Assembly: GCA_021731405.1 (NCBI GenBank)
Contig: JAKFXN010000002.1
Coordinates: forward strand, 3,151-67,150
DNA: 64,000 bases
Reading direction: 5' to 3'
From: Candidatus Parcubacteria bacterium
Lineage (GTDB): Bacteria; Patescibacteriota; Minisyncoccia; Phycocordibacterales; UBA918
Numbering within the stretch: position 1 is the first letter of the stretch; each line of letters starts with the position of its first letter. This document shows positions 1 to 64,000 of this stretch, piece by piece. The position numbers were made by a program, and so were the translations under genes. The notes under the pieces were generated by a model. The model worked only from the letters and a program-made list of their open reading frames with translations. It made no database searches and had not been told where the DNA came from.

Positions 1-236
1 TACTCAACAATCAAAATAGGGGCGTTTGGATTTCCTTTAATGTAGTCATTTTCGTCAACTGGTTTTATATTTGCTTGTACAACAGGGGCATTTTCTCCAC
101 CGGTAGTAGGTGGAAGAGTTGCGGTAGTGCTGCCGCCAATACCGCTAAAATAAATTGCTGCGGCAATAAGCCCAAACCCAAAAACAATAGCTAATGGGAC
201 AGCAAGGGGTGATGATTGTGTAGGTGTAGGTTCCAT
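1..236 (-). CDS. DsbA-like thiol:disulfide oxidoreductase with N-terminal membrane anchor (N-terminal part only; ORF is open at the window start)
   Basis: Minus-strand ATG at 234-236. Hand translation gives MEPTPTQSSPLAVPLAIVFGFGLIAAAIYF (TM anchor) ... IKPVDENDYIKGNPNAPILIVEY, the typical lead-in to the DsbA-family CxxC site. No stop before coordinate 1. Absent from the ORF track because it is edge-truncated. Confidence 0.5.
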   Translation of the reverse strand, partial: MEPTPTQSSPLAVPLAIVFGFGLIAAAIYFSGIGGSTTATLPPTTGGENAPVVQANIKPVDENDYIKGNPNAPILIVE

Positions 237-306
237 AAAATTACATTGATTACTATACAGAGCAGTATATCACGACGTATCTTTGGGGTGATATACTATT
301 CACTAT

Positions 307-1116
307 ATGGATATACTGACAGCCGTTATCTTGGGTGTACTACAAGGAATAACAGAATTTGTACCAATTTCTTCCAGCGCACACCTCCTACTTACTCGAG
401 ATTTACTTGCGGTTGACACCACTAATTCTTTGGCCTTCTATGCCATTTTACACGTCGCCACCACAGCGGCCATCATTATCTATTTCTGGAGCGATATCTG
501 GGTGCTCATACAAACTGCTATACGGAAGCTAGGTAGGTTGCCAGTCAATCAAAAAGATTTAGTGCTCCTCTACGCACTTATGGGCGGTACGATACCGGCA
601 GTGATCATAGGTCTTTTGTTTCAAGACATCATTACTGGCTATTTCCACGCCCCACTCTCGATAGCTTTTATGCTTTTTATCAGCTCATTCTTCTTTATGT
701 ATGCTGAGTGGCGCTATTATAAAAATCCCCCGCACGGCGTACTTTCTGTCAGACAGGGTTTTTGGGTAGGTTGTTTCCAAGCTCTTGCCCTATTGCCCGG
801 TTTTTCTCGTTCTGGGTCAGCACTCGCCGGCGGTATGCTTTTAGGACTATCACGAGTAGAGGCTGCCCGCTTTTCTTTTTTACTGGCGATACCAATTACG
901 CTAGGGGTAGGGATGAAGATGCTTCTGGAGCTCATCATTACTGGTGGCAGTGTTTCTTGGGTAGGAATAGGAATAGGCTCTCTTGTGAGTTTTGTCACAG
1001 CACTCTTTGTGATTCGTTTCTTTCTTGGCTTTATTCGTAAATATACCCTGTGGCCGTTTATTTGGTACAAGCTGGTTTTGGCGCTTTTGGTGGCGTATGT
1101 CGCCCTCTATGTGTAG
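307..1116 (+). CDS. uppP: undecaprenyl-diphosphatase
   Basis: GITEFVPISSSAHL motif, PGFSRSGS motif, polytopic membrane protein of about 270 aa. Confidence 0.9.
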   Translation: MDILTAVILGVLQGITEFVPISSSAHLLLTRDLLAVDTTNSLAFYAILHVATTAAIIIYFWSDIWVLIQTAIRKLGRLPVNQKDLVLLYALMGGTIPAVIIGLLFQDIITGYFHAPLSIAFMLFISSFFFMYAEWRYYKNPPHGVLSVRQGFWVGCFQALALLPGFSRSGSALAGGMLLGLSRVEAARFSFLLAIPITLGVGMKMLLELIITGGSVSWVGIGIGSLVSFVTALFVIRFFLGFIRKYTLWPFIWYKLVLALLVAYVALYV

Positions 1117-1692
1117 CTAGAACAGCAGAGAATGTGTCATGGCACTCTCTTCTTTGATACCCCAGGTACTGATATCAAGCGGAATCTCACGCTTACGTGA
1201 GCCATCCTTAAATTTTACATGTCCGTGTTCTAGAGCATAGTCAAAAACCTTTTTAGTTATTTTGACGTCTTGTTCACAGTATTTTTTAATTTCATCAATT
1301 TTTCCTTCACGCCACCACCTCACTGCTTGCAAGCCGTGGCCAGATTTTTTTGCGCCGACCGTCGCTTCAGCCACACTATCAAGGCGGAGCCGTCTTCCTA
1401 ACGACTTTCTAATTTCTTCCAAGATATCAATACTTTTTATATGAGTTAAATCACCTGGGTAATATTTGTTTAAAAGTGGTATATCAAAGTGATTGCTGTT
1501 ATATCCCACCAGCGCATCTGCTTTTTCTAAAATTGGCCAAACGGTTGAAAGCTCATCAACAGTAACTGTGGTGTATACCTTTGTTTCGCTATCGTAAAAA
1601 GTACCAACAGAAATATCTAAAGCAGCTGGGTCAGAGCTCCCAACATCTTGAAATATGTTTTGTGTTTCTAAATCAAATATTACGTATCGCAT
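1117..1692 (-). CDS. 3'-5' exonuclease, DEDD(y) / RNase H-like superfamily
   Basis: Exo motifs FDLET (I), YNSNHFDIPLL (II), YCEQDV (III). Its start overlaps the hisS stop by 1 nt (TAATG), suggesting translational coupling. Confidence 0.7.
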   Translation of the reverse strand: MRYVIFDLETQNIFQDVGSSDPAALDISVGTFYDSETKVYTTVTVDELSTVWPILEKADALVGYNSNHFDIPLLNKYYPGDLTHIKSIDILEEIRKSLGRRLRLDSVAEATVGAKKSGHGLQAVRWWREGKIDEIKKYCEQDVKITKKVFDYALEHGHVKFKDGSRKREIPLDISTWGIKEESAMTHSLLF

Positions 1693-2969
1693 TATAGGGT
1701 GTTCTTTATGAGGAGAGTGAGTAGATTTTCCAGAGTATCTGATTCTTCGCTCATGTGTATGAGGTTTTTGAGTATAAAAGTTCCGCTTTGTAGTTCGTCG
1801 GTACCAACCACAATCGTATATACAACACCTCGTTCAGCTGCATCAGCGATTTTTTTACCAATTTTCTTTGTGCTTATATCAACACAAGCTGAGATGTCGC
1901 GCGTGCGTATATAGTGGGCGATTTTCTGTGCTTCTAAATTTAGTTTGGTATCAGTAGGGACGATAACTATTTTTGGAGCAGTTGTGGAGATGGTGGTCGG
2001 AAGGAGTTTGTGGGTTTCAAGAAAGTCGCGCATGGTGACGTCTCCCATGCCAAACCCAATACCAGTCACGGGCTCGTCACTAAACATTGAAGTTAGATTG
2101 TCATATCTTCCTCCGCCCAGCATAGAGCGATTGTTTTCACCTGATATATCAAAAATCTCAAAGATGGTACCGGTGTAATAATCAAAGCCACGTGCCAGTG
2201 TTCGGTCAATATGCGCGTTAGTAATACCAAGCTCAGATAGTCCTTTTATAATCTCATTTTCAGACACATTTTCTTTACTTGTTACTAGAGTGAATACTTT
2301 TTGGACGAGCTCAGCATCTGCCAAAATTGCCGTGAGCAAAGTCTGATATTCCTCAACTGGTATCTTATGAAAACGGTCGTTTAGACGGGTAATCTTATTT
2401 TGTATCTCTGCCTCTTTGATACCAATAGATTCGTAGAGGGCTTGCATGTCACGACGGTGATTGATACGTATCTCAAACATATCTGGAGTGGCACCAAAAT
2501 CCAAAAGCACTTGGTGAGCAAGAGCAATAATTTCAACGTCGGCGGTATAATCGTCGGCCCCAAAAATGTCGCAGTTGAGTTGCCAGTGTTCACGTAGACG
2601 TCCCCGCTGCGGTCGTTCGTATCGGAACAAGTTTGGGATTGAGTACCAGCGAAGCGGGAAGCGTAGTTCGCGACGTTTACCTGCTACCATCCGGGCAACA
2701 GTAGGAGTCATTTCTGGCCTCAAGGTCACCTCACGTTCGCCGCGGTCGATAAAGGTGTAAGTCTGTTCATTCACCATCTCTTCATTTACCGCTCCCTTAC
2801 TCTTATATAAATCAGATGGTTCAAGTATAGAGGCGTCGTAGCGCTCATAGCCAAAAGATTCAGCGGTCTTAGCCCACATATCAAAAATATAGCGTTGTAC
2901 AGCCATGTCTTCTGGATAGAAATCACGCACTCCTTTATAGGCGTCAGTTGAGAGGTTTCCTTTACTCAT
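1692..2969 (-). CDS. hisS: histidyl-tRNA synthetase
   Basis: Class II aaRS motifs. Typical HisS N-terminus GVRDFYPED and MTPTVARM...FRYERPQRGRLREHWQLN. Confidence 0.95.
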   Translation of the reverse strand: MSKGNLSTDAYKGVRDFYPEDMAVQRYIFDMWAKTAESFGYERYDASILEPSDLYKSKGAVNEEMVNEQTYTFIDRGEREVTLRPEMTPTVARMVAGKRRELRFPLRWYSIPNLFRYERPQRGRLREHWQLNCDIFGADDYTADVEIIALAHQVLLDFGATPDMFEIRINHRRDMQALYESIGIKEAEIQNKITRLNDRFHKIPVEEYQTLLTAILADAELVQKVFTLVTSKENVSENEIIKGLSELGITNAHIDRTLARGFDYYTGTIFEIFDISGENNRSMLGGGRYDNLTSMFSDEPVTGIGFGMGDVTMRDFLETHKLLPTTISTTAPKIVIVPTDTKLNLEAQKIAHYIRTRDISACVDISTKKIGKKIADAAERGVVYTIVVGTDELQSGTFILKNLIHMSEESDTLENLLTLLIKNTL

Positions 2970-3006
2970 AAAATGATTGTAGTGTAGCGCCTAGCTTCGT
3001 GCAAGC

Positions 3007-3576
3007 CTAATCAAGAACAACGTTATTTACAGTCCCTGAAAGAGTTTGTAGTCGAGCATCGGTGGCTTTCTGGATAGTTGATTGTAGACCACGTGGGTCT
3101 GGTAGGCCATTACTCATGAAGTTACTCTCAGCATCACTGGCAGTTTGAGCGAGGATAGTACCAAAATTAAGAAACGTCGGAATAATTCCGTTGACAGATA
3201 CTTTTATGTCTTGCAGCCGTTCTAGTCTAAAGCTACTTACTTTGCGGTTAAAAAAATGAATTTGATCAACCACAATAATTCTTCGGTCAGTAATAATCCA
3301 AAGGTCCAAATAATAGTGAGTCCACGTCATAAAGGCCGTTAAGATGCAAAAAAGTACCCACGCAGCAGCGGCAAAGGTAGCAAGCGAAGAGTAGTCAGTT
3401 AATTTAAAGCTTATTGGAATAAGTGTTGAAAGTATGGTGAACGATGACAACAGAATAATCGGTAACAGTATCAGCATAAGTATCCCCAAGAGCTCCGCTG
3501 TAATGATAAACCAATGTTTACGCACTACTGTTAGGACAGCCTCACTTGCTTCAAGTTCTATCTTTTCAAATAACAT
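3007..3576 (-). CDS. membrane protein with bacterial PH (YdbT/bPH_2-like) domain
   Basis: Two TM helices followed by YLDLWIITDRRIIVVDQ...FRLERLQDIKV, typical of bPH-domain membrane proteins. Confidence 0.55.
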   Translation of the reverse strand: MLFEKIELEASEAVLTVVRKHWFIITAELLGILMLILLPIILLSSFTILSTLIPISFKLTDYSSLATFAAAAWVLFCILTAFMTWTHYYLDLWIITDRRIIVVDQIHFFNRKVSSFRLERLQDIKVSVNGIIPTFLNFGTILAQTASDAESNFMSNGLPDPRGLQSTIQKATDARLQTLSGTVNNVVLD

Positions 3577-3579
3577 AGG

Positions 3580-3807
3580 CTAGATATTAAATGCGGTATA
3601 GAATAAAACGCTCATAAGAGGTAGGGTGATGGCCAGATATAGGGTGTACGTCAGGGCGCTTACTTTTGTGTTTGAACTATAGGCACTCCAGTGATAATAC
3701 AAAATTGCTGTGAAAATAATGTAGACCGTCGCAATTAAGTAAAAACTAAGTGGCACTAGTGTACCGAAGGGTATTGAGAGACTACTAAGCGCAAGACTGG
3801 GTTCCAT
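3580..3807 (-). CDS. small hydrophobic membrane protein, hypothetical
   Basis: 75-aa ORF with two predicted TM helices, packed between the bPH gene and prmC. Confidence 0.35.
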   Translation of the reverse strand: MEPSLALSSLSIPFGTLVPLSFYLIATVYIIFTAILYYHWSAYSSNTKVSALTYTLYLAITLPLMSVLFYTAFNI

Positions 3808-3815
3808 AGGTGCTA

Positions 3816-4571
3816 TTATTGTAGCACTAGTTTTGAAAAGCGCTCTTGGCCATACTGGTCTTTTAGGGTGGTAACTATAAAGTGCTTGCTACCCAACTTT
3901 TGTATTTCTGCTGATTGCTCTGGTTCGTGTTCTATATATAAGAGACCTTCGGGCGCAAGATGCTCGGGTGCTTCTTTGATAATTTTATTGATTATCTCCA
4001 TTCCAGCAATTCCACCATAGAGAGCAATTTCGGGCTCGTGTGCTTTAACCCCATCTTCCGTTCTATCAAGTGCAGGGTCGATGTAGGGAGGGTTTGTGAC
4101 AATTACATCAAAGTGGGGAAGTATGGCAGTCGTTTTAAACAAATCTCCAGATAATATCGTGACACGTTCGCGAACAATGCCGTTTTCTACGCAGTTACGA
4201 GCAATAGTGGGTAGGTGTGAGCTTTCAAGTTCAATAAAGTGAACCGTACTCAAGGGGAGCGATTTGGCTATAGCTACACCAATAGCACCGCTGCCGGCAC
4301 ATAGATCTAGTATGTTGGGTTCAGTATTAGTTTGAAGTTCTTTCAACTCATTTATTACTTGATTAGTCCAAAACTCTGTTTCGGTGCGGGGAATCAATGG
4401 ACGGGAATCAAGGTAGATTGTTGTATCTAAGAAGGGGGTATGGCCAATTAGGTAGGCAAGTGGTACACCAGCTTCTAGCTTCGCGAGATCGGTCAAAAAA
4501 GCTTCGCTTTTTTGACCGTGATACTTTTCTGCCAGTAGCCAGGCTGCTTCTTGACTATTCATGTTTGTCAT
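3816..4571 (-). CDS. prmC: release factor glutamine N5-methyltransferase
   Basis: LDLCAGSGAIG SAM-binding motif and NPPY catalytic motif. Confidence 0.85.
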   Translation of the reverse strand: MTNMNSQEAAWLLAEKYHGQKSEAFLTDLAKLEAGVPLAYLIGHTPFLDTTIYLDSRPLIPRTETEFWTNQVINELKELQTNTEPNILDLCAGSGAIGVAIAKSLPLSTVHFIELESSHLPTIARNCVENGIVRERVTILSGDLFKTTAILPHFDVIVTNPPYIDPALDRTEDGVKAHEPEIALYGGIAGMEIINKIIKEAPEHLAPEGLLYIEHEPEQSAEIQKLGSKHFIVTTLKDQYGQERFSKLVLQ

Positions 4572-4623
4572 TGTACTATATTAGTCGGCATTTGTACAAT
4601 GTATAACCAAACAGGAGTTAGTT

Positions 4624-4968
4624 GTGGCGCAGCAAAAACTTTTTTCATCTGAAATTAAAGCAAAGTTGGCAGGACATACTGCCAACTACAAATTCAACCG
4701 CGAACGAGCCAAGGGCTTGACTGTCTTCAGTCTCCAAGCAGCTGAGGCTGAGTGGAATATGCTCGACCTTTTTCTTGGGGCGGCAGAGAAAGTTGAAACC
4801 TCCGAGCATTTGGCTGAAATTTGCGATCGTCTCCAAAAGAATCTGGAAGAGCCGATTCCGCTTTCGGGCGGACAGCTCGACGAAAAGAAAGCTGGGCTCG
4901 TGCAGTGGCTCAAAAAACGAAGAGCCAAAGCGAGCGCAACCACAAAACGCCTTCGCAAACTCGACTGA
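4624..4968 (+). CDS. hypothetical protein (GTG start)
   Basis: 114-aa ORF of natural composition, followed immediately by a strong rho-independent terminator. The overlapping minus-strand ORF 4645..5031 reads as junk and contains that terminator. Confidence 0.5.
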   Translation: MAQQKLFSSEIKAKLAGHTANYKFNRERAKGLTVFSLQAAEAEWNMLDLFLGAAEKVETSEHLAEICDRLQKNLEEPIPLSGGQLDEKKAGLVQWLKKRRAKASATTKRLRKLD

Positions 4969-4984
4969 CCTGTGCAGTTTGCAA

Positions 4985-5010
4985 AAGCCCTCCACTCGAG
5001 GGCTTTTTTT
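4985..5010 (+). terminator. rho-independent terminator
   Basis: GCCCTC-cactc-GAGGGC hairpin followed by TTTTTTT. Confidence 0.7.
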
Positions 5011-5328
5011 AAGTAGAAATAAGAAGCGCAAAGCGCGACTATATTTTACTTATACAGACACAACATCAGTTTCGACCCCACAGGGAGAAAATGATGTATG
5101 TGGGCTGCAAAGCAGAAACAATGAGCCGCAGGCGACTATATTTGCTTGACCTAATTTTTAAATAGTGGAGCGACTATAAAAATGTAAGGTGAATTGCGGA
5201 GCAAGAGAAGATACTCTGGGGTAGAAATAATCTTGTGGTAGGCTCCGCAGGGAGAATCTGGCTGCAGCGATCTGTTGCTCACACCTGAGACACTATTTGT
5301 TCAGTAAGTTTGTTACACTTACTACAGT

Positions 5329-6357
5329 ATGAAAAAGAACACCAAGTTATATGAAATAGTTGCAGCCTTAATGGCACCAGGTAAAGGAATTTTAGCAGCT
5401 GATGAAAGTGACGCTACTGCTGGTAAACGTTTGTCGATGGTACATCTTCCAAACGAACCAGAAAATCGACAGGATTTTCGAGAGTTACTTTTTGCTGCTC
5501 CAGGAACTGAAGAGTATCTCTCAGGTGTTATCATGTATGACTCCTCAATCAAGAATTTTACAGACGACGGCACTCCGTTCCCAGACGTTTTAACCGCTAA
5601 AGGAATTGTACCGGGTATTAAAGTTGACCTCGGTACCGTTGATTTGCATGGATTTAAGGGTGAAGTGGTTAGTCAGGGCCTTGATAACCTTGAGGAGCGA
5701 TTTAAAGAATATTATGACCTTGGTGCTCGTTTTGCTAAATGGCGCGCGGTTATTACTATTGATGACGAGGAGCTTCCGACAGATGCTGCTATTACGATGA
5801 ATTGTATTATCCTTGCTCGCTATGCACAGCTTGCGCAGGCAGCTGGTATTGTTCCAATGGTAGAGCCTGAAGTTATTTATGCTGGTGACCACACCCTGCA
5901 AAAAGCAGAGATGGTAACTACGCGAACACTACAAATTTTGTTTCAGACACTCATGACCTACAAAGTGGATCTTGAAGGACTTATCTTGAAGTCTTCAATG
6001 GTTCTCGCAGGGGATATGTGCAGTGAACAATCAACTCCAGAGCAAATTGCCAACGCCACCATGCGAACCTTCCACATGTCGGTTCCACACGAGGTTGGTG
6101 GAATTGTATTTCTTTCAGGTGGACAAACGCCAAAGCGCTCAACTGAAAACCTCAATGCAATGGCTAAGCTCGGTGCTCAACCGTGGCCAATTACTTTTTC
6201 TTTCTCGCGCGCAATTGAAGAACCTGTCCTTATGGCATGGCAAGGTAAGCCAGAAAATATTCCTGAAGCACAAAAAGTATTGCTTCATGTTTGCAAGATG
6301 AACAGTCTCGCTACGCAAGGAAAGTATGACTCAGCTGCGGACGCTATCTTAAAATAA
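5329..6357 (+). CDS. fba: fructose-bisphosphate aldolase, class I (eukaryotic-type)
   Basis: APGKGILAADESDATAGKRL signature of class I FBA. About 340 aa. Confidence 0.9.
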   Translation: MKKNTKLYEIVAALMAPGKGILAADESDATAGKRLSMVHLPNEPENRQDFRELLFAAPGTEEYLSGVIMYDSSIKNFTDDGTPFPDVLTAKGIVPGIKVDLGTVDLHGFKGEVVSQGLDNLEERFKEYYDLGARFAKWRAVITIDDEELPTDAAITMNCIILARYAQLAQAAGIVPMVEPEVIYAGDHTLQKAEMVTTRTLQILFQTLMTYKVDLEGLILKSSMVLAGDMCSEQSTPEQIANATMRTFHMSVPHEVGGIVFLSGGQTPKRSTENLNAMAKLGAQPWPITFSFSRAIEEPVLMAWQGKPENIPEAQKVLLHVCKMNSLATQGKYDSAADAILK

Positions 6358-6361
6358 AAAT

Positions 6362-6393
6362 AAACCCCTTCCATACGGAAGGGGTTTATTTTT
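6362..6393 (+). terminator. rho-independent terminator after fba
   Basis: AACCCCTTCC-atacg-GAAGGGGTT hairpin followed by a T-run. Confidence 0.7.
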
Positions 6394-6414
6394 GCTAGGA
6401 ACTCGCAAAAGAAA

Positions 6415-6446
6415 TAATAAAATCCCTCCAACTGGAGGGATTTTTA
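6415..6446. terminator. bidirectional terminator between convergent fba and rpmG
   Basis: AATCCCTCC-aact-GGAGGGATT hairpin flanked by an A-run (left) and a T-run (right). Confidence 0.65.
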
Positions 6447-6573
6447 TAATGTGGAATGCTGGGTTCGCTAGCGTTATGACCCCTACTAAGCTGCGAGACT
6501 GTGAGCTCCAGCGATTTGCCTTTGGAGGACAAATCGGGAGCGAAGTAAACAAAAAGCCCTGGCGGGCTAATGT

Positions 6574-6753
6574 TTACTTCTTCTGCTTGTAGACTGTGTG
6601 AGTCTTAGAAACTGGGTTAAATTTCTTGGTCTCGTACTTCTTACTTGGGTCTTTTTTAACCTTGTTATTGAAGCGAGTATAGTAGGTGTGGCCTTTGCCC
6701 ACGCCCTTTTTGTCGCCTACGCTAACGAGTTTTATGAGTAAATCTTGTGACAT
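6574..6753 (-). CDS. rpmG: 50S ribosomal protein L33 (cysteine-less variant)
   Basis: Hand-translated 59-aa minus-strand ORF MSQDLLIKLVSVGDKKGVGKGHTYYTRFNNKVKKDPSKKYETKKFNPVSKTHTVYKQKK. The C-terminal ...KKFNPVSKTHTVYKQ resembles the L33 ...KKFCPxCxKHTLHKE region with Cys replaced. It is below the ORF-track length cutoff. A hairpin with a T-run follows on the minus strand around 6540-6562. Confidence 0.55.
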   Translation of the reverse strand: MSQDLLIKLVSVGDKKGVGKGHTYYTRFNNKVKKDPSKKYETKKFNPVSKTHTVYKQKK

Positions 6754-6909
6754 AGTGGTGCGATTCTAGCAAAAAAACAGATTTTAGTCAATTTTAGGAT
6801 TTGCCAAAGGTCGATAAGCACAGTTTTCAGATAGTCTTTTGGCGGCAGACTTTAGGTCTGTGTTATCATGAGTTTATCTACAAAAATGTGAGTAGTATTT
6901 GTTTTTGTA

Positions 6910-8145
6910 GTGATTTTATACATGAAAGTACTCACTTTTAGCTGGGACTTTCCACCAACACGAAACGGTGGCCTTGGAGTAGCGTGTTTTGGCTTAACAC
7001 GAGAATTATCCCACAATGGTGTGGAAGTTATTTTTGTACTACCTAAGCGACAGGAGGTTGTAGGTAACGCTCGTTTTGTTTTTGCTGACTCTGCGCGCAG
7101 TGTAAAAGTGCGAGAAATAAGCTCATCTTTAAAGGCGTACCAGGCAACAGACAGCTTGGTCCATTACATTGAATCTTTTGATGCTGAAGGACGACCAGTC
7201 ATTAAATCAAGAACAATTGTTGAAGAAGTGCATCGATTTGCGCACCAGGCTTCTCTCATCGCCCAGGAAGAAACGTTTGATATTATCCACGCTCATGACT
7301 GGACCTCGTACCTCGCTGGTGTAGCTGCAAAAGTTGCCAGTGGTAAACCACTCATTCTCCATGTTCATGCTACTTCATTTGATCAGGCAGCAAGCCAAAA
7401 TGTTGATCCTGGAATTTTTCATATCGAAAGTGAGGGGTTTGCTGCTGCAGACAAGATTGTTACGGTTAGTCAGTTTACAAAAAATATTTTAGTAGAAAAG
7501 CATGGCGTTAACCCTGCAAAGATTGAAGTTGTGCACAATGGCTGCGATACGTTTGAGCCACAGAGGCATGATCCTACTTTAGCTGGACTTAAGGCTCAAG
7601 GTAAAAAAGTAGTTTTATACCATGGCCGGATCACCATCCAAAAAGGAGTTGACTATTTTGTGCGTGCAGCTAGGCGCGTAGTTGATATAGATAGTAACGT
7701 AGTGTTTGTCATTTCTGGATGGGGAGATATGACCAATCAAATAATTCAACAGGTCGGCGCAATGGGCCTCTCCAGCCACGTCATCTTTGCTGGGGCTCTC
7801 TGGGAAGAAGAGCGTGACCGTATGTATCAAAGTGCAGATTTGGTGGTGATGCCATCAGTGTCTGAGCCGTTTGGTCTGGTGCCACTTGAGGCATTGCAGC
7901 ATGGTACTGCTTCTATCATTACCCATCAGTCTGGTGTTGGTGAAGTGTTGACTCATGTCCTCAAAGTAGATTTCTGGGATGTGGATGAGATGGCAAATAA
8001 GATTCTTTCAGCGTTACGCTATCCAGTGTTACGCCAGCAAATTGTTTTGGAAGGGAAGCGCGAGCTCCATAAAATGTCGTGGAAAGAGGCGGCGGTAAAA
8101 ATGGTTCGTCTATATCGTAATCTGCTACAATACATCACATCATAG
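6910..8145 (+). CDS. GT-B glycosyltransferase, glycogen/alpha-glucan synthase-like (GT4/GT5)
   Basis: N-terminal MKVLTFSWDFPPTRNGGLG, as in glycogen-synthase-type GT-B enzymes. C-terminal EPFGLVPLEALQHG. The real start is probably the ATG at 6922. Confidence 0.8.
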   Translation: MILYMKVLTFSWDFPPTRNGGLGVACFGLTRELSHNGVEVIFVLPKRQEVVGNARFVFADSARSVKVREISSSLKAYQATDSLVHYIESFDAEGRPVIKSRTIVEEVHRFAHQASLIAQEETFDIIHAHDWTSYLAGVAAKVASGKPLILHVHATSFDQAASQNVDPGIFHIESEGFAAADKIVTVSQFTKNILVEKHGVNPAKIEVVHNGCDTFEPQRHDPTLAGLKAQGKKVVLYHGRITIQKGVDYFVRAARRVVDIDSNVVFVISGWGDMTNQIIQQVGAMGLSSHVIFAGALWEEERDRMYQSADLVVMPSVSEPFGLVPLEALQHGTASIITHQSGVGEVLTHVLKVDFWDVDEMANKILSALRYPVLRQQIVLEGKRELHKMSWKEAAVKMVRLYRNLLQYITS

Positions 8146-8147
8146 GT

Positions 8148-9536
8148 ATGCTTAGTGTCTGTCCGTATTTTCATGTCCATCAGCCGTATCGCATTAAGCA
8201 GTATCGTGTTTTTGATATTGGTAATGATAACGAATATTTTAATGACGGCAGTGAGACTGATCTCAACAATCGGCGCATAGTAGAAAAGGTAGCCAACAAG
8301 TCATACCGACCCACCAATGCTATTCTGCAGGAGCTTCTTGACACCCACCCTGATTTTAAATTTGCGCTCTCATTTTCTGGCACGGTTCTTGATCAGTTTG
8401 AAGCGTATGCGCCAGATGTACTAGAGTCTTTCCAAAAATTAGTTTCAAGCGGACGAGTGGAAATTTTGGCTGACACCTATCACCATTCACTCGCTTTTTT
8501 CTACTCTGTACCAGAGTTTGAACGCCAAGTGCTTCAGCATAAAAAGCGCGTCAAACAGCTGTTTGGTGTTACTCCGAAGGTGTTTCGAAATACTGAGCTT
8601 TCGTATCGGAACGATCTTGCAAAGTGGTGCGAGGATAATGGATACATCGGCATTATGGCAGAAGGTTGGGAAAAATATCTTGGTTGGCGAAGTCCAAACT
8701 TTTTGTATCAACCGCCAGGCTGTAGCAAAATTAAGGTTCTGTTAAAAAACTACAAATTGTCAGACGACGTCGCGTTTCGGTTTAGTAATCAAGGCTGGGC
8801 AAGTTGGCCACTTTCAGCTGAAACATACACAGACTGGATTCATTCTCATCACGGTGGTGCGGAGACCATAAATCTTTTTATGGACTACGAAACCTTTGGT
8901 GAACACCAATGGGAAGATACTGGTATTTTTAACTTTTTGCGTGCACTGCCACACATGCTTACGAGTCGAAGTGATACTACGTTTAAAACTCCGTCTGAGA
9001 CAGTAGCAAGCTACAACTCAGTCGGAGAAATAGACGTCCCAGATATTTTGACATGGGCTGACACCGACCGAGACCTGACTGCTTGGACCGGAAACGACAT
9101 TCAGCGTGATGCCATAAAAGCTATCTATGGTATGGAAGAAAAAGTGTTAGCGACAAAAGATAAGTCTTTGATTGAGACTTGGCGCAAGTTACAGACGTCT
9201 GATCATTTTTATTATATGTGTACGAAGTGGTCAGAGGACGGAGATGTGCATGCCTACTTCAGTCCGTACAAATCCCCATATGATGCATATATCGCTTTTA
9301 TGAATGCCTTAAGTGATTTACAATTAAGAGTAAGTCACGCTCTCGTAAAAGAAGAGGAGCGCGCGAAAAAACAAGCAGAAAAAATTAAACAAAAGCTTGT
9401 AGTGCTCGAGGAGACGGAGCTGCCAAGGGCAGAAAAAATTGAACCCCAAGGCACGCTAGGAGAAAGAGTCAAAGAATGGGGCAGAGGGTTGTGGAAGCGT
9501 TTTAGTTCCTTAATAGTTCTTGTAAAAGAGAAATAG
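8148..9536 (+). CDS. glycoside hydrolase family 57 (alpha-amylase / branching-enzyme-like)
   Basis: N-terminal FHVHQPYR signature of GH57. Starts 3 nt after the GT gene. Confidence 0.85.
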   Translation: MLSVCPYFHVHQPYRIKQYRVFDIGNDNEYFNDGSETDLNNRRIVEKVANKSYRPTNAILQELLDTHPDFKFALSFSGTVLDQFEAYAPDVLESFQKLVSSGRVEILADTYHHSLAFFYSVPEFERQVLQHKKRVKQLFGVTPKVFRNTELSYRNDLAKWCEDNGYIGIMAEGWEKYLGWRSPNFLYQPPGCSKIKVLLKNYKLSDDVAFRFSNQGWASWPLSAETYTDWIHSHHGGAETINLFMDYETFGEHQWEDTGIFNFLRALPHMLTSRSDTTFKTPSETVASYNSVGEIDVPDILTWADTDRDLTAWTGNDIQRDAIKAIYGMEEKVLATKDKSLIETWRKLQTSDHFYYMCTKWSEDGDVHAYFSPYKSPYDAYIAFMNALSDLQLRVSHALVKEEERAKKQAEKIKQKLVVLEETELPRAEKIEPQGTLGERVKEWGRGLWKRFSSLIVLVKEK

Positions 9537-9553
9537 TTCATAAGTTCATTTAT

Positions 9554-9916
9554 ATGCAAAAAAAAGTAACAGCAACGCCAAAAAAAGCAGCTGCAAAAAA
9601 GGCAGTCTCTAAAAAAAATCCCACTGAGGCAAAGAAAAAGTCTGGAAAGAAGACTCTGCTTATTGCAAATAATCAGCAATCGTTTTGGGTTAATAACGGT
9701 CAGATTCTAAACAGTTTGTTGGCTCTTGAGACAGCGCTCCAGGTGATGACTAAAGATACTTTTTCATACCATGTCGCCAAAGACAGGAATGACTTTGCTC
9801 AGTGGGTGGAATATGTCCTTGTGGATGCAGCCTGCGCCGCTGATTTGCGTAAGGCTAAGACTCCAAGTGCAGCTAAGACGGTAGTTGTAAAGCACCTAAA
9901 GACCTACCAGCTCTAA
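9554..9916 (+). CDS. hypothetical protein, Lys/Ala-rich N-terminus plus conserved C-terminal domain
   Basis: Histone-H1-like KKAAAKKAVSKK tail followed by a globular region FWVNNGQILNSLLALETALQVMTKDTFSYHV. Sits inside the glucan cluster. Confidence 0.45.
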   Translation: MQKKVTATPKKAAAKKAVSKKNPTEAKKKSGKKTLLIANNQQSFWVNNGQILNSLLALETALQVMTKDTFSYHVAKDRNDFAQWVEYVLVDAACAADLRKAKTPSAAKTVVVKHLKTYQL

Positions 9917-9919
9917 TAC

Positions 9920-11896
9920 ATGTCTCGCGCGGTCACTATTGGTAACGGGAGTTTACTTGTCGGTTTAGATTACCGCGGACAGGTTCGTGACTTGTATTTT
10001 CCACACGTTGGGGAAGCAAATCACGTGAGTGGTGCGAGTGGAAACTTTGTGCACCGTATTGGTGTGTTTGTGGAAGGGGCACTCTCTTGGCTCGATAATG
10101 AAGATTGGGTGGTGACTATTGGTGCGAGTGAGCACACCTCTACTGGTACGCTTACTGCTACCAATGAAAGGCTTCAAGTAATACTTGAAAGTCATGATGC
10201 AGTACATAACGAACAGAATGTTTTTTTGCGTAATTTTAGAGTAACAAATACAGGAAGTGTCTCGCGCGAAGTTAAACTTTTTCTCTCACAACAATTTCGC
10301 ATTTCAGAATCAAGACGCGGTGACACTGCCTTTTTTGATCCGCGGGTAAAAGCGATTGTGCACTATAAAGGGAATACTACTTTTTTGGTAAATGCTTTTA
10401 TGGGTGGCAAACAATTTACTGAATACAACATTGGGTTGTTTGGTATTGAAGGAAAAGAAGGTACCTATATGGATGCTGTGGATGGGAAACTTGAAAAGAA
10501 CCCAATTGAGCATGGCTCAGTAGATTCAGTCATTGGACTCTCAGCCGTTCTTGAACCTGGTCAAAATGCTGAGGCGTACTACTGGGTGGTCTGCGGCAAG
10601 ACGATACCCGACGTGCACACCCTTGATGAGTATGTGCTTGAAGAAACGCCAGAGCGGCTTTTGAATTCAACCGAATCGTACTGGCGTGCTTGGCTCGAAA
10701 AAGAACCGCGTAACTTATCTATTTTGCCAGCGCCACTGCGCACCCTCTACAACCGTTCCCTTATTACTATGCGTGTACATAGCGACAATGGTGGTGGAAT
10801 TATTGCTTCCAGTGACACAGACATGCTTCACCATGGGCGAGACACGTACAGCTATGTATGGCCACGAGATGCAGCCGTAATTGCAACTGCGCTTGATATT
10901 TCTGGCTACCACGATGTTGCTACTCGTTTCTTCACCTTTGTCTCAAATTGTATCGAGCCTGGTGGATACCTTATGCACAAATACCGCTCAGATGGTGTAC
11001 TTGGTAGTTCATGGCATCCGTGGATGCAGCATGGTGTGCCGCATCTACCTATTCAAGAAGATGAGACAGCTGCTACTATATTTGCGCTTTGGAAGCACTA
11101 CGAACGATGTCGTGATATTGAGTTTATTGAGTCACTATACAATCCGTTTATAGAACCGGCAGCAAAATTTATGTGTGAGTACATTGAGCCAACTACTGGT
11201 CTGCCCCAAGCATCGTATGACTTATGGGAAGAAAAGTATGGTACGTCTACTTACACCGCAGCAGCAGTATATGCAGCGCTTATGGCAGCTTCACGCTTTG
11301 CGATGATGCTTGGGAAAGATGATGATTCGCGAACCTATCAAGCGGTAGCGGAGCGAATGCAAACGGCTATCGGTACTGTGCTCTATGATGAATCACTAAA
11401 GATGTTTGTAAAACATGTTCTCCATAGTGAAGATGGTGACTTGACCTTTGATAAGACGCTCGACACCAGTAGTTTCTACGGCCTCATTGCTTTTGATGTT
11501 TTTGATATCGATGATCCAAAAATCACCGCCTCAGCAAAGACGGTACAGGACAGACTCCAAGTGCACTCAAATAGTAAAGGGTATATACGGTACGAAAATG
11601 ACGGTTATTACCGCATGAGTGATGCTGATACACCAAACCCATGGGTCATTACCACATTGTGGATGGCACAGTATTTGATTAAAAAAGCGACTAAGCTAAC
11701 ACACCTCAAAGAGCCGCTAGATTTACTTAACTGGACTTGTTCTCATGCAACTACGGGTGGGGTATTGGCCGAGCAGATGCATCCAAACACCAGAGCTCAT
11801 CTTTCAACTGCACCACTTACGTGGAGTCATGCCGAGTATGTCCTCACTGTTGATGCCTATCTAAAAAAAGTAGCCGAGCTTTCAGAGGGCGACTAA
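9920..11896 (+). CDS. glycoside hydrolase family 15 (glucoamylase / glucodextranase-like)
   Basis: About 660 aa. N-terminal IGNGSLLVGLDYRGQVRDLYFPHVG and a central (alpha/alpha)6-type region, typical of prokaryotic GH15. Confidence 0.75.
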   Translation: MSRAVTIGNGSLLVGLDYRGQVRDLYFPHVGEANHVSGASGNFVHRIGVFVEGALSWLDNEDWVVTIGASEHTSTGTLTATNERLQVILESHDAVHNEQNVFLRNFRVTNTGSVSREVKLFLSQQFRISESRRGDTAFFDPRVKAIVHYKGNTTFLVNAFMGGKQFTEYNIGLFGIEGKEGTYMDAVDGKLEKNPIEHGSVDSVIGLSAVLEPGQNAEAYYWVVCGKTIPDVHTLDEYVLEETPERLLNSTESYWRAWLEKEPRNLSILPAPLRTLYNRSLITMRVHSDNGGGIIASSDTDMLHHGRDTYSYVWPRDAAVIATALDISGYHDVATRFFTFVSNCIEPGGYLMHKYRSDGVLGSSWHPWMQHGVPHLPIQEDETAATIFALWKHYERCRDIEFIESLYNPFIEPAAKFMCEYIEPTTGLPQASYDLWEEKYGTSTYTAAAVYAALMAASRFAMMLGKDDDSRTYQAVAERMQTAIGTVLYDESLKMFVKHVLHSEDGDLTFDKTLDTSSFYGLIAFDVFDIDDPKITASAKTVQDRLQVHSNSKGYIRYENDGYYRMSDADTPNPWVITTLWMAQYLIKKATKLTHLKEPLDLLNWTCSHATTGGVLAEQMHPNTRAHLSTAPLTWSHAEYVLTVDAYLKKVAELSEGD

Positions 11897-12702
11897 AACT
11901 TATGTGTCCAAGTGTTGGTATCTTTATCAAACGTACCAATAGTTGTGCGATGAATACTAAAAGCTAAACCTTCAGTGTTTAGCTTTTTCGCAATGAGTTC
12001 CGAAAGTGTGCGCATGTAGGTACCGCTTGAACAAATACAAGTTATTTTTGCGATATAAAAATTGTCGCTTGGGTCACCAGTGCTTTGTATGTTTGCCCAG
12101 GCCTTGCGTACCTCTGGTCGCCTAAAATCATTACCAAGGGCTTTTCGTGGATCTGTTACTAGGGGGATACGCTCAATGTTTTTAAGTGACTCGTTTACCA
12201 CCTCACTTCGCGGGAGTGTTCTAAATTCTGTGAGTGAAAGCTGATAGATTTCTGAAGTTCGAGTCGGAATAGTAATTTCATCAAGTCTATTTTCAACCGC
12301 CCACATATGAAGGGGTTTACCTTGTACGGTCTTGGCAGAGAAAACAGGGTAGGGAAATTCGATTGAGCCAACAAAACTTTTAAGAGCTTCATTTACCGCA
12401 GTCTTATCAAGACGAGGTGCTGAACTTTCTTTTACTAAGCCCAGCACATCTCCAGAATCAGAGTGAATACTAAATAAAATTTCTACCTCATATTCTTTAT
12501 CTAGATTGTGATACTCGGTTTGTTTTTTACACTCCTCACCGATGAGTACCAAAAGTTTTCCCGAGGCCATTGGATCGAGTCTTCCCGCGTACGCCAAAGG
12601 TACACCTATTAAATCAGGTTGTGTTTGTCTCCAAGTTTCTAGTGTCTCAAGTGGAGTGTCACCAATTTTCTTTTCAAGTAGGATGTATGGCAGGGTCGAC
12701 AT
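11893..12702 (-). CDS. tRNA pseudouridine synthase, TruB-like
   Basis: YAGRLDPMASGKLLVLIGEE catalytic-Asp motif (GxLDPxAxG) of the TruB/Cbf5 family. 269 aa. Confidence 0.6.
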   Translation of the reverse strand: MSTLPYILLEKKIGDTPLETLETWRQTQPDLIGVPLAYAGRLDPMASGKLLVLIGEECKKQTEYHNLDKEYEVEILFSIHSDSGDVLGLVKESSAPRLDKTAVNEALKSFVGSIEFPYPVFSAKTVQGKPLHMWAVENRLDEITIPTRTSEIYQLSLTEFRTLPRSEVVNESLKNIERIPLVTDPRKALGNDFRRPEVRKAWANIQSTGDPSDNFYIAKITCICSSGTYMRTLSELIAKKLNTEGLAFSIHRTTIGTFDKDTNTWTHKF

Positions 12703-12707
12703 ACTGT

Positions 12708-13676
12708 CTATTCATTATCCGCGTCATCTCCTTCATCTTCAATTTCAAACTGAATGATTTCTTCAATAATATCTTCAAGGGTGACAACGCCTAAAAATTG
12801 TTTGTTTCGAGTAAGAACTACACCCATATGTTTTTTCTGTTTGAGCATGCGACCAAGAACGGCATCAAGCATTTCGTCGGGTCGTACGCTTAAGAATTTG
12901 TCGTCATAGGCATCTTCTGCTTCAAAAAGAGCAATGTCTTGCTCCTCATAAATAAGATCTTTCGAGTAGAGAATTCCAACAATATTATCTTCATTTCCGC
13001 TGTAGATTGGATATCGTGAAAAATCACTCTGTGCGATTTTGTCGATAAAGCTTTGGTTGATGCGTTGATTTTTGTCGAAGGTCTCAACTGCTTCTTTTGA
13101 AGTCATAATTTCGCGAACACTGGTATGTGAAAATTGTAGCGCTCCATGAACAATACGCTCTTCATCTGCATCAAGGTCACTATGCTCAGACTCTTCTAAA
13201 TCAGACACAATTTGCATTAAGTCGTTTTTTGAATAGAGTGTCGACATTTCTTCTCCGAGGAGTTTGTCGAGCATATATGCGATAGGGAATGTAATAGGGA
13301 ACATTACAAACATAAGAATACGAGTGATGGGTGCAAAAGTACTACCAACCCACAGTGCGTGACGAGAAAATGCAGCTTGAGGAATTATTTCACCAAATAG
13401 GAAGATAAGAGACGTAGCAATAACTCCAGCTACCACACCACTCAAGAGTGAGCCCATATACACCGAAAGCGCGGTGTTTACCATGACGTTTCCTAAAAGG
13501 AGAGTGGTCAGTAGTAAATTACCGCGCTTTCGAATTGGGTAGATGGCGAGTGCCTCTTTGTTCCCGTGTTTAGCACGACGCTCTAAAGTATTGAGGTTTA
13601 GGGAAAAATATCCAAGGGTTAGACCCGAGAACATCGCCGAACAAGCAAGTAAGAATAGGGATAAAAGATATTCCAC
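12708..13676 (-). CDS. CNNM/CorC-family transporter (DUF21 membrane domain plus CBS pair), hemolysin-like
   Basis: N-terminal 4-TM DUF21 region, then two CBS motifs and an acidic C-terminus. Architecture of CorC/TlyC. Confidence 0.8.
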   Translation of the reverse strand: MEYLLSLFLLACSAMFSGLTLGYFSLNLNTLERRAKHGNKEALAIYPIRKRGNLLLTTLLLGNVMVNTALSVYMGSLLSGVVAGVIATSLIFLFGEIIPQAAFSRHALWVGSTFAPITRILMFVMFPITFPIAYMLDKLLGEEMSTLYSKNDLMQIVSDLEESEHSDLDADEERIVHGALQFSHTSVREIMTSKEAVETFDKNQRINQSFIDKIAQSDFSRYPIYSGNEDNIVGILYSKDLIYEEQDIALFEAEDAYDDKFLSVRPDEMLDAVLGRMLKQKKHMGVVLTRNKQFLGVVTLEDIIEEIIQFEIEDEGDDADNE

Positions 13677-13788
13677 GGTAGTTGTTTAAAGCGGATTTCC
13701 ACCTAGAAATGTATTCACAATTGCTAGAAGGATGAAGAGGCCGATAGCTACAATAATGTATTGCATAGGCTATCAGTATACCAAATCC

Positions 13789-15162
13789 TTAAGCAGGTAC
13801 GAAGGTAAGAGCCTTACCAGACTTGTCACTTCGGCCAGTTCGACCAATACGGTGCACATAGTCTTCGTAGGTTCCTGGAAGGTCGTAGTTGATTACGTGT
13901 GAGACATCGTCAACGTGAATACCACGAGCAGCTACGTCAGTAGCAACGAGTACTTGTACTCGACCGTCTTTGAAGTTCTTAAGCGCACGTTGTCGTTGAA
14001 CATGTGACTTGTTGCCGTGGATAGCATCAGCTTTGATGCCAGCATGTACGAGTTCAAGACTAAGCTTTTCTACACTGTGCTTCATAGCACCAAAGATAAT
14101 CACGCGAGTAAAAGCTTCGGTCTTAAGAAGGTCGACGAGGGTCGTGAACTTATTGTGGTGTTCGTATCGAACAACGTCTTGAGTAACACTGCTGGTAATG
14201 TCTGTCTTTCGTACTGAAACCGTTATTGGGTTACGTAGAAATTCATGTACCAACCCTTCAACGCTCTTAGACATAGTTGCTGAGAAGAAGAGAGTCTCTC
14301 GTTCATCAGGAATATCTTTAAGGATTTCACGCATATCATGGATGAATCCCATATCAAGCATTCGGTCAGCTTCATCGAAGATAACAGTTGTAATACCACC
14401 TGGTTTTATGTGTCCACGGTCAATAAGGTCTTGAACACGTCCTGGGGTACCGATAATAAAATGATTCTTGCGTCGTAGACCACTAATTTGTGGGCGAATA
14501 TTCATTCCACCAACACAAACGGTTGAGTAGAGGTTCATTCGTGGAGTAAGTTTACGAAGTTCTTGTTCAATTTGTATTGCAAGTTCGCGAGTCGGGGTAA
14601 GGATAAGTGCGCAGCGTCCTCGGTCTTTAAGAGTCTTTTGAATAACAGGAATCAAGAAGGCAGCTGTTTTACCGGTACCAGTTTGTGCTAGTCCAACAAC
14701 ATCGTGTCCGTCAAGAATGTAGGGAATAACCTGATCTTGAATTGCACTTGGTACTACAAGCCCCGCCTCAGCAATCGTTTCAGCGAGCGCCTTATCAAGA
14801 CCAAAGTCGTTGAAAGTATGCTTAGCTTCGTATGGAGCCTCAGCTACTGGTTTAGCAGGGTTAAGGTTAATGAACTTTGATACGTCAAAGGTGCTCATAA
14901 CACGGCCTCGGCCTCGGCCGCCACTTCGGCCTCCGCCAAATGATGAACGTCCGCCTGAAGAGCGTCCGCCAGAATATCCGCCTCGTGACGAAGAAGATGA
15001 ACCACCGCGTGAATAGCCCCCGGTACGAGGACCAGAGCTAGGACGAGCAGAATATGAACGCTCACCGCCCCCAGTGCGAGCACTAGAAGATGAACTACTA
15101 TTAAAAGGTCGACGGGTACGTCCCGCCATTGGTCGACTAGGTCGACCAGATGAATTTGGCAT
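13789..15162 (-). CDS. DEAD-box ATP-dependent RNA helicase with RGG/Ser-rich N-terminal extension
   Basis: Q-motif region FNDFGLDKAL, motif I GLAQTGTGKTAAF, DEAD box VIFDEADRMLDMGF, motif VI HRIGRTGRSDKSG. The first 88 codons are RGG/SR-rich low complexity. An alternative start (MSTFDVSKF) lies at 14898. Confidence 0.9.
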   Translation of the reverse strand: MPNSSGRPSRPMAGRTRRPFNSSSSSSARTGGGERSYSARPSSGPRTGGYSRGGSSSSSRGGYSGGRSSGGRSSFGGGRSGGRGRGRVMSTFDVSKFINLNPAKPVAEAPYEAKHTFNDFGLDKALAETIAEAGLVVPSAIQDQVIPYILDGHDVVGLAQTGTGKTAAFLIPVIQKTLKDRGRCALILTPTRELAIQIEQELRKLTPRMNLYSTVCVGGMNIRPQISGLRRKNHFIIGTPGRVQDLIDRGHIKPGGITTVIFDEADRMLDMGFIHDMREILKDIPDERETLFFSATMSKSVEGLVHEFLRNPITVSVRKTDITSSVTQDVVRYEHHNKFTTLVDLLKTEAFTRVIIFGAMKHSVEKLSLELVHAGIKADAIHGNKSHVQRQRALKNFKDGRVQVLVATDVAARGIHVDDVSHVINYDLPGTYEDYVHRIGRTGRSDKSGKALTFVPA

Positions 15163-15178
15163 TATTTTGTTTACTTAG

Positions 15179-15195
15179 GGAATTCAGTGAATTCC
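15179..15195. promoter_or_regulatory. palindrome GGAATTCA-G-TGAATTCC in the helicase leader
   Basis: Perfect 8-nt inverted arms around a single central G, 17-33 nt upstream of the annotated helicase start codon (minus strand). Could act as an operator or an RNA hairpin. Confidence 0.3.
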
Positions 15196-15383
15196 GGGCT
15201 GTGCAGTAGATAAATTCAATCGTGGCTATCTAACAGATATATAGATTGTGGCTTAAGAGCCCTACACGAGAATCTCAAGGTGTTTATACAATAACATCAT
15301 TATATTTATAAGTCAATACGTATGAGGAGAAAAAGAAAACACACCACTCGCGAAGAGAGGTGTGAATGTGGGGAACAAAGGGT

Positions 15384-15698
15384 TTATTGAACACGGAAGA
15401 GCAAAAGCACTTGCCAGAGTGCCCAACCCCAGGGAGTGAGGGTGACTGCACCGACAATGCACCCTAGGATGGTCAGAAAGCAAAACCTTTGGTTTTGCTT
15501 TGGCGTATTCTTTTTACCCAAGCCAACAACGATGAAACTGAGAGAGATTCCAAGCAAGATGCCAAACCAGGCGAAGCTGGGAATGTTGTCCACCATCGCT
15601 GACTTGCTCATGGTGTGTATGTCAAACTCCTTGACCAGTACAACGCTTAGCGCTGAAACTAGCAGTGCTATGAAAAAGTAGGCATGACTTTTGGACAT
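15384..15698 (-). CDS. small membrane protein, hypothetical
   Basis: 104 aa with three predicted TM helices. Reasonable composition. No recognisable motif. Confidence 0.4.
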   Translation of the reverse strand: MSKSHAYFFIALLVSALSVVLVKEFDIHTMSKSAMVDNIPSFAWFGILLGISLSFIVVGLGKKNTPKQNQRFCFLTILGCIVGAVTLTPWGWALWQVLLLFRVQ

Positions 15699-15789
15699 AT
15701 GGAAACCCCTTAAAAGATGATTTTTGAAGAACCGTCAAAGCAAACAATACAACTTTATTTCAAAAAATCAATAGAGTTGGTTATTTGCT

Positions 15790-15830
15790 AAAAAAGAAAA
15801 GACCTACAAGCTGGGGAGCCTGTAGGTCTA
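15790..15830 (-). terminator. rho-independent terminator (minus strand)
   Basis: GACCTACA...TGTAGGTC hairpin with the T-run on the minus strand, directly downstream of the 15834..16352 gene. Confidence 0.6.
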
Positions 15831-15833
15831 GGA

Positions 15834-16352
15834 TTACCCGCGTTTTATCAGGCGATAGTGCTTTTTCCAGCAGTGAGAGGAAGCTGCCCAAGGGGACAAG
15901 CCGCGCTCATCATAGAGGTGGCGCACATAAGCCAGATACTGGTCAGTCCGATTTGGATTAAGACCCATCTTCTTCATTTCAGGTTCATGTACCCGCATGA
16001 GTACTTGAAATACTCCTTTTGCGGATGAACCATCACGATTTTGGATGAGTTGACCATTTTCGCGGTGAACAAGTCCGGATGATTCACAGTTTGCGACGTG
16101 CACCATATAGGGCGCGTCAGGGAACCACTCACGGATCTTTTCTGCTATCTGCTTGCCTTCACTGGTGGTGGGGCGGACAGGTGGCAGCTCGGATACTTTG
16201 TCTGCTTTTGCAGCGTTTGGCAGGGAAGCTCCTGACGCCAAACAGAAGAACAGGAAAAGTACTCGAGATTTTTTAAAGAACATCAACAAAACGTAAGGCC
16301 TTTCAAACAATTGTAGGTTGACTGGTGAACAAGTATTGCCTCCAAACCCCAT
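15834..16352 (-). CDS. secreted transglycosylase-like domain protein (Rpf/lytic-transglycosylase-like)
   Basis: Signal-peptide-like MFFKKSRVLFLFFCLASGASLP (probable start at 16283). Then VANCESSG...NRDGSSAKGVFQV, resembling the CESgG...GlfQ core of transglycosylase-like domains. Confidence 0.5.
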   Translation of the reverse strand: MGFGGNTCSPVNLQLFERPYVLLMFFKKSRVLFLFFCLASGASLPNAAKADKVSELPPVRPTTSEGKQIAEKIREWFPDAPYMVHVANCESSGLVHRENGQLIQNRDGSSAKGVFQVLMRVHEPEMKKMGLNPNRTDQYLAYVRHLYDERGLSPWAASSHCWKKHYRLIKRG

Positions 16353-16433
16353 GACGAATCAAGTGGGCTTTTCTTACAAAAGAAAACACCACTCTTTTGA
16401 AGGAAGCGGTGTTTTTTGGCCGACCTACCGAGG

Positions 16434-16733
16434 TCAGGAGCCAAAGAGCGCGATGCGTGCTTGCCAGAACGACCAACCCAAGAGGAAGGTTGTCGGCATG
16501 GCCCACATCAGCTGTACGCTGAGGCTCTTCACGGCAGCAAGCGCTTGCTCAGCGTTCTTGGTGCCGATGAGTGCTGCCACCCCTCCGACGCAGAGGCCTG
16601 AAACAGAGAGTATGGCGACTGGGATGAGGACCATCTCCGGCGAGAGGGTGTGGAGATTGAGCATCCCAATCACACCCATGGTGACAATGCCGAGCAGGAA
16701 GACGAGAAAGACACGGAGCAGTGATTTGGACAT
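16434..16733 (-). CDS. small membrane protein, hypothetical
   Basis: 99 aa with three hydrophobic helices. More plausible than the overlapping plus ORF 16318..16944, which reads as junk. Confidence 0.4.
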   Translation of the reverse strand: MSKSLLRVFLVFLLGIVTMGVIGMLNLHTLSPEMVLIPVAILSVSGLCVGGVAALIGTKNAEQALAAVKSLSVQLMWAMPTTFLLGWSFWQARIALFGS

Positions 16734-16909
16734 GAGAGTTCTCCAGATGTTGAAAAGGGCGGTACCAAACTATATAATAGCACAAATTACTCTAAAAGTC
16801 AATAAAGACCTCAAAATAGGCTTGAGTACACAGTTTGATTTTTGTTTTGGGTGTTTTTGTGATAGCATACGGGCGCAAAAACAACTAAGGTGTTTTTGGG
16901 TACACACTC

Positions 16910-17680
16910 ATGTTTTCACTCATTCCAATAGCTCACGCGGCTGAAGAAGCCGGCATTCATGTCGCTTTGAAGCCATATATTGTAGGCCACTTCTTTGGTG
17001 TACCCATTACTGCTACCCTCATCACTACTTGGCTCACCATGGCCTTTCTCATCACACTTTTCTTCTTTATAAGTCGAAAGCCATCTCTTATTCCTAAAAA
17101 AGCGCAAAGTATTGCTGAGATGGTTGTTGGTGGAGTATATGACTATATGAGTGATGTGCTCGAGAGTCGCAAGATGGCCCTCACATATTTCCCAATTGTG
17201 ATGACCATCTTCATTTTTGTGCTCGCTCTCAACTGGATAGGACTTCTACCAGGAGTTACCGCTATCGGTCTCAATCATGACGGACACTTCACACCACTCT
17301 TATATCCAGCTGCTACTGATCTCAATATTACTATCGCATTTGCGATTATTGCGTTTCTCACCATTGAGATAGCTGGGGTAGTGGCACTTGGTACCTTCAA
17401 GTATATTGGAAAGTTTATCAACTTCCATTCACCACTTGCGTTTATCATTGGCCTCATTGAACTTATTTCGGAAATGGCACGACTCATCTCGTTTTCATTC
17501 CGACTTTTCGGAAATATCTTTGCAGGGAAGACGCTCTTGGTGGTGATTATGTTCTTTGTCCCATACATCGTCCCTGTGCCGCTGTATGCCTTTGAACTCT
17601 TTGTTGGATTTATTCAGGCATTTATTTTTGCCATCCTGACATTGTTCTTCATCAAGATTGCCGTGGCGGAACCGCATTAG
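16910..17680 (+). CDS. atpB: F0F1 ATP synthase subunit a
   Basis: Polytopic membrane protein with the conserved C-terminal LISFSFRLFGNIFAG Arg-containing helix. Confidence 0.9.
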   Translation: MFSLIPIAHAAEEAGIHVALKPYIVGHFFGVPITATLITTWLTMAFLITLFFFISRKPSLIPKKAQSIAEMVVGGVYDYMSDVLESRKMALTYFPIVMTIFIFVLALNWIGLLPGVTAIGLNHDGHFTPLLYPAATDLNITIAFAIIAFLTIEIAGVVALGTFKYIGKFINFHSPLAFIIGLIELISEMARLISFSFRLFGNIFAGKTLLVVIMFFVPYIVPVPLYAFELFVGFIQAFIFAILTLFFIKIAVAEPH

Positions 17681-17751
17681 TGGGTAATCACGAGTCCCGT
17701 AAATAATTGGGCGTGACTCGTACTTGTCCATTAATCATTATTAAAAATTAA

Positions 17752-18024
<273 letters not shown>

Positions 18025-18209
18025 ATTCTTTTCTGGCTTACGCCATCTGCTTTGTCGCAGTACAGAAAATTTTTATCACCGTACGCTTGTACGGCTCCCA
18101 AAATTTTCTTTCTGCTCCGCGCATCTGGTGCAATCCAAAAAAGAATTACCTAGAAGTGAACAAAATCAGAAGTAACTCTCTTTATTAACCACAAACTCTA
18201 GCAAAACAT

Positions 18210-18656
18210 ATGGATGAAATCATAAATGCCTTTGGTATCGACGGACGTCTCATCATCATTCAGGTGGTGAACTTCGGTATCTTGATGGTGGCTTTGGGAT
18301 ATTTTCTCTACAAGCCTATTCTTCGTATTCTTAAAGAGCGCGAAGATAAAATCACTCAAGGACTTAAGGATGCTGAAGATGCTGCCAAGGCAAAAGAAGA
18401 GGCTGGTGTTGAAAAACAAACCATTCTCACAGGTGCACATATGGAAGCTGGGGAAGTGGCTAAGCGCGCCAAAGTTGCCGCTGATAGTCAGGCTTCAGAG
18501 ATAGTAGCTGGAGCGCAAGAAAAAGCAGCAGCGGTCTTGTCTGATGCTGAAGTAAAACGTGAACAAATCAAAGCACAAGCACTTAAAGAGAGTGAAAAAG
18601 AAATTGCTTCTCTCGCTGTTTTGGCCGCAGAGAAAGTACTTCGCGAGCAAGCATAG
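18210..18656 (+). CDS. atpF: F0F1 ATP synthase subunit b
   Basis: One N-terminal TM helix followed by a long charged coiled coil. Position in the operon. Confidence 0.8.
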   Translation: MDEIINAFGIDGRLIIIQVVNFGILMVALGYFLYKPILRILKEREDKITQGLKDAEDAAKAKEEAGVEKQTILTGAHMEAGEVAKRAKVAADSQASEIVAGAQEKAAAVLSDAEVKREQIKAQALKESEKEIASLAVLAAEKVLREQA

Positions 18657-18670
18657 CTTTTTGTCTTCTT

Positions 18671-19051
18671 ATGAAACAAGCGTATATCACAGCCTTAACC
18701 GAAGCTCTCCTCAATACAAAAGATATTGACGGAGCGCTTTCAAGTACACATGCTCTTCTCATTAAGAAAGGACACGTGCGACTTTGGCCATCAGTGCTCA
18801 AAGGAGTGGTTGCCGCGCTTGAGAAAAAGGAAGTAGATGACACCCCGCGCGTGATTGTAGCTAAAGAATCAGCTAAGAGTAGTGAAGCCCTTCAAAAGGC
18901 TTTAGCGGCACTTGCTGTTACAAGCAAAACAGAAAAAGTTGAGATTGATAGTTCGCTCATCGGCGGATTTGTTGTTCAGTACAAGGATAAGATGGTTGAT
19001 GGTAGCTACAAGCGAGCCCTCATCGATCTGTACCGAAAAGTCACCAAATAA
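18671..19051 (+). CDS. atpH: F0F1 ATP synthase subunit delta (short form, 126 aa)
   Basis: C-terminal [29 protein letters not shown] matches the OSCP/delta C-terminal domain. Operon position between b and alpha. Confidence 0.7.
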
Positions 19052-19089
19052 TTATTCATTCACCACAGTTTACTAATTCATTATTTATT

Positions 19090-20661
19090 ATGAGTACACC
19101 AATCATTGCAAGAATTAAAAAGGAAATCGAGAATCTAAACACAGCTGCACTTCCAGAAGAAATCGGAGTGGTGGTTAGTGTTGGAGACGGTATTGCTGAA
19201 ATCGAAGGACTCACTGACGCCCAGATGATGGAGATGGTGGCCTTTGAGTCAGGCGAAGGAGAGAAGCTTGCTGACTCTATCAAGAGTGAGAAGGCTCTCT
19301 TTGGTCTTATCTTGAACCTTGAAGAAGATACGGTAAAAGTAGTGGTGCTTGGTGAAAGTAATATGGTGAAAGAAGGTATGCGTGTGCGCCGCACTGGCAA
19401 GCTACTTTCTGTTCCAGTTGGAGCAGGAATTGTGGGTCGAGTGGTAAACACACTTGGTGAACCAATTGATGGAAAGGGAGCGATTGCGACCGACAAAGAT
19501 ATGCCAATCGAACGAGTGGCGTACGGTGTAATGGATCGTTCAAGTGTGAACGAACCAATCCACACTGGCATCAAGGCGATCGATTCTATGATCCCAATCG
19601 GTCGTGGTCAGCGCGAGCTTATCATTGGTGACCGAGGTACTGGAAAGACAACTATCGCTATCGACACTATCATCAACCAAAAGTACGAGCCAAAAGAAAA
19701 ACGCCCAATTTGTATTTATGTAGCCATTGGTCAAAAGCGGTCAAAGACTGCGAGTATCATGGCAAAACTAGAAGCTGCCGGAGCACTTGAATACACTACT
19801 ATTGTAGCTACTTCAGCTGCTGAAGCTTCACCACTCCTTTTCCTTGCACCATTTGCAGGAGTAGCGATTGGTGAATACTTCATGGAGCAAGGGAAAGACG
19901 TGGTGATTGTATTTGATGACCTCTCTAAGCACGCGGTGGCGTACCGACAAATGTCACTTCTACTTCGTCGCCCACCAGGACGAGAAGCGTACCCAGGAGA
20001 TATTTTCTACCTTCACTCACGACTCTTGGAGCGTTCAGCGAAGTTATCTGCTGAGCTTGGTGGAGGTTCTATTACCGCGCTACCTATTATTGAGACACAA
20101 GAAGGAGACGTTTCTGCGTACATCCCAACCAACGTAATTTCTATTACTGACGGACAGATTTTCCTTGAAACAGACTTGTTCAACAAGGGTATTCGCCCAG
20201 CCCTCAACGTAGGTATTTCGGTATCTCGTGTAGGTTCTTCAGCACAGACCAAGGCGATGAAGAAAGTGGCCGGAAAGATTCGACTTGAGCTCGCGCAGTT
20301 CCGTGAACTTGAAGCTTTCATGCAGTTCGCTTCAGACCTCGATGAAGATACTAAGAAGCGTATCGACAGTGGACGAAAGTACGTAGAACTCCTTAAGCAG
20401 CGCCAAAACGAACCAATGCCATTTTACAAGCAAGTGGTTTCTATCTACGCTGCCAACAATGGACTCTTTGATAATGCTTCTCCAACAGTAGTGTCACAGA
20501 TGGAAGTTGAATTCTTGAGTTTTATCGCTCGTGACCGAAAAGAAATCTTCGACACCATTGAAACAGGACGTGAACTTACTGACGACGTTGTGGCAAAAAT
20601 TAACACTGCCATGACAGACTTCAAAGAGGCGAACGCAAAGTTCTATACGGTAGCAAAATAA
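19090..20661 (+). CDS. atpA: F0F1 ATP synthase subunit alpha
   Basis: P-loop GDRGTGKT. 523 aa. Alpha-specific C-terminal domain. Confidence 0.95.
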
Positions 20662-20675
20662 AGGTCTAAACCTCT

Positions 20676-21584
20676 ATGGCACTTAAACAAATTAAAAACA
20701 AAATAATCTCGACCAAAAAAACCGGCAAGGTGACAAAGGCGATGGAAGCTGTTTCGGCAGTGAAAATGCGCAAGAGTCAAGAACGAGCGTTTTTGTGTCG
20801 GCCGTATGTACACGCTGCTCTTCGGATTCTTTCTCGTGTAGCACAATCTGAAGCGGTTACTACTCATCCGCTGGTGGTAAAGCGAGAGACAGGGAAGACA
20901 CTCTTGGTAGTGGTAACCAGTGACAAGGGTCTGGCTGGAAGTGTAAACAGTGCTGTATTGAAGAAGGTTGAGAAGTTCAAAGCTAGTGGTGAAGATTTTG
21001 CCATGATTGCGGTTGGTCGCAAGGCTGTTGAGTTTGCTCTACGCGAGAAGATTGAACTTCTTGGTGAATACACTAACGTGCACGATGAGGTAACTATTGA
21101 AGATGTAAAAGAAATTGTTACTAAAATACAAACTGCTTTTGCAGAAGTGGGAGTATACAAGAAAGTAGAAATCATCTACCAAAACTTCCTCTCCACCTTT
21201 GAGCAAGAGGCAACAATGCGAAAAGTGCTCCCGCTCGATACAGCAGAGGTGCATTTCATGATGCGTGGTATTCGTCCACGACACGGAAAGTTTAGTGAAG
21301 ATACGGTGCCCGCAGACAAAATGATTGATCATACTATCGAGCCAAGCGCAGAGGTAGTTTTCAATACCCTCATCCCACAGCTGATTGAGATTATTGTTTT
21401 CCATGCGTTCCTTGAGAGTAAGGCGTCAGAGCACTCAGCGCGTATGGTGGCGATGAAGAACGCAACTGACAAGAGTAAAGAAGTAGCGAAGTTCCTTACC
21501 CTCAAGTTTAACAAGGCTCGTCAAGCGGCGATTACAGCGGAAGTAGCCGAAATTACTGGTGGTATGGAAGCCATGAAAAAGTAA
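20676..21584 (+). CDS. atpG: F0F1 ATP synthase subunit gamma
   Basis: N-terminal MALKQIKNKIISTKKTGKVTKAMEAVSAVKMRK, C-terminal coiled coil. 302 aa. Confidence 0.9.
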   Translation: MALKQIKNKIISTKKTGKVTKAMEAVSAVKMRKSQERAFLCRPYVHAALRILSRVAQSEAVTTHPLVVKRETGKTLLVVVTSDKGLAGSVNSAVLKKVEKFKASGEDFAMIAVGRKAVEFALREKIELLGEYTNVHDEVTIEDVKEIVTKIQTAFAEVGVYKKVEIIYQNFLSTFEQEATMRKVLPLDTAEVHFMMRGIRPRHGKFSEDTVPADKMIDHTIEPSAEVVFNTLIPQLIEIIVFHAFLESKASEHSARMVAMKNATDKSKEVAKFLTLKFNKARQAAITAEVAEITGGMEAMKK

Positions 21585-21589
21585 ACAAT

Positions 21590-21955
21590 ATGAGAGTTTC
21601 AACCATATCAAAAATAATTCTACTCGCTTGCCAACTATTTGTAATCTGGACGCTGGTTTTTAGTGCTGTAGATTGGGCTCAACTCGTTTTAATTAGTCCT
21701 TTCGGTCTATTCGCCTTCTTTGGATCGTTTGTATACCTCATTGCCAAGATAAAAAAGTCAGGAATGAGTATGCCGACACTGTCGCCGACTCAGTTTATAA
21801 AAAATATGGAAGCGCCTGACCAGGTTGAACCTGTTAAAGAGTCTGTAAAAAATGACAGAAGCAAACTAGGTACTCTTTTTGATACTACGGTTTATGTGCT
21901 GTCGCTTTGTTTTGCGTTTAGTCCATTAATACTATTCTTTGTACTTGTTTTGTAG
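21590..21955 (+). CDS. hypothetical 3-TM membrane protein inserted between atpG and atpD
   Basis: 121 aa with hydrophobic helices. Starts 6 nt after atpG. No similarity to known ATP synthase subunits recognised. Confidence 0.5.
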   Translation: MRVSTISKIILLACQLFVIWTLVFSAVDWAQLVLISPFGLFAFFGSFVYLIAKIKKSGMSMPTLSPTQFIKNMEAPDQVEPVKESVKNDRSKLGTLFDTTVYVLSLCFAFSPLILFFVLVL

Positions 21956-21960
21956 TACTT

Positions 21961-21993
21961 AGTGATAAGTGAGTCATTGATTCATTTATCACT
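21961..21993 (+). promoter_or_regulatory. 12-bp stem hairpin inside the atp operon
   Basis: AGTGATAAGTGA-gtcattgat-TCATTTATCACT, with one G.U pair. Lies between the inserted ORF and atpD. Confidence 0.4.
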
Positions 21994-22025
21994 CGGTAGT
22001 ACCGAGTTTCAAACACAATTATTAA

Positions 22026-23408
<1,383 letters not shown>

Positions 23409-23424
23409 CAGCATCTACTTTGTT

Positions 23425-23486
23425 GCGGGGTGAAAAATATCACTCACTGTACGCTAGAGTACACCTCGCAATATTTTTCACCCCGC
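23425..23486 (+). promoter_or_regulatory. perfect 16-bp inverted repeat between atpD and atpC
   Basis: GCGGGGTGAAAAATAT ... (30-nt loop) ... ATATTTTTCACCCCGC, in the 160-nt atpD-atpC gap. Confidence 0.45.
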
Positions 23487-23568
23487 GCCGCGTATCTGAT
23501 GTCAATTTATCTCATCAAACTCGACGATTGCAAGATAGAGTAAAAACCTTAGTTCTAAGATATAAAAC

Positions 23569-23820
23569 ATGGCCGAATTAAAAACACTACAACTAAATAT
23601 CGCTCGAGTAGATGGCCCAGTCTTTGCTGGGGAAGTTATCTCTGTGACCGTGCCTGGAAGTGAAGGGGAAATGACGCTCTTAGCCGACCATACACCACTG
23701 GTGTCTGCACTTCGTGCAGGTACTATCACAGCAAGGTTGACTGATGGTACTTCACAAGAATTTGCGGTCACAGCCGGTACTCTTGAAGTAAGTCACAACA
23801 CGGTTACGATTTTACTGTAG
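23569..23820 (+). CDS. atpC: F0F1 ATP synthase subunit epsilon, N-terminal beta-sandwich domain only (83 aa)
   Basis: VPGSEGEMTLLADHTPLVSALRAGTI matches the epsilon beta-sandwich. The C-terminal helical hairpin is absent. Confidence 0.65.
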   Translation: MAELKTLQLNIARVDGPVFAGEVISVTVPGSEGEMTLLADHTPLVSALRAGTITARLTDGTSQEFAVTAGTLEVSHNTVTILL

Positions 23821-23842
23821 GCTTCTCATTGTAAAAGTTTTC

Positions 23843-24724
23843 TTAAAACGTTCCGTATTTTCGGAGCGTTTTTTGTTGTTCGTCATAGAGCGCAGCTCGT
23901 ATGTTTCCAGCTATGAGTGCCTCTTGGTGGTTTTCGGGTGCAGAAATAACCAGTGTGGTAGCCCAAGCGTCGGCTGCTCTGGCAGTTGGTGCTTTCACAA
24001 AAATCCCTAAGCCGTTTAAGCTACTGTCGCCCTGTTTTGTATCAATAATGTGAGTGTAGGTCTTCCCACCATTTTCCCAGCGCCGTTTGTGGGTGCTTGA
24101 AGCAGCAAACCCTTCATAAAAGAGGGTTGTCTCCTCGATGTAAGTACCTGGGGTTGTTGGATGCTCTAAGTAGATGGTGATTGGTTTTCCGTTCTCGGCT
24201 GTAGCGTACATATCGCCGCCACCATTTATCAAAAACTCTTTAAGACCGTGCTTGTCAGTCAGTCTAGCCGCGACGAGGTCGATGAGATAGCCTTTACCAT
24301 ATCCGCCAAGGTCTACTTGACCAAGAGTGAGGAGTATTTTATCTGGGTTGAAGGTCAGTACATGTGTAGGGTCTGGAACGTCGACAGTCATTTCTTTTGG
24401 GGTAAAAGAATAGAGAGCATCGTAGCCTGTTTGCACCATTCGTTCTCCAACCAGAAAGTTGAATACACCGTGTGTTTCATAAAAGAGTCGAAGCCCATAC
24501 TGAAGGAGGTCGATAGTGTCTTGGTCAGGATTAAGGAGATGCCTCGTGTCATTAAGGATACTGATGAGTGACTCAGAACGAAAACGTGAGTACTTCACAT
24601 CAAAAGCATGAATAAAACGACGCAAATCGTCAAAGACAATTTGCGTCGTTTCTTTTGAGGTCTCATCAAAAATCTCTATCCACCAATCTGTGCCAAGACC
24701 GTTAATGGTGGGTAGAGTAGACAT
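23843..24724 (-). CDS. apbE: FAD:protein FMN transferase (flavin transferase)
   Basis: DLGGYGKGYLIDL and C-terminal conserved regions of the ApbE family. 293 aa. Confidence 0.85.
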   Translation of the reverse strand: MSTLPTINGLGTDWWIEIFDETSKETTQIVFDDLRRFIHAFDVKYSRFRSESLISILNDTRHLLNPDQDTIDLLQYGLRLFYETHGVFNFLVGERMVQTGYDALYSFTPKEMTVDVPDPTHVLTFNPDKILLTLGQVDLGGYGKGYLIDLVAARLTDKHGLKEFLINGGGDMYATAENGKPITIYLEHPTTPGTYIEETTLFYEGFAASSTHKRRWENGGKTYTHIIDTKQGDSSLNGLGIFVKAPTARAADAWATTLVISAPENHQEALIAGNIRAALYDEQQKTLRKYGTF

Positions 24725-25203
24725 TATGTTTGTTGTGCTCTGATGGCAGCAACAGCTTGATTGAATGCCTCAGAAGTTAATGATGCTCCACCTACTCGAG
24801 ATAGTGAAATGCTATCGAGTGACTTTCCGACCACTTGCGCCTCATACGCTCCGTCAAAACGTTCTTGATTTGGATTTGAGAATCCCTCACCTCCGTCGTA
24901 GATAACGTCAGCTGCAGTAACGATGCCATTTTCTACTGTGAGACTCACTTCAATTTCGTGTGAGGTTCGAGCTGGAGTGAGGTAGGTACCTGATCCTGTG
25001 TACGTGTTTGCCATGAGCGATGTTTCAACATCAACTAGGGGTTCGGTCTCTACTACGGCTTCCTCTTCGGCTTCCATGGTCTCAGTACGATTCATCTCTT
25101 CCGTTTGAACCACCGGTGTAGTTTCTTCAGCTGGTGATAGGGTAAAAAGAAGCACTCCTAAAACAACCATAATAACTCCTAAAATTGCAACAACAATTGG
25201 CAT
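24724..25203 (-). CDS. membrane-anchored FMN-binding domain protein (probable ApbE substrate)
   Basis: N-terminal TM anchor, acidic linker, and an FMN_bind-type motif SRVGGASLTS (compare the V-S-G-A-T-x-T-S flavinylation motif). Its stop overlaps the apbE start by 1 nt. Confidence 0.65.
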   Translation of the reverse strand: MPIVVAILGVIMVVLGVLLFTLSPAEETTPVVQTEEMNRTETMEAEEEAVVETEPLVDVETSLMANTYTGSGTYLTPARTSHEIEVSLTVENGIVTAADVIYDGGEGFSNPNQERFDGAYEAQVVGKSLDSISLSRVGGASLTSEAFNQAVAAIRAQQT

Positions 25204-25302
25204 ACGACAAAACTTAATTTAGATAAAAACAGCACTTATATTATACTAATTTTAAAGTAACCTTGAAAGTTTACGTTAACCCTAATTAAATGCTTAATAT
25301 TT

Positions 25303-26859
25303 ATGTACGCAGCCTTGATTAAAGTATTTCAAAAAGTAGAACAAAAGCTGGATGCAATTGCCATGTATCGTATTGTTTCTATGGCTCTGCTAGAGATAGC
25401 TTTTTTTGCTATTTTGTTTGGTTTTCTTGGACTGATTCCGTATGGGGGAGTAGAGATACTCGTCTCACTTTCCGCTGCGCTTCTAGCGGCATTTAGCACC
25501 AACTGGCTTTGTAGTAAAATCTGGCACACTGAGGTGAACAATGAGTCCGCTTTTATTACTGCGCTCATTCTATTTTTTCTTATTATTCCCGCACAGATCT
25601 CGGACTTAGAAAGCACGTGGGTGGTTATGCTCGTGACGTTTGTGGCGATTTTGTCTAAGTTTGTTTTTGCGATACGAAAGCAGCACATTGCTAATCCTGC
25701 AGCTTTGGGTGTGGTGTTAGTGGCTCTTGCTTATACGCTCTTTCCAATCCCAGGGTACTTCGAATCGACATGGTGGGTGGGGCGTGTCGAACTCTTTTTG
25801 CCGCTTCTTATTGCAGGACTAGCAGTAGTTACAAAAATTAGAAAATGGACTCCGGTGCTAGCATTTCTTTCCGTTGCGTTTGCTGTGTATCTTTTTGAGG
25901 AGTGGCGCTTTGGAGCAGATGTTGCCTCTAGAGCGTCTACCTTTTGGCTTAGTGGACCAAGTCTCTTTTTGGCGTTTTTCATGTTGACCGAGCCGTTTAC
26001 GCTACCGCCAACAAAAAAACTACAAGCTGGGTACGGAGCCCTTATTGGTTTTATTTCTCAAACCACCATCTTTCTGCCGTTTCTAAAGATGACCCCAGAA
26101 CTCGCTTTGGTACTTGGAAATATTTTATTTTATCCAGCTACACTGAAGCGAAAATTAATTTTGCCGCTAGTTAAGACTACCGAGGTCGCCAAAAATACTT
26201 TTGAGTTTGCTTTTAAAAAGCCTGAAGGACTTCGTTTTGTACCCGGACAGTACTTGGAATGGATGTTGCCACACCATAAGTCAGACAATCGAGGCATTCG
26301 TCGCTACTTTACGATTGCGTCGTCGCCAACTGATTCGCTTATACGTATTGCGGTACGCTTTGCCGATACTGTAAGTTCGTACAAAAACACTCTACGTGCT
26401 ATGCAGGGAGGAGAAATAATAATAGCTAGTCAGTTGGCTGGAGACTTCGTTTTGCCAAAAGATGAAGAGAAGGCGGTAGCTCTTGTGGCTGGAGGTATTG
26501 GCGTCACTCCTTTTTTGAGTCAGATAGGGTATATGAAAGACACAAAGTCGACTCGTAAGACAACACTCTTCTACTGCAACAATACAGTGTCTGAAATTGC
26601 TTATAAAGATTTTCTTGAGGCAGCAGCAAAAGACATCTCTCTTACTACTGTTCACGTGCTCGCCAAAGAACAAGTTGCGGGTTACGAGTCAGGTTTTTTG
26701 ACTCGGGAGATTATTGAAAAATATCTGACGGACTATAAAACAGTAGCGTGGTATCTTTCTGGGCCACCGGGAATGGTCAATGCGTATAAAAAACTTCTAG
26801 TTGAAATGGGTGTGTCAAGAAAAAATATCAAACAAGATTTTTTTCCAGGTCTCGCATAG
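25303..26859 (+). CDS. membrane oxidoreductase: polytopic N-terminal domain (RnfD/NqrB-like, FFMLTEP motif) fused to an FNR-type FAD/NAD(P)-binding reductase domain
   Basis: About 300 aa of TM helices, then RYFTIASSP (RxYS FAD motif), GGIGVTPFLS (NAD motif) and C-terminal LSGPPGMVNA. 518 aa. Confidence 0.8.
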   Translation: MYAALIKVFQKVEQKLDAIAMYRIVSMALLEIAFFAILFGFLGLIPYGGVEILVSLSAALLAAFSTNWLCSKIWHTEVNNESAFITALILFFLIIPAQISDLESTWVVMLVTFVAILSKFVFAIRKQHIANPAALGVVLVALAYTLFPIPGYFESTWWVGRVELFLPLLIAGLAVVTKIRKWTPVLAFLSVAFAVYLFEEWRFGADVASRASTFWLSGPSLFLAFFMLTEPFTLPPTKKLQAGYGALIGFISQTTIFLPFLKMTPELALVLGNILFYPATLKRKLILPLVKTTEVAKNTFEFAFKKPEGLRFVPGQYLEWMLPHHKSDNRGIRRYFTIASSPTDSLIRIAVRFADTVSSYKNTLRAMQGGEIIIASQLAGDFVLPKDEEKAVALVAGGIGVTPFLSQIGYMKDTKSTRKTTLFYCNNTVSEIAYKDFLEAAAKDISLTTVHVLAKEQVAGYESGFLTREIIEKYLTDYKTVAWYLSGPPGMVNAYKKLLVEMGVSRKNIKQDFFPGLA

Positions 26860-26861
26860 TA

Positions 26862-27524
26862 TTACCAAATGATTGGAGAGTGTCTGTGCTTTTCTAGATA
26901 CGCATTTGTCTGACTAAAATGTTTGCAGCCAAAAAAGCCACTATGAGCTGAAAAGGGAGAGGGGTGGGGTGCGGTAAGTACAAGATGCTTTTTGCTATCA
27001 ATAAGATTTGCTTTGGCTTGTGCATACTTTCCCCATAAAAGGAAAACAACGTTTTCTTTTTCATTGGATATCTTTTTGATTATGACGTCAGTAAAAGTTT
27101 CCCAACCTTGTCCTTGGTGCGAAGCCGGAAGTCCACTCTCTACAGTGAGAGTAGCATTGAGCAGGAGTACTCCTTGCTCGGCCCAACGCTCTAAATTTCC
27201 AGAAGCTGGAGAAGGTGTACCAACATCAGAGGCAATTTCCTTGAAAATATTTTTAAGTGATGGAGGAACAGTGATTCCTTCATGCACAGAAAAGGAAAGC
27301 CCATGTGCTTGCCCTGCGCCATGATATGGATCTTGCCCGAGGACCACTACTCGTACTTTATCAAATGGACACAATCTGAAAGCACTAAATAAATCTGTTG
27401 GTTTTGGAAATACCGTTTTGGTTAGATACGCGCTTCGAACAAATGAGGTCAAGGAAACAAAGTATTCTTTCTCAAACTCGTCTTTGAGTTGCAGAGCCCA
27501 GTTCGGTTCAATGTCTACTTTCAT
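26862..27524 (-). CDS. ung: uracil-DNA glycosylase, family 1
   Basis: VVLGQDPYHGAGQAHGLSFSV active-site motif. Confidence 0.9.
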   Translation of the reverse strand: MKVDIEPNWALQLKDEFEKEYFVSLTSFVRSAYLTKTVFPKPTDLFSAFRLCPFDKVRVVVLGQDPYHGAGQAHGLSFSVHEGITVPPSLKNIFKEIASDVGTPSPASGNLERWAEQGVLLLNATLTVESGLPASHQGQGWETFTDVIIKKISNEKENVVFLLWGKYAQAKANLIDSKKHLVLTAPHPSPFSAHSGFFGCKHFSQTNAYLEKHRHSPIIW

Positions 27525-27595
27525 ACAATAATATATGTAGCTTACCTTGTTTGCAGTACTTGTGCGAACGGTGTTTTGAGGCTTAAAAGAGCGGT

Positions 27596-27838
27596 ATGGT
27601 ACACTATTTCTCTATGCACGAAACACACAAAAGAAGTATTCTTAAAGGTATTACTTGGCGAATTATCGCATCAGGAACTACCATGACGGTGGTCTATGTT
27701 GTGACCGGAGATTTGGCTTTAGTTGCGAGTGTGGGAGTGGTTGATGTGATAGCTAAGGTTTTTTTCTACTACATTCACGAACGGAGTTGGGGGAGAGTTA
27801 CTTGGGGACTTCTTGGTACTGAACCCCAGATCAAATAA
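27596..27838 (+). CDS. small membrane protein (DUF2061-like)
   Basis: 80 aa, two TM helices, ERSWGRV motif. Confidence 0.4.
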   Translation: MVHYFSMHETHKRSILKGITWRIIASGTTMTVVYVVTGDLALVASVGVVDVIAKVFFYYIHERSWGRVTWGLLGTEPQIK

Positions 27839-27841
27839 AAT

Positions 27842-28702
27842 TTATTTTTGGCAGGTAGGGCAATAGTGTGTACCGCGTCCTGCCACTCTAATCTTCTCTA
27901 TCTCAGTACCACAAACTCCGCAAGGAGTTTTTTGTTTACCAAATACTTGTAGGTAGTCTGTGTAGTTACCATTTTCTCCACCGGTATCTTTAAAATGCTG
28001 GAAGGTGGTGCCGCCAACAGCAATAGATTTTTTAAGAATAGCAGAGCTGGCGATGGCAATTGCACGTGCTTCATTTTTAGTGAGTGTATTTGCATTTCTT
28101 GTCGGTCGAACTTTAGCCATGAACAGAGCTTCATCGACATAGATATTCCCCAGACCAGCCACAAATTTTTGATCTAAGAGGGCAGCTTTTACCGTGGTGT
28201 TTCGTTTTCGTATAAGAGAAACAAAACTATCAATATCAAAATCTTCACTAATGGGTTCTTGTCCATACTTTGCTCTTGCTACAGCAACTTCCTTCGCGGT
28301 GGCGGTTTTGATATACCCAAACAAACGCATGTCATTAAAATATAGTACCGATGAATCAGAGAAGTGAAAAACCGCTCTCGTATGTTTGTGTGGTAGCTTT
28401 AGGTCTGTCTCACTCATGGAGTGTCCGCCTCCAACAATGCCAGAAGCATCTGCATAAAAAAATTGACCAGTCATCTTCAAGTGAACAAGAAGAAACAAAT
28501 CTTTTTCGTGGGTGAAGGAGAAAATTAAAAGCTTACCAATCCTGTCTATGTGACTAATTGATTTTTCGGTCATTTTTTTCGCAAACAGCTTTTCGTGTAC
28601 TACTGTCTTGGGGTGGAGGACAGTAACTTTTTTGATTGATTTACCTCGTACTTTATGGAGTAGCTGGAGGCGAACCGTCTCTACTTCGGGGAGTTCTGGC
28701 AT
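27842..28702 (-). CDS. mutM: formamidopyrimidine-DNA glycosylase
   Basis: N-terminal MPELPEVE catalytic Pro/Glu. H2TH region. C-terminal zinc finger CGVCGTEI...HYCPTCQ. Confidence 0.9.
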   Translation of the reverse strand: MPELPEVETVRLQLLHKVRGKSIKKVTVLHPKTVVHEKLFAKKMTEKSISHIDRIGKLLIFSFTHEKDLFLLVHLKMTGQFFYADASGIVGGGHSMSETDLKLPHKHTRAVFHFSDSSVLYFNDMRLFGYIKTATAKEVAVARAKYGQEPISEDFDIDSFVSLIRKRNTTVKAALLDQKFVAGLGNIYVDEALFMAKVRPTRNANTLTKNEARAIAIASSAILKKSIAVGGTTFQHFKDTGGENGNYTDYLQVFGKQKTPCGVCGTEIEKIRVAGRGTHYCPTCQK

Positions 28703-28890
28703 GGGGCTTATTGTATGTGGTGTCTTGTAAAATGCAACTCCTGTCCACTTTTGTCAAAGTACATAAAACCTTTAAAAATAAGAGTCTAGGGAATAATTCA
28801 CTCTAGTGAACACACTAAATACCAATTTAGTGAAGATTCTTAGGTATACTAATTGCAGATTTAAACCATTTATTATTTTAGTCATATTGT

Positions 28891-31800
28891 ATGCTCAAAG
28901 TGTTTTCTAAGCTCAGCCTAGCTTTATTTTTACTCGTACCAAGCCTTGGGTTAGCTCAGGTCACCAACCTACCTTCTGTGCCACAACCAAGTAGTGGCCA
29001 GATAGTGGGACTCAATCTGCAAAACCCAACAGGGAGTAGTCTCGTCTCACAACCTGTGCGTTTTGGACAAGCTTTTTTAGCTGGAGCACTTTCTGGTACT
29101 TCAGGCATTAATGCAACGGTAAACGGAGTCGCTGCTCCCGCGCAAATTGACGTAAAGACAAAACACGCTGATGGCTCAGTGAAGTTTGGTGTTGTCACCG
29201 TGATGGCACCTGCTGTCTCTGCTAACACCGTAAACCCAACTCTTCTCTCAGCTACAACAAAAAGTAGTTCAGTCATTTCACTTTCGACTATGCCCAACTA
29301 CTCGCTTGTGGTAGACATGACTATGTCAGATGGAAAGAAATACAGCTTCAATGCCGCCACACTTTTGGCTGAAGCGATCTCTGCTGGGAAGGTTTCATAC
29401 TGGAGACAAGGGTCAGTAGTAACAGAGGGAAGAATTGAAGTACCAGTAGTATCTTCAATGCGTCTCGTGTTTGATATTTCTAAGTATCAAGATGGTACAT
29501 ACTCTACCGACGTTCATTTCAACAATGATGCGGCGATGACTTCTTCAGGTAATACGCTTACGTACTCAGCGACGATTACTCAAAATGGGAAAGTGGCCTA
29601 CCAAGTAAGCAACCTTAAACATCATCAATATCAAACCTGGCACACAGTAATCTACAGTGGAGCAACCCCAGCTATCAATCCACAACTCGATATTCCGTAT
29701 CTAGTAAAAACAAAGACAATTATTAATTTTGACACTACCCATGGGGTACTCACTGATGAGATTTCAAGTCTCACGTACAAACCCCTAGATGCAACTGGCA
29801 TTACTGAGTATATGCCTATGGCTGGAGCAAGAGGTGATATTGGGCCGATTACCAATGTAAATGCTGATTGGCTCCTCACGCAAGATGCTAAGGCTGCAAA
29901 ATCTGCTCTAGCACAAGCTGATGGTGCGGGTAGTGTGCCATGGCACTATTATGACCCGTCGAGTAAAGACTATATTTCACTCGATAAGTACCCTGACCTC
30001 TGGACGGATGAACGAGGAGATCCAACCCTAACTCAGTTTTCGAAAAGTACCGATTGGCAAGTAGACTCAGCTCATCAACCAAACCTTTCTTTCATCCCAT
30101 ATCTATTAACTGGTAGTAGATACCACCTTGATCAGATAAACGCACAGGCAACTCACGCTATCTTTATTGTGTGGCCAGCCCCGAGAGATGGTGGTACTGG
30201 ACTCGTTATTAATGATAACGACCAAATTCGTAGTCAGGCTTGGAATTTTAGACAAGTAGCTGAAGCGGCTTGGGCAAATCCAGACGGAACAGCAACCAAA
30301 GCCTACTGGGAAAGACTTGTAGACAACAACCTACAGAGTTTACTCAACAGAATACCGCAAATGACAAAAGCTCAAGGTGAACCTCATGGCTATATAGCTG
30401 GATACGCACCATGGCAAGATGACTATTTTCTTTCTTCTATGGCAGCTGTGGCTGGGCGGGGAAACGCCAAAGCGAAAAAAATTATTGAATGGATGTCTAA
30501 CTTTATGGTGGGAAGATTTGTGCACCTACCAAATCCCGAAGTCGGTATCACTGCTGAATTAACAAACTGGAAATCTGACGACTCTGGTTACATCACAACC
30601 TGGAAAGGTATTTCCGATGCTAACCCATCTTCTAATTCTGACGGCGGTACGTATGGACTACTTGGCTTGGGTTCAATTGCCAACACGTACAATATCACCG
30701 GTTCTTCAACAGTGTTACAAGTCTATAACAGGATAAAAGCTTTAAATTTCCCGACTACCAGTATTGATGATAGACGAACAGAAACACAGTTCAGTATTGT
30801 CCCAGTGGGTACTGGCGCAGGTGTTATTACACCCTCTCCAACTCCAACACCTACTCCGACTCCGATTCCAGTAGTAGCTCCAACCGCTACTCTGACCGCT
30901 ATCCCAACTTCAATCACCAGTGGTGGCAGCACTGTGGTCTCTTGGTCTTCAACTAATGCCACTACCTGTACTGGCACCAATTTCACCACTGGTGGAGCAA
31001 CGAGCGGTGCAGTCTCAGTTGCACTGGTGAACAACGCAACTTTCACGCTGTCATGTACTGGTGCTGGTGGTACGGTTACTAAGTCAGTAACTGTTAGTGT
31101 GGCCGCTACACCTTCAACTAAGTTCACACTTACAGACAGGGTAGCTGCCTCCGACACTGTTAATGTCCGTGCAACCGCTAACACTGCAGGAACTCTTAGA
31201 GGCACACAAGTGGTAGGTGCGCTAGGTAGTGTTGCTGGAGGACCAACTTCAGCCAATGGATATAGTTGGTGGAATATTAATTTCGACAACGGTGCTGACG
31301 GTTGGGCAGTGGAGGACTACCTTGTGAAATCGACAGTACCTGTTCCGACTCCAGCCCCTACACCAACTCCAACTCCAACACCCGTACCTGTTCCAACTCC
31401 AACGCCAGTAGTAGCCCCAACCCTCACCCTCACTGCCAGCAAAGCAGCAGTTGTGTCTCGAGAACGGGTAACACTCAATTGGTCAGCTCAAAATGCTACC
31501 AGCTGTGCTTCAGGCAATTTCCTTGTTTCAAGTACCACAGGTTCAAAGGTGGTCCGTCCAACAAAAAGTACTACATACACCATGACCTGTACTGGAAAGA
31601 GTGGTTCTGTGACACAGAGCGTGGGGGTAACAGTTGGTACTACCCCAACACCAACTCCGACACCTACTCCAACTCCAGTACCAACCCCTACCCCAACACC
31701 AACGCCGGTGCCTGCCCCTGTTCCAACTCCAACCCCGTCAGCTGGTAGCATGCCAACCGACTACTTCCTCTACCTACCATTTGATGGTTCGATTGAAGAG

Positions 31801-32661
31801 AAGGGTAGTGCAAAGAAAACAACCGCCGGAGGAAACGTTACTTACCAAACAGGCAAGTACGGACAAGCCGCCTACTTTGACGGTAGTTCACATGTGAGTG
31901 TGGAGATGGGAACTCTCAAGCCTACGTATACTGCTTCGTTCTGGATGAAGCCCAATCGACCAGCTTCCAATCGAGAATTTTTCCCAGCGATCTATGGTGG
32001 TAATGAAACTGGCTGCGGTTCTGCTCCAAGTGTTTCATATGATGGCTTGAAGCAGATTGTGGTACATACAACAGGTTGTGACGGTAGCGCAGAGTCACTC
32101 ATTGGAGGTTTTGGTCCAACCACATGGCATCATGTGACAGTGGTCGTTACTGACTCTTCTCGCCGTGTGTATATAAATGGCAGTCTTGAAGATGAAAGAG
32201 AAAACCTAGCAAACTCAGAAACTTCAGCCTCAGCTTGTTTCTTTATTGGCGGGTACCAGACTGAACCATGTAAACCAACGGACGGAATTTACTTCAAAGG
32301 CCTCATCGACGACGTTCGTGTATACAAACGCGCCCTCTCTGCTAGTGAAATCCAAACCCTCGTAGCTAGTACTCCAACCAAGTCGACGGTTGCTACAATT
32401 CCTGCGACATCAAATGGTTTTGTCCGAGCAGTGAAGGTTAGTACCATTCCATTTGTGCAAAACCTCGCCGTTGCCAGTACTGGAGAAGCGGTCACACAGC
32501 TCCAAAAAGTGTTGACTGCACTTGGCTATTTCAAAGAAGAAGCCACGGGCTATTTTGGACCACTCACCGCAAGCGCTGTCTCAGCCTTCCAGCGTGACAA
32601 TGGTCTTGAGCCAGTTGGAATTGTTGGTTCTAAGACTAGAGCGGTGCTTAATTTACGGTAA
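28891..32661 (+). CDS. giant secreted multidomain surface protein, paralog 1 (1256 aa)
   Basis: Signal peptide MLKVFSKLSLALFLLVPSLGLAQV. A roughly 650-aa N-terminal domain of unknown function. PT-repeat linkers. An Ig-like module (TLTAIPTSITSGGSTVVSWSSTNATTCTG). An SH3b-like module (VNVRATANTAGTL...GYSWWNI...GWAVEDYL). A LamG/concanavalin-like lectin domain (YFLYLPFDGSIEEKGS...). A C-terminal PG_binding_1-like domain (GEAVTQLQKVLTALGYF...FQRDNGLEPVGIVG). A terminator follows. Confidence 0.85.
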   Translation: MLKVFSKLSLALFLLVPSLGLAQVTNLPSVPQPSSGQIVGLNLQNPTGSSLVSQPVRFGQAFLAGALSGTSGINATVNGVAAPAQIDVKTKHADGSVKFGVVTVMAPAVSANTVNPTLLSATTKSSSVISLSTMPNYSLVVDMTMSDGKKYSFNAATLLAEAISAGKVSYWRQGSVVTEGRIEVPVVSSMRLVFDISKYQDGTYSTDVHFNNDAAMTSSGNTLTYSATITQNGKVAYQVSNLKHHQYQTWHTVIYSGATPAINPQLDIPYLVKTKTIINFDTTHGVLTDEISSLTYKPLDATGITEYMPMAGARGDIGPITNVNADWLLTQDAKAAKSALAQADGAGSVPWHYYDPSSKDYISLDKYPDLWTDERGDPTLTQFSKSTDWQVDSAHQPNLSFIPYLLTGSRYHLDQINAQATHAIFIVWPAPRDGGTGLVINDNDQIRSQAWNFRQVAEAAWANPDGTATKAYWERLVDNNLQSLLNRIPQMTKAQGEPHGYIAGYAPWQDDYFLSSMAAVAGRGNAKAKKIIEWMSNFMVGRFVHLPNPEVGITAELTNWKSDDSGYITTWKGISDANPSSNSDGGTYGLLGLGSIANTYNITGSSTVLQVYNRIKALNFPTTSIDDRRTETQFSIVPVGTGAGVITPSPTPTPTPTPIPVVAPTATLTAIPTSITSGGSTVVSWSSTNATTCTGTNFTTGGATSGAVSVALVNNATFTLSCTGAGGTVTKSVTVSVAATPSTKFTLTDRVAASDTVNVRATANTAGTLRGTQVVGALGSVAGGPTSANGYSWWNINFDNGADGWAVEDYLVKSTVPVPTPAPTPTPTPTPVPVPTPTPVVAPTLTLTASKAAVVSRERVTLNWSAQNATSCASGNFLVSSTTGSKVVRPTKSTTYTMTCTGKSGSVTQSVGVTVGTTPTPTPTPTPTPVPTPTPTPTPVPAPVPTPTPSAGSMPTDYFLYLPFDGSIEEKGSAKKTTAGGNVTYQTGKYGQAAYFDGSSHVSVEMGTLKPTYTASFWMKPNRPASNREFFPAIYGGNETGCGSAPSVSYDGLKQIVVHTTGCDGSAESLIGGFGPTTWHHVTVVVTDSSRRVYINGSLEDERENLANSETSASACFFIGGYQTEPCKPTDGIYFKGLIDDVRVYKRALSASEIQTLVASTPTKSTVATIPATSNGFVRAVKVSTIPFVQNLAVASTGEAVTQLQKVLTALGYFKEEATGYFGPLTASAVSAFQRDNGLEPVGIVGSKTRAVLNLR

Positions 32662-32681
32662 CTTGAAGGGATAAAATATAG

Positions 32682-32714
32682 AAAAGCCTGCGTTTGCAGG
32701 CTTTTCTATTTTAA
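32682..32714 (+). terminator. rho-independent terminator
   Basis: AGCCTGC-gttt-GCAGGCT hairpin followed by a T-rich run. Confidence 0.65.
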
Positions 32715-32815
32715 GTATTAAACCACAGGATGAGGTTTACAAAAGGGGATACTGGGGTTTGTCTCTAGTATAATTACATACAGATTAAAGCAAATTTATT
32801 ATTTAACTACCCGTC

Positions 32816-35800
32816 ATGTTCAAATTATTTTCTAAGCTCAGTCTAGCCCTCTTTTTACTCGTACCAAGTCTTGGGCTAGCTCAGGTCACGTATCTACCAA
32901 CCATTCCTCAGGCGACCGGCAGTCAAATTGTTGGACTTAATCTGCAAAACCCGACGGGGAGCAGTCTCGTCTCGCAACCTGTGCGTTTTGGACAAACCTT
33001 TTTATCAGGCGCACTTTCTGGTACTTCTGGTATCAGTGCAACAGTGAATGGTGCAGGTGCCCCAGCGCAAATAGATGTTAAGACAAAACACAGTGATGGT
33101 TCAGTGAAGTTTGGTGTCGTGACAGTTATGGCACCAGCACTTTCTGCTAACAGTGCCAACCCAACTCTTCTCTCACCTGCAACAAAAAGTAGTTCTGTCA
33201 TTTCGCTCTCGACAATGCCTAACTACTCCCTCGTTGTTGACATGACTATGTCTGATGGAAAGAAGTATAGCTTCAACGCTGGCACACTTTTAGCTGAGGC
33301 ACTCTCCGCTGGCAAAGTTTCATACTGGAGACAGGGACCGGTTGTGACCGAAGGAAGAATTGAAGTACCAGTAGCATCTTCAATGCGACTGGTGTTTGAT
33401 ATTTCTAAGTATCAAGACGGTTCATACTCAACTGATGTGCACTTCAACAACGATGCAGCGATGACAGCTTCAGGAGATACTCTCACGTATTCAGCTACTA
33501 TTACTCAAAACGGAAAGGTAGCGTATCAGGTGAGCAACCTAGCACATCATCAGTATCAAACCTGGCACACGGTTGTCTATAGCGCAGTAACTCCAGCCAT
33601 CAATCCGCAACTTGATATTCCGTATTTATTGAAAACGAAAGCTGTGCTTAACTTTAATACCACTCACGGGGTCGCCACAAATGCAATATCAGCCGTTACC
33701 TATACTCCGCTCGGTGAAGCGGGAATTGAAACCTACATGCCAATGACAGGTGGTCGAGGTGATATTGGTCCAATCACAAACGTAAATGCTGATTGGCTCC
33801 TCACGCAAGATGTTAAGGCTGCAAAATCAGCTCTCGCACAAGCAGATGCTGCCGGCAGTATCCCTTGGCATTACTACGACCCAACAACAAGTGATTATAT
33901 TTCTCTAGATAAACACCCAAAGCTTTGGGCTGATAGTCGAGGGAATCCAAAACTTACTCAGTTTACAAAAGATTCTGTTTGGAGTATTGATACATCTCAC
34001 CAACCAAACCTTTCGTTCATCCCATACATCTTAACTGGAAACCGTTACCATCTAGATCAAATTAATGCTCAAGCAACCTTCTCAATATTTAATTCTTGGC
34101 CGTATTACCGAAAGGATGGACTCGGATTGATGCTTAATGGGGGCGACCAGACTAGAGGGCAGGCCTGGAGTTTCCGTCAAGTTATTGATGCTGTTTGGGC
34201 AAACCCTGATGACACCACAACAAAGTCTTACTGGAGAAAAGTTGAAGATAACAATCTCCAGTATCTTTTGGATGCACGTTCTGCACGTGAGACTGAGCAG
34301 GGTGAGGCGTATGGATATGCTGCAGGAGCAAACTACGAAACATACATAGCTCCATGGCAGCAAGAGTTTTACTTTAGTGCAGTTGCACTTTCGGCACAGC
34401 GAGGAAATGCCAAGGCAAAAGAAGTAGCAGCGTGGATGTCTAACTTTATTGTCGATCGCTTCAATAAATTGCGTGAACCTCTCTCATCAGTTAACTACCG
34501 ATTCAACCATCGTAATGCAGCCGGTGCGATTGTAAAAACATGGTCTGGACTTTCTGATCAAAATCCTGCTACTCCGGGTAAGGGTTATTATTCACCACTC
34601 GGCCTTGCTTCACTTGCCAATGCATACAATGTCTCAGGATTGCAAAAAGATCTCGACACCTATAATAAGATTAAAGCACTGAACCCTCCTTCAACCAGTA
34701 TTGACGATATGCGTGTGGAGACACAATTCAGTATCGTCCCAGTGGGTTCTGGTGCCGGGGTTATCACACCTGCTCCAACTCCAACACCAACACCAACACC
34801 AACACCAACACCAACACCAACACCTACTCCGACTCCAGTAGTAGCTCCAACCGCTACTCTGACCGCTATTCCAACTTCAATCACCAGTGGTGGCAGTACC
34901 GTAGTGACGTGGTCTTCAACGAACGCTACTACTTGTACTGGGACAAACTTCAGTACTGGTGGAGCTGCTAGTGGAGCAGTGTCTGTAGCGCTTGTAAATA
35001 ATGCCACCTTCACGCTGTCATGTACTGGTGCTGGTGGTTCTGTGACTAAGACTGCAGCAACTACTGTTTCAACGGTTACCTCAACAAAGTTTAAGTCTGG
35101 TGATCGAGTTTCAACAACTGAAAATCTTAACGTACGAACAACTGCTAACACAACAGGAACTTTACTCGGCACACAGTCATTAAGTGCGCTTGGGTTTGTT
35201 GCTGGCGGACCAACAAATGCGAGCGGTTTTAACTGGTGGAACATTAACTTCGATAGTGGTGTTGATGGCTGGGCAGTGGAAGACTATCTTATGAAGTCAA
35301 CGATAGCTGTTCCAACACCTACGCCAACTCCAACACCTACGCCAACTCCAACCCCAGGAACAAAAAGTGTCTGTGTTGATACAATTTGTACATACACAAC
35401 TATCGCCAGTGCATTTGCAGCCGCAAAGAATGGTTCGACTATCACTATTTCAGGTGAATGGACTGCTGGCGGGGCTTTGACAGCAAGTAACGTAACCATC
35501 AAAGGTGATGGTACTGCACACCTCAAGGGTGGTGCTGTACAAGGAAAAGCGATTATTGTGACAAGTGGACAGAGCACCACAATTGAAAATATCGAGTGTT
35601 CAAACGCAACAGTACCAGACGAAAACGGCGCTTGTGTGCGACATCAAGGAAGTGGTCTGACTCTCCGTAATGTAAACTTCCACGATAATCAAAACGGTCT
35701 TCTCGCTAGCCCAGACAGCGGCTCAATCCTAATTGAAGGAAGTACCTTTGAGCGAAATGGATTTAATGGTGGTGGAGGATATGCACACGGAATTTATGTT

Positions 35801-37618
35801 AATGGTGGAAATACTGAACTCACTATTCGAAATTCGAAGTTCTTACGTAGTAAGCTTGGCGGGCACGAGATCAAGAGCCGAGCAGCTAAGACCACAATCG
35901 AAAATACGGTCATTGCTACCATTGACGGAGTTGATAGTCGTAATATCGACATTCCAAATGGGGGACAGGTGATCATTAAAAACAGCGTCATTGAACAAGG
36001 ACCAAGCAGTGAAAATTCAAACTCAATTGGTATTGGGCATGAAGGACTTACACATGCGGTTAATTCAGTTTTACTTGAAAATAACTATATTATTCTCGAA
36101 CGAAGTGGCACAAATGTGATGCTTCAGACACCAGGTATGCCTACTCCAGTAGTGAAGGGTAACACCATTATTGGCGGTACAAATCCTGGCGGTACCAATA
36201 CGTGGTATCAAAGTCGTTCAGCTGCTGGTATTGCTGCCTACCCATACTTGCCAAGTGCAGGTAGTGTACCTATGCCGACTTCCACCCCGACTCCCGTACC
36301 CGAGCCTACCCCAACCCCAACACCTACTCCAACACCTACTCCAACTCCAGTAGTGGCCCCAACTCTCACCCTCACTGCCAGCAAAGCCGCCGTAGCAGCT
36401 CGAGAACGGGTAACTCTTAATTGGTCAGCGCAAAACGCTACCAGCTGTACTTCAGGCAATTTCCTTGTTTCAAGTACCACAGGTTCAAAGGTGGTTCGTC
36501 CAACAAAAAGTACAACGTACACCATGACCTGTACTGGAAAGGGTGGTTCAGTGACACAGAGTGTTGCGGTCACTGTTGGCTCTACGCCAGCACCTACCCC
36601 TGTGCCCGAACCTACCCCAACTCCAGTACCAGAACCAACTCCAACCCCGACACCTACACCTACACCTACACCTACACCTACACCTACCCCAACCCCAGTT
36701 CCTTCAGCTGGTACTATGCCAACCGACTACTTCCTCTACTTGCCATTTGACGGTTCAATTGAAGATAAGGGCTCTGCAAAGAAAACAACTGCCGGTGGAA
36801 GTATTAGTTACCAAACAGGCAAGTACGGACAAGCGGCGTACTTTGATGGCAGTTCACACGTGAGTGTGGAGATGGGAACACTGAAGCCTTCGTACACTGC
36901 TTCGTTTTGGATGAGGCCAGACCAGATTGGTAGTGGAGCATATGGCTCAGCTGTGCATGGCGGTAGATCTGGAGCTTGTGTTGCAACTCCAAACGTAACG
37001 TACACTGGAGCGAACCAGATAGCGGTACATACAACAGGTTGTGATGAATCGACCACTCTCCTTGATGGCTATGCACCAAATACATGGGTGCATGTGGCGG
37101 TGGTTGTTGGTTCTTCAGACCGCAAAATATACATCAATGGAAATCTCGTTGATGACAGACAAAATCTAAGTAACCGCGGCACAGTTAGTTGGGCATGCTT
37201 CTTCATTGGAGCTCTTCAGGTGGGTGAGTGTAAGGCACCTGACAGTCACTTCAAAGGCCTCATCGACGACGTCCGTGTATACAAACGAGTTCTCTCTGCT
37301 AGTGAAATACAAACCCTAGTAGCCAGTGCTCCAACCAAGTCAACGGTCGCTACTATCCCTGCGACAGCAAACAGTTTTGTCCGCGCCGTGAAGATAAACA
37401 CCATCCCGTTTGTCCAAGACCTGGCCGTTATGAGTACCGGAGAAGCGGTCATACAGCTCCAAAAGGTGCTGACCGCACTTGGCTACTTCAAAGAAGAAGC
37501 CACCGGCTACTTTGGACCACTCACTGCCAGTGCTGTCTCAGCCTTCCAGCGTGACAACGGTCTTGAACCAGTTGGAAATGTTGGCCCGAAGACGAGAAGT
37601 GTCCTTAATCTACGGTAA
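32816..37618 (+). CDS. giant secreted multidomain surface protein, paralog 2 (1600 aa), with additional right-handed beta-helix module
   Basis: Nucleotide sequence is near-identical to paralog 1 over the signal peptide and N-terminal domain. Same PT linkers, Ig-like, SH3b, LamG and PG-binding modules. Adds a segment of about 300 aa (TISGEWTAGG...NVNFHDNQNGL...GGGGYAHGIYVNGGNTELTIRNSKF) with pectate-lyase-like beta-helix repeats. Confidence 0.85.
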   Translation: MFKLFSKLSLALFLLVPSLGLAQVTYLPTIPQATGSQIVGLNLQNPTGSSLVSQPVRFGQTFLSGALSGTSGISATVNGAGAPAQIDVKTKHSDGSVKFGVVTVMAPALSANSANPTLLSPATKSSSVISLSTMPNYSLVVDMTMSDGKKYSFNAGTLLAEALSAGKVSYWRQGPVVTEGRIEVPVASSMRLVFDISKYQDGSYSTDVHFNNDAAMTASGDTLTYSATITQNGKVAYQVSNLAHHQYQTWHTVVYSAVTPAINPQLDIPYLLKTKAVLNFNTTHGVATNAISAVTYTPLGEAGIETYMPMTGGRGDIGPITNVNADWLLTQDVKAAKSALAQADAAGSIPWHYYDPTTSDYISLDKHPKLWADSRGNPKLTQFTKDSVWSIDTSHQPNLSFIPYILTGNRYHLDQINAQATFSIFNSWPYYRKDGLGLMLNGGDQTRGQAWSFRQVIDAVWANPDDTTTKSYWRKVEDNNLQYLLDARSARETEQGEAYGYAAGANYETYIAPWQQEFYFSAVALSAQRGNAKAKEVAAWMSNFIVDRFNKLREPLSSVNYRFNHRNAAGAIVKTWSGLSDQNPATPGKGYYSPLGLASLANAYNVSGLQKDLDTYNKIKALNPPSTSIDDMRVETQFSIVPVGSGAGVITPAPTPTPTPTPTPTPTPTPTPTPVVAPTATLTAIPTSITSGGSTVVTWSSTNATTCTGTNFSTGGAASGAVSVALVNNATFTLSCTGAGGSVTKTAATTVSTVTSTKFKSGDRVSTTENLNVRTTANTTGTLLGTQSLSALGFVAGGPTNASGFNWWNINFDSGVDGWAVEDYLMKSTIAVPTPTPTPTPTPTPTPGTKSVCVDTICTYTTIASAFAAAKNGSTITISGEWTAGGALTASNVTIKGDGTAHLKGGAVQGKAIIVTSGQSTTIENIECSNATVPDENGACVRHQGSGLTLRNVNFHDNQNGLLASPDSGSILIEGSTFERNGFNGGGGYAHGIYVNGGNTELTIRNSKFLRSKLGGHEIKSRAAKTTIENTVIATIDGVDSRNIDIPNGGQVIIKNSVIEQGPSSENSNSIGIGHEGLTHAVNSVLLENNYIILERSGTNVMLQTPGMPTPVVKGNTIIGGTNPGGTNTWYQSRSAAGIAAYPYLPSAGSVPMPTSTPTPVPEPTPTPTPTPTPTPTPVVAPTLTLTASKAAVAARERVTLNWSAQNATSCTSGNFLVSSTTGSKVVRPTKSTTYTMTCTGKGGSVTQSVAVTVGSTPAPTPVPEPTPTPVPEPTPTPTPTPTPTPTPTPTPTPVPSAGTMPTDYFLYLPFDGSIEDKGSAKKTTAGGSISYQTGKYGQAAYFDGSSHVSVEMGTLKPSYTASFWMRPDQIGSGAYGSAVHGGRSGACVATPNVTYTGANQIAVHTTGCDESTTLLDGYAPNTWVHVAVVVGSSDRKIYINGNLVDDRQNLSNRGTVSWACFFIGALQVGECKAPDSHFKGLIDDVRVYKRVLSASEIQTLVASAPTKSTVATIPATANSFVRAVKINTIPFVQDLAVMSTGEAVIQLQKVLTALGYFKEEATGYFGPLTASAVSAFQRDNGLEPVGNVGPKTRSVLNLR
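34781..34825 (+). repeat. perfect hexanucleotide tandem repeat (CCAACA)x7 encoding a PT linker
   Basis: Read directly from the sequence. Lies in frame within paralog 2. Confidence 0.9.
36649..36688 (+). repeat. perfect hexanucleotide tandem repeat (CACCTA)x6 encoding a PT linker
   Basis: Read directly from the sequence. Lies in frame within paralog 2. Confidence 0.9.
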
Positions 37619-37627
37619 CCTAACCCA

Positions 37628-37660
37628 AAAAACAGCCTGCGTACGCAGGCTGTTTTTTAT
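37628..37660 (+). terminator. rho-independent terminator
   Basis: CAGCCTGCG-ta-CGCAGGCTG palindrome followed by TTTTTT. Confidence 0.7.
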
Positions 37661-37687
37661 TGTTTTTCGTGTATAGTACGGGACTAT

Positions 37688-37924
37688 ATGGCACACCCGT
37701 TTGAAAAGATGTTAGACGTGGCAATTAAAAAAAGTACCCCATTTGAAAATGAGGTGCTTAAGGTAGCTGAGAATCTTAAGGAAAAAGGGTATAGTCCCGA
37801 AGAGATTTTTACCGTCCTTACCAAGCTCCATAAATCACTTATAGACAAAGACGAAGCAGAGATAGTAGGAGAGGCAGTAGAGGAGTTTAGTCGGTATGTT
37901 GAAGATAAGGATGAGGACGATTAA
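37688..37924 (+). CDS. small acidic hypothetical protein
   Basis: 78-aa ORF ending in an acidic tail, followed by a bidirectional terminator. Confidence 0.4.
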   Translation: MAHPFEKMLDVAIKKSTPFENEVLKVAENLKEKGYSPEEIFTVLTKLHKSLIDKDEAEIVGEAVEEFSRYVEDKDEDD

Positions 37925-37927
37925 AAG

Positions 37928-37968
37928 AAAAGAGCCCCTCACTGAAAGTGAGGGGCTCTTGTTTTTTG
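37928..37968. terminator. bidirectional terminator
   Basis: AGAGCCCCTCACT-gaa-AGTGAGGGGCTCT hairpin with T-runs on both strands. Sits between convergent genes. Confidence 0.7.
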
Positions 37969-37975
37969 GTTGGCG

Positions 37976-38749
37976 CTAGTTGTAGCCGCCGTCCGCTTTG
38001 AGATTCACGCCGTGGATGGCAGAGCTAGCTCGGCTGGTCAGCCAGACGATTACTCTTGCCACTTCACGAACATCGAGGTCTCGCTTGCGCCAGATGCGTT
38101 GTACCTCAGCTTCGTAGCCTGGCACGTCATCGTTCATTGGTGAGTTCACCCAACCTGGGGCTACTCCATTGATGCGGAGGCCTCGCTCAGCGTATTCCTT
38201 GTCCAGACATTCGATAGTTGGTATGAGTGCCGCCTTGCTTTGGTCGTACGGCACCGAGAATGGGGCCCAGGAACCGAGGCTGAGACCGTTGGTCGAAGTA
38301 ATGAGGACGCTTGCCAGCTCAACACCTTTCTTGGCTGCGCGAGCCATAACGTCCCGTGTATTGAGAGTAACAGCTACAACGTTTACTTTGTATACATTGT
38401 AGAAGTCCTCTGGAGTCAGGCTTTCAAGCGGTGGATTTGGGGAAATACCCGAGGCATTCACATACGCATTTATTTCATAGCCTGTGGCCACTACCGCTGC
38501 TTCGAGGAAGTCACAAAAAGCAACTGAGTCCAAGAGGTCGACTTTGGCCGCATAGAACTTGATTCCTTTCGCTTCGACCAACTTCTGCAGTTCCAAAGCC
38601 TTGGCTTCGTTACTCCAGTAGGTGATGCTGATGGCTTTGATGCCATCTTGTCCGGCATACTCTAGCACGGTCGCTGCACCAATTGCACCGGTACCCCCGA
38701 CGACCAAAGCGTGGCCATCAATGAAGTTTTGAAATTTTGCTGTATCCAT
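37976..38749 (-). CDS. short-chain dehydrogenase/reductase (SDR) family oxidoreductase
   Basis: N-terminal VVGGTGAIGAA Rossmann motif and catalytic YDQSKAAL (YxxxK). Confidence 0.85.
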   Translation of the reverse strand: MDTAKFQNFIDGHALVVGGTGAIGAATVLEYAGQDGIKAISITYWSNEAKALELQKLVEAKGIKFYAAKVDLLDSVAFCDFLEAAVVATGYEINAYVNASGISPNPPLESLTPEDFYNVYKVNVVAVTLNTRDVMARAAKKGVELASVLITSTNGLSLGSWAPFSVPYDQSKAALIPTIECLDKEYAERGLRINGVAPGWVNSPMNDDVPGYEAEVQRIWRKRDLDVREVARVIVWLTSRASSAIHGVNLKADGGYN

Positions 38750-38809
38750 GTTGTGTCTCCAGTTTTAAGGATTAATCTCTAAGTATACAACAAATGAGCA
38801 TTTGTGAAC

Positions 38810-39007
38810 TTAGTCGATTTTGTTGAAGGCAATCAGGTTTACGCTACGAAAGCGCGATTTCATTATGTACTTGTCTCTCAGTTTTCGTTTGAGCTCCAAG
38901 TAAGCTTCGCGGCCTGACTTTTCGGTTTCGTGCACGCCATCTTCACTTTCTTGCCACCGTCCCTCGTTGGAGAAATTGAAAACAGCTGAGTAGAAATATT
39001 CGTTCAT
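38810..39007 (-). CDS. small hypothetical protein
   Basis: 65-aa ORF with no motif. Retained only because the gap is otherwise empty. Confidence 0.2.
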   Translation of the reverse strand: MNEYFYSAVFNFSNEGRWQESEDGVHETEKSGREAYLELKRKLRDKYIMKSRFRSVNLIAFNKID

Positions 39008-39172
39008 GGTCTGCTCCTTTTGATGTTAAAGAACGGCTAAGCCGAAGCTTAGATACTTTGAAATAAAACACTAGAAAGGGAACGTAGTCAATGGCGTATC
39101 AAGCGGGGCAGTAGACAGGGTATTATTTTGTGGCATAATCAATCCAGTTTTGTTTTTCTACAGGAGATTATT

Positions 39173-39625
39173 ATGACCAATGATCAAGCTCTCGGCCTTA
39201 TCGTTCTCGGCTTAATTCTGTTGATACTGTTCAACTGGAAAAAGTTTGTGCAGCTGGTGGTTAGCCTTGCCGTCCTTTTCATCCGTGTTATGACGGTCGT
39301 TGGTGGAATTGTCATGTTTTTCGGTATAAAGAGTGTGGGAGAAGGTATTGGAATATTGATTCTGATGGTTGTCGTTTTCTGGTTCGCAGATTGGTTAGAC
39401 AACTCATTCGGACTTGAAGACAAAGCATCTACCTATACTCCTCCGGCCAAAGGAAGTAGTTTTCCGGGATCGTACGATGAACCCAAAAAACTGTGTCCAT
39501 ATTGCAGCGGCAGTAAACGAATTGGGTGTGATCTGAGCCATGTTCAAAGAACTCCAGATAATCCATTCCCAAACTGTTGGAAGTGCAACAACACAGGGTT
39601 GATGAGATGTCCGTACTGCCCGTAA
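39173..39625 (+). CDS. membrane protein with C-terminal DnaJ-CR-like CxxC zinc-ribbon repeats
   Basis: AGGAG Shine-Dalgarno 8 nt upstream of the ATG at 39173. Three TM helices. C-terminal CPYCSGSKRIGC...CWKCNNTGLMRCPYCP. Confidence 0.5.
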   Translation: MTNDQALGLIVLGLILLILFNWKKFVQLVVSLAVLFIRVMTVVGGIVMFFGIKSVGEGIGILILMVVVFWFADWLDNSFGLEDKASTYTPPAKGSSFPGSYDEPKKLCPYCSGSKRIGCDLSHVQRTPDNPFPNCWKCNNTGLMRCPYCP

Positions 39626-39639
39626 AGTTATTACAAAGA

Positions 39640-39670
39640 AACCCCCACTGCACAACAGCGGGGGTTTTAG
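39640..39670 (+). terminator. rho-independent terminator
   Basis: CCCCCACTG...CAGCGGGGG hairpin followed by TTTT. Confidence 0.5.
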
Positions 39671-39712
39671 TAATTTGAAATTTTATTCGGAGACAATTTT
39701 TGAAATTTCAGA

Positions 39713-40315
39713 TTATCTGTTTTCTCCTTCAAAGTCTTGGGCTACTTCACCAAATTGCATTGAGTCAGGGTCGAGCTTTAGCCAGATAGTTGTATCAGTG
39801 GTCGGCTCAGCTGTAAATGGTTCGTCTGATGCATGAGTGGCAAAATCCACAACCGCTACATTCTGACGATGGGTTCCGTTATTCGTCATCCCTTCGTCTA
39901 TGGAAATTGATTTGGGTTCTATACGGTCACCTAGCAAAAAGGCTTGAGAGCCTACATAGCCCGTTGGGGTCTGTAGAGCGGCAACAAGGTAGAAGAAAGT
40001 GCCGCTCCCGCCAGTTTCTTGGGTGAGAAGGAACAGAACATCTTCTTGTTCGTCATCATTTAGATCATGCTTTAGCTCATTGCCGTAATAGCGGGTGACA
40101 ATTTCAACTGATGAACTAGGGGCGGACGTAGTTTCAGACAAACCGTCGGTCAATGTAACTGTCTGACCTTCAATTATGTATGAGCTATTTTTATGGTCTG
40201 CCACTGTACCTTTGTTATTGCTTTGAGTTTCTCTCTCAATATCAAGGTTCAGGGAGATGAGGAAGGCTGCAATTACCAACACTATGGTACTAGCGACAAG
40301 ATATTTTTTATTCAT
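39713..40315 (-). CDS. secreted or membrane-anchored hypothetical protein
   Basis: N-terminal signal/anchor MNKKYLVASTIVLVIAAFLISL. 200 aa, acidic. Confidence 0.5.
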   Translation of the reverse strand: MNKKYLVASTIVLVIAAFLISLNLDIERETQSNNKGTVADHKNSSYIIEGQTVTLTDGLSETTSAPSSSVEIVTRYYGNELKHDLNDDEQEDVLFLLTQETGGSGTFFYLVAALQTPTGYVGSQAFLLGDRIEPKSISIDEGMTNNGTHRQNVAVVDFATHASDEPFTAEPTTDTTIWLKLDPDSMQFGEVAQDFEGENR

Positions 40316-40478
40316 ACGTATACAGTATCAGAATTGGCTAAAGTTTTGAATTAGTTTTTACTAGTCTTTTGTTATTTGAGTGCGCAAATACTGAAGTAGG
40401 AATTGGGACAAAAAAAAGAACCGCCGTACCGTTGGGAAGGAAGGTACAGTTGTCCTTTCTTCCGCTTGGTGTGGCGGT

Positions 40479-40769
40479 TTAGTGCGGGTCAGTCTTGATT
40501 TTGCGAATGTAGCAGACTCTGCGTCGTAACCAGCGATTTAGGTTGCCTTTAGCCAGTCCAACCGCAGCCGCGACACACATAAGTCGTGGAGTTGGTCCTG
40601 TTTCCAGTACCTTCTCTGGGAATGGTTCATTCGGATGCTGTCCAAAAAATCTTCTGTAACCCCAGAAATTTTCATGAAGCGGGTATTTTTCTGGATCGCT
40701 GTCGTGTTGCTTCACTGCGTCGTAAACAATCTTCCACATTTCTCGCCAGTCCATGAATTCCAACATCAT
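40479..40769 (-). CDS. hypothetical protein
   Basis: 96-aa ORF, Trp-rich (WREMW, FWGYRRFFGQHPNEPFPEK). No recognised family. Confidence 0.4.
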   Translation of the reverse strand: MMLEFMDWREMWKIVYDAVKQHDSDPEKYPLHENFWGYRRFFGQHPNEPFPEKVLETGPTPRLMCVAAAVGLAKGNLNRWLRRRVCYIRKIKTDPH

Positions 40770-40860
40770 ATTCTCCTGATTGTGGGTGGTGCTCCTGTTT
40801 AATAAACTAGCAGAGATTTAAGTATAGGGGAAGACCTTCCAAGGATTTCTTTCTGGTCGC

Positions 40861-40888
40861 AAACAAAAAACGTCCATTTCTGGACGCC
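40861..40888 (-). terminator. rho-independent terminator (minus strand)
   Basis: CGTCCA-tttc-TGGACG hairpin with a T6 run on the minus strand. Terminates something transcribed leftward from the 40.9-41.2 kb non-coding stretch. Confidence 0.55.
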
Positions 40889-41233
40889 TTGTATATTAAT
40901 AAGTTTTTAGATCTATTTCTTTCCTGCCTTTTTTGCAAGCATTTCTTGCTTTGCCTCTAAACGCTTCTTTGTTTTGTGCGGACGTGGCTTCGAGTTCTTC
41001 TTTGGACTCAACGCAATTATTCGTGTCATATGCCCACCAGTATATAGTAATTTTGATTTTAGTTAAGGGGTTGGGGTTGGGTTGGTTTGTGTCGTGGGGC
41101 AGGAGTTTCGGTCTCTACGAGACCAGTATCCCAATTGGCTACACTGATGCGCTTCGCTTTCAATGTAGCTCAATCGGGCTTCGAATCCTGACGTAAGGCG
41201 CGTTTAGTGCCTTACTCCCGGGGAGCTCGCATA

Positions 41234-41266
41234 GAAAAAGCCAGAAACATAGTTTCTGGCTTTTTC
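41234..41266. terminator. bidirectional terminator immediately 3' of tRNA-Asn
   Basis: GCCAGAAAC-atag-TTTCTGGC hairpin flanked by A5 and T5 runs. Confidence 0.7.
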
Positions 41267-41270
41267 TGCG

Positions 41271-41342
41271 CGCTCCCCGGGCAGGATTCGAACCTGCGAC
41301 CAATTGATTAACAGTCAACTGCTCTACCGCTGAGCTACCGAG
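41271..41342 (-). tRNA. tRNA-Asn: tRNA-Asn (anticodon GTT)
   Basis: Hand-folded 72-nt cloverleaf: acceptor stem UCCUCGG/CCGGGGA, D-arm GCUC-AGCGGUA-GAGC, anticodon stem GUUGA/UCAAU with loop CUGUUAA, T-arm GCAGG-UUCGAAU-CCUGC. CCA is not encoded. Confidence 0.8.
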
Positions 41343-41496
41343 GAAGGTATTTTTATCATTATTTAAGGCTGTTTTGGCCTTTATTTCTTGATAGTGGTCA
41401 TATTGTACAGAAATATGGTTAATATTCAACTAGGGGAGTAATACACAGGTGAGCTTTGGTAGGAGACGTAGTATACTTAATGAGTTAAAAGGTTAA

Positions 41497-41808
41497 ATGT
41501 TTCGCATGCTTACACTTTATTATCGAACAACGTGTGCATTTAGTCGCCGTGTAATGGCGGTTGTTGATCGAATGCAACTAGAGGTAGAGTTAAAAAATAT
41601 TGAAGATAGTGACGTGCTCGCAGAGCTCGAAGCTATTGGTGGAATTGCTAAGGTGCCGTACCTCATCGATACCGCACACGCTGTTTCACTTTATGAATCT
41701 GACGCCATTGTTGCTCACCTCCAAACTAAGTACGGCAAAGGCGCAGTTACTGCACCACGACCTCGTGTGCACATTGCGGATAATGTTTGTATTTCTTGCG
41801 AAGGATAG
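41497..41808 (+). CDS. glutaredoxin-like thioredoxin-fold protein (monothiol CxxS)
   Basis: LTLYYRTTCAFSRRV active-site region in Grx/NrdH position. 103 aa. Confidence 0.55.
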   Translation: MFRMLTLYYRTTCAFSRRVMAVVDRMQLEVELKNIEDSDVLAELEAIGGIAKVPYLIDTAHAVSLYESDAIVAHLQTKYGKGAVTAPRPRVHIADNVCISCEG

Positions 41809-41811
41809 TCT

Positions 41812-42045
41812 ATGTATATCAGGGTAGTGGTATACCCAGGTGTGAAGAAAGAAGTAGTCATAAAGAAAGGAGAAGATCGTTTTGAAGTAAGAGTAAAAGA
41901 ACCAGCTGAAAGAAATAGCGCGAACCGCCGAGTCCTTACGTTAATTGCCGAAATATATTCTCGTCCAGTGAGGTCGCTTAAAATAGTTTCGGGGCATCAC
42001 AATCAGCAAAAAATTATCTCAATCGCCGATATAGAAGTTCTATAA
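41812..42045 (+). CDS. DUF167/YggU-family protein
   Basis: 77 aa. The pattern VKEPAERNSANRRVLTLIAEIYSRPVRSLKIVSGHHNQQKII matches UPF0235. Confidence 0.55.
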   Translation: MYIRVVVYPGVKKEVVIKKGEDRFEVRVKEPAERNSANRRVLTLIAEIYSRPVRSLKIVSGHHNQQKIISIADIEVL

Positions 42046-42059
42046 CATTCAAATAATTT

Positions 42060-42425
42060 ATGGCATTTCAAAATATTACTTTCAAGCACACCAACAGTAA
42101 TACCGACAGTCGTATGCACGACTTTGTTACGCAAAAGTTGTCTCCGCTTGTGAAGTATGTAGGGTCAAACGATGAGGTGCGCTGTGAAGTTGAATTTGAA
42201 AGGGAAGCACAACACAAGTCTGGTCTTATCTGCCGAGTTGAAGTAAATGTCTGGGTAGGCGGCACACTGTATCGAGCAGAAAGTGTACAGCAAACATTTG
42301 AGGCTGCCGTGGATGTTGTACGAGACGACCTAGACGAAGAAATGCGAAAGGCGCACAAAAAACGACACAGTTTACTCCGCCGCGGAAGTAGGAAAATTAA
42401 AGACCTGATGCGTTTTGGAAAATAA
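42060..42425 (+). CDS. hpf: ribosome hibernation promoting factor (short HPF/RaiA)
   Basis: MAFQNITFKHTNSNTDSRMHDFVTQKLSPLVKY start, typical of the S30AE family. 121 aa. Terminator follows. Confidence 0.75.
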   Translation: MAFQNITFKHTNSNTDSRMHDFVTQKLSPLVKYVGSNDEVRCEVEFEREAQHKSGLICRVEVNVWVGGTLYRAESVQQTFEAAVDVVRDDLDEEMRKAHKKRHSLLRRGSRKIKDLMRFGK

Positions 42426-42456
42426 AAAATGCCCTTAGGGGCATTTTTTATTTTTT
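42424..42456. terminator. bidirectional terminator between hpf and fmt
   Basis: AATGCCC-tta-GGGCATT hairpin flanked by A and T runs. Confidence 0.65.
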
Positions 42457-43302
42457 GAAATAGGTTTTAAAGTCAGTTTCATTTTTCCCCTCGGGCACTA
42501 TTCGCTTTAGTACGAGTACTCCTTCGGGTGAGAGCTCAGCTTCTTTAATTTTAATACGCTTTCCATTGTAAATAAAGAAAGCTTCTGGCCATCCGTCAAA
42601 GGCACAAATTTTGCGATAGATAGCGCGCGCTTCATCTCCGGAAGGGAGAGAAAATGGATCAAGCGCAAGCTCGGCCATCTCTTTAGTTATTTTGGTACAG
42701 AAGGTGGCTTCCTCGTGGTTTTGGGGCACTGCGGTGAGTGTGCCCTTTGGAAGTTCTTGAATAACATGTGTCAGTAAGTCTCCACAAATAAGACTCATAA
42801 TACGGTCTAGTGTTGTGCCCGAAATTGGCTCATCATAAAGGGGTACGGGCTGCTGAAATAAAATTGGTCCATGGTCCATTTCAGCGTCCATTTGGATAAT
42901 AGTTACTCCAGAAGCAGAAGGGTCGGTAAGGAGCGTGCTTCGAATTGGACTGGCGCCACGCAGCTTCGGAAGTAGAGAAGGATGCGCGTTTATCGTACCG
43001 TACTTCGGTAGATTGATGAGCCACTCTGGCATAATCTTGCCGTACGCAAACACCACAAAAATATCCCATTCCTGACTAGTGAGAGGAATTAGTTCCTCAG
43101 CGTTTTTTAGGCTGGTAGGTTGGAAGACGGGTATGTCACGCTCTGTCGCCCAGAGTTTGGTAGGAGGGGGTGTAATGGTCTGTTTGCGGCCTACAGGGGC
43201 ATCAGGGGTAGTCACTACTAGACTTGGCAGCACACCAAAAGTTTCCATTTCAGAAAGAGCGGTAACGGCTAAATCTGGAGTACCAAAAAAAGCTATTTTC
43301 AT
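42448..43302 (-). CDS. fmt: methionyl-tRNA formyltransferase
   Basis: MKIAFFGTPDLAV N-terminus, formyltransferase core. 4-nt overlap with def. Confidence 0.9.
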   Translation of the reverse strand: MKIAFFGTPDLAVTALSEMETFGVLPSLVVTTPDAPVGRKQTITPPPTKLWATERDIPVFQPTSLKNAEELIPLTSQEWDIFVVFAYGKIMPEWLINLPKYGTINAHPSLLPKLRGASPIRSTLLTDPSASGVTIIQMDAEMDHGPILFQQPVPLYDEPISGTTLDRIMSLICGDLLTHVIQELPKGTLTAVPQNHEEATFCTKITKEMAELALDPFSLPSGDEARAIYRKICAFDGWPEAFFIYNGKRIKIKEAELSPEGVLVLKRIVPEGKNETDFKTYFKK

Positions 43303-43832
43303 GTAAGAGGAGCTTCTCTTTTTTCGTCACCCTTCATCTCATCTTTTGTCCAGACTTTTTCAGCACGGTCAGTAAACAAAATTCCATCAAGGTGATCATT
43401 TTCATGTTGGATGATTTGCGCCAAGAGTCCACCAGCCCCGCGAGTATACGCTACGCCATTTTCATCAGTAGCTGTCAGGGTCACATTGGTTGAGCGGCGG
43501 ACGAGTCCGTACTGGTCGGGAATTGAGAGACAGCCTTCACCAACAACATGCGTCTTCTTTGAAAACTTGGTGATTTTTGGATTGACCGCAATCACGGTTG
43601 GGATTCGATCGCTATCAGAGCTCTGGTCTTCGATAATAAACATTCGTTTACTCATCCCGATTTGTGGTGCGGCAATAGCGACAGCAGTAAAACCATCTAC
43701 TTTGTAAGTTTTGATAGCTTGTCTCAGGTCTTTGAGTACCTTAGTGACGGTACCATCAGCAAATTCCTCCGCGGTAAATTCTTCCGCGATGGTGTGGAGG
43801 GCTGGGTGGTTTTCTGGTACGAGTTTTGCCAT
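43299..43832 (-). CDS. def: peptide deformylase
   Basis: Motifs AIAAPQIG, EGCLSIP and HENDHLDG. Confidence 0.9.
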   Translation of the reverse strand: MAKLVPENHPALHTIAEEFTAEEFADGTVTKVLKDLRQAIKTYKVDGFTAVAIAAPQIGMSKRMFIIEDQSSDSDRIPTVIAVNPKITKFSKKTHVVGEGCLSIPDQYGLVRRSTNVTLTATDENGVAYTRGAGGLLAQIIQHENDHLDGILFTDRAEKVWTKDEMKGDEKREAPLT

Positions 43833-43868
43833 ATCTTTAATTATAGCAAATTAGCATACCTCCTTACA

Positions 43869-45764
43869 TTACACAATTCGGTTTGGGTCAATTTCAATGC
43901 GTATAAAAGGAGGGAGGTTCTTTAACGTTCGAACAAACTCAACCCTATTTTTAGCTTTACTATCGACCTTAAACAGGGCATGTCGCAGTATCTTAGCATC
44001 AGTTGAGCTGGGGTTGCTGTAATAGCTCCCTACAAATGGCTCAGTCATTTTTTTGATTTGTCCCTCTACTTCAAGGACGGTTGTTTTTTCTCCAACCCAG
44101 CTCAGGAGTACAAAACAGCAGAAAGGCGGATATGAAAGTGTTTCGCGAAGCTCAATTTCTTCGTTATAAAATACTTCCAAACTACCATGGATGGCATTTT
44201 GGAGTACCGAGTCAGGAGTGGTCCTTGTTTGGACTAAGACTTGCTGCGAACTCAGTTCGCGCAGTTGTAAAAGTAACCGAAACACATTTTCGTCAGCTCG
44301 CCAGGTAGGATTTGAGCGAGTAGCATCAAGTGAAATAATGGCACTCAGGTCTACTCCTTGCAGAGTCAGGTATGGAATAGCCATCTGGGTACCTACGAGG
44401 ATAGCTCCACGGGTAGTGTAAAAATCATCAATAATCTTTTTGGCTTTTTTCCGTGTTGACCCAGTGACGTGGTCTAACAGAAAAACGCGATGATCTTTAA
44501 AGTGTAAGACGGCTTCGTCGTAGACCTGTTGTATACCAATACCGCGTGGGCGAAGGCGCCACGAACCGCAGTCGGGACAAGTGTCTGCTGCTCGTATCTT
44601 TTTCCCCGAAGTACTTGAAACAAACCACCGTTCCTCGTTGCCTGTCTTTGAGACTGTTTTAACTAAAGAGTACGGGGTCTCGGAGTCAGGGCAGCGAAAA
44701 ATGTACCCACAATCAATGCACGTAACAACAGGTGCAATACCTCTACGAGCACCATACATATAGACTCTGCCTTTGGCATCAAGTACATTTTGCGCCCGAG
44801 CTTTAAGTTCTTTTGAAAAGAGAGAAAAAGGAGCTTCGGGGGTAGATTTATCATGCTGTTCAATGATGGTGAGTGGGGAAGCAAAAGAGATGCGCTTAGT
44901 TTCTTCGTTGTAGGTGCTAAATTGCTCGGCTCGACGTTTATACTCATCTTCAGTTTTTGGTAAGATGTCACCGAGCAAAATACTCCGCCCTGTTACTTTG
45001 GCGTAGGTTTCAAGTACAACACGGTGGTCGAGATATGGTCTGTTTGGGCTGCGATAAAAATCCGAGGCAGAGTTTTCAATGATTATCGAAAGTAAATCAA
45101 CTCTATCAAGATAGGCGTGTGAGGGGGTGGTGATGATAAGTTTGGCGAGACTGGTGTCTTCATATGAAGCGTACGCTTTTTGTCGCTGTGATTTTACCTG
45201 TGCTGGGGAAAATACCACCACCCTATCTTCAATCCCTTGTGACAGGTGTTTCTGTGCATACTCAACGTCAGCACTTGTGGGTACCACAAATACTACAGAG
45301 CCGCGGCGTGCAAGCACTCCTCGGATATGGCTCCGATAGGCAACGTACCTATCTTTCATCGCTGCAGTCAGTAGTTGTGGAATAGTGTCTTCATTGTGAA
45401 CGAGTGAGGAGACCAGTGGATACAGGTATTGTCCTGTTCGAACATCAGTCGGAAGGAGTTGATACAAAATGGCTCCGATAGACGCTGGATACACTTCTGT
45501 TAATTTTGTGGCCGTGTCGCTGATGTTTTTTGGGACGGCGGTATTTGGTGTTTGCTCTGGTAGTTTACGTAAGGTAAAAGAAGCGTTTTTAAGTGAAGTT
45601 TTGTTGTGGGCAACCGGTGTCACTTCTGTCACCACCGCTTTGTGTTCTTTGCCGCGAATTGGGATTGAAAGGAAGGAGCCGATTCCGTACTCCACACTAC
45701 TAAAGTAAGATAACGTGTCGATTTTAGTGCCACGAATAAGTGGAATAACCTGAATGACAAACAT
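43869..45764 (-). CDS. priA: primosomal protein N' (replication restart helicase)
   Basis: N-terminal 3' DNA-binding domain, a superfamily-2 helicase core, and the PriA Cys-rich zinc region CIDCGYIF...CPDCGS. Confidence 0.85.
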   Translation of the reverse strand: MFVIQVIPLIRGTKIDTLSYFSSVEYGIGSFLSIPIRGKEHKAVVTEVTPVAHNKTSLKNASFTLRKLPEQTPNTAVPKNISDTATKLTEVYPASIGAILYQLLPTDVRTGQYLYPLVSSLVHNEDTIPQLLTAAMKDRYVAYRSHIRGVLARRGSVVFVVPTSADVEYAQKHLSQGIEDRVVVFSPAQVKSQRQKAYASYEDTSLAKLIITTPSHAYLDRVDLLSIIIENSASDFYRSPNRPYLDHRVVLETYAKVTGRSILLGDILPKTEDEYKRRAEQFSTYNEETKRISFASPLTIIEQHDKSTPEAPFSLFSKELKARAQNVLDAKGRVYMYGARRGIAPVVTCIDCGYIFRCPDSETPYSLVKTVSKTGNEERWFVSSTSGKKIRAADTCPDCGSWRLRPRGIGIQQVYDEAVLHFKDHRVFLLDHVTGSTRKKAKKIIDDFYTTRGAILVGTQMAIPYLTLQGVDLSAIISLDATRSNPTWRADENVFRLLLQLRELSSQQVLVQTRTTPDSVLQNAIHGSLEVFYNEEIELRETLSYPPFCCFVLLSWVGEKTTVLEVEGQIKKMTEPFVGSYYSNPSSTDAKILRHALFKVDSKAKNRVEFVRTLKNLPPFIRIEIDPNRIV

Positions 45765-45838
45765 GTGGGGCTATTGTAACAGAAGCCGTGCTCTTAAGTC
45801 AGAGTGCAGCTGGCTTCAGCAATAAAAGTTAGGAAAGT

Positions 45839-47338
45839 CTAGAATTCGTCGAGATAAGACACTTTGGCACCAATAGACGAGAGGCGTTCTATGAGTTTTT
45901 CGTAGCCTCGGTTAATACTGTAGATATTGCGAAGAACGCTCTGTCCAGAAGCCGCTAACATGGCGATGAGAAGGATAGTAGCTGGCCGTAAAGCTGGTGG
46001 GCAGATAAGCTCAGTCGCTTTTAGGGCAGTAGGACCGGTGATGTAGATGCGGTGCGGGTCTGCCAAAACTGTCTCAGCACCAAGCTTGTCTAGTTCAGTA
46101 AAATAAATTGCTCGCTTTTCGTATACCCAGTCGTGGATAAGCGTTTGTCCCTCAGCTTGAGTGGCTATGACCGCAAAGAAAGGGAGGTTGTCGATATTGA
46201 GCCCTGGGTACACTGAAGGATGAATTTTTTCATGGAGGGCCTTAAGTTCAGATGGTTTGGTGGTAATATCGACAAGCTTAGTGACTCCATTGTGACTGAA
46301 ATACGGTTTAGATTTTTTGTATTGGAAACCCATCTTTTCTAACTTCAAAAGCTCAAGCTCCAAAAATTCAATCGGACAACGAGTAATGGTGATAGAAGAT
46401 TTGGTCACAATCGCAGCGGCCAAGAAAAACATACTGTCGGTAGGATCTTCTGACAGAGTGTAGGCAACATCTTGGTTAATTTCTGGGAGACCAGTCACGG
46501 TAAGAGTTGTGGTACCAACTCCTTCTATTTGTACCCCAAGTAGTTGAAGGAAAGTACAAACTTCTTGCACCATGTAGTTGGCGGAGGCGTATTTAATAAC
46601 AGTTGTCTTCGGATTTTTGGCTGCCGCAAAAAGAGTGTTTTCTGTCACCGTGTCACCAGACTCGTAGAGAATAATTTCTTCGGGAGAAGTAAAGGTTGTC
46701 TTTACTTCATACGCTTTGTCGGTCGTTTTAATATCAACACCAAAGTTTTGTAATGCATAGAAGTGTGGCATGACGGTTCGACTACCGAGTTTGCATCCAC
46801 CTGACTGTGGGAGACTAAAAGAATTAATCAGATGTATGAGTGGTCCGATAAACATCACAATACTACGAGTTTTTTTGGCAGCCTCAACATCAATTTTATT
46901 AAGGGTAAACTTTTTTGGCGGGGTGATAACCACGCTGTTTGCTTTCCACTCTACTCGCACGCCGATACTTTCGAGTACTTCAATAATTCGATGCACTTCT
47001 TCAATCCGTGGCATGCGATGGAGTGTTGTAGTGCCACGGTTGAGCAAGCTGGCACAGAGAAGCCCAACTGCACCGTTTTTAGAGGTATTTGTCTCGATAG
47101 TTCCCGATAGTTTTTTGCCTCCCTCTATCTGGATATTTACCGTACCAGGGGAGAGGGTAATGAGGTTTTTACCGAGTGCTTGTCCGATGCGTTTTAGCAT
47201 GTCGGCACTCACGTTTTGTTTACCAGACTCAATCCGGGCAATAGCGCTTTGTGTTGTCTTTAATTTTTTTGCTAGGTCAGCCTGAGTAATCCCTTTGGTC
47301 TCGCGCATGTCTGCGATACGGTGTCCGATATTTTGCAT
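45839..47338 (-). CDS. murA: UDP-N-acetylglucosamine 1-carboxyvinyltransferase with N-terminal XRE-family HTH domain
   Basis: Residues 1-60 are an XRE-type HTH (GITQADLAKKLKTTQSAIARIESGKQNVS). These are followed by MurA (GGKKLSGTIETNTSKNGAVGLLCASLL; catalytic-Cys region GGCKLGSR). 499 aa against about 420 for canonical MurA. Confidence 0.85.
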   Translation of the reverse strand: MQNIGHRIADMRETKGITQADLAKKLKTTQSAIARIESGKQNVSADMLKRIGQALGKNLITLSPGTVNIQIEGGKKLSGTIETNTSKNGAVGLLCASLLNRGTTTLHRMPRIEEVHRIIEVLESIGVRVEWKANSVVITPPKKFTLNKIDVEAAKKTRSIVMFIGPLIHLINSFSLPQSGGCKLGSRTVMPHFYALQNFGVDIKTTDKAYEVKTTFTSPEEIILYESGDTVTENTLFAAAKNPKTTVIKYASANYMVQEVCTFLQLLGVQIEGVGTTTLTVTGLPEINQDVAYTLSEDPTDSMFFLAAAIVTKSSITITRCPIEFLELELLKLEKMGFQYKKSKPYFSHNGVTKLVDITTKPSELKALHEKIHPSVYPGLNIDNLPFFAVIATQAEGQTLIHDWVYEKRAIYFTELDKLGAETVLADPHRIYITGPTALKATELICPPALRPATILLIAMLAASGQSVLRNIYSINRGYEKLIERLSSIGAKVSYLDEF

Positions 47339-47417
47339 AATAAACCCAGTATAGCATAGATGCTATACACTAGCCCTTTATTGATTTGTGGAAAAAGAGT
47401 AGTATGTAGGGACATAT

Positions 47418-48434
47418 ATGTTTTGGGATAACCTCACACCAAAGATTGGTATCGACTTAGGTACTACAAGCATCTTGGTGTTTGTGCCAGGGCAAGGCAT
47501 TGTTCTCAATGAGCCTTCCGTTGTTGCAGTATCAGATGACAATCAAGTCTTGGCTGTTGGTGCGGAAGCAAAGCGAATGATTGGACGCACACCAGATAGT
47601 ATTCGCGCTTATCGTCCCATGAAAGACGGAGTTATCGCTGATTACCGCGTGACTGAGGTAATGCTTAGATACTTTTTGCGAAAGGCTCTCAGCCGTTACA
47701 ATATTTTTAAACCAGATGTGATGGTCTCGGTGCCTGCCGGAGTGACATCGACCGAACGACGTGCGGTAGTTGAGGCGACTATTAAAGCGGGCGCGCGAAA
47801 CGCCTATGTGGTGAAAGAACCAATTTTGGCAGCTATTGGCGCCGGGGTACCTATTTATGAACCGCAGGGACACATGATTGTTGATATTGGCGGCGGCACC
47901 ATTGACGTAGCGGTTATTTCTCTTGGCGGTATTGTGGCGGCAAACTCAGTAAAATGTGCAGGTAACCGCATAGACGCGTCGATTATTGATTATGTAAAAA
48001 AGACTCGGAACCTTTCAATTGGCGAGAAGACCGCTGAAGAAATTAAAATAACCGTTGGTTCAGCCTTGCCACTTGAGGAAGAACTTATGATGGAGATTAA
48101 AGGGCGTGATGTGCTTTCTGGATTACCTCGTACTACCGAAATCAGAACCAATGAAGTAGTGCGAGCAATTGGGCGAGAACTCCGAGAAATGGTCAAAGCT
48201 ATTAAAGACGTTTTCCAAGAAACACCACCTGAGCTCGCGGCTGATATTATTGATGGCGGCATTATTATGACAGGCGGAACTTCACAGCTCCGAAATTTTC
48301 CAGAGCTCGTGCGGCGTCGCTCGGGGGTAAAAGCTCATCTGGCAGACCAGGCACTTTTTTGTGTAGCGACCGGTACCGGTATTGCACTTGAGCATCTGGA
48401 TGTCTACAAACGCACTGTTTTGGCCAAGCGCTAA
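47418..48434 (+). CDS. mreB: rod shape-determining protein MreB (paralog 1)
   Basis: Actin-fold phosphate-1 IGIDLGTT, DIGGGTID and adenosine motifs. 338 aa. Confidence 0.9.
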   Translation: MFWDNLTPKIGIDLGTTSILVFVPGQGIVLNEPSVVAVSDDNQVLAVGAEAKRMIGRTPDSIRAYRPMKDGVIADYRVTEVMLRYFLRKALSRYNIFKPDVMVSVPAGVTSTERRAVVEATIKAGARNAYVVKEPILAAIGAGVPIYEPQGHMIVDIGGGTIDVAVISLGGIVAANSVKCAGNRIDASIIDYVKKTRNLSIGEKTAEEIKITVGSALPLEEELMMEIKGRDVLSGLPRTTEIRTNEVVRAIGRELREMVKAIKDVFQETPPELAADIIDGGIIMTGGTSQLRNFPELVRRRSGVKAHLADQALFCVATGTGIALEHLDVYKRTVLAKR

Positions 48435-48522
48435 AAATAAATACCTGGAAGCAAAGCTTTCAGGTATTTTTTAGGGGATTTCAAACCCGTTCTTTCGACA
48501 CGAGTAAGATACAATAAGGGTA

Positions 48523-51285
48523 ATGACAGAAGGTGTACCAAAACAATTCTCTTCCCCCGAGGAAGAGCTTGTGTATTTACGGCAACAAATCGCAGACCGC
48601 GAACGCGAATTATTGATGCGAAATCCTGAGACAGATGGAGCGGACACTGAGACTATCGGTCGCCAAGAAATCAAAGAGTACGCGACTTTTACGCCGCAAG
48701 TCATCTTGGCACGGGAACACGCCCTTGATCCCCATACTCTGGCTGCATCTGTCGAGCAGGTAGCTATTTCGCATGACCCAGTGGCCGATATTATGAAAGT
48801 GGCTACGGAAAAAGGTATTCGTAATGCTCTTTCAGTGCTTGAAAAAGTAAATAACGCTTACGTGATAGATGAGGTGCATCGTCAGCTGGTTGAATACATT
48901 AGTGCAGGAGCATCCTTTCAAGATTTAAAAGAAGGTATGGCTCCGTGGCATGTGCTCCATATGACCTTGTATGAAGTTACTCTGCCGGAAGTCACAGCTG
49001 TAGCTAGTAAAGAATATCAGCTGGCTGAGCTTGTTGGGATGATGGAGCAGTTGTTTGCTGGGTTACGCACTATCGGCTCACAGCAGGCAAATAATCACTT
49101 TGTAATTGAGATTGCTGTGGCAGACAACAGTGATGATATTGTATTTTACGTTGCTGTACCAAATCAGTTTGTGACGCTGTTTGAGAAGCAGACACTTTCC
49201 CTGTTCCCATTTGCTGAACTGACCGTAAAGTCACATGACTACAATATCTTTGTGGATGGGGGCACCACCCTTGTTTCTGAAGTCGCTCTAACCAAGCATC
49301 CTATTTATCCGCTGCGTACACATGAAGCGTTTACCTCAGATCCGCTTGCTGTCTTACTAAACGCTTTTTCTAAAATTGAACGTGAGGGTGGGGGAGCAGC
49401 AATACAGTTTGTGATGCGTCACCCTGTTCGCCAGTACCGTAAAGACTACGAGGGTATTATCAAAAATATCCAAAAAGGGATGAAGGCTTCGGAGGCTATC
49501 TCTCGTAGTACAGTAAGCGGCAGCCTCATTGCCGGTGTGAGTGATCTGTTTTCATCAAAAAAGAAAGACGCTATGGAGGAGCCAAAAACAATTGATTCAG
49601 AGAAAATTGAAATCTTTTCACGCAAAATTAAGACAGACATTATTGAGACCAATATTAGGATTGCTGTTTCAGCTAAAGAGCCACGCCGAGCGGAGCAAAT
49701 CCTGACCGAAATTGAATCCACCCTCAATCAATTTGGTGCCGTTGATGGAAATGCTTTTACTTTCAAACACAGTAAAGGAAGCGGCCTTCCAGCGATGCAA
49801 AAATCTTTTGCGTTTCGGGACTTTTCTGCAAAGGCAGCTCTTCCGCTTTCTCTCTCAGAACTCTCAGTCCTCATTCATTTCCCAAGTAACGGTATCTTAA
49901 GCTCACCACAGTTTAAACAGTCACAATCTGTAACTGCTCCAGCCCCACTCGATATGCCGACAGCAGGAACAATCTTGGGTGTAAATAAACATCGCAACGT
50001 CGAGACTCCTATCTATATGACAGAACTCGACCGAATGCGGCACCTCTACATCATCGGACAGACCGGTACGGGTAAGTCTAAGTTTATGACTAACACCATC
50101 ATCCAAGACATTCAGCAGGGAAATGGTGTTTGTATGATTGACCCGCACGGAACCGACATAGAAGAGGTGCTGGGTGCAATCCCTCCTGAGCGTGCCAAAG
50201 ATGTTATTTATTTTGACCCTTCACAAATGGATAATGTGGTAGGACTCAATATGCTTGAGTACGACGAAACAAAACCTGAACAAAAGACCTTTGTGGTCAA
50301 TGAGCTTTTTTCTATTTTCCAAAAACTCTATGGTGCCAATCCAGAGAGTATGGGGCCGATGTTTGAGCAATATTTTAGAAATGCCACTATGCTCGTGATG
50401 GAAGATCCAGAGAGTGGCAATACGCTCATGGATATCTCACGTGTGATGGTGGACGCACAATATCGTCGTTATAAACTTTCAAAAGCCAAGAATCCCGTTG
50501 TTGTCCAATTTTGGACAGAGATAGCTACCAAAGCAGGTGGGGAAGCAGCGCTTGAAAATATCGTACCGTATATTGTATCTAAGTTTGATGTTTTTACCGC
50601 CAATGACTACATGCGTCCGATTATCGGGCAGCAAAAATCTGCCTTCAATTTTAGACAAGTGATGGATGAAAGAAAGATTCTGTTGGTGAATCTTTCAAAG
50701 GGGCGGCTAGGTGAAATTAATGCCAACCTCATCGGTATGATTGTAGTTGGAAAGATTTTAATGGCAGCGCTCTCTCGGGTGGATGATCCGACGCGAAGCT
50801 TTCCTCCATTTTATTTACATATAGACGAATTCCAAAACGTTTCAACTCCAGCTATTGCATCAATTCTCTCTGAGGCACGGAAGTACAAACTCAGTCTGAC
50901 TGTCGTACACCAGTTTATTGCGCAGCTGGATCAAAATATAAAAGAGGCGGTATTTGGAAACGTTGGCTCCATAGTGTCGTTCCGAGTTGGTACTGAAGAT
51001 GCACAATTTTTGGAGCAGCAATTTGCCCCAGTCTTTTCAGCTAAAGACATTATGAATGTGCCAAACTATAATGCCTTTTTGCGCATTTTGGTAAATGGTG
51101 TGCCAACTAAGCCGTTTAGTATGGCAACAATGCCGCCTATTGTTTCTGACCCAGCTCGTGTGGCAGCTATTATTCAGGAAAGCGCGCTGCGTCATGGTCG
51201 TCCGCGAGCGGAAGTGGAAGCAGAGATAGCAGCGCGTTATGTTAAGAAGCCAGCGGCTGCTGGAGCAGCAGGCAGTATACTGTAA
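48523..51285 (+). CDS. large P-loop NTPase of the FtsK/HerA/VirB4-VirD4 (AAA_10-like) superfamily, soluble N-terminal 470-aa region
   Basis: Walker A IIGQTGTGKSKF and Walker B FYLHIDEFQNV. The following ARKYKLSLTVVHQFIAQLDQNIKEAVFGNVGSIVSFRVG block resembles the conserved C-terminal core of conjugative coupling/VirB4-type ATPases. No N-terminal TM helices. Confidence 0.6.
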   Translation: MTEGVPKQFSSPEEELVYLRQQIADRERELLMRNPETDGADTETIGRQEIKEYATFTPQVILAREHALDPHTLAASVEQVAISHDPVADIMKVATEKGIRNALSVLEKVNNAYVIDEVHRQLVEYISAGASFQDLKEGMAPWHVLHMTLYEVTLPEVTAVASKEYQLAELVGMMEQLFAGLRTIGSQQANNHFVIEIAVADNSDDIVFYVAVPNQFVTLFEKQTLSLFPFAELTVKSHDYNIFVDGGTTLVSEVALTKHPIYPLRTHEAFTSDPLAVLLNAFSKIEREGGGAAIQFVMRHPVRQYRKDYEGIIKNIQKGMKASEAISRSTVSGSLIAGVSDLFSSKKKDAMEEPKTIDSEKIEIFSRKIKTDIIETNIRIAVSAKEPRRAEQILTEIESTLNQFGAVDGNAFTFKHSKGSGLPAMQKSFAFRDFSAKAALPLSLSELSVLIHFPSNGILSSPQFKQSQSVTAPAPLDMPTAGTILGVNKHRNVETPIYMTELDRMRHLYIIGQTGTGKSKFMTNTIIQDIQQGNGVCMIDPHGTDIEEVLGAIPPERAKDVIYFDPSQMDNVVGLNMLEYDETKPEQKTFVVNELFSIFQKLYGANPESMGPMFEQYFRNATMLVMEDPESGNTLMDISRVMVDAQYRRYKLSKAKNPVVVQFWTEIATKAGGEAALENIVPYIVSKFDVFTANDYMRPIIGQQKSAFNFRQVMDERKILLVNLSKGRLGEINANLIGMIVVGKILMAALSRVDDPTRSFPPFYLHIDEFQNVSTPAIASILSEARKYKLSLTVVHQFIAQLDQNIKEAVFGNVGSIVSFRVGTEDAQFLEQQFAPVFSAKDIMNVPNYNAFLRILVNGVPTKPFSMATMPPIVSDPARVAAIIQESALRHGRPRAEVEAEIAARYVKKPAAAGAAGSIL

Positions 51286-51293
51286 TTACTACT

Positions 51294-54200
51294 ATGAGTT
51301 CTGAACGACCTACTACAACTAATACCCTTGAGACTGGTCAAATAATCAGGATATTCGAACAGACACAAAGTCTAAAGCTTACTCATGAGGCGGAGCACTC
51401 AGTCATGCAGAGTGCAGCCGACAAACTCAAAGAGGAGGGAGTGTTTAACACACACAAAGAGCTTTTTGTTGCGGCTTGGGGCTTACATGAACAGATTACT
51501 AGAGGTCTGAATGAGCTCATCGTCGCTGAAAAAAATAAAACACTGAGCCCCTATCACGTCAGACTTCTTCGTGATGTCGAAAATACAGATATAGAATTTG
51601 CTGCCATAAAAAACGAGGTTATAAAAATATTGACTACTCTGGGGTATGAAGAACAAGAGGTTCCTGAAAACCAAACAGCTCTAGAATCCGAGGCTCCTGC
51701 CGCGACTAATGAGGTGGCAATTGAAGTGGGTGCTAGTTCAGAACCAGAAATGTCCGAGGTAGCACTTGCTACGGAGGTGCAAGAAAATAATCCGTCGGAA
51801 ATAGCCAAACTAACAGAACTATATCGACTTGCCGATATTAGTGCGTTTAGAATAAATCCGAGCGAAAATAGAATTCAATATAAAACGTTTGATGTTATTG
51901 AAAGTGATATACAGGGCGTGCTTACTAATGCTGGTTTCAATAGTGGAATGGTCTTAGTCTTTATGAATGAGGCGGTGAATCGCCTTAAACATGAAATCAA
52001 TGAATTGCTACAGCGGCAAGCAGCAGAAAGTAACTCAGACGAGAAACAAAGATTGCGAGCAATAGTCACAGAGAAGTACCAGGAGATATTAACAGCTGTC
52101 GCTGGCTTCATGTTAACGGAAAAGGTAGACGAGGCAGAAGGGTTGGTTGATAGCGAGCTTCCAACCGAAGGTCTCGATAATCTTGATGACGCAATAGAGT
52201 CCACGCTTCAAGAGTTCGCTACTTTGGAACAAAGTGGTCTTTACACTGATAACGATACTGCTTTTAAGAAAGCGGCTGTTGCTGCTGGGAGACTGCAATC
52301 ATATACAGAAACGGATGAGGTCAGGGCGTCACACGACAAAGAGCGTTACTTACGCAAACTACAGGCTGCCTTGGCAGAAATCAAAGGTCAGACAGAAGAC
52401 AATGTCCCTGAAGTAATCCTTACCGACACGACAGCCCCTGAAATTGCAATGGAAGTAGCAGAGCGAGCCATTCTTGATGAAGCTGTTGCTGAGCCGGTCG
52501 TCGTGACTCCTGAATTCGCTAATCTTGAACCAGTAGAAGAAGTTTCACTCAAAAATCCAGGAGTGCTCTCTGTTGAGGAAGTGGCAGGAAAAAAGAAACA
52601 CGAAGCGCTGTTTGAAGTAAAGAGTGAATATAAAGAAAAACAGCAAGCCTACAAAGAGGCCTTAGCTGATTTTTACGAAGAGCAAAAAAGTAACGCCACA
52701 ATACAGTCACAAATCGGAGCGGGATTTAGAAAAATAACTGGCCTGGGCCTGAGTCCAGAACTCCCTCCAGCGATTTTAGCGTTGCAAAATGAATACAAGC
52801 AGTTACGGGCCGTCTACGCTGAGTCATTAAACCAAGCTCTTATCGAGCGTTCACAAAGAGAGGGAAACAGAGAACATAGTCTTGCTTCTGATGGAGCTAA
52901 GATTGCTTTTGGTAAGAAGTTTATTTTAAAACCAAATCAAGAGATAGTGGCGCTGCAAGAAACCGCCATACTGTCACCAGAAGTGAAAGAAAGGCTTGGT
53001 CGAGTGATGGAGTTGATGGCTAAACATAAGTGGGCCGCGAGAATTGGTATTGTGGCCGCAGCCGGTATTGTTGGTGGGCTAAGTGGTGGAGCAGGATTCG
53101 TGTTGGCTGGTGCTGGGGCCGCTAGTTTCCAGGCCTCTAAGATGGCTCTTTCTGCTGTCGCTGGTGCGGGTGCTGGGTACGGAGCAAATAGGCTGACCCA
53201 AGGTGGGGTAGATAAAGCCTCAGCTAATTTTGATACTACAAGCAAGGGGTTCACACTAGCTGATCTAGATGCGTTTGAGACAGAGCTCATTAGTGCCGAG
53301 TCGAACCTTCGGTCAGCCAAAACGAGACAAAAAGTCGCTACGATTGGCGCAGCTGTGTTGGCGGGAGGCACAACTGGGTACAGTCTCGCATCTGTTGATG
53401 TAGATAGTTTTTTGCCGGGGAATAGGGAAGGGTTAAGCAAGGAAGCGGTCGACAGAATAGTGGCTGATGAAATCGCTGCTTCTGGAGTCGTGGATTCAAA
53501 TAATCCTACAGCTGATTCTTCTCCCGTATCAACTGAACAGAAAGTCGAAGCAATACCAGAAATACCTGGTTTTAAGATTGAGACATTTACTATTCCGTAC
53601 TACGGATTTTCTAGTGGTGGAGAAACTTTTGAGACAGTAATAGCTAACACAAAAATTGAGGGAGCGTTTAGTACTGGTCCATTACCTGAAGCGAACAGGC
53701 TTGAACTCATAAAAGAAATAAAACTCAGTATGGATGGTTCGCTCTATGCTCATCCAAGCATACCAGAAGGTAAACTTGAAGCGGAGGTATTAAGCAAGGT
53801 GCAGGCGAAGTTCGCGGATGCTCCTTGGTACAGAGAAGCTGGAATAACCAAAATCAATATCGGGCATATGTACAACCAGGAATATACAATGCCTGGGTTA
53901 GAGCCTGTGGAGGTGTCTGAAAAAATAATAACCGGCGCGTCTCAAGAAAAAATTGGTTCAACCTATGTTGTACAAAAGGGAGACACTCTTTCTGAAATAA
54001 CTGAAAAAAGATTCGCAGAGCAATTGAAAGACATTCCAGCCAATAAGCGGGGAGTTCTTTTGGACGAATTATTTAGAAACATTCAAGCAGATGCTGACTT
54101 GCGTGGTTCTCTCGGTATTCGAAGTGGGGATGTCGATTTAATTTACCCAAATGAAAAACTAAATCTCGACGGTGTTGAAGCTGAACTAACGAGGCTCGTA

Positions 54201-54815
54201 GAGCGAGAACAGATACTGGAAAATTTCCGTACCTCCGGTCCGCTTTCAGTGGAGGCTGATGCTGACGTAAAAAATGTTCCTATTACAGTGGTTGAAAAAC
54301 CAGTACCAGCGACAGTAGATGTAACTGCTGATAGCGGAAGGGTGTACAAAGAAGCGGTACCAACACCTGTTCCAAAACCGGTTGAGCTAGTGGCTCCACG
54401 ACCGTACTCTCTAAATGGACAGTTCGCTGATACGCCTGCTTACAAAGAGTACCTGCAAAAAGTTTTTGGTACAGCGAAACTTATGGAGCGCGCTGTTGAA
54501 ACCGCAGCTACCAACTTTGATAAGACTACCTACGACATTTTTGAAAGCTTTGGTACTTACTACGAAAGCCCGTATCGTTTTCTTGGGGACATGACACTCC
54601 AGCAGGTAACGGAGTTTGAGACTCAGCCAAATGATCAAATCAGAGCTTTTTTGAATGATAATAAAATCAAGTACGAAACGTATTTGGCTTGGTTAGATAA
54701 AATAGATGAGATGGCTAAGGCTTTACCAAATCAAAGTGAGACCAGAGTGTCAGATCTCTTTACTCGGTATGTTGCGGAAACACAGTCATTGCGTCCTAAT
54801 TCATTGTTAAAATAA
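51294..54815 (+). CDS. large (1173 aa) envelope protein: acidic coiled-coil N-terminus, Gly/Ala-zipper membrane segment, LysM-like domain
   Basis: Starts 9 nt after the ATPase gene. The hydrophobic stretch IGIVAAAGIVGGLSGGAGFVLAGAGAAS is present. The LysM-like stretch is YVVQKGDTLSEITEKRF...IYPNEKLNL. Confidence 0.55.
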   Translation: MSSERPTTTNTLETGQIIRIFEQTQSLKLTHEAEHSVMQSAADKLKEEGVFNTHKELFVAAWGLHEQITRGLNELIVAEKNKTLSPYHVRLLRDVENTDIEFAAIKNEVIKILTTLGYEEQEVPENQTALESEAPAATNEVAIEVGASSEPEMSEVALATEVQENNPSEIAKLTELYRLADISAFRINPSENRIQYKTFDVIESDIQGVLTNAGFNSGMVLVFMNEAVNRLKHEINELLQRQAAESNSDEKQRLRAIVTEKYQEILTAVAGFMLTEKVDEAEGLVDSELPTEGLDNLDDAIESTLQEFATLEQSGLYTDNDTAFKKAAVAAGRLQSYTETDEVRASHDKERYLRKLQAALAEIKGQTEDNVPEVILTDTTAPEIAMEVAERAILDEAVAEPVVVTPEFANLEPVEEVSLKNPGVLSVEEVAGKKKHEALFEVKSEYKEKQQAYKEALADFYEEQKSNATIQSQIGAGFRKITGLGLSPELPPAILALQNEYKQLRAVYAESLNQALIERSQREGNREHSLASDGAKIAFGKKFILKPNQEIVALQETAILSPEVKERLGRVMELMAKHKWAARIGIVAAAGIVGGLSGGAGFVLAGAGAASFQASKMALSAVAGAGAGYGANRLTQGGVDKASANFDTTSKGFTLADLDAFETELISAESNLRSAKTRQKVATIGAAVLAGGTTGYSLASVDVDSFLPGNREGLSKEAVDRIVADEIAASGVVDSNNPTADSSPVSTEQKVEAIPEIPGFKIETFTIPYYGFSSGGETFETVIANTKIEGAFSTGPLPEANRLELIKEIKLSMDGSLYAHPSIPEGKLEAEVLSKVQAKFADAPWYREAGITKINIGHMYNQEYTMPGLEPVEVSEKIITGASQEKIGSTYVVQKGDTLSEITEKRFAEQLKDIPANKRGVLLDELFRNIQADADLRGSLGIRSGDVDLIYPNEKLNLDGVEAELTRLVEREQILENFRTSGPLSVEADADVKNVPITVVEKPVPATVDVTADSGRVYKEAVPTPVPKPVELVAPRPYSLNGQFADTPAYKEYLQKVFGTAKLMERAVETAATNFDKTTYDIFESFGTYYESPYRFLGDMTLQQVTEFETQPNDQIRAFLNDNKIKYETYLAWLDKIDEMAKALPNQSETRVSDLFTRYVAETQSLRPNSLLK

Positions 54816-54816
54816 T

Positions 54817-55116
54817 ATGACAAACTTAACAGCTACAAAAAATACTTCTGATCTATCTTCTCTTTTTATCTTCGATAATTTTGAAGGAGAGGAGCAGCAG
54901 GCATTTCTAGAAGAAGTAGGTACTTTGATTTTCCAGAGCGCTTTAATGCAGCATTTGTCTGTAGTTTCTGATATCGAAGCTGAACGATTTGAAAGATTTG
55001 TCGAAAGCCACATCGACACGGAAACATTTGTTGATGTGTTATGTTTGGAATTTCCGCAGTTTGAAAAAGTCTTGACCTCCGAGATGCGTGCGTTCAATTC
55101 AGAAATGAAATTATAA
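54817..55116 (+). CDS. small acidic hypothetical protein
   Basis: 99 aa. Starts 2 nt after the preceding gene. Confidence 0.4.
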   Translation: MTNLTATKNTSDLSSLFIFDNFEGEEQQAFLEEVGTLIFQSALMQHLSVVSDIEAERFERFVESHIDTETFVDVLCLEFPQFEKVLTSEMRAFNSEMKL

Positions 55117-55183
55117 ATTAATACACAGCTGTTCTTGCAATCATGCTGTGTTCAAATGGAGAGAGTGGTATGATAAATGAGTT

Positions 55184-56566
55184 ATGGACCAAGGAAGTTC
55201 TTTAAATAATTCTTTTGATTTTAATTCGCAAGCCGGAGTCATGTCGCTCTTGGCTTCTATTCGTGCAAGCACGCTTTCTCCAGCCGAAAAAAACGAGCTG
55301 CGAGATTTAGTATTTTTATATACCAATGGTGGGGGAGATGTATCGGTGCGTATTGCACTTGAACAAAAACTTGTTGCTCACAAAATAACTCAAGGGCCAG
55401 CGAAGCAAGCTTCAGCCCCTGCTCCAGTTTTGCCTTTTGGTAGTTCTCGTCCTGCACCAGTGTTTAAGATGCCAGTAGCTAGTTCAACACCCGCTCCAGC
55501 AGCTGCACCTGTTGCTCCAGCACCGGTGGTGGCGCCAGCCCCAGCGCCTGTTGTAGAAGCTGCACCTGTAGTTGCTGTACCAACTCCAACTCCTGCACCT
55601 GAGCCAGTAGCAGTTGTTCCTGCACCCGTCGCACCAGCTCCCGTTGCAGCCCCAGCCCCAGTTGCTATGCAGGTGCCAGTAACCAGTGGCGCAAATACCA
55701 ATTATCTAGACAGAATCCGAGAAATTAAAACCGCTGTAAACAGTAAGGTTGGGAATCCCGTTAATTTGGTTGATATCAACAATGAAGTTGGTCGCGAGTA
55801 CATGAACGCGCTGCTTGAAGCGATGAAGAGACTGAGTGGTGGAGCAGGTGGACAGATAGAGCTGGCGATGCAAAGACTCGAAACAGCGTATCAAGCAGTT
55901 GAAGTGGCTGTAGCAGCACATACACAAGCAGCTCCCGTGGCAGCGCCAGAACCAACCCCTGTAGCACCAGCTCCTGCACCTGAGCCGGTAGCGATACCAA
56001 CGCCAATAGTACATACACCTGCTCCAGAAGTGGTAATAGCCACACCTGACATGCCAGTAGATTTGGTTGCTATTGCACAAGGTCCTAGTGGATTTGATGT
56101 GGCAAGTGTTCCTCCTGAAGCACCTATTGTAGTACCAGTTGCAGCGCCTTCATTTGCTTCAATTGCCACTGAGAAAAAAATACTCACTCCACAAGACTTA
56201 CCAGCAGCTGCTTCTATTTCAACCAGTGCGTCTGGTGACCCATATCGAACAAAAGAAATAGATGACGGTCTAGAACAACTGCTTTCAGACTGGGTACTCT
56301 TCAAGAAAAGTGGTCTTTTTGGTACTGGTCCAAAGGGTCGTGAGCACCCACTCTTCAAGAAGATTGCCGACTTACAGATACCACTTCTTCTAGCTGGTCG
56401 TTTTGAAGGCTCGACACAAGAAATCAAACAAAGTATTACTGATTACATGAATGGTTGGCGCTACGAGCAGGGTATTATCTACGAGCAAGGTGAGACTTTC
56501 GAGCATTATCTAAGACGTGTTATTAAGCAAATTCTCGATTTGCAAAAAAAACGCAGACCAGCATAA
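55184..56566 (+). CDS. Pro/Ala-rich low-complexity protein with globular N- and C-terminal domains
   Basis: About 250 aa of PAPVAAPAP-type repeats between an N-terminal 70-aa domain and a C-terminal domain of about 130 aa. Confidence 0.5.
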   Translation: MDQGSSLNNSFDFNSQAGVMSLLASIRASTLSPAEKNELRDLVFLYTNGGGDVSVRIALEQKLVAHKITQGPAKQASAPAPVLPFGSSRPAPVFKMPVASSTPAPAAAPVAPAPVVAPAPAPVVEAAPVVAVPTPTPAPEPVAVVPAPVAPAPVAAPAPVAMQVPVTSGANTNYLDRIREIKTAVNSKVGNPVNLVDINNEVGREYMNALLEAMKRLSGGAGGQIELAMQRLETAYQAVEVAVAAHTQAAPVAAPEPTPVAPAPAPEPVAIPTPIVHTPAPEVVIATPDMPVDLVAIAQGPSGFDVASVPPEAPIVVPVAAPSFASIATEKKILTPQDLPAAASISTSASGDPYRTKEIDDGLEQLLSDWVLFKKSGLFGTGPKGREHPLFKKIADLQIPLLLAGRFEGSTQEIKQSITDYMNGWRYEQGIIYEQGETFEHYLRRVIKQILDLQKKRRPA

Positions 56567-56573
56567 TGGAGTA

Positions 56574-57194
56574 ATGCTTACGCACCACGCGTTTATCTGT
56601 CGCACTCCTGTATTTACAGATACTCATATAAGAGACATACGCGCCTCTTTTCCCTTAAGTGCTGAGACCGAGTACGTCACCCTTGAAGCTTTCGGTATCG
56701 ATGATGTTCGTACCTTAACCGAAAAAGCTTTTGTGCGACCAAAGGAAGGGAAGCAATTGCTTTTGGTTGTAGGATTAAAGACGATTACGGTTGAGTCGCA
56801 ACAAGCTCTCTTAAAAATTCTAGAAGAACCGCCTTCTTCCACCACTTTTTTATTTATTGTTCCAAAAACACTCTTTCTGCTTCCGACGCTCCTCTCTCGC
56901 TTTCATGAGTATGAGTACCCAACAGAAGTGGTAGAGAAACCAAATCAAAGTTTTCTAAACTTCAAAAGCCTTTCGCCCGCTGATAGAATTGTGCTCATTA
57001 CCGAAAAAATGGCTGCTAAGGATACGAATTGGGTTGAGGAGATTAAAATTGGTCTACAGAGCCTGCTTCAAGAACCAAAAAGTGGAGCGAAGCTACAGAA
57101 TGTTGCCACTCTCTACTTTGTAGCAGAGCATTTACAAACCCGTGGTGCTGCCAATAAGATGCTCCTTGAAGAACTAGCTTTATCGCTCACCTAG
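56574..57194 (+). CDS. holB: DNA polymerase III delta' subunit-like (clamp-loader, degenerate P-loop)
   Basis: QQALLKILEEPP (the xNALLKTLEEPP box) and upstream HHAFIC. No GxxGxGK P-loop. The ORF-track start at 56517 overlaps the upstream gene, so the internal ATG at 56574 is preferred. Confidence 0.65.
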   Translation: MLTHHAFICRTPVFTDTHIRDIRASFPLSAETEYVTLEAFGIDDVRTLTEKAFVRPKEGKQLLLVVGLKTITVESQQALLKILEEPPSSTTFLFIVPKTLFLLPTLLSRFHEYEYPTEVVEKPNQSFLNFKSLSPADRIVLITEKMAAKDTNWVEEIKIGLQSLLQEPKSGAKLQNVATLYFVAEHLQTRGAANKMLLEELALSLT

Positions 57195-57244
57195 CTAGCC
57201 TCAAAGCCATAAAGTGGTACACTATAGAAAATTGTAAAGTTTTA

Positions 57245-57796
57245 ATGATTTGTATGAGTATTGAAATAAATAAACGTTTGGACGAAGTAATTGAGTGGTT
57301 ACAAAAAGAATATGCCGGTATCCGGACAGGGCAAGCAAACCCAAGTTTGCTTGATTCAGTAAAAGTTGAGACATATGGAACTTACTTACCAATTCAGCAA
57401 ATTGGTTCTGTGAGCGGGGAAGACGCGCGAACACTTAGAGTTTCTTTGTGGGATAGTAGTCAGGTACCAGCGCTTGAGCGGGCTATTCGTGAAGCTGATC
57501 TCGGTGTATCGGTCGTGTCTGATTCTTCTGGTCTTCGGGTTATCTTTCCAGAGCTCACCAGTGAGCGTCGCGCGCAGCTCATGAAGCTGGCCAAGAGCAA
57601 ACTTGAAGACGCTCGCATATCAGTGCGTGGCGTGCGTGACGACGAAATGAAAGAACTCGATCGAAGTTTTAAAGCCAAAGAAATGGGCGAAGATGATATG
57701 TTCGCCAAAAAAGAAAAAATTCAGAAGAGTGTAGAGGAAACAAATAACAAACTCGAATCAATGTTTATACATAAAGAACGCGAGCTTCAAAAATAA
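57245..57796 (+). CDS. frr: ribosome recycling factor
   Basis: Typical RRF length and the LPIQQIGSVSGEDARTLRVSLWD ... RISVRGVRDD regions. Confidence 0.9.
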   Translation: MICMSIEINKRLDEVIEWLQKEYAGIRTGQANPSLLDSVKVETYGTYLPIQQIGSVSGEDARTLRVSLWDSSQVPALERAIREADLGVSVVSDSSGLRVIFPELTSERRAQLMKLAKSKLEDARISVRGVRDDEMKELDRSFKAKEMGEDDMFAKKEKIQKSVEETNNKLESMFIHKERELQK

Positions 57797-57799
57797 TTC

Positions 57800-58891
57800 A
57801 TGTCAGTCATTATCTTTTTTCTTGTCCTATTTGTTCTCATATTAGTCCATGAGTGGGGGCATTTCATTGCTGCTAAGAAAACGGGAATGCGCGTTGATGA
57901 ATTTGGTATTGGATTTCCACCAAAACTCTTTGGTGTAAAAAAGGGAGAGACAGAATACACACTGAACAGCTTGCCGATTGGTGGTTTTGTGAGAATTTAT
58001 GGTGAAAATCCAGAGTCTGTTGATGGACATGATTCAGATATTGCGCGAGCATTTGGTTCTCGTCCGAAGTGGGCGCAGGCAGTTGTGCTCGTGGCTGGTG
58101 TCACTATGAACGTCATTTTTGCGTGGCTGCTTTTCTTCGGAACAGCAATACTTGGTATTCCAACAGCGGTAGAGGAATCAGGAGCTTCTTCTGAAGCAGT
58201 CTTGTATATCTCGGGAGTACTTCCAAATGGTCCATTGCAAAATCTGATTAAACCTGGTTCACAGATACTGAGTCTAGAGAGTAATGGTCAAGAATTGGTA
58301 AATCCAAAACCGACGACCTTTAGTCAGTTTATACAAAATAACGCAGATAACGACGTAGTCATTACCTATCGGTATGGATCAGAAGAGGCTTCACTTACTG
58401 TGCGCCCAGCAGTTGGTCTTATTCCAGACGATGCAAACAAAGCAGCGGTTGGCGTTTCCCTGGCTATGGTAGAGACGCAGTCAGCGGGTTTTCTTGAAGC
58501 CATCATGTCTGCTTCAAGTCAGACATACAACGGTCTTGTAGCTATCACTACTGGTCTCTTTACACTGCTTGGTCAGTCACTGACAGGCACCGCTGATTTT
58601 TCACAAGTGGCAGGACCTGTCGGTATTGTAGGGATGGTAGGTGATGCGGCTGATTTTGGTATCACCGCACTCCTTACATTTACTGCGATGATATCTCTTA
58701 ACTTAGCTGTCATAAACATGCTCCCTGTACCAGCGCTTGATGGTGGACGATTGGTGTTTGTGGCTATTGAAGCAGTCACTCGTCGCCCGATCAATCCTGT
58801 TTGGACCGGCAGGGTAAACCTCATAGGCTTTGCCCTTCTTATGCTTCTCATGGTGGTAGTTACTTGGAACGACATAGCTCGTCTTCTCTAA
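57800..58891 (+). CDS. rseP: RIP site-2 zinc metalloprotease
   Basis: HEWGH (HExxH) in the first TM helix. Downstream PDZ-like region and LDGG motif. Confidence 0.85.
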   Translation: MSVIIFFLVLFVLILVHEWGHFIAAKKTGMRVDEFGIGFPPKLFGVKKGETEYTLNSLPIGGFVRIYGENPESVDGHDSDIARAFGSRPKWAQAVVLVAGVTMNVIFAWLLFFGTAILGIPTAVEESGASSEAVLYISGVLPNGPLQNLIKPGSQILSLESNGQELVNPKPTTFSQFIQNNADNDVVITYRYGSEEASLTVRPAVGLIPDDANKAAVGVSLAMVETQSAGFLEAIMSASSQTYNGLVAITTGLFTLLGQSLTGTADFSQVAGPVGIVGMVGDAADFGITALLTFTAMISLNLAVINMLPVPALDGGRLVFVAIEAVTRRPINPVWTGRVNLIGFALLMLLMVVVTWNDIARLL

Positions 58892-58908
58892 CATTTCTTA
58901 AACTAGAC

Positions 58909-58939
58909 AAAAATCCTACTTAGCAGTAGGATTTTTTTG
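58909..58939 (+). terminator. rho-independent terminator after rseP
   Basis: ATCCTACT-tagc-AGTAGGAT hairpin followed by TTTTTTT. Confidence 0.7.
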
Positions 58940-58972
58940 TACCGCAGTGCGGGTGTTCTTTGGGAGAAAATC

Positions 58973-59296
58973 ATGAAAGTGCATAACCTGCGAAAAGCAG
59001 CGGTTTTGGTTGTGATTTATGGCAACGGACGGGCTGGTATCGTTAAGATGGTGATGAGAGATACCCCCGAAGAATTGTTTGGTCCAGCTTTCATGAAAGG
59101 TCCAGACGGCAAGGATATTTATATGACCGTGCTGGGGGAAATTTTTGTGGCAGATCTGGGTGCTTCAAATGCAGAAAACCTCATCTGTGTAGACCATGCG
59201 CCAGTTTCCAAGAATTGGATTGGAGCAGATGGAGTGAGCTATCGATTGGTGGCGTGTGACTATCGGTACCGACCACCCGAGCGCCAGTCGCGTTAA
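58973..59296 (+). CDS. hypothetical protein (108 aa)
   Basis: The ORF-track start at 58937 lies inside the rseP terminator hairpin, so the ATG at 58973 (MKVHNLRK...) is preferred. No family recognised. Confidence 0.35.
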   Translation: MKVHNLRKAAVLVVIYGNGRAGIVKMVMRDTPEELFGPAFMKGPDGKDIYMTVLGEIFVADLGASNAENLICVDHAPVSKNWIGADGVSYRLVACDYRYRPPERQSR

Positions 59297-59324
59297 ATTT
59301 GACCAATGTTACAAGAACCTCATA

Positions 59325-59352
59325 AACAGGCCTGCGGGCCTGTTTTCTTTTG
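59325..59352 (+). terminator. rho-independent terminator
   Basis: CAGGCCTGC-ggg-... GCCTGTTTTCTTTT hairpin followed by a T-run. Confidence 0.55.
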
Positions 59353-59378
59353 ACCCTTACAACTTTTGACGCTACAAT
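59350..59378 (+). promoter_or_regulatory. sigma70-like promoter for proS
   Basis: TTGACC (59350-59355), 17-nt spacer, TACAAT (59373-59378), 65 nt upstream of the proS ATG. Confidence 0.5.
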
Positions 59379-59442
59379 GAAAACATTATTTCCTTGGGGA
59401 GTTTAGTTTTAGCACTCGTTTCAATTTCAGAGATTCATCAAT

Positions 59443-60708
59443 ATGCGTCAATCAAACTTATTTACAAAGACACGAAAAGAAGCTCCGGCTGATGAGGTGG
59501 CAAAAAATGCCCAACTTCTTATCCGTGCTGGATACATTTATAAAAACATGGCCGGTGCGTATACCTTTTTGCCGCTCGGTTTGCGGGTGATTGAGAAGAT
59601 TAACGCCATCATCCGAGAAGAGATGAATGCTATTGGCGGACAAGAAATGGTTATGCCGTCACTACAGGACAGTGCGCTCTGGGAAGCATCAGACCGCTGG
59701 AGTGATGAGAATGTTGATGTCTGGTTTAAGAGTGAGCTCAAGGCAGGTGGAGTGGTCGGGTTTGGTTGGACACACGAAGAAGTCATCACCGACCTAATGC
59801 GTCAGTTTATTTCTTCATACAAAGACCTACCAAAGTTCCCATACCAAATTCAGAAGAAGTTCCGAAACGAAATGCGTGCCAAAAGCGGTATTATGCGCAC
59901 TCGGGAGTTTGATATGAAAGACCTGTATTCTTTCTCAGCTACGCAAGAGCAGCACGACGCTTTTTATAACGCGTGTAGTGAGGCCTACATGAAGATTTTT
60001 AATCGTCTTGGGATTGGCTCTCAAACCTACAAAACGTTTGCTTCAGGCGGCGCCTTTTCAAAGTTTAGCCACGAGTTCCAAACACTGGCTGAAGCCGGTG
60101 AAGATGTGGTGTATGTTAATGAAGCCAAGGGTGTGGCAGTAAATGAAGAAGTGGTAAAAGAAGCTGACCTGTCTGAACTTGGAGTAAGTGAGTCTGAGCT
60201 CACTAAAAGAAAAAGTATTGAAGTTGGAAACATCTTTTCTTTGGGGACTAAGTTTTCCGAAGCTCTCGACTTGCACTTTACCGATGAGGACGGGATTGAA
60301 AAACCAGTTATCATGGGCTCATATGGTATCGGACCAGCCCGTTCAATGGGTACTATTGTTGATTTGCTTTCAGACGAAAAGGGAATTGTGTGGCCAGAGA
60401 GTGTGGCGCCATTTAAGGTCCACTTAGTAGGACTCAACCTTGAAGATGCTGCTACTCGTGACTGGGTAGATGGTATTTACGCTAGTCTGCAGGAAAACGG
60501 TATCGATGTGTTATATGACGACCGAGAAGCACGGGCTGGAGAAAAGTTTGCCGATAGTGACTTGATTGGTATTCCGTATCGGGTAGTAGCGAGTAAAAAG
60601 GCTAAAGAAGAGGGTACTTTTGAAGTGGTGAAACGGGCAAATGGTGAAGTTCGCCGTCTCACAGAGCAAGAATTGTACGGTGATTTTGATAGTAACGAGG
60701 ATACGTAG
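59443..60708 (+). CDS. proS: prolyl-tRNA synthetase (short form lacking the INS editing domain)
   Basis: Class II motifs. The C-terminal anticodon-binding domain GIPYRVVASKKAKEEG is typical of ProS. 421 aa. Confidence 0.85.
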   Translation: MRQSNLFTKTRKEAPADEVAKNAQLLIRAGYIYKNMAGAYTFLPLGLRVIEKINAIIREEMNAIGGQEMVMPSLQDSALWEASDRWSDENVDVWFKSELKAGGVVGFGWTHEEVITDLMRQFISSYKDLPKFPYQIQKKFRNEMRAKSGIMRTREFDMKDLYSFSATQEQHDAFYNACSEAYMKIFNRLGIGSQTYKTFASGGAFSKFSHEFQTLAEAGEDVVYVNEAKGVAVNEEVVKEADLSELGVSESELTKRKSIEVGNIFSLGTKFSEALDLHFTDEDGIEKPVIMGSYGIGPARSMGTIVDLLSDEKGIVWPESVAPFKVHLVGLNLEDAATRDWVDGIYASLQENGIDVLYDDREARAGEKFADSDLIGIPYRVVASKKAKEEGTFEVVKRANGEVRRLTEQELYGDFDSNEDT

Positions 60709-60714
60709 TACAAT

Positions 60715-61797
60715 TTGCGTTCAATGAGTTTTGTTTCTGCTTACTTAAATAAAGTATTATCAGCCGTATCAACTGATATTGCTATTGATCTTGGTACTGC
60801 CAATACGCTGGTGTATGTAAAAGGAAAGGGAATTGTCCTTAATGAACCTACTATTGTAGCTATCAATAAAAAGACTGGGCAACTTGTGGCGGTAGGGCAG
60901 GAGGCAAAGACGATGCAAGGTCGTACTCCTCAGCATATCGAGGTGGTTCGTCCACTCGTAGATGGAGTCATTTCAGACTTTGAAGTGACTGAAGAGATGC
61001 TTGCGTATCTCATAAACAAAGTGCACGGTGATATGCGTACATTTGTGGCGCCACGAATACTGATTGGCGTACCGTCAGGTATTACCAATGTTGAGATGCG
61101 TGCAGCTCGCGACGCCGCCAAAAACGCCGGAGCTCGTGATGTTTTTTTAATTGAAGAACCAATGGCAGCAGCTATTGGAGCGAAGCTACCAATCGGAAAA
61201 GCGGTTGGCAACATGATTATTGATATTGGCGGCGGTACTACTGACATAGCAGTCATTTCACTCTCTGGTATTGTCGTGGCCAAAAACCTACGCGTAGCTG
61301 GGGATCATCTCAATGCCTCAATCACTTCTTATGTGCGTGACCAGTTTAAAATCTATGTCGGAGAAAAAACAGCCGAAGAAGCAAAAATAGCTTTAGCCTC
61401 GGCCAAACAAGAGAGCAGTGGTAACGAAATGGTGATTCGTGGTCGAGATGTGATGACTGGGTTACCGCGAGAAGTAATTATTACTGCTCGCGATATTCAC
61501 GACGCAATTGCTAATCAGGTAGATATCATTGTGGAAGCAACACGCGCGGTGCTTGAAAAAACTCCTCCAGAAGTCATGTCAGATATTATGCAGCGTGGCG
61601 TACATCTCTCTGGAGGGGGCGCATTAATTCCCGGCCTAGCTTCATTCCTTGAAGAGAGCCTGCAGGTACCCGTGATTGTGGTCCCAGATCCACTTCGTGC
61701 TGTAGTTCGAGGAGCGGGAATCGTAATTGAAAATCTAGATTTATATGAAGAGGTACTCATCGACAACGAAGGCGAACTATCACCACACCTCGCGTAA
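60715..61797 (+). CDS. mreB: rod shape-determining protein MreB (paralog 2)
   Basis: IAIDLGTANT and DIGGGTTD actin-fold motifs. Immediately upstream of mreC-mreD-mrdA. Confidence 0.9.
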   Translation: MRSMSFVSAYLNKVLSAVSTDIAIDLGTANTLVYVKGKGIVLNEPTIVAINKKTGQLVAVGQEAKTMQGRTPQHIEVVRPLVDGVISDFEVTEEMLAYLINKVHGDMRTFVAPRILIGVPSGITNVEMRAARDAAKNAGARDVFLIEEPMAAAIGAKLPIGKAVGNMIIDIGGGTTDIAVISLSGIVVAKNLRVAGDHLNASITSYVRDQFKIYVGEKTAEEAKIALASAKQESSGNEMVIRGRDVMTGLPREVIITARDIHDAIANQVDIIVEATRAVLEKTPPEVMSDIMQRGVHLSGGGALIPGLASFLEESLQVPVIVVPDPLRAVVRGAGIVIENLDLYEEVLIDNEGELSPHLA

Positions 61798-62728
61798 GTC
61801 GCAACGACTTTGGCTTGGTGTTGCAGCAATAATTATTGTTATTGGGCTCTTATTCCCGTGGTTTATTTCGGTGGTATCTTCTGTTGTTTTGTACCCATTT
61901 CATGCGACGTCCACTTGGATAAAAACTTCAGATGGGATGTTTCCTCTCTATCTCCGTTCTCGTTCTGAGCTGGTGCGTGAAGTAGAAACGTTACGAACGG
62001 AACTTGCGACTACTGCCGGCACTCAGCTTTCTATTCGCCGCTTGATGGAAGAAAATATTCAGTTACGAGGTATGGCAAACGCCGCTTCAAGTGATGATGA
62101 TACAAGGCTTGTGGCACGCGTTCTTGCTCGTCCAGGGCTTCTCTCATATGACTTGCTACAAATTGACCGGGGAAGTAGAGACGGGGTCAAGGTTGGGGCA
62201 CCTGTCTACACCGGAGTTGACTCAGTATTAGGTATTGTGGTGCAGGTCTATGAGACCTACGCCTTTGTCGATTTGTTTACTTCTCCTGGCTTCGAGTCCA
62301 CTGCGTTTATTTTTGGTCCTAATGTCTTTTCACCTATCGAGGGTATTGGAGGCGGTGTAGCTCGAGTACGGCTTCCACAAGGGGTGTCTATTCGTGAAGG
62401 ACAGTTAGTTATTTTGCCGGGCGTCTCAAGTGGCGTGTATGGTGAAATTGCTCGGGTTGAAAATGAGCCAACTCAGCCAGAGCAGTACGGATACATTACA
62501 CCACCACTTGCAATCAATAATTTACTGTACGTGTCTGTTGGTCAAAATCCCGTTGAGGAAAGAAGCAATACCGAGATTGATGAAGCTTTGCGTGCTATGT
62601 TGCGCGAGTCTATGCGCCTCAGTACTACGAGCGTGATGTTACTCACTGCCTCAAGTACAGAGCCCTTTGAGCCCGAGATAGAAAATGAGACAACGGCTTC
62701 TTCTTCGTCTGAAACTGAAGTTCAATAA
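61745..62728 (+). CDS. mreC: rod shape-determining protein MreC
   Basis: N-terminal TM helix, coiled coil (LRTELATTAG...NIQLRG), then a beta-rich region (GSRDGVKVGAPV). The true start may be downstream of 61745, which overlaps mreB by 53 nt. Confidence 0.7.
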   Translation: MKRYSSTTKANYHHTSRKSQRLWLGVAAIIIVIGLLFPWFISVVSSVVLYPFHATSTWIKTSDGMFPLYLRSRSELVREVETLRTELATTAGTQLSIRRLMEENIQLRGMANAASSDDDTRLVARVLARPGLLSYDLLQIDRGSRDGVKVGAPVYTGVDSVLGIVVQVYETYAFVDLFTSPGFESTAFIFGPNVFSPIEGIGGGVARVRLPQGVSIREGQLVILPGVSSGVYGEIARVENEPTQPEQYGYITPPLAINNLLYVSVGQNPVEERSNTEIDEALRAMLRESMRLSTTSVMLLTASSTEPFEPEIENETTASSSSETEVQ

Positions 62729-62729
62729 C

Positions 62730-63002
62730 ATGAAACAAGTTATTCAATTTTTTCTTATTTTTACTATCATCTGGTCGTGTACCGCGGGACTCTTTGCAGT
62801 CGCTATCCCGCTTGCGCTCGGATACATTTTCTATTTCAGAGGATTCGAGCTTATTTTTGTTGCGATTTTGATTGATGGCTACTACCAAGCGTTTTATTCT
62901 TTTCCAATCTTAAGTATTGGTACTATCATTGCGGTCTTTTTGATCGATTTTATCAAGCCTCAGTTATTGATGTATACTGGTCATAATGAGATGGTTTCGT
63001 AA
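62730..63002 (+). CDS. mreD: MreD-like small membrane protein
   Basis: 90-aa hydrophobic protein, contiguous with the mreC stop and directly upstream of mrdA. The ORF-track start at 62685 is in frame but upstream. Confidence 0.45.
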   Translation: MKQVIQFFLIFTIIWSCTAGLFAVAIPLALGYIFYFRGFELIFVAILIDGYYQAFYSFPILSIGTIIAVFLIDFIKPQLLMYTGHNEMVS

Positions 63003-64000
63003 AAAATACCGACCCACTGTTGAGCTTGATGAAGTACTTTTGGATTCTTCAAATATTCCCGCGTTCAACCAAGCCCGGTTGGAAGGAAAGCGCGAACTAC
63101 CAATCCCAGCTCGGACAGTGGTTTTAGTAGGAAGTTTTTCTATACTACTAGCAGTAGTATTTTTTGGTAAGATTTTTTCCCTTCAGGTTAGTGAAGGGGC
63201 ACATTACCGTGAGATATCAGAAAGCAATAGCGTAGATAAGGCAGTCATTATTGCTGAACGGGGAGTTATCTATGACCGAAATGGTGAGCTCATAGTCTGG
63301 AATGAAGTTGATGAACGGAAGATCCATGATTTTCCTATTCGTGCTTATACCGACCGCTTAGGGCTTGGGCAAGTACTGGGCTATGTGAGTTATCCAAAAA
63401 AAGATAGTCGAGGATTTTATTTTAGAACAGAGTATTTAGGAAGAAACGGAGTTGAGGCCGCGTATGATGAAACACTTCGCGGTACAAACGGAAGTAAGAT
63501 TGTGGTGGTTGATGCACATCAAGACACGGTGGGTGAGCATGCCATCTCCAGTGCAGTGGAGGGCGGTGCTATCACACTCTCAATCGATGCTGGTTTGTCT
63601 GAAGCTATGTACCAGATTATCTCCACCTCGACGGTTGAGGCCGGTTTCCGTAGTGGAGCAGGAGCAATTATGGACATCTACACGGGCGAACTCATCGCTA
63701 TGACCAGTTTCCCATCTTATGATCCTGAAGTGATGGCTGATGGACATGAAGTAGATACTATTGAGTCGTACAACGTTGATGACCGGTTGCCATTTTTAAA
63801 TAAAGTAATAAGTGGTGCCTATACCCCAGGATCTATCGTAAAACCATTTGTGGCGTATGGAGCGTTGGCAGAAGACATCATTGATCCCATGAAGCAGATT
63901 GTCAGTACTGGAGAGATAGTGATTCCAAACCCATACAATCCAAGTAACCCTTCACGCTTTACCGACTGGCGCGCACACGGCGTCATGACCATGCGCGAAG
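62986..64000 (+). CDS. mrdA: penicillin-binding protein 2 (peptidoglycan D,D-transpeptidase), N-terminal 338 codons; continues past the window end
   Basis: Hand-translated open frame from the ATG at 62986 to the window end, with no stop. MRWFRKKYRPTVELD..., FPIRAYTDRLGLGQVLGYV, GAGAIMDIYTGELIAMTSFPSYDP, and PGSIVKP (the SxxK region). Absent from the ORF track because it is unterminated. Confidence 0.8.
   Translation, partial: MRWFRKKYRPTVELDEVLLDSSNIPAFNQARLEGKRELPIPARTVVLVGSFSILLAVVFFGKIFSLQVSEGAHYREISESNSVDKAVIIAERGVIYDRNGELIVWNEVDERKIHDFPIRAYTDRLGLGQVLGYVSYPKKDSRGFYFRTEYLGRNGVEAAYDETLRGTNGSKIVVVDAHQDTVGEHAISSAVEGGAITLSIDAGLSEAMYQIISTSTVEAGFRSGAGAIMDIYTGELIAMTSFPSYDPEVMADGHEVDTIESYNVDDRLPFLNKVISGAYTPGSIVKPFVAYGALAEDIIDPMKQIVSTGEIVIPNPYNPSNPSRFTDWRAHGVMTMRE

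Follow-up and report, generated by a model that had tools for sequence, protein, structure and literature searches.

A soluble T4CP-like ATPase of Paceibacteria and its lineage-specific neighbouring genes

Organization of the locus

The window analysed here is a 64 kb housekeeping part of a Paceibacteria (CPR) chromosome. Four consecutive genes within it encode an ATPase, a large protein (Big), a small protein (S99) and a 460-aa protein (PA460), with the coordinates, lengths and common strand that an earlier note on this DNA had given (Table 1). The tight spacing described there also stands, although the gaps are 8 nt (ATPase-Big), 1 nt (Big-S99) and 67 nt (S99-PA460) rather than 9, 2 and 68 nt, an off-by-one count. 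GC content is uniform (42-48%), and in close relatives of this lineage (the close clade) the entire 20-kb block, fmt-def-U631-murA and mreB1-ATPase-...-holB-frr-rseP-proS-mreB2-mreC, is syntenic.

One of two mreB paralogues, mreB1, is immediately upstream of the ATPase gene, outside the unit. The two mreB genes (the second at 60715-61797) share 42% identity, and mreB1 adjoins the ATPase gene in all close-clade loci and in one further locus (L047). At the mreB1/ATPase boundary we observed an intrinsic-terminator-like hairpin with a folding energy of -17.7 kcal/mol (z -5.2), which was equalled by 0 of 200 shuffles. This hairpin fits the operon proposed earlier, but the limit of that operon to four genes probably does not hold. 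As the holB ATG lies 7 nt from the PA460 stop and the next strong terminator-like hairpin follows only at 59324-59345, the transcription unit likely also covers holB, frr and rseP. The holB product matches Pfam DNA_pol3_delta2, and orthologues of frr and rseP match RRF and Peptidase_M50. A promoter-like site before proS (59350-59378) matches the consensus at 10 of 12 positions.

No VirB-type, relaxase, pilin or other T4SS gene was found in the whole 64 kb, which takes in 48 kb before the cluster and 7 kb after it – in agreement with the earlier view that the partners are non-canonical and that T4SS genes are missing nearby.

Table 1. Features of the ATPase locus (positions in the window)
Feature	Position (nt)	Strand	Details
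mreB paralogue 1 (mreB1)	47418-48434	+	338 aa; MreB_Mbl Pfam matches on orthologues
Intrinsic-terminator-like hairpin, mreB1/ATPase boundary	48439-48475	+	14-bp stem, 3-nt loop, U run
ATPase gene	48523-51285	+	920 aa
ATPase residues 1-144, soluble helical N-terminal extension (type A architecture)	48523-48954	+	AF2 helices 12-127
ATPase residues 145-470, DUF8128 core, alpha/beta N-domain	48955-49932	+	PF26449 on homologues
ATPase residues ~480-905, T4CP-type P-loop domain with all-helical insertion (~586-692)	49960-51237	+	
Big gene	51294-54815	+	1173 aa
Big residues ~430-720, central module, coiled coil and Gly/Ala-rich hydrophobic	52581-53453	+	conserved
Big residues 889-958, LysM-like segment	53958-54167	+	
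Big residues ~1020-1170, C-terminal domain (BigC)	54351-54803	+	conserved
S99 gene	54817-55116	+	99 aa
PA460 gene	55184-56566	+	460 aa
holB (DNA pol III delta'), frr, rseP	56574-58891	+	same direction as the four genes
Strong terminator-like hairpin, first downstream of the cluster	59324-59345	+	9-bp stem, 5 GC pairs, T run (consensus scan)

Family, architecture and distribution of the ATPase

The ATPase carries the Walker A (GQTGTGKS, residues 512-519, nt 50056-50079) and Walker B (HIDEF, residues 766-770, nt 50818-50832) motifs reported before. Its earlier placement in the VirD4/VirB4/HerA superfamily is borne out by scores above the gathering cut-offs of Pfam T4SS-DNA_transf, TraG-D_C and DUF87. 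Among 41 family members, TrwB_AAD_bind and DUF87 each match 38, TraG-D_C 37, T4SS-DNA_transf 20, AAA_10 two and CagE_TrbE_VirB none. By sequence, then, we did not find the standard VirB4 N-domain with VirB6, VirB8 or pilin genes nearby that, according to the earlier note, would have marked an ordinary T4SS. VirB4 (R388 TrwK; T. pseudethanolicus VirB4 CTD) is listed among the closest known systems, and a Foldseek alignment reaching across full-length R388 VirB4 is compatible with a VirB4-like fold of the N-domain. TraD and VirD4-like families rank first in NCBIfam, and the closest PDB relatives by sequence are TrwB and DotL; the closest structural relatives include the DNA-acting TrwB, HerA, DptH and FtsK. 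PADLOC gives a mad8 match on the ATPase domain (E 2e-15) and weak ones to HerA and DndH.

As previously noted, no transmembrane (TM) helix was found in residues 1-470; the sole hydrophobic stretch of the protein (732-754) lies within the ATPase fold. In the AF2 model (mean pLDDT 83.9), a helical insertion of ~110 residues separates Walker A from Walker B, and the DUF8128 core has pLDDT values mainly of 85-95. Homologues with 69-95% identity carry precomputed PF26449 (DUF8128) matches, and a search among cluster representatives retrieved 794 of them at E<=1e-3, in which the core corresponds to query residues ~145-468. E196, D239, Q295, K368, R432 and E446 are invariant residues of the core. Bpa-like matches of the N-terminal extension are weak and probably due to chance. 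Neither an FtsK gamma domain nor another recognisable DNA-binding module was found in the ATPase. On our best reading, it is a soluble member of the type IV coupling protein (T4CP) branch (VirD4/TrwB/TraD) of the FtsK-HerA ATPases in which DUF8128 replaces the membrane domain.

Comparison with known systems shows where this likeness ends. T4CPs (VirD4/TrwB/TraD/TraG) share with the ATPase the Walker motifs and a C-terminal RKY...HQ block, and where they have the all-alpha domain the ATPase has its helical insertion; TrwB can be aligned over 360 of 420 residues. Unlike T4CPs, the ATPase has no N-terminal TM domain but a helical extension of ~140 aa followed by DUF8128 (~325 aa), lacks an acidic C-terminal tail, and is encoded by a chromosomal core gene that is not beside a relaxase or T4SS. 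Two findings count against a T4CP reading: NCBIfam equivalog cut-offs are missed widely, and 70% identity across families exceeds what is usual for substrate receptors.

DUF87 proteins of Bacillus plasmids (NZ_CP032854.1, NZ_OX419568.1) resemble the ATPase in combining an N-domain with an ATPase domain while lacking TM helices; they match the family profile from 186 to 874 and have K368, R379, R432 and E446 in common with it. The gene for such a protein (886-913 aa) opens a Tcp-like conjugation module – the coupling-protein slot – adjoining a replication-relaxation protein, with TcpE, a VirB4-like ATPase and a VirB6-sized protein downstream. The plasmid proteins differ from the ATPase in their ~23% identity, missing first ~190 residues, long acidic C-terminal tail and neighbourhood (a replication-relaxation gene and VirB3/4/6-like genes), and their role is putative. 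Homology across the DUF8128 core and ATPase domain extends to phrog_5156 (Bacillus phage G gp156, 000TH010 gp47, PBC5-like and SPO1-like phages; PHROG profile E 3e-79, residues 190-904), whose genes, unlike the ATPase gene, lie in phage early regions without Big, S99 or PA460, at about 20-25% identity. Because these full-architecture homologues occur in T4SS-less Bacillus phages, the ATPase family can act without a T4SS.

At least 558 species have the ATPase, with identities of 48-95% – a range comparable to that of MurA and ProS of the same loci – and always amid housekeeping genes. Its neighbours differ by lineage (secY-adk-map/ndk, dcw/rmuC and ftsQ contexts) and often include rmuC or genes for the cell envelope or division (mreB, dcw cluster, ftsQ). 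The gene is a vertically inherited core chromosomal gene of the class Paceibacteria, which are ultra-small bacteria, and does not belong to a mobile element. CPR relatives of ~800 aa have a single N-terminal TM helix where the soluble extension would be, which points to a membrane-proximal location of the family.

The three partner proteins and their linkage to the ATPase

Big is acidic (pI 4.7) and has hydrophobic Gly/Ala-rich segments at about 580-609 and 681-701, and gave no match in Pfam, PHROG, PADLOC or PDB sequences. Its LysM-like segment is a label that we find acceptable on sequence grounds, LysM proper being unproven: Pfam LysM does not match the Big of the window (NCBIfam PRK11198 E 0.047) and matches one of 27 homologues (E 0.003), and the signature GDTLWxI...IYPGxxIxL, which contains ~35 inserted residues, is conserved in long homologues. 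Local HMM iterations found family members at 21 loci; they are 268-1847 aa long and 23-40% identical, whereas the ATPase shows 60-83% identity. The N-terminal region is variable, the central module occurs in 15 loci including the distant L057 and L067, and BigC is also found in short soluble forms. Extremely variable overall, Big is absent or lacks the membrane module in many close relatives and is thus not an obligatory anchor.

S99 (pI 4.2) is, judged from profile matches, a divergent DUF5663 member. The window protein scores below the DUF5663 cut-off (E 0.071, 14.1 bits vs 23.7), and the model matches 6 of 17 family members at E<=0.01, including one (at L084) above the gathering cut-off (24.5 bits). 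Counting long Big forms (>=790 aa) with a readable flank, S99 follows 15 of 15; it follows none of the eight short forms.

PA460 consists of three small all-alpha domains (residues 16-65, 170-249 and 357-457) and two Pro/Ala/Val-rich linkers (66-169, 71% P+A+V; 250-356, 53%), which total 211 residues rather than the roughly 250 first estimated for its Pro/Ala-rich regions. In the AF2 model the domains have pLDDT ~90 and the linkers, below 60, are disordered. The gene contains no DNA tandem repeats, the protein matches no PDB structure (every E>=1), none of 644 homologues carries a Pfam domain, and about 80 residues are invariant. No TM or signal sequence was found in PA460, and no signal peptide in Big or S99. 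An hhalign comparison shows no relation between the C-terminal domain of Big and that of PA460 (probability <=1%). PA460 is a flexible helical 'beads-on-a-string' protein, tied to the ATPase only by synteny: of 24 unique close-clade loci that are informative, 23 have it, and no distant locus does, PA460 adjoining the ATPase only where the latter is >=57% identical, in one syntenic 20-kb block.

The co-occurrence on which the earlier proposal was to be judged therefore holds in part, failing for PA460, which is confined to one clade, but extending further for the other genes. In the distant lineage of L067/L057 (ATPase identity 48-49%), the ATPase is followed by a central-module protein (E 6e-13) and then DUF5663 in a different genomic context, which gives independent support to the ATPase-Big-S99 linkage. 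At L084, DUF5663 lies two genes away from the ATPase. Outside the close clade, large orphan genes are marginally enriched beside the ATPase (6/84 vs 24/751, p=0.05). The three partner genes are lineage-specific add-ons, partly co-conserved.

Such a locus recalls two secretion systems. One may be the type IV coupling complex of Legionella, in which DotL works with DotM/N and with IcmS/IcmW/LvgA as small acidic adaptors, though DotL is membrane-anchored, unlike the ATPase, and S99, PA460 and Big have no known relation to the Dot/Icm adaptors in sequence or structure. The other is type VII secretion (EssC/EccC with WXG100), in which an FtsK-like ATPase likewise lies beside a ~100-aa acidic helical protein, with large variable proteins also nearby.

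Possible roles of the ATPase and its neighbours

We tentatively favour a soluble T4CP-like translocase, located at the membrane, that would feed the chromosomal Patescibacteria T4SS with the help of clade-specific accessories. A chromosomal T4SS is near-universal in Patescibacteria (PMC12102498), where 5,713 VirD4-like T4CP homologues were counted in 2,918 of 3,035 genomes, only 148 of them near virB4 (PMC12102498). Against this reading, the T4CP homologue of the only genetically tested Patescibacterium was reported to be non-essential and the T4SS essential (PMC12102498); the missing T4SS genes in the 64 kb, the homologues in T4SS-less phages, the inconstancy of Big and the marginal orphan-gene enrichment also count against it.

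Somewhat unlikely, in our estimate, is an autonomous DNA translocase, independent of a T4SS, that serves the cell cycle or the handling of DNA in a core role (such as segregating the chromosome or clearing it at division, taking up DNA behind ComEC, or recombination/repair) and has neighbours that are unrelated or act as envelope tethers. Class-wide occurrence with MurA/ProS-like conservation would suit such a role, as would phage homologues beside recombination and replication genes, the DNA-acting nature of several nearest structural relatives and the few relaxases in Patescibacteria. The constant housekeeping setting, often with envelope/division genes or rmuC, points the same way but is little informative in small, dense CPR genomes, and both the lack of a DNA-binding module and the plasmid homologues inside conjugation modules argue against it.

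We give rather little credence to the four genes being mere neighbours in a long conserved housekeeping operon, without common function. Since the whole 20-kb block is syntenic, close-clade adjacency is not independent evidence of linkage; PA460 is as close to holB as the ATPase is to Big and is missing from distant loci, and the orphan-gene enrichment is marginal. The recurrence of the trio in L067/L057, the nearby DUF5663 in L084 and the near-perfect pairing of S99 with long Big forms speak for more than shared position.

Along the lines of the earlier note, a self-contained four-gene secretion or envelope apparatus – in which the ATPase would power export or membrane insertion of Big, with S99 as chaperone and PA460 as envelope span or scaffold – is improbable. 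The ATPase is class-wide with changing neighbours, most lineages lack these partners, and of the 24 unique close-clade loci that are informative, 10 have the complete set. Such a machine would account for the close spacing, the signal-peptide-free partners and the trio retained in a second context; Big, fast-evolving with a conserved C-terminal domain on variable bodies, recalls polymorphic effectors, S99 occurs only with long, mostly hydrophobic-segment-bearing forms, as TM-effector chaperones do, and the LysM-like motif suggests cell-wall contact. Yet a channel-forming component is absent, PA460 has neither TM or signal sequence nor any match, BigC in short soluble forms leaves the topology ambiguous, Big and PA460 end in unrelated domains, and holB, frr and rseP share the unit. 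An integrated conjugative element remnant or a HerA/DptH/MADS-type anti-phage defence ATPase is very improbable, despite the mad8 and weak HerA/DndH matches and the plasmid and phage homologues, given the absence of integrase, relaxase, nuclease, Sir2 and other defence partners, the uniform GC and vertical inheritance at fixed housekeeping positions in hundreds of species.

As a T4CP-like translocase, the ATPase would assemble into a ring-shaped, NTP-driven machine on the cytoplasmic face of the membrane, docked there by protein partners rather than TM helices of its own. The chromosomal T4SS, encoded elsewhere in the genome, may receive DNA or unfolded protein from it as substrate. The downstream genes would then be clade-specific accessories (adaptors, anchors or substrates) rather than channel components, with Big and its obligate DUF5663 companion S99 as the best candidates for either a membrane anchor/adaptor pair or a chaperone with its substrate.

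A soluble ATPase of the coupling-protein type

An earlier note had proposed that four consecutive genes form a candidate unconventional secretion or envelope apparatus. All four open reading frames – encoding an ATPase, a large acidic protein (Big), a small acidic protein (S99) and a protein with Pro/Ala-rich linkers (PA460) – are present where that note had placed them. Consistent with its description of the ATPase, we located Walker A (GQTGTGKS) at residues 512-519 and Walker B (HIDEF) at residues 766-770, both invariant in 41 family members, and residues 1-470 contain no hydrophobic segment, in keeping with the soluble N-terminus that had been described.

The ATPase shares with type IV coupling proteins (T4CPs; VirD4/TrwB/TraD) a P-loop nucleotide-binding domain with Walker A/B, conserved C-terminal motifs and an all-alpha insertion, but lacks their N-terminal transmembrane (TM) domain, and no relaxase or type IV secretion system (T4SS) is linked to it within the 64-kb window. 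Among Pfam models, T4SS-DNA_transf (25.2 bits versus a cut-off of 20.1), TraG-D_C (24.8 versus 22) and DUF87 score above their cut-offs on the window protein and TrwB_AAD_bind (17.2 versus 20.5) below; across the family, TrwB_AAD_bind and DUF87 each match 38 of 41 members, TraG-D_C 37 and T4SS-DNA_transf 20. TraD and VirD4-like families rank highest in NCBIfam, all far below equivalog cut-offs (e.g., 48.9 versus 366), and the best PDB sequence relatives of the family profile are TrwB and DotL. Precomputed annotations assign DUF8128 (PF26449) to the N-terminal half of almost every one of the 120 listed closest homologues, which are 69-95% identical, and to that of distant relatives; it is through these homologues that the window ATPase is assigned to DUF8128.

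The earlier note had held that a standard CagE/TrbE/VirB4 N-domain, together with canonical VirB6, VirB8 and pilin genes just outside the window, would speak against its proposal. Sequence models recognised no such domain: CagE_TrbE_VirB matches none of the 41 family members and AAA_10 matches two. NCBIfam VirB4_plasma matches the ATPase at Walker A only (E 0.0027), and the family profile gave no significant alignment to a plasmid VirB4-like protein, an uninformative comparison since even the P-loop went unaligned. Neighbouring VirB3, VirB6 or VirB8 genes were found neither in the window nor in 80 clustered related loci.

In an AlphaFold model (mean pLDDT 83.9), residues 12-127 form a helical extension and ~145-460 an alpha/beta N-domain; a RecA-like ATPase domain and a six-helix insertion (586-692), at the place of the T4CP all-alpha domain, complete the four parts. 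Structural comparison scored highest against the VirB4 C-terminal domain (30.2), followed by the DptH C-domain (29.0), TrwB (27.7, 360 of 420 residues aligned), HerA (25.4), DotL (24.4), TcpA (18.1), FtsK (17.8) and EccC (17-18). Foldseek placed full-length R388 TrwK/VirB4 chains first (E 2e-14, ~900 columns, TM-scores only ~0.3) and TrwB behind them (E 2e-10, ~450 columns). The modelled ATPase is possibly VirB4-shaped; if its N-domain proves to be VirB4-like, the family would bear on the divergence of coupling proteins and VirB4. Weak similarity to Bpa, a bacterial proteasome activator, appeared within residues 72-189, modelled as a helical bundle (Pfam E 9e-4; PDB 5iet E 0.026; 3 of 41 members), probably a chance likeness between helical bundles.

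We rejected a type VII-like system, which pairs EssC – a multi-domain FtsK-type ATPase with FHA/TM domains – with a WXG100 hairpin partner. Only one P-loop domain is present in the window ATPase, its structural match to EccC is much weaker, and S99 groups with DUF5663.

Distribution and relatives of the ATPase family

In a pattern scan covering GTDB species with one genome each, relatives were confirmed at no fewer than 558 places; the best 80 are 48-83% identical and all from Paceibacteria-type metagenome-assembled genomes (MAGs). No recorded sequence is identical to the window ATPase. An HMMER search with residues 1-470 against 1.84 billion cluster representatives returned 794 matching representatives with a common core at ~145-468. 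Full-length members are of two types: proteins of ~880-1120 aa with a soluble N-extension, including the window protein, and proteins of ~800 aa in which a single very hydrophobic N-terminal TM helix replaces the extension (5 of 24, e.g., P0252/L085). The latter look like conventionally anchored coupling proteins.

Two related loci show other arrangements. The metagenomic contig L086 encodes two T4CP-like ATPases, each adjoining an orphan protein of ~770 aa, which suggests paralogous ATPase/large-protein pairs. In L085, the TM-anchored 804-aa relative lies within a co-directional run with genes for an FtsQ-like POTRA protein, an 8-TM GT-C-like protein, an acidic 162-aa protein and four small multi-TM proteins.

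Relatives extend to Bacillus phages and plasmids. PHROG 5156, annotated as of unknown function, matches ATPase residues 190-904 (E 3e-79) and comprises Bacillus phage G gp156, 000TH010 gp47 and proteins of PBC5-like and SPO1-like phages; the phage genes sit in early regions, between lysis and recombination/replication genes. A TM-less Bacillus plasmid homologue (886-913 aa, acidic tail) aligns to the family profile over 186-874, retains K368, R379, R432 and E446, and opens a Tcp-like conjugation module, followed by a replication-relaxation protein, a TcpC-like protein, TcpE, a VirB4-like ATPase and a VirB6-sized protein. Unlike the window ATPase, the plasmid homologues have relaxase/T4SS linkage. 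Their position indicates that the family fills the coupling-protein slot where a T4SS exists, and the phage homologues that it can also exist without one.

A survey of Patescibacteria found VirB4 in 2,417 of 3,035 genomes, usually near dnaA/dnaN in Paceibacteria, and 5,713 VirD4-like T4CP homologues in 2,918 genomes, only 148 of them near virB4 (Quinonero-Coronel et al. 2025, PMC12102498). In S. epibionticum the T4CP homologue was reported to be non-essential, and the authors did not exclude exaptation of the VirD4-like genes (PMC12102498). The window ATPase fits with this ‘orphan T4CP’ population. Our literature search returned no paper on DUF8128, on DUF5663, or on SPO1 with VirD4.

Gene neighbourhood and partner proteins

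The genes are tightly spaced (gaps of 8, 1 and 67 nt), consistent with the operon proposed earlier, but spacing does not single out four of them. Because a strong terminator lies upstream, 3' of mreB1, holB begins 7 nt downstream of PA460 and the next strong terminator directly precedes proS, the unit likely runs ATPase-Big-S99-PA460-holB-frr-rseP. An inverted repeat in the cluster's only sizeable gap could be a processing or attenuation element.

Features of the window and of two related loci
Feature	Position	Strand	Description
518-aa protein	25303-26859	+	RnfD/NQR2-like membrane domain, C-terminal NAD_binding_1 oxidoreductase domain
Giant protein, 1256 aa	28891-32661	+	C-terminal Laminin_G_3 and PG_binding_1
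Giant protein, 1600 aa	32816-37618	+	C-terminal Laminin_G_3 and PG_binding_1; beta-helix region
U631	43869-45764	-	631-aa basic protein, pI 9.1; no Pfam or PHROG match
MurA	45839-47338	-	EPSP_synthase fold, N-terminal Cro/C1-type HTH_3 domain
mreB1	47418-48434	+	MreB paralogue
mreB1 terminator hairpin	48439-48475	+	strong; dG -17.7 kcal/mol, z -5.2
ATPase	48523-51285	+	920-aa ORF
Weak Bpa matches	48736-49089		ATPase residues 72-189
Big	51294-54815	+	1173-aa ORF
S99	54817-55116	+	99-aa ORF
Inverted repeat	55128-55156	+	ACACAGC...GCTGTGT; S99-PA460 gap; 7-bp stem, 15-nt loop, no T run
PA460	55184-56566	+	460-aa ORF
Putative ORF	58937-59296	+	119 aa, TTG start; between rseP and next terminator
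Terminator	59324-59345		strong; directly 5' of proS
mreB2	60715-61797	+	MreB paralogue, grouped with mreC
L086 ATPase	505-3381		958 aa, TM-less, no DUF8128 call
L086 ATPase	8001-11363		1120 aa, DUF8128
L085 gene run	4604-14582		includes TM-anchored 804-aa ATPase relative

The remaining annotated genes in the window are all housekeeping (uppP, hisS, class I aldolase, glycogen-type enzymes, truB, DEAD-box helicase, F-type ATP synthase, fpg, fmt, def, murA, holB, frr, rseP, proS, two mreB and mreC). GC content is uniform, an Rfam scan matched a single tRNA and nothing else, and the nearest protein relatives are from Paceibacteria/Parcubacteria MAGs. No VirB, relaxase or pilin genes lie within the 64 kb, in agreement with the earlier reading that VirB6, VirB8 and pilin-like genes are not recognisable.

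U631 is a conserved unknown of the close clade (loci whose ATPase is at least 57% identical to the window's): 24 syntenic loci have it between the def and murA genes, at 31-72% identity and with a length that hardly varies (626-661 aa). The adjacent HTH_3-MurA protein is an unusual enzyme-regulator fusion, also recognised by Pfam in L001 and L003; most close-clade orthologues are likewise ~500 aa. The two MreB paralogues are only 42% identical to each other, and mreB1 lies directly upstream of the ATPase gene in the close clade and in L047. The gene for the 518-aa RnfD/NQR2-like protein adjoins, on the opposite strand, one for an ApbE flavin transferase.

We examined co-conservation in 84 related loci, in which ORFs were called, clustered and searched with iterated HMMs. 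The close-clade block is syntenic throughout: fmt-def-U631-murA, then mreB1-ATPase-...-holB-frr-rseP-proS-mreB2-mreC. Among 24 informative unique close-clade loci, PA460 is present in 23 (L032 lacks it), some gene lies between ATPase and PA460/holB in 19, S99 is present in 11, and all four genes occur together in 10; PA460 directly follows the ATPase gene in L025, L027, L029, L030 and L033. S99 stands behind all 15 long Big forms with a readable flank and behind none of the eight short forms. In lineages at ~50% identity the ATPase occupies other contexts – between secY-adk-map and ndk, in the vicinity of yqeY and rmuC, or next to the dcw cluster – and PA460 is never nearby. Two of the more distant loci, L067 and L057 (ATPase 48-49% identical), have a different neighbourhood, but even there the ATPase gene precedes one for an ~880-aa protein carrying the Big central module (E 6e-13), with a DUF5663 gene next, and in L084 a DUF5663 gene passing the Pfam cut-off lies two genes upstream of the ATPase. 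In distant lineages, large orphan genes are only marginally enriched next to the ATPase (6 of 84 versus 24 of 751, p=0.05), which we do not count as strong evidence. We read the L067/L057 and L084 arrangements as independent support for a link between the ATPase, the Big central module and S99. The association of PA460 with the ATPase is one of clade synteny and may be no less incidental than its adjacency to holB.

Big is acidic (pI 4.7) with Gly/Ala-rich hydrophobic segments at ~580-609 and 681-701, in line with the acidic coiled coil and Gly/Ala-zipper membrane segment noted earlier. The LysM-like domain also attributed to it finds partial support: a GDTLWxI...IYPGxxIxL pattern with an insert of ~35 residues is conserved among long homologues and suggests a derived LysM-like unit, but Pfam LysM (PF01476) has no match in the window copy, and other profile evidence is weak (PF01476 in 1 of 27 homologues, E 0.003; NCBIfam PRK11198 on Big, E 0.047). 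Common to the long forms are the central coiled-coil/hydrophobic module, the LysM-like region and, at the C-terminus, a domain of ~150 aa (BigC); three membrane passes would leave the LysM-like region and BigC extracellular. Across loci Big ranges from 213 to 1847 aa with only 23-40% identity. Its short forms (213-776 aa) are soluble, and BigC is detectable in six of eight; its presence in most of these TM-less, signal-less proteins argues for a cytoplasmic location or non-classical export. A database of 5.8 billion proteins yielded one BigC fragment, an uninformative result given a word index too insensitive for so divergent a domain.

S99 is acidic, as described (pI 4.2). DUF5663 (PF18908) scores 14.1 bits on the window copy (E 0.071; cut-off 23.7), matches 6 of 17 aligned family members at E<=0.01 and exceeds the cut-off in the L084 member (24.5 bits); S99 is by these profiles a divergent DUF5663 member, a membership that holds for the family and not for the window copy alone. 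PA460 was said to carry ~250 residues of Pro/Ala-rich repeats; we found two Pro/Ala/Val-rich linkers totalling 211 residues and no DNA-level tandem repeats. Its model has three small all-alpha domains (pLDDT ~90) separated by the disordered linkers, and ~80 residues are invariant. Neither structure nor sequence revealed PA460 relatives of known function, fold searches returning generic helical bundles only (all E>=1), and neither Big nor S99 nor PA460 has a significant sequence match in the PDB. A common C-terminal ‘signal’ domain in Big and PA460 was rejected: hhalign probabilities were at most 1% for every pairing of BigC, S99 and the three PA460 domains, which are mutually unrelated.

Possible roles and significance

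The reading we tentatively favour, at somewhat less than even confidence, is that the ATPase would be a soluble T4CP-type translocase acting at the membrane and probably serving the chromosomal T4SS. Big and S99 would then be an accessory pair – a clade-specific anchor or adaptor, or a substrate with its chaperone. A DNA translocase independent of any T4SS is a possible, if unlikely, alternative, for which the extreme conservation of the ATPase, its housekeeping and division gene contexts and the phage homologues speak; the plasmid homologues show the family beside a T4SS. It is rather unlikely that the four genes are mere neighbours with no common function, a reading that accords with the syntenic close-clade block and the PA460-holB adjacency and sits less easily with the recurring trio.

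Improbable is a more elaborate proposal, in which a TM-less, VirB4-shaped T4CP would be the motor of a lineage-specific, T4SS-independent envelope system. The ATPase would recognise signal-less, fast-evolving proteins by a conserved C-terminal domain, a DUF5663 chaperone would shield their Gly/Ala-rich membrane module, export or insertion would bring the LysM-like part to the cell wall – the cell's own or a host's – and PA460 would be a flexible tether. The self-contained secretion or envelope machine of the earlier note appears more doubtful still: the observation behind it was confirmed, and its interpretation is supported in part only. A defence or mobile-element origin can be dismissed as highly improbable, with generic ATPase-domain matches only in PADLOC, no partner genes and uniform composition. 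Overall, the system comprises an ATPase of the coupling type, TM-less and possibly shaped like VirB4, whose partners are uncharacterised, and nothing found demands a machine of a new type.

The Paceibacteria rank with the most abundant uncultured bacteria, and little is known of their host interactions. Thousands of Patescibacteria VirD4-like genes lie away from any T4SS and, according to a 2025 survey, may have been exapted (PMC12102498). One such orphan family – large, very conserved and unstudied – now has a defined architecture that combines DUF8128 with a T4CP nucleotide-binding domain and comes in both a TM-less and a TM-anchored variant. Its conservation is class-wide and comparable to that of essential genes, its relatives occur in Bacillus phages and, on Bacillus plasmids, fill the coupling-protein slot of conjugation modules, and its pairing with a membrane protein and one of the DUF5663 type recurs. 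This description of the family makes the orphan-T4CP question testable.
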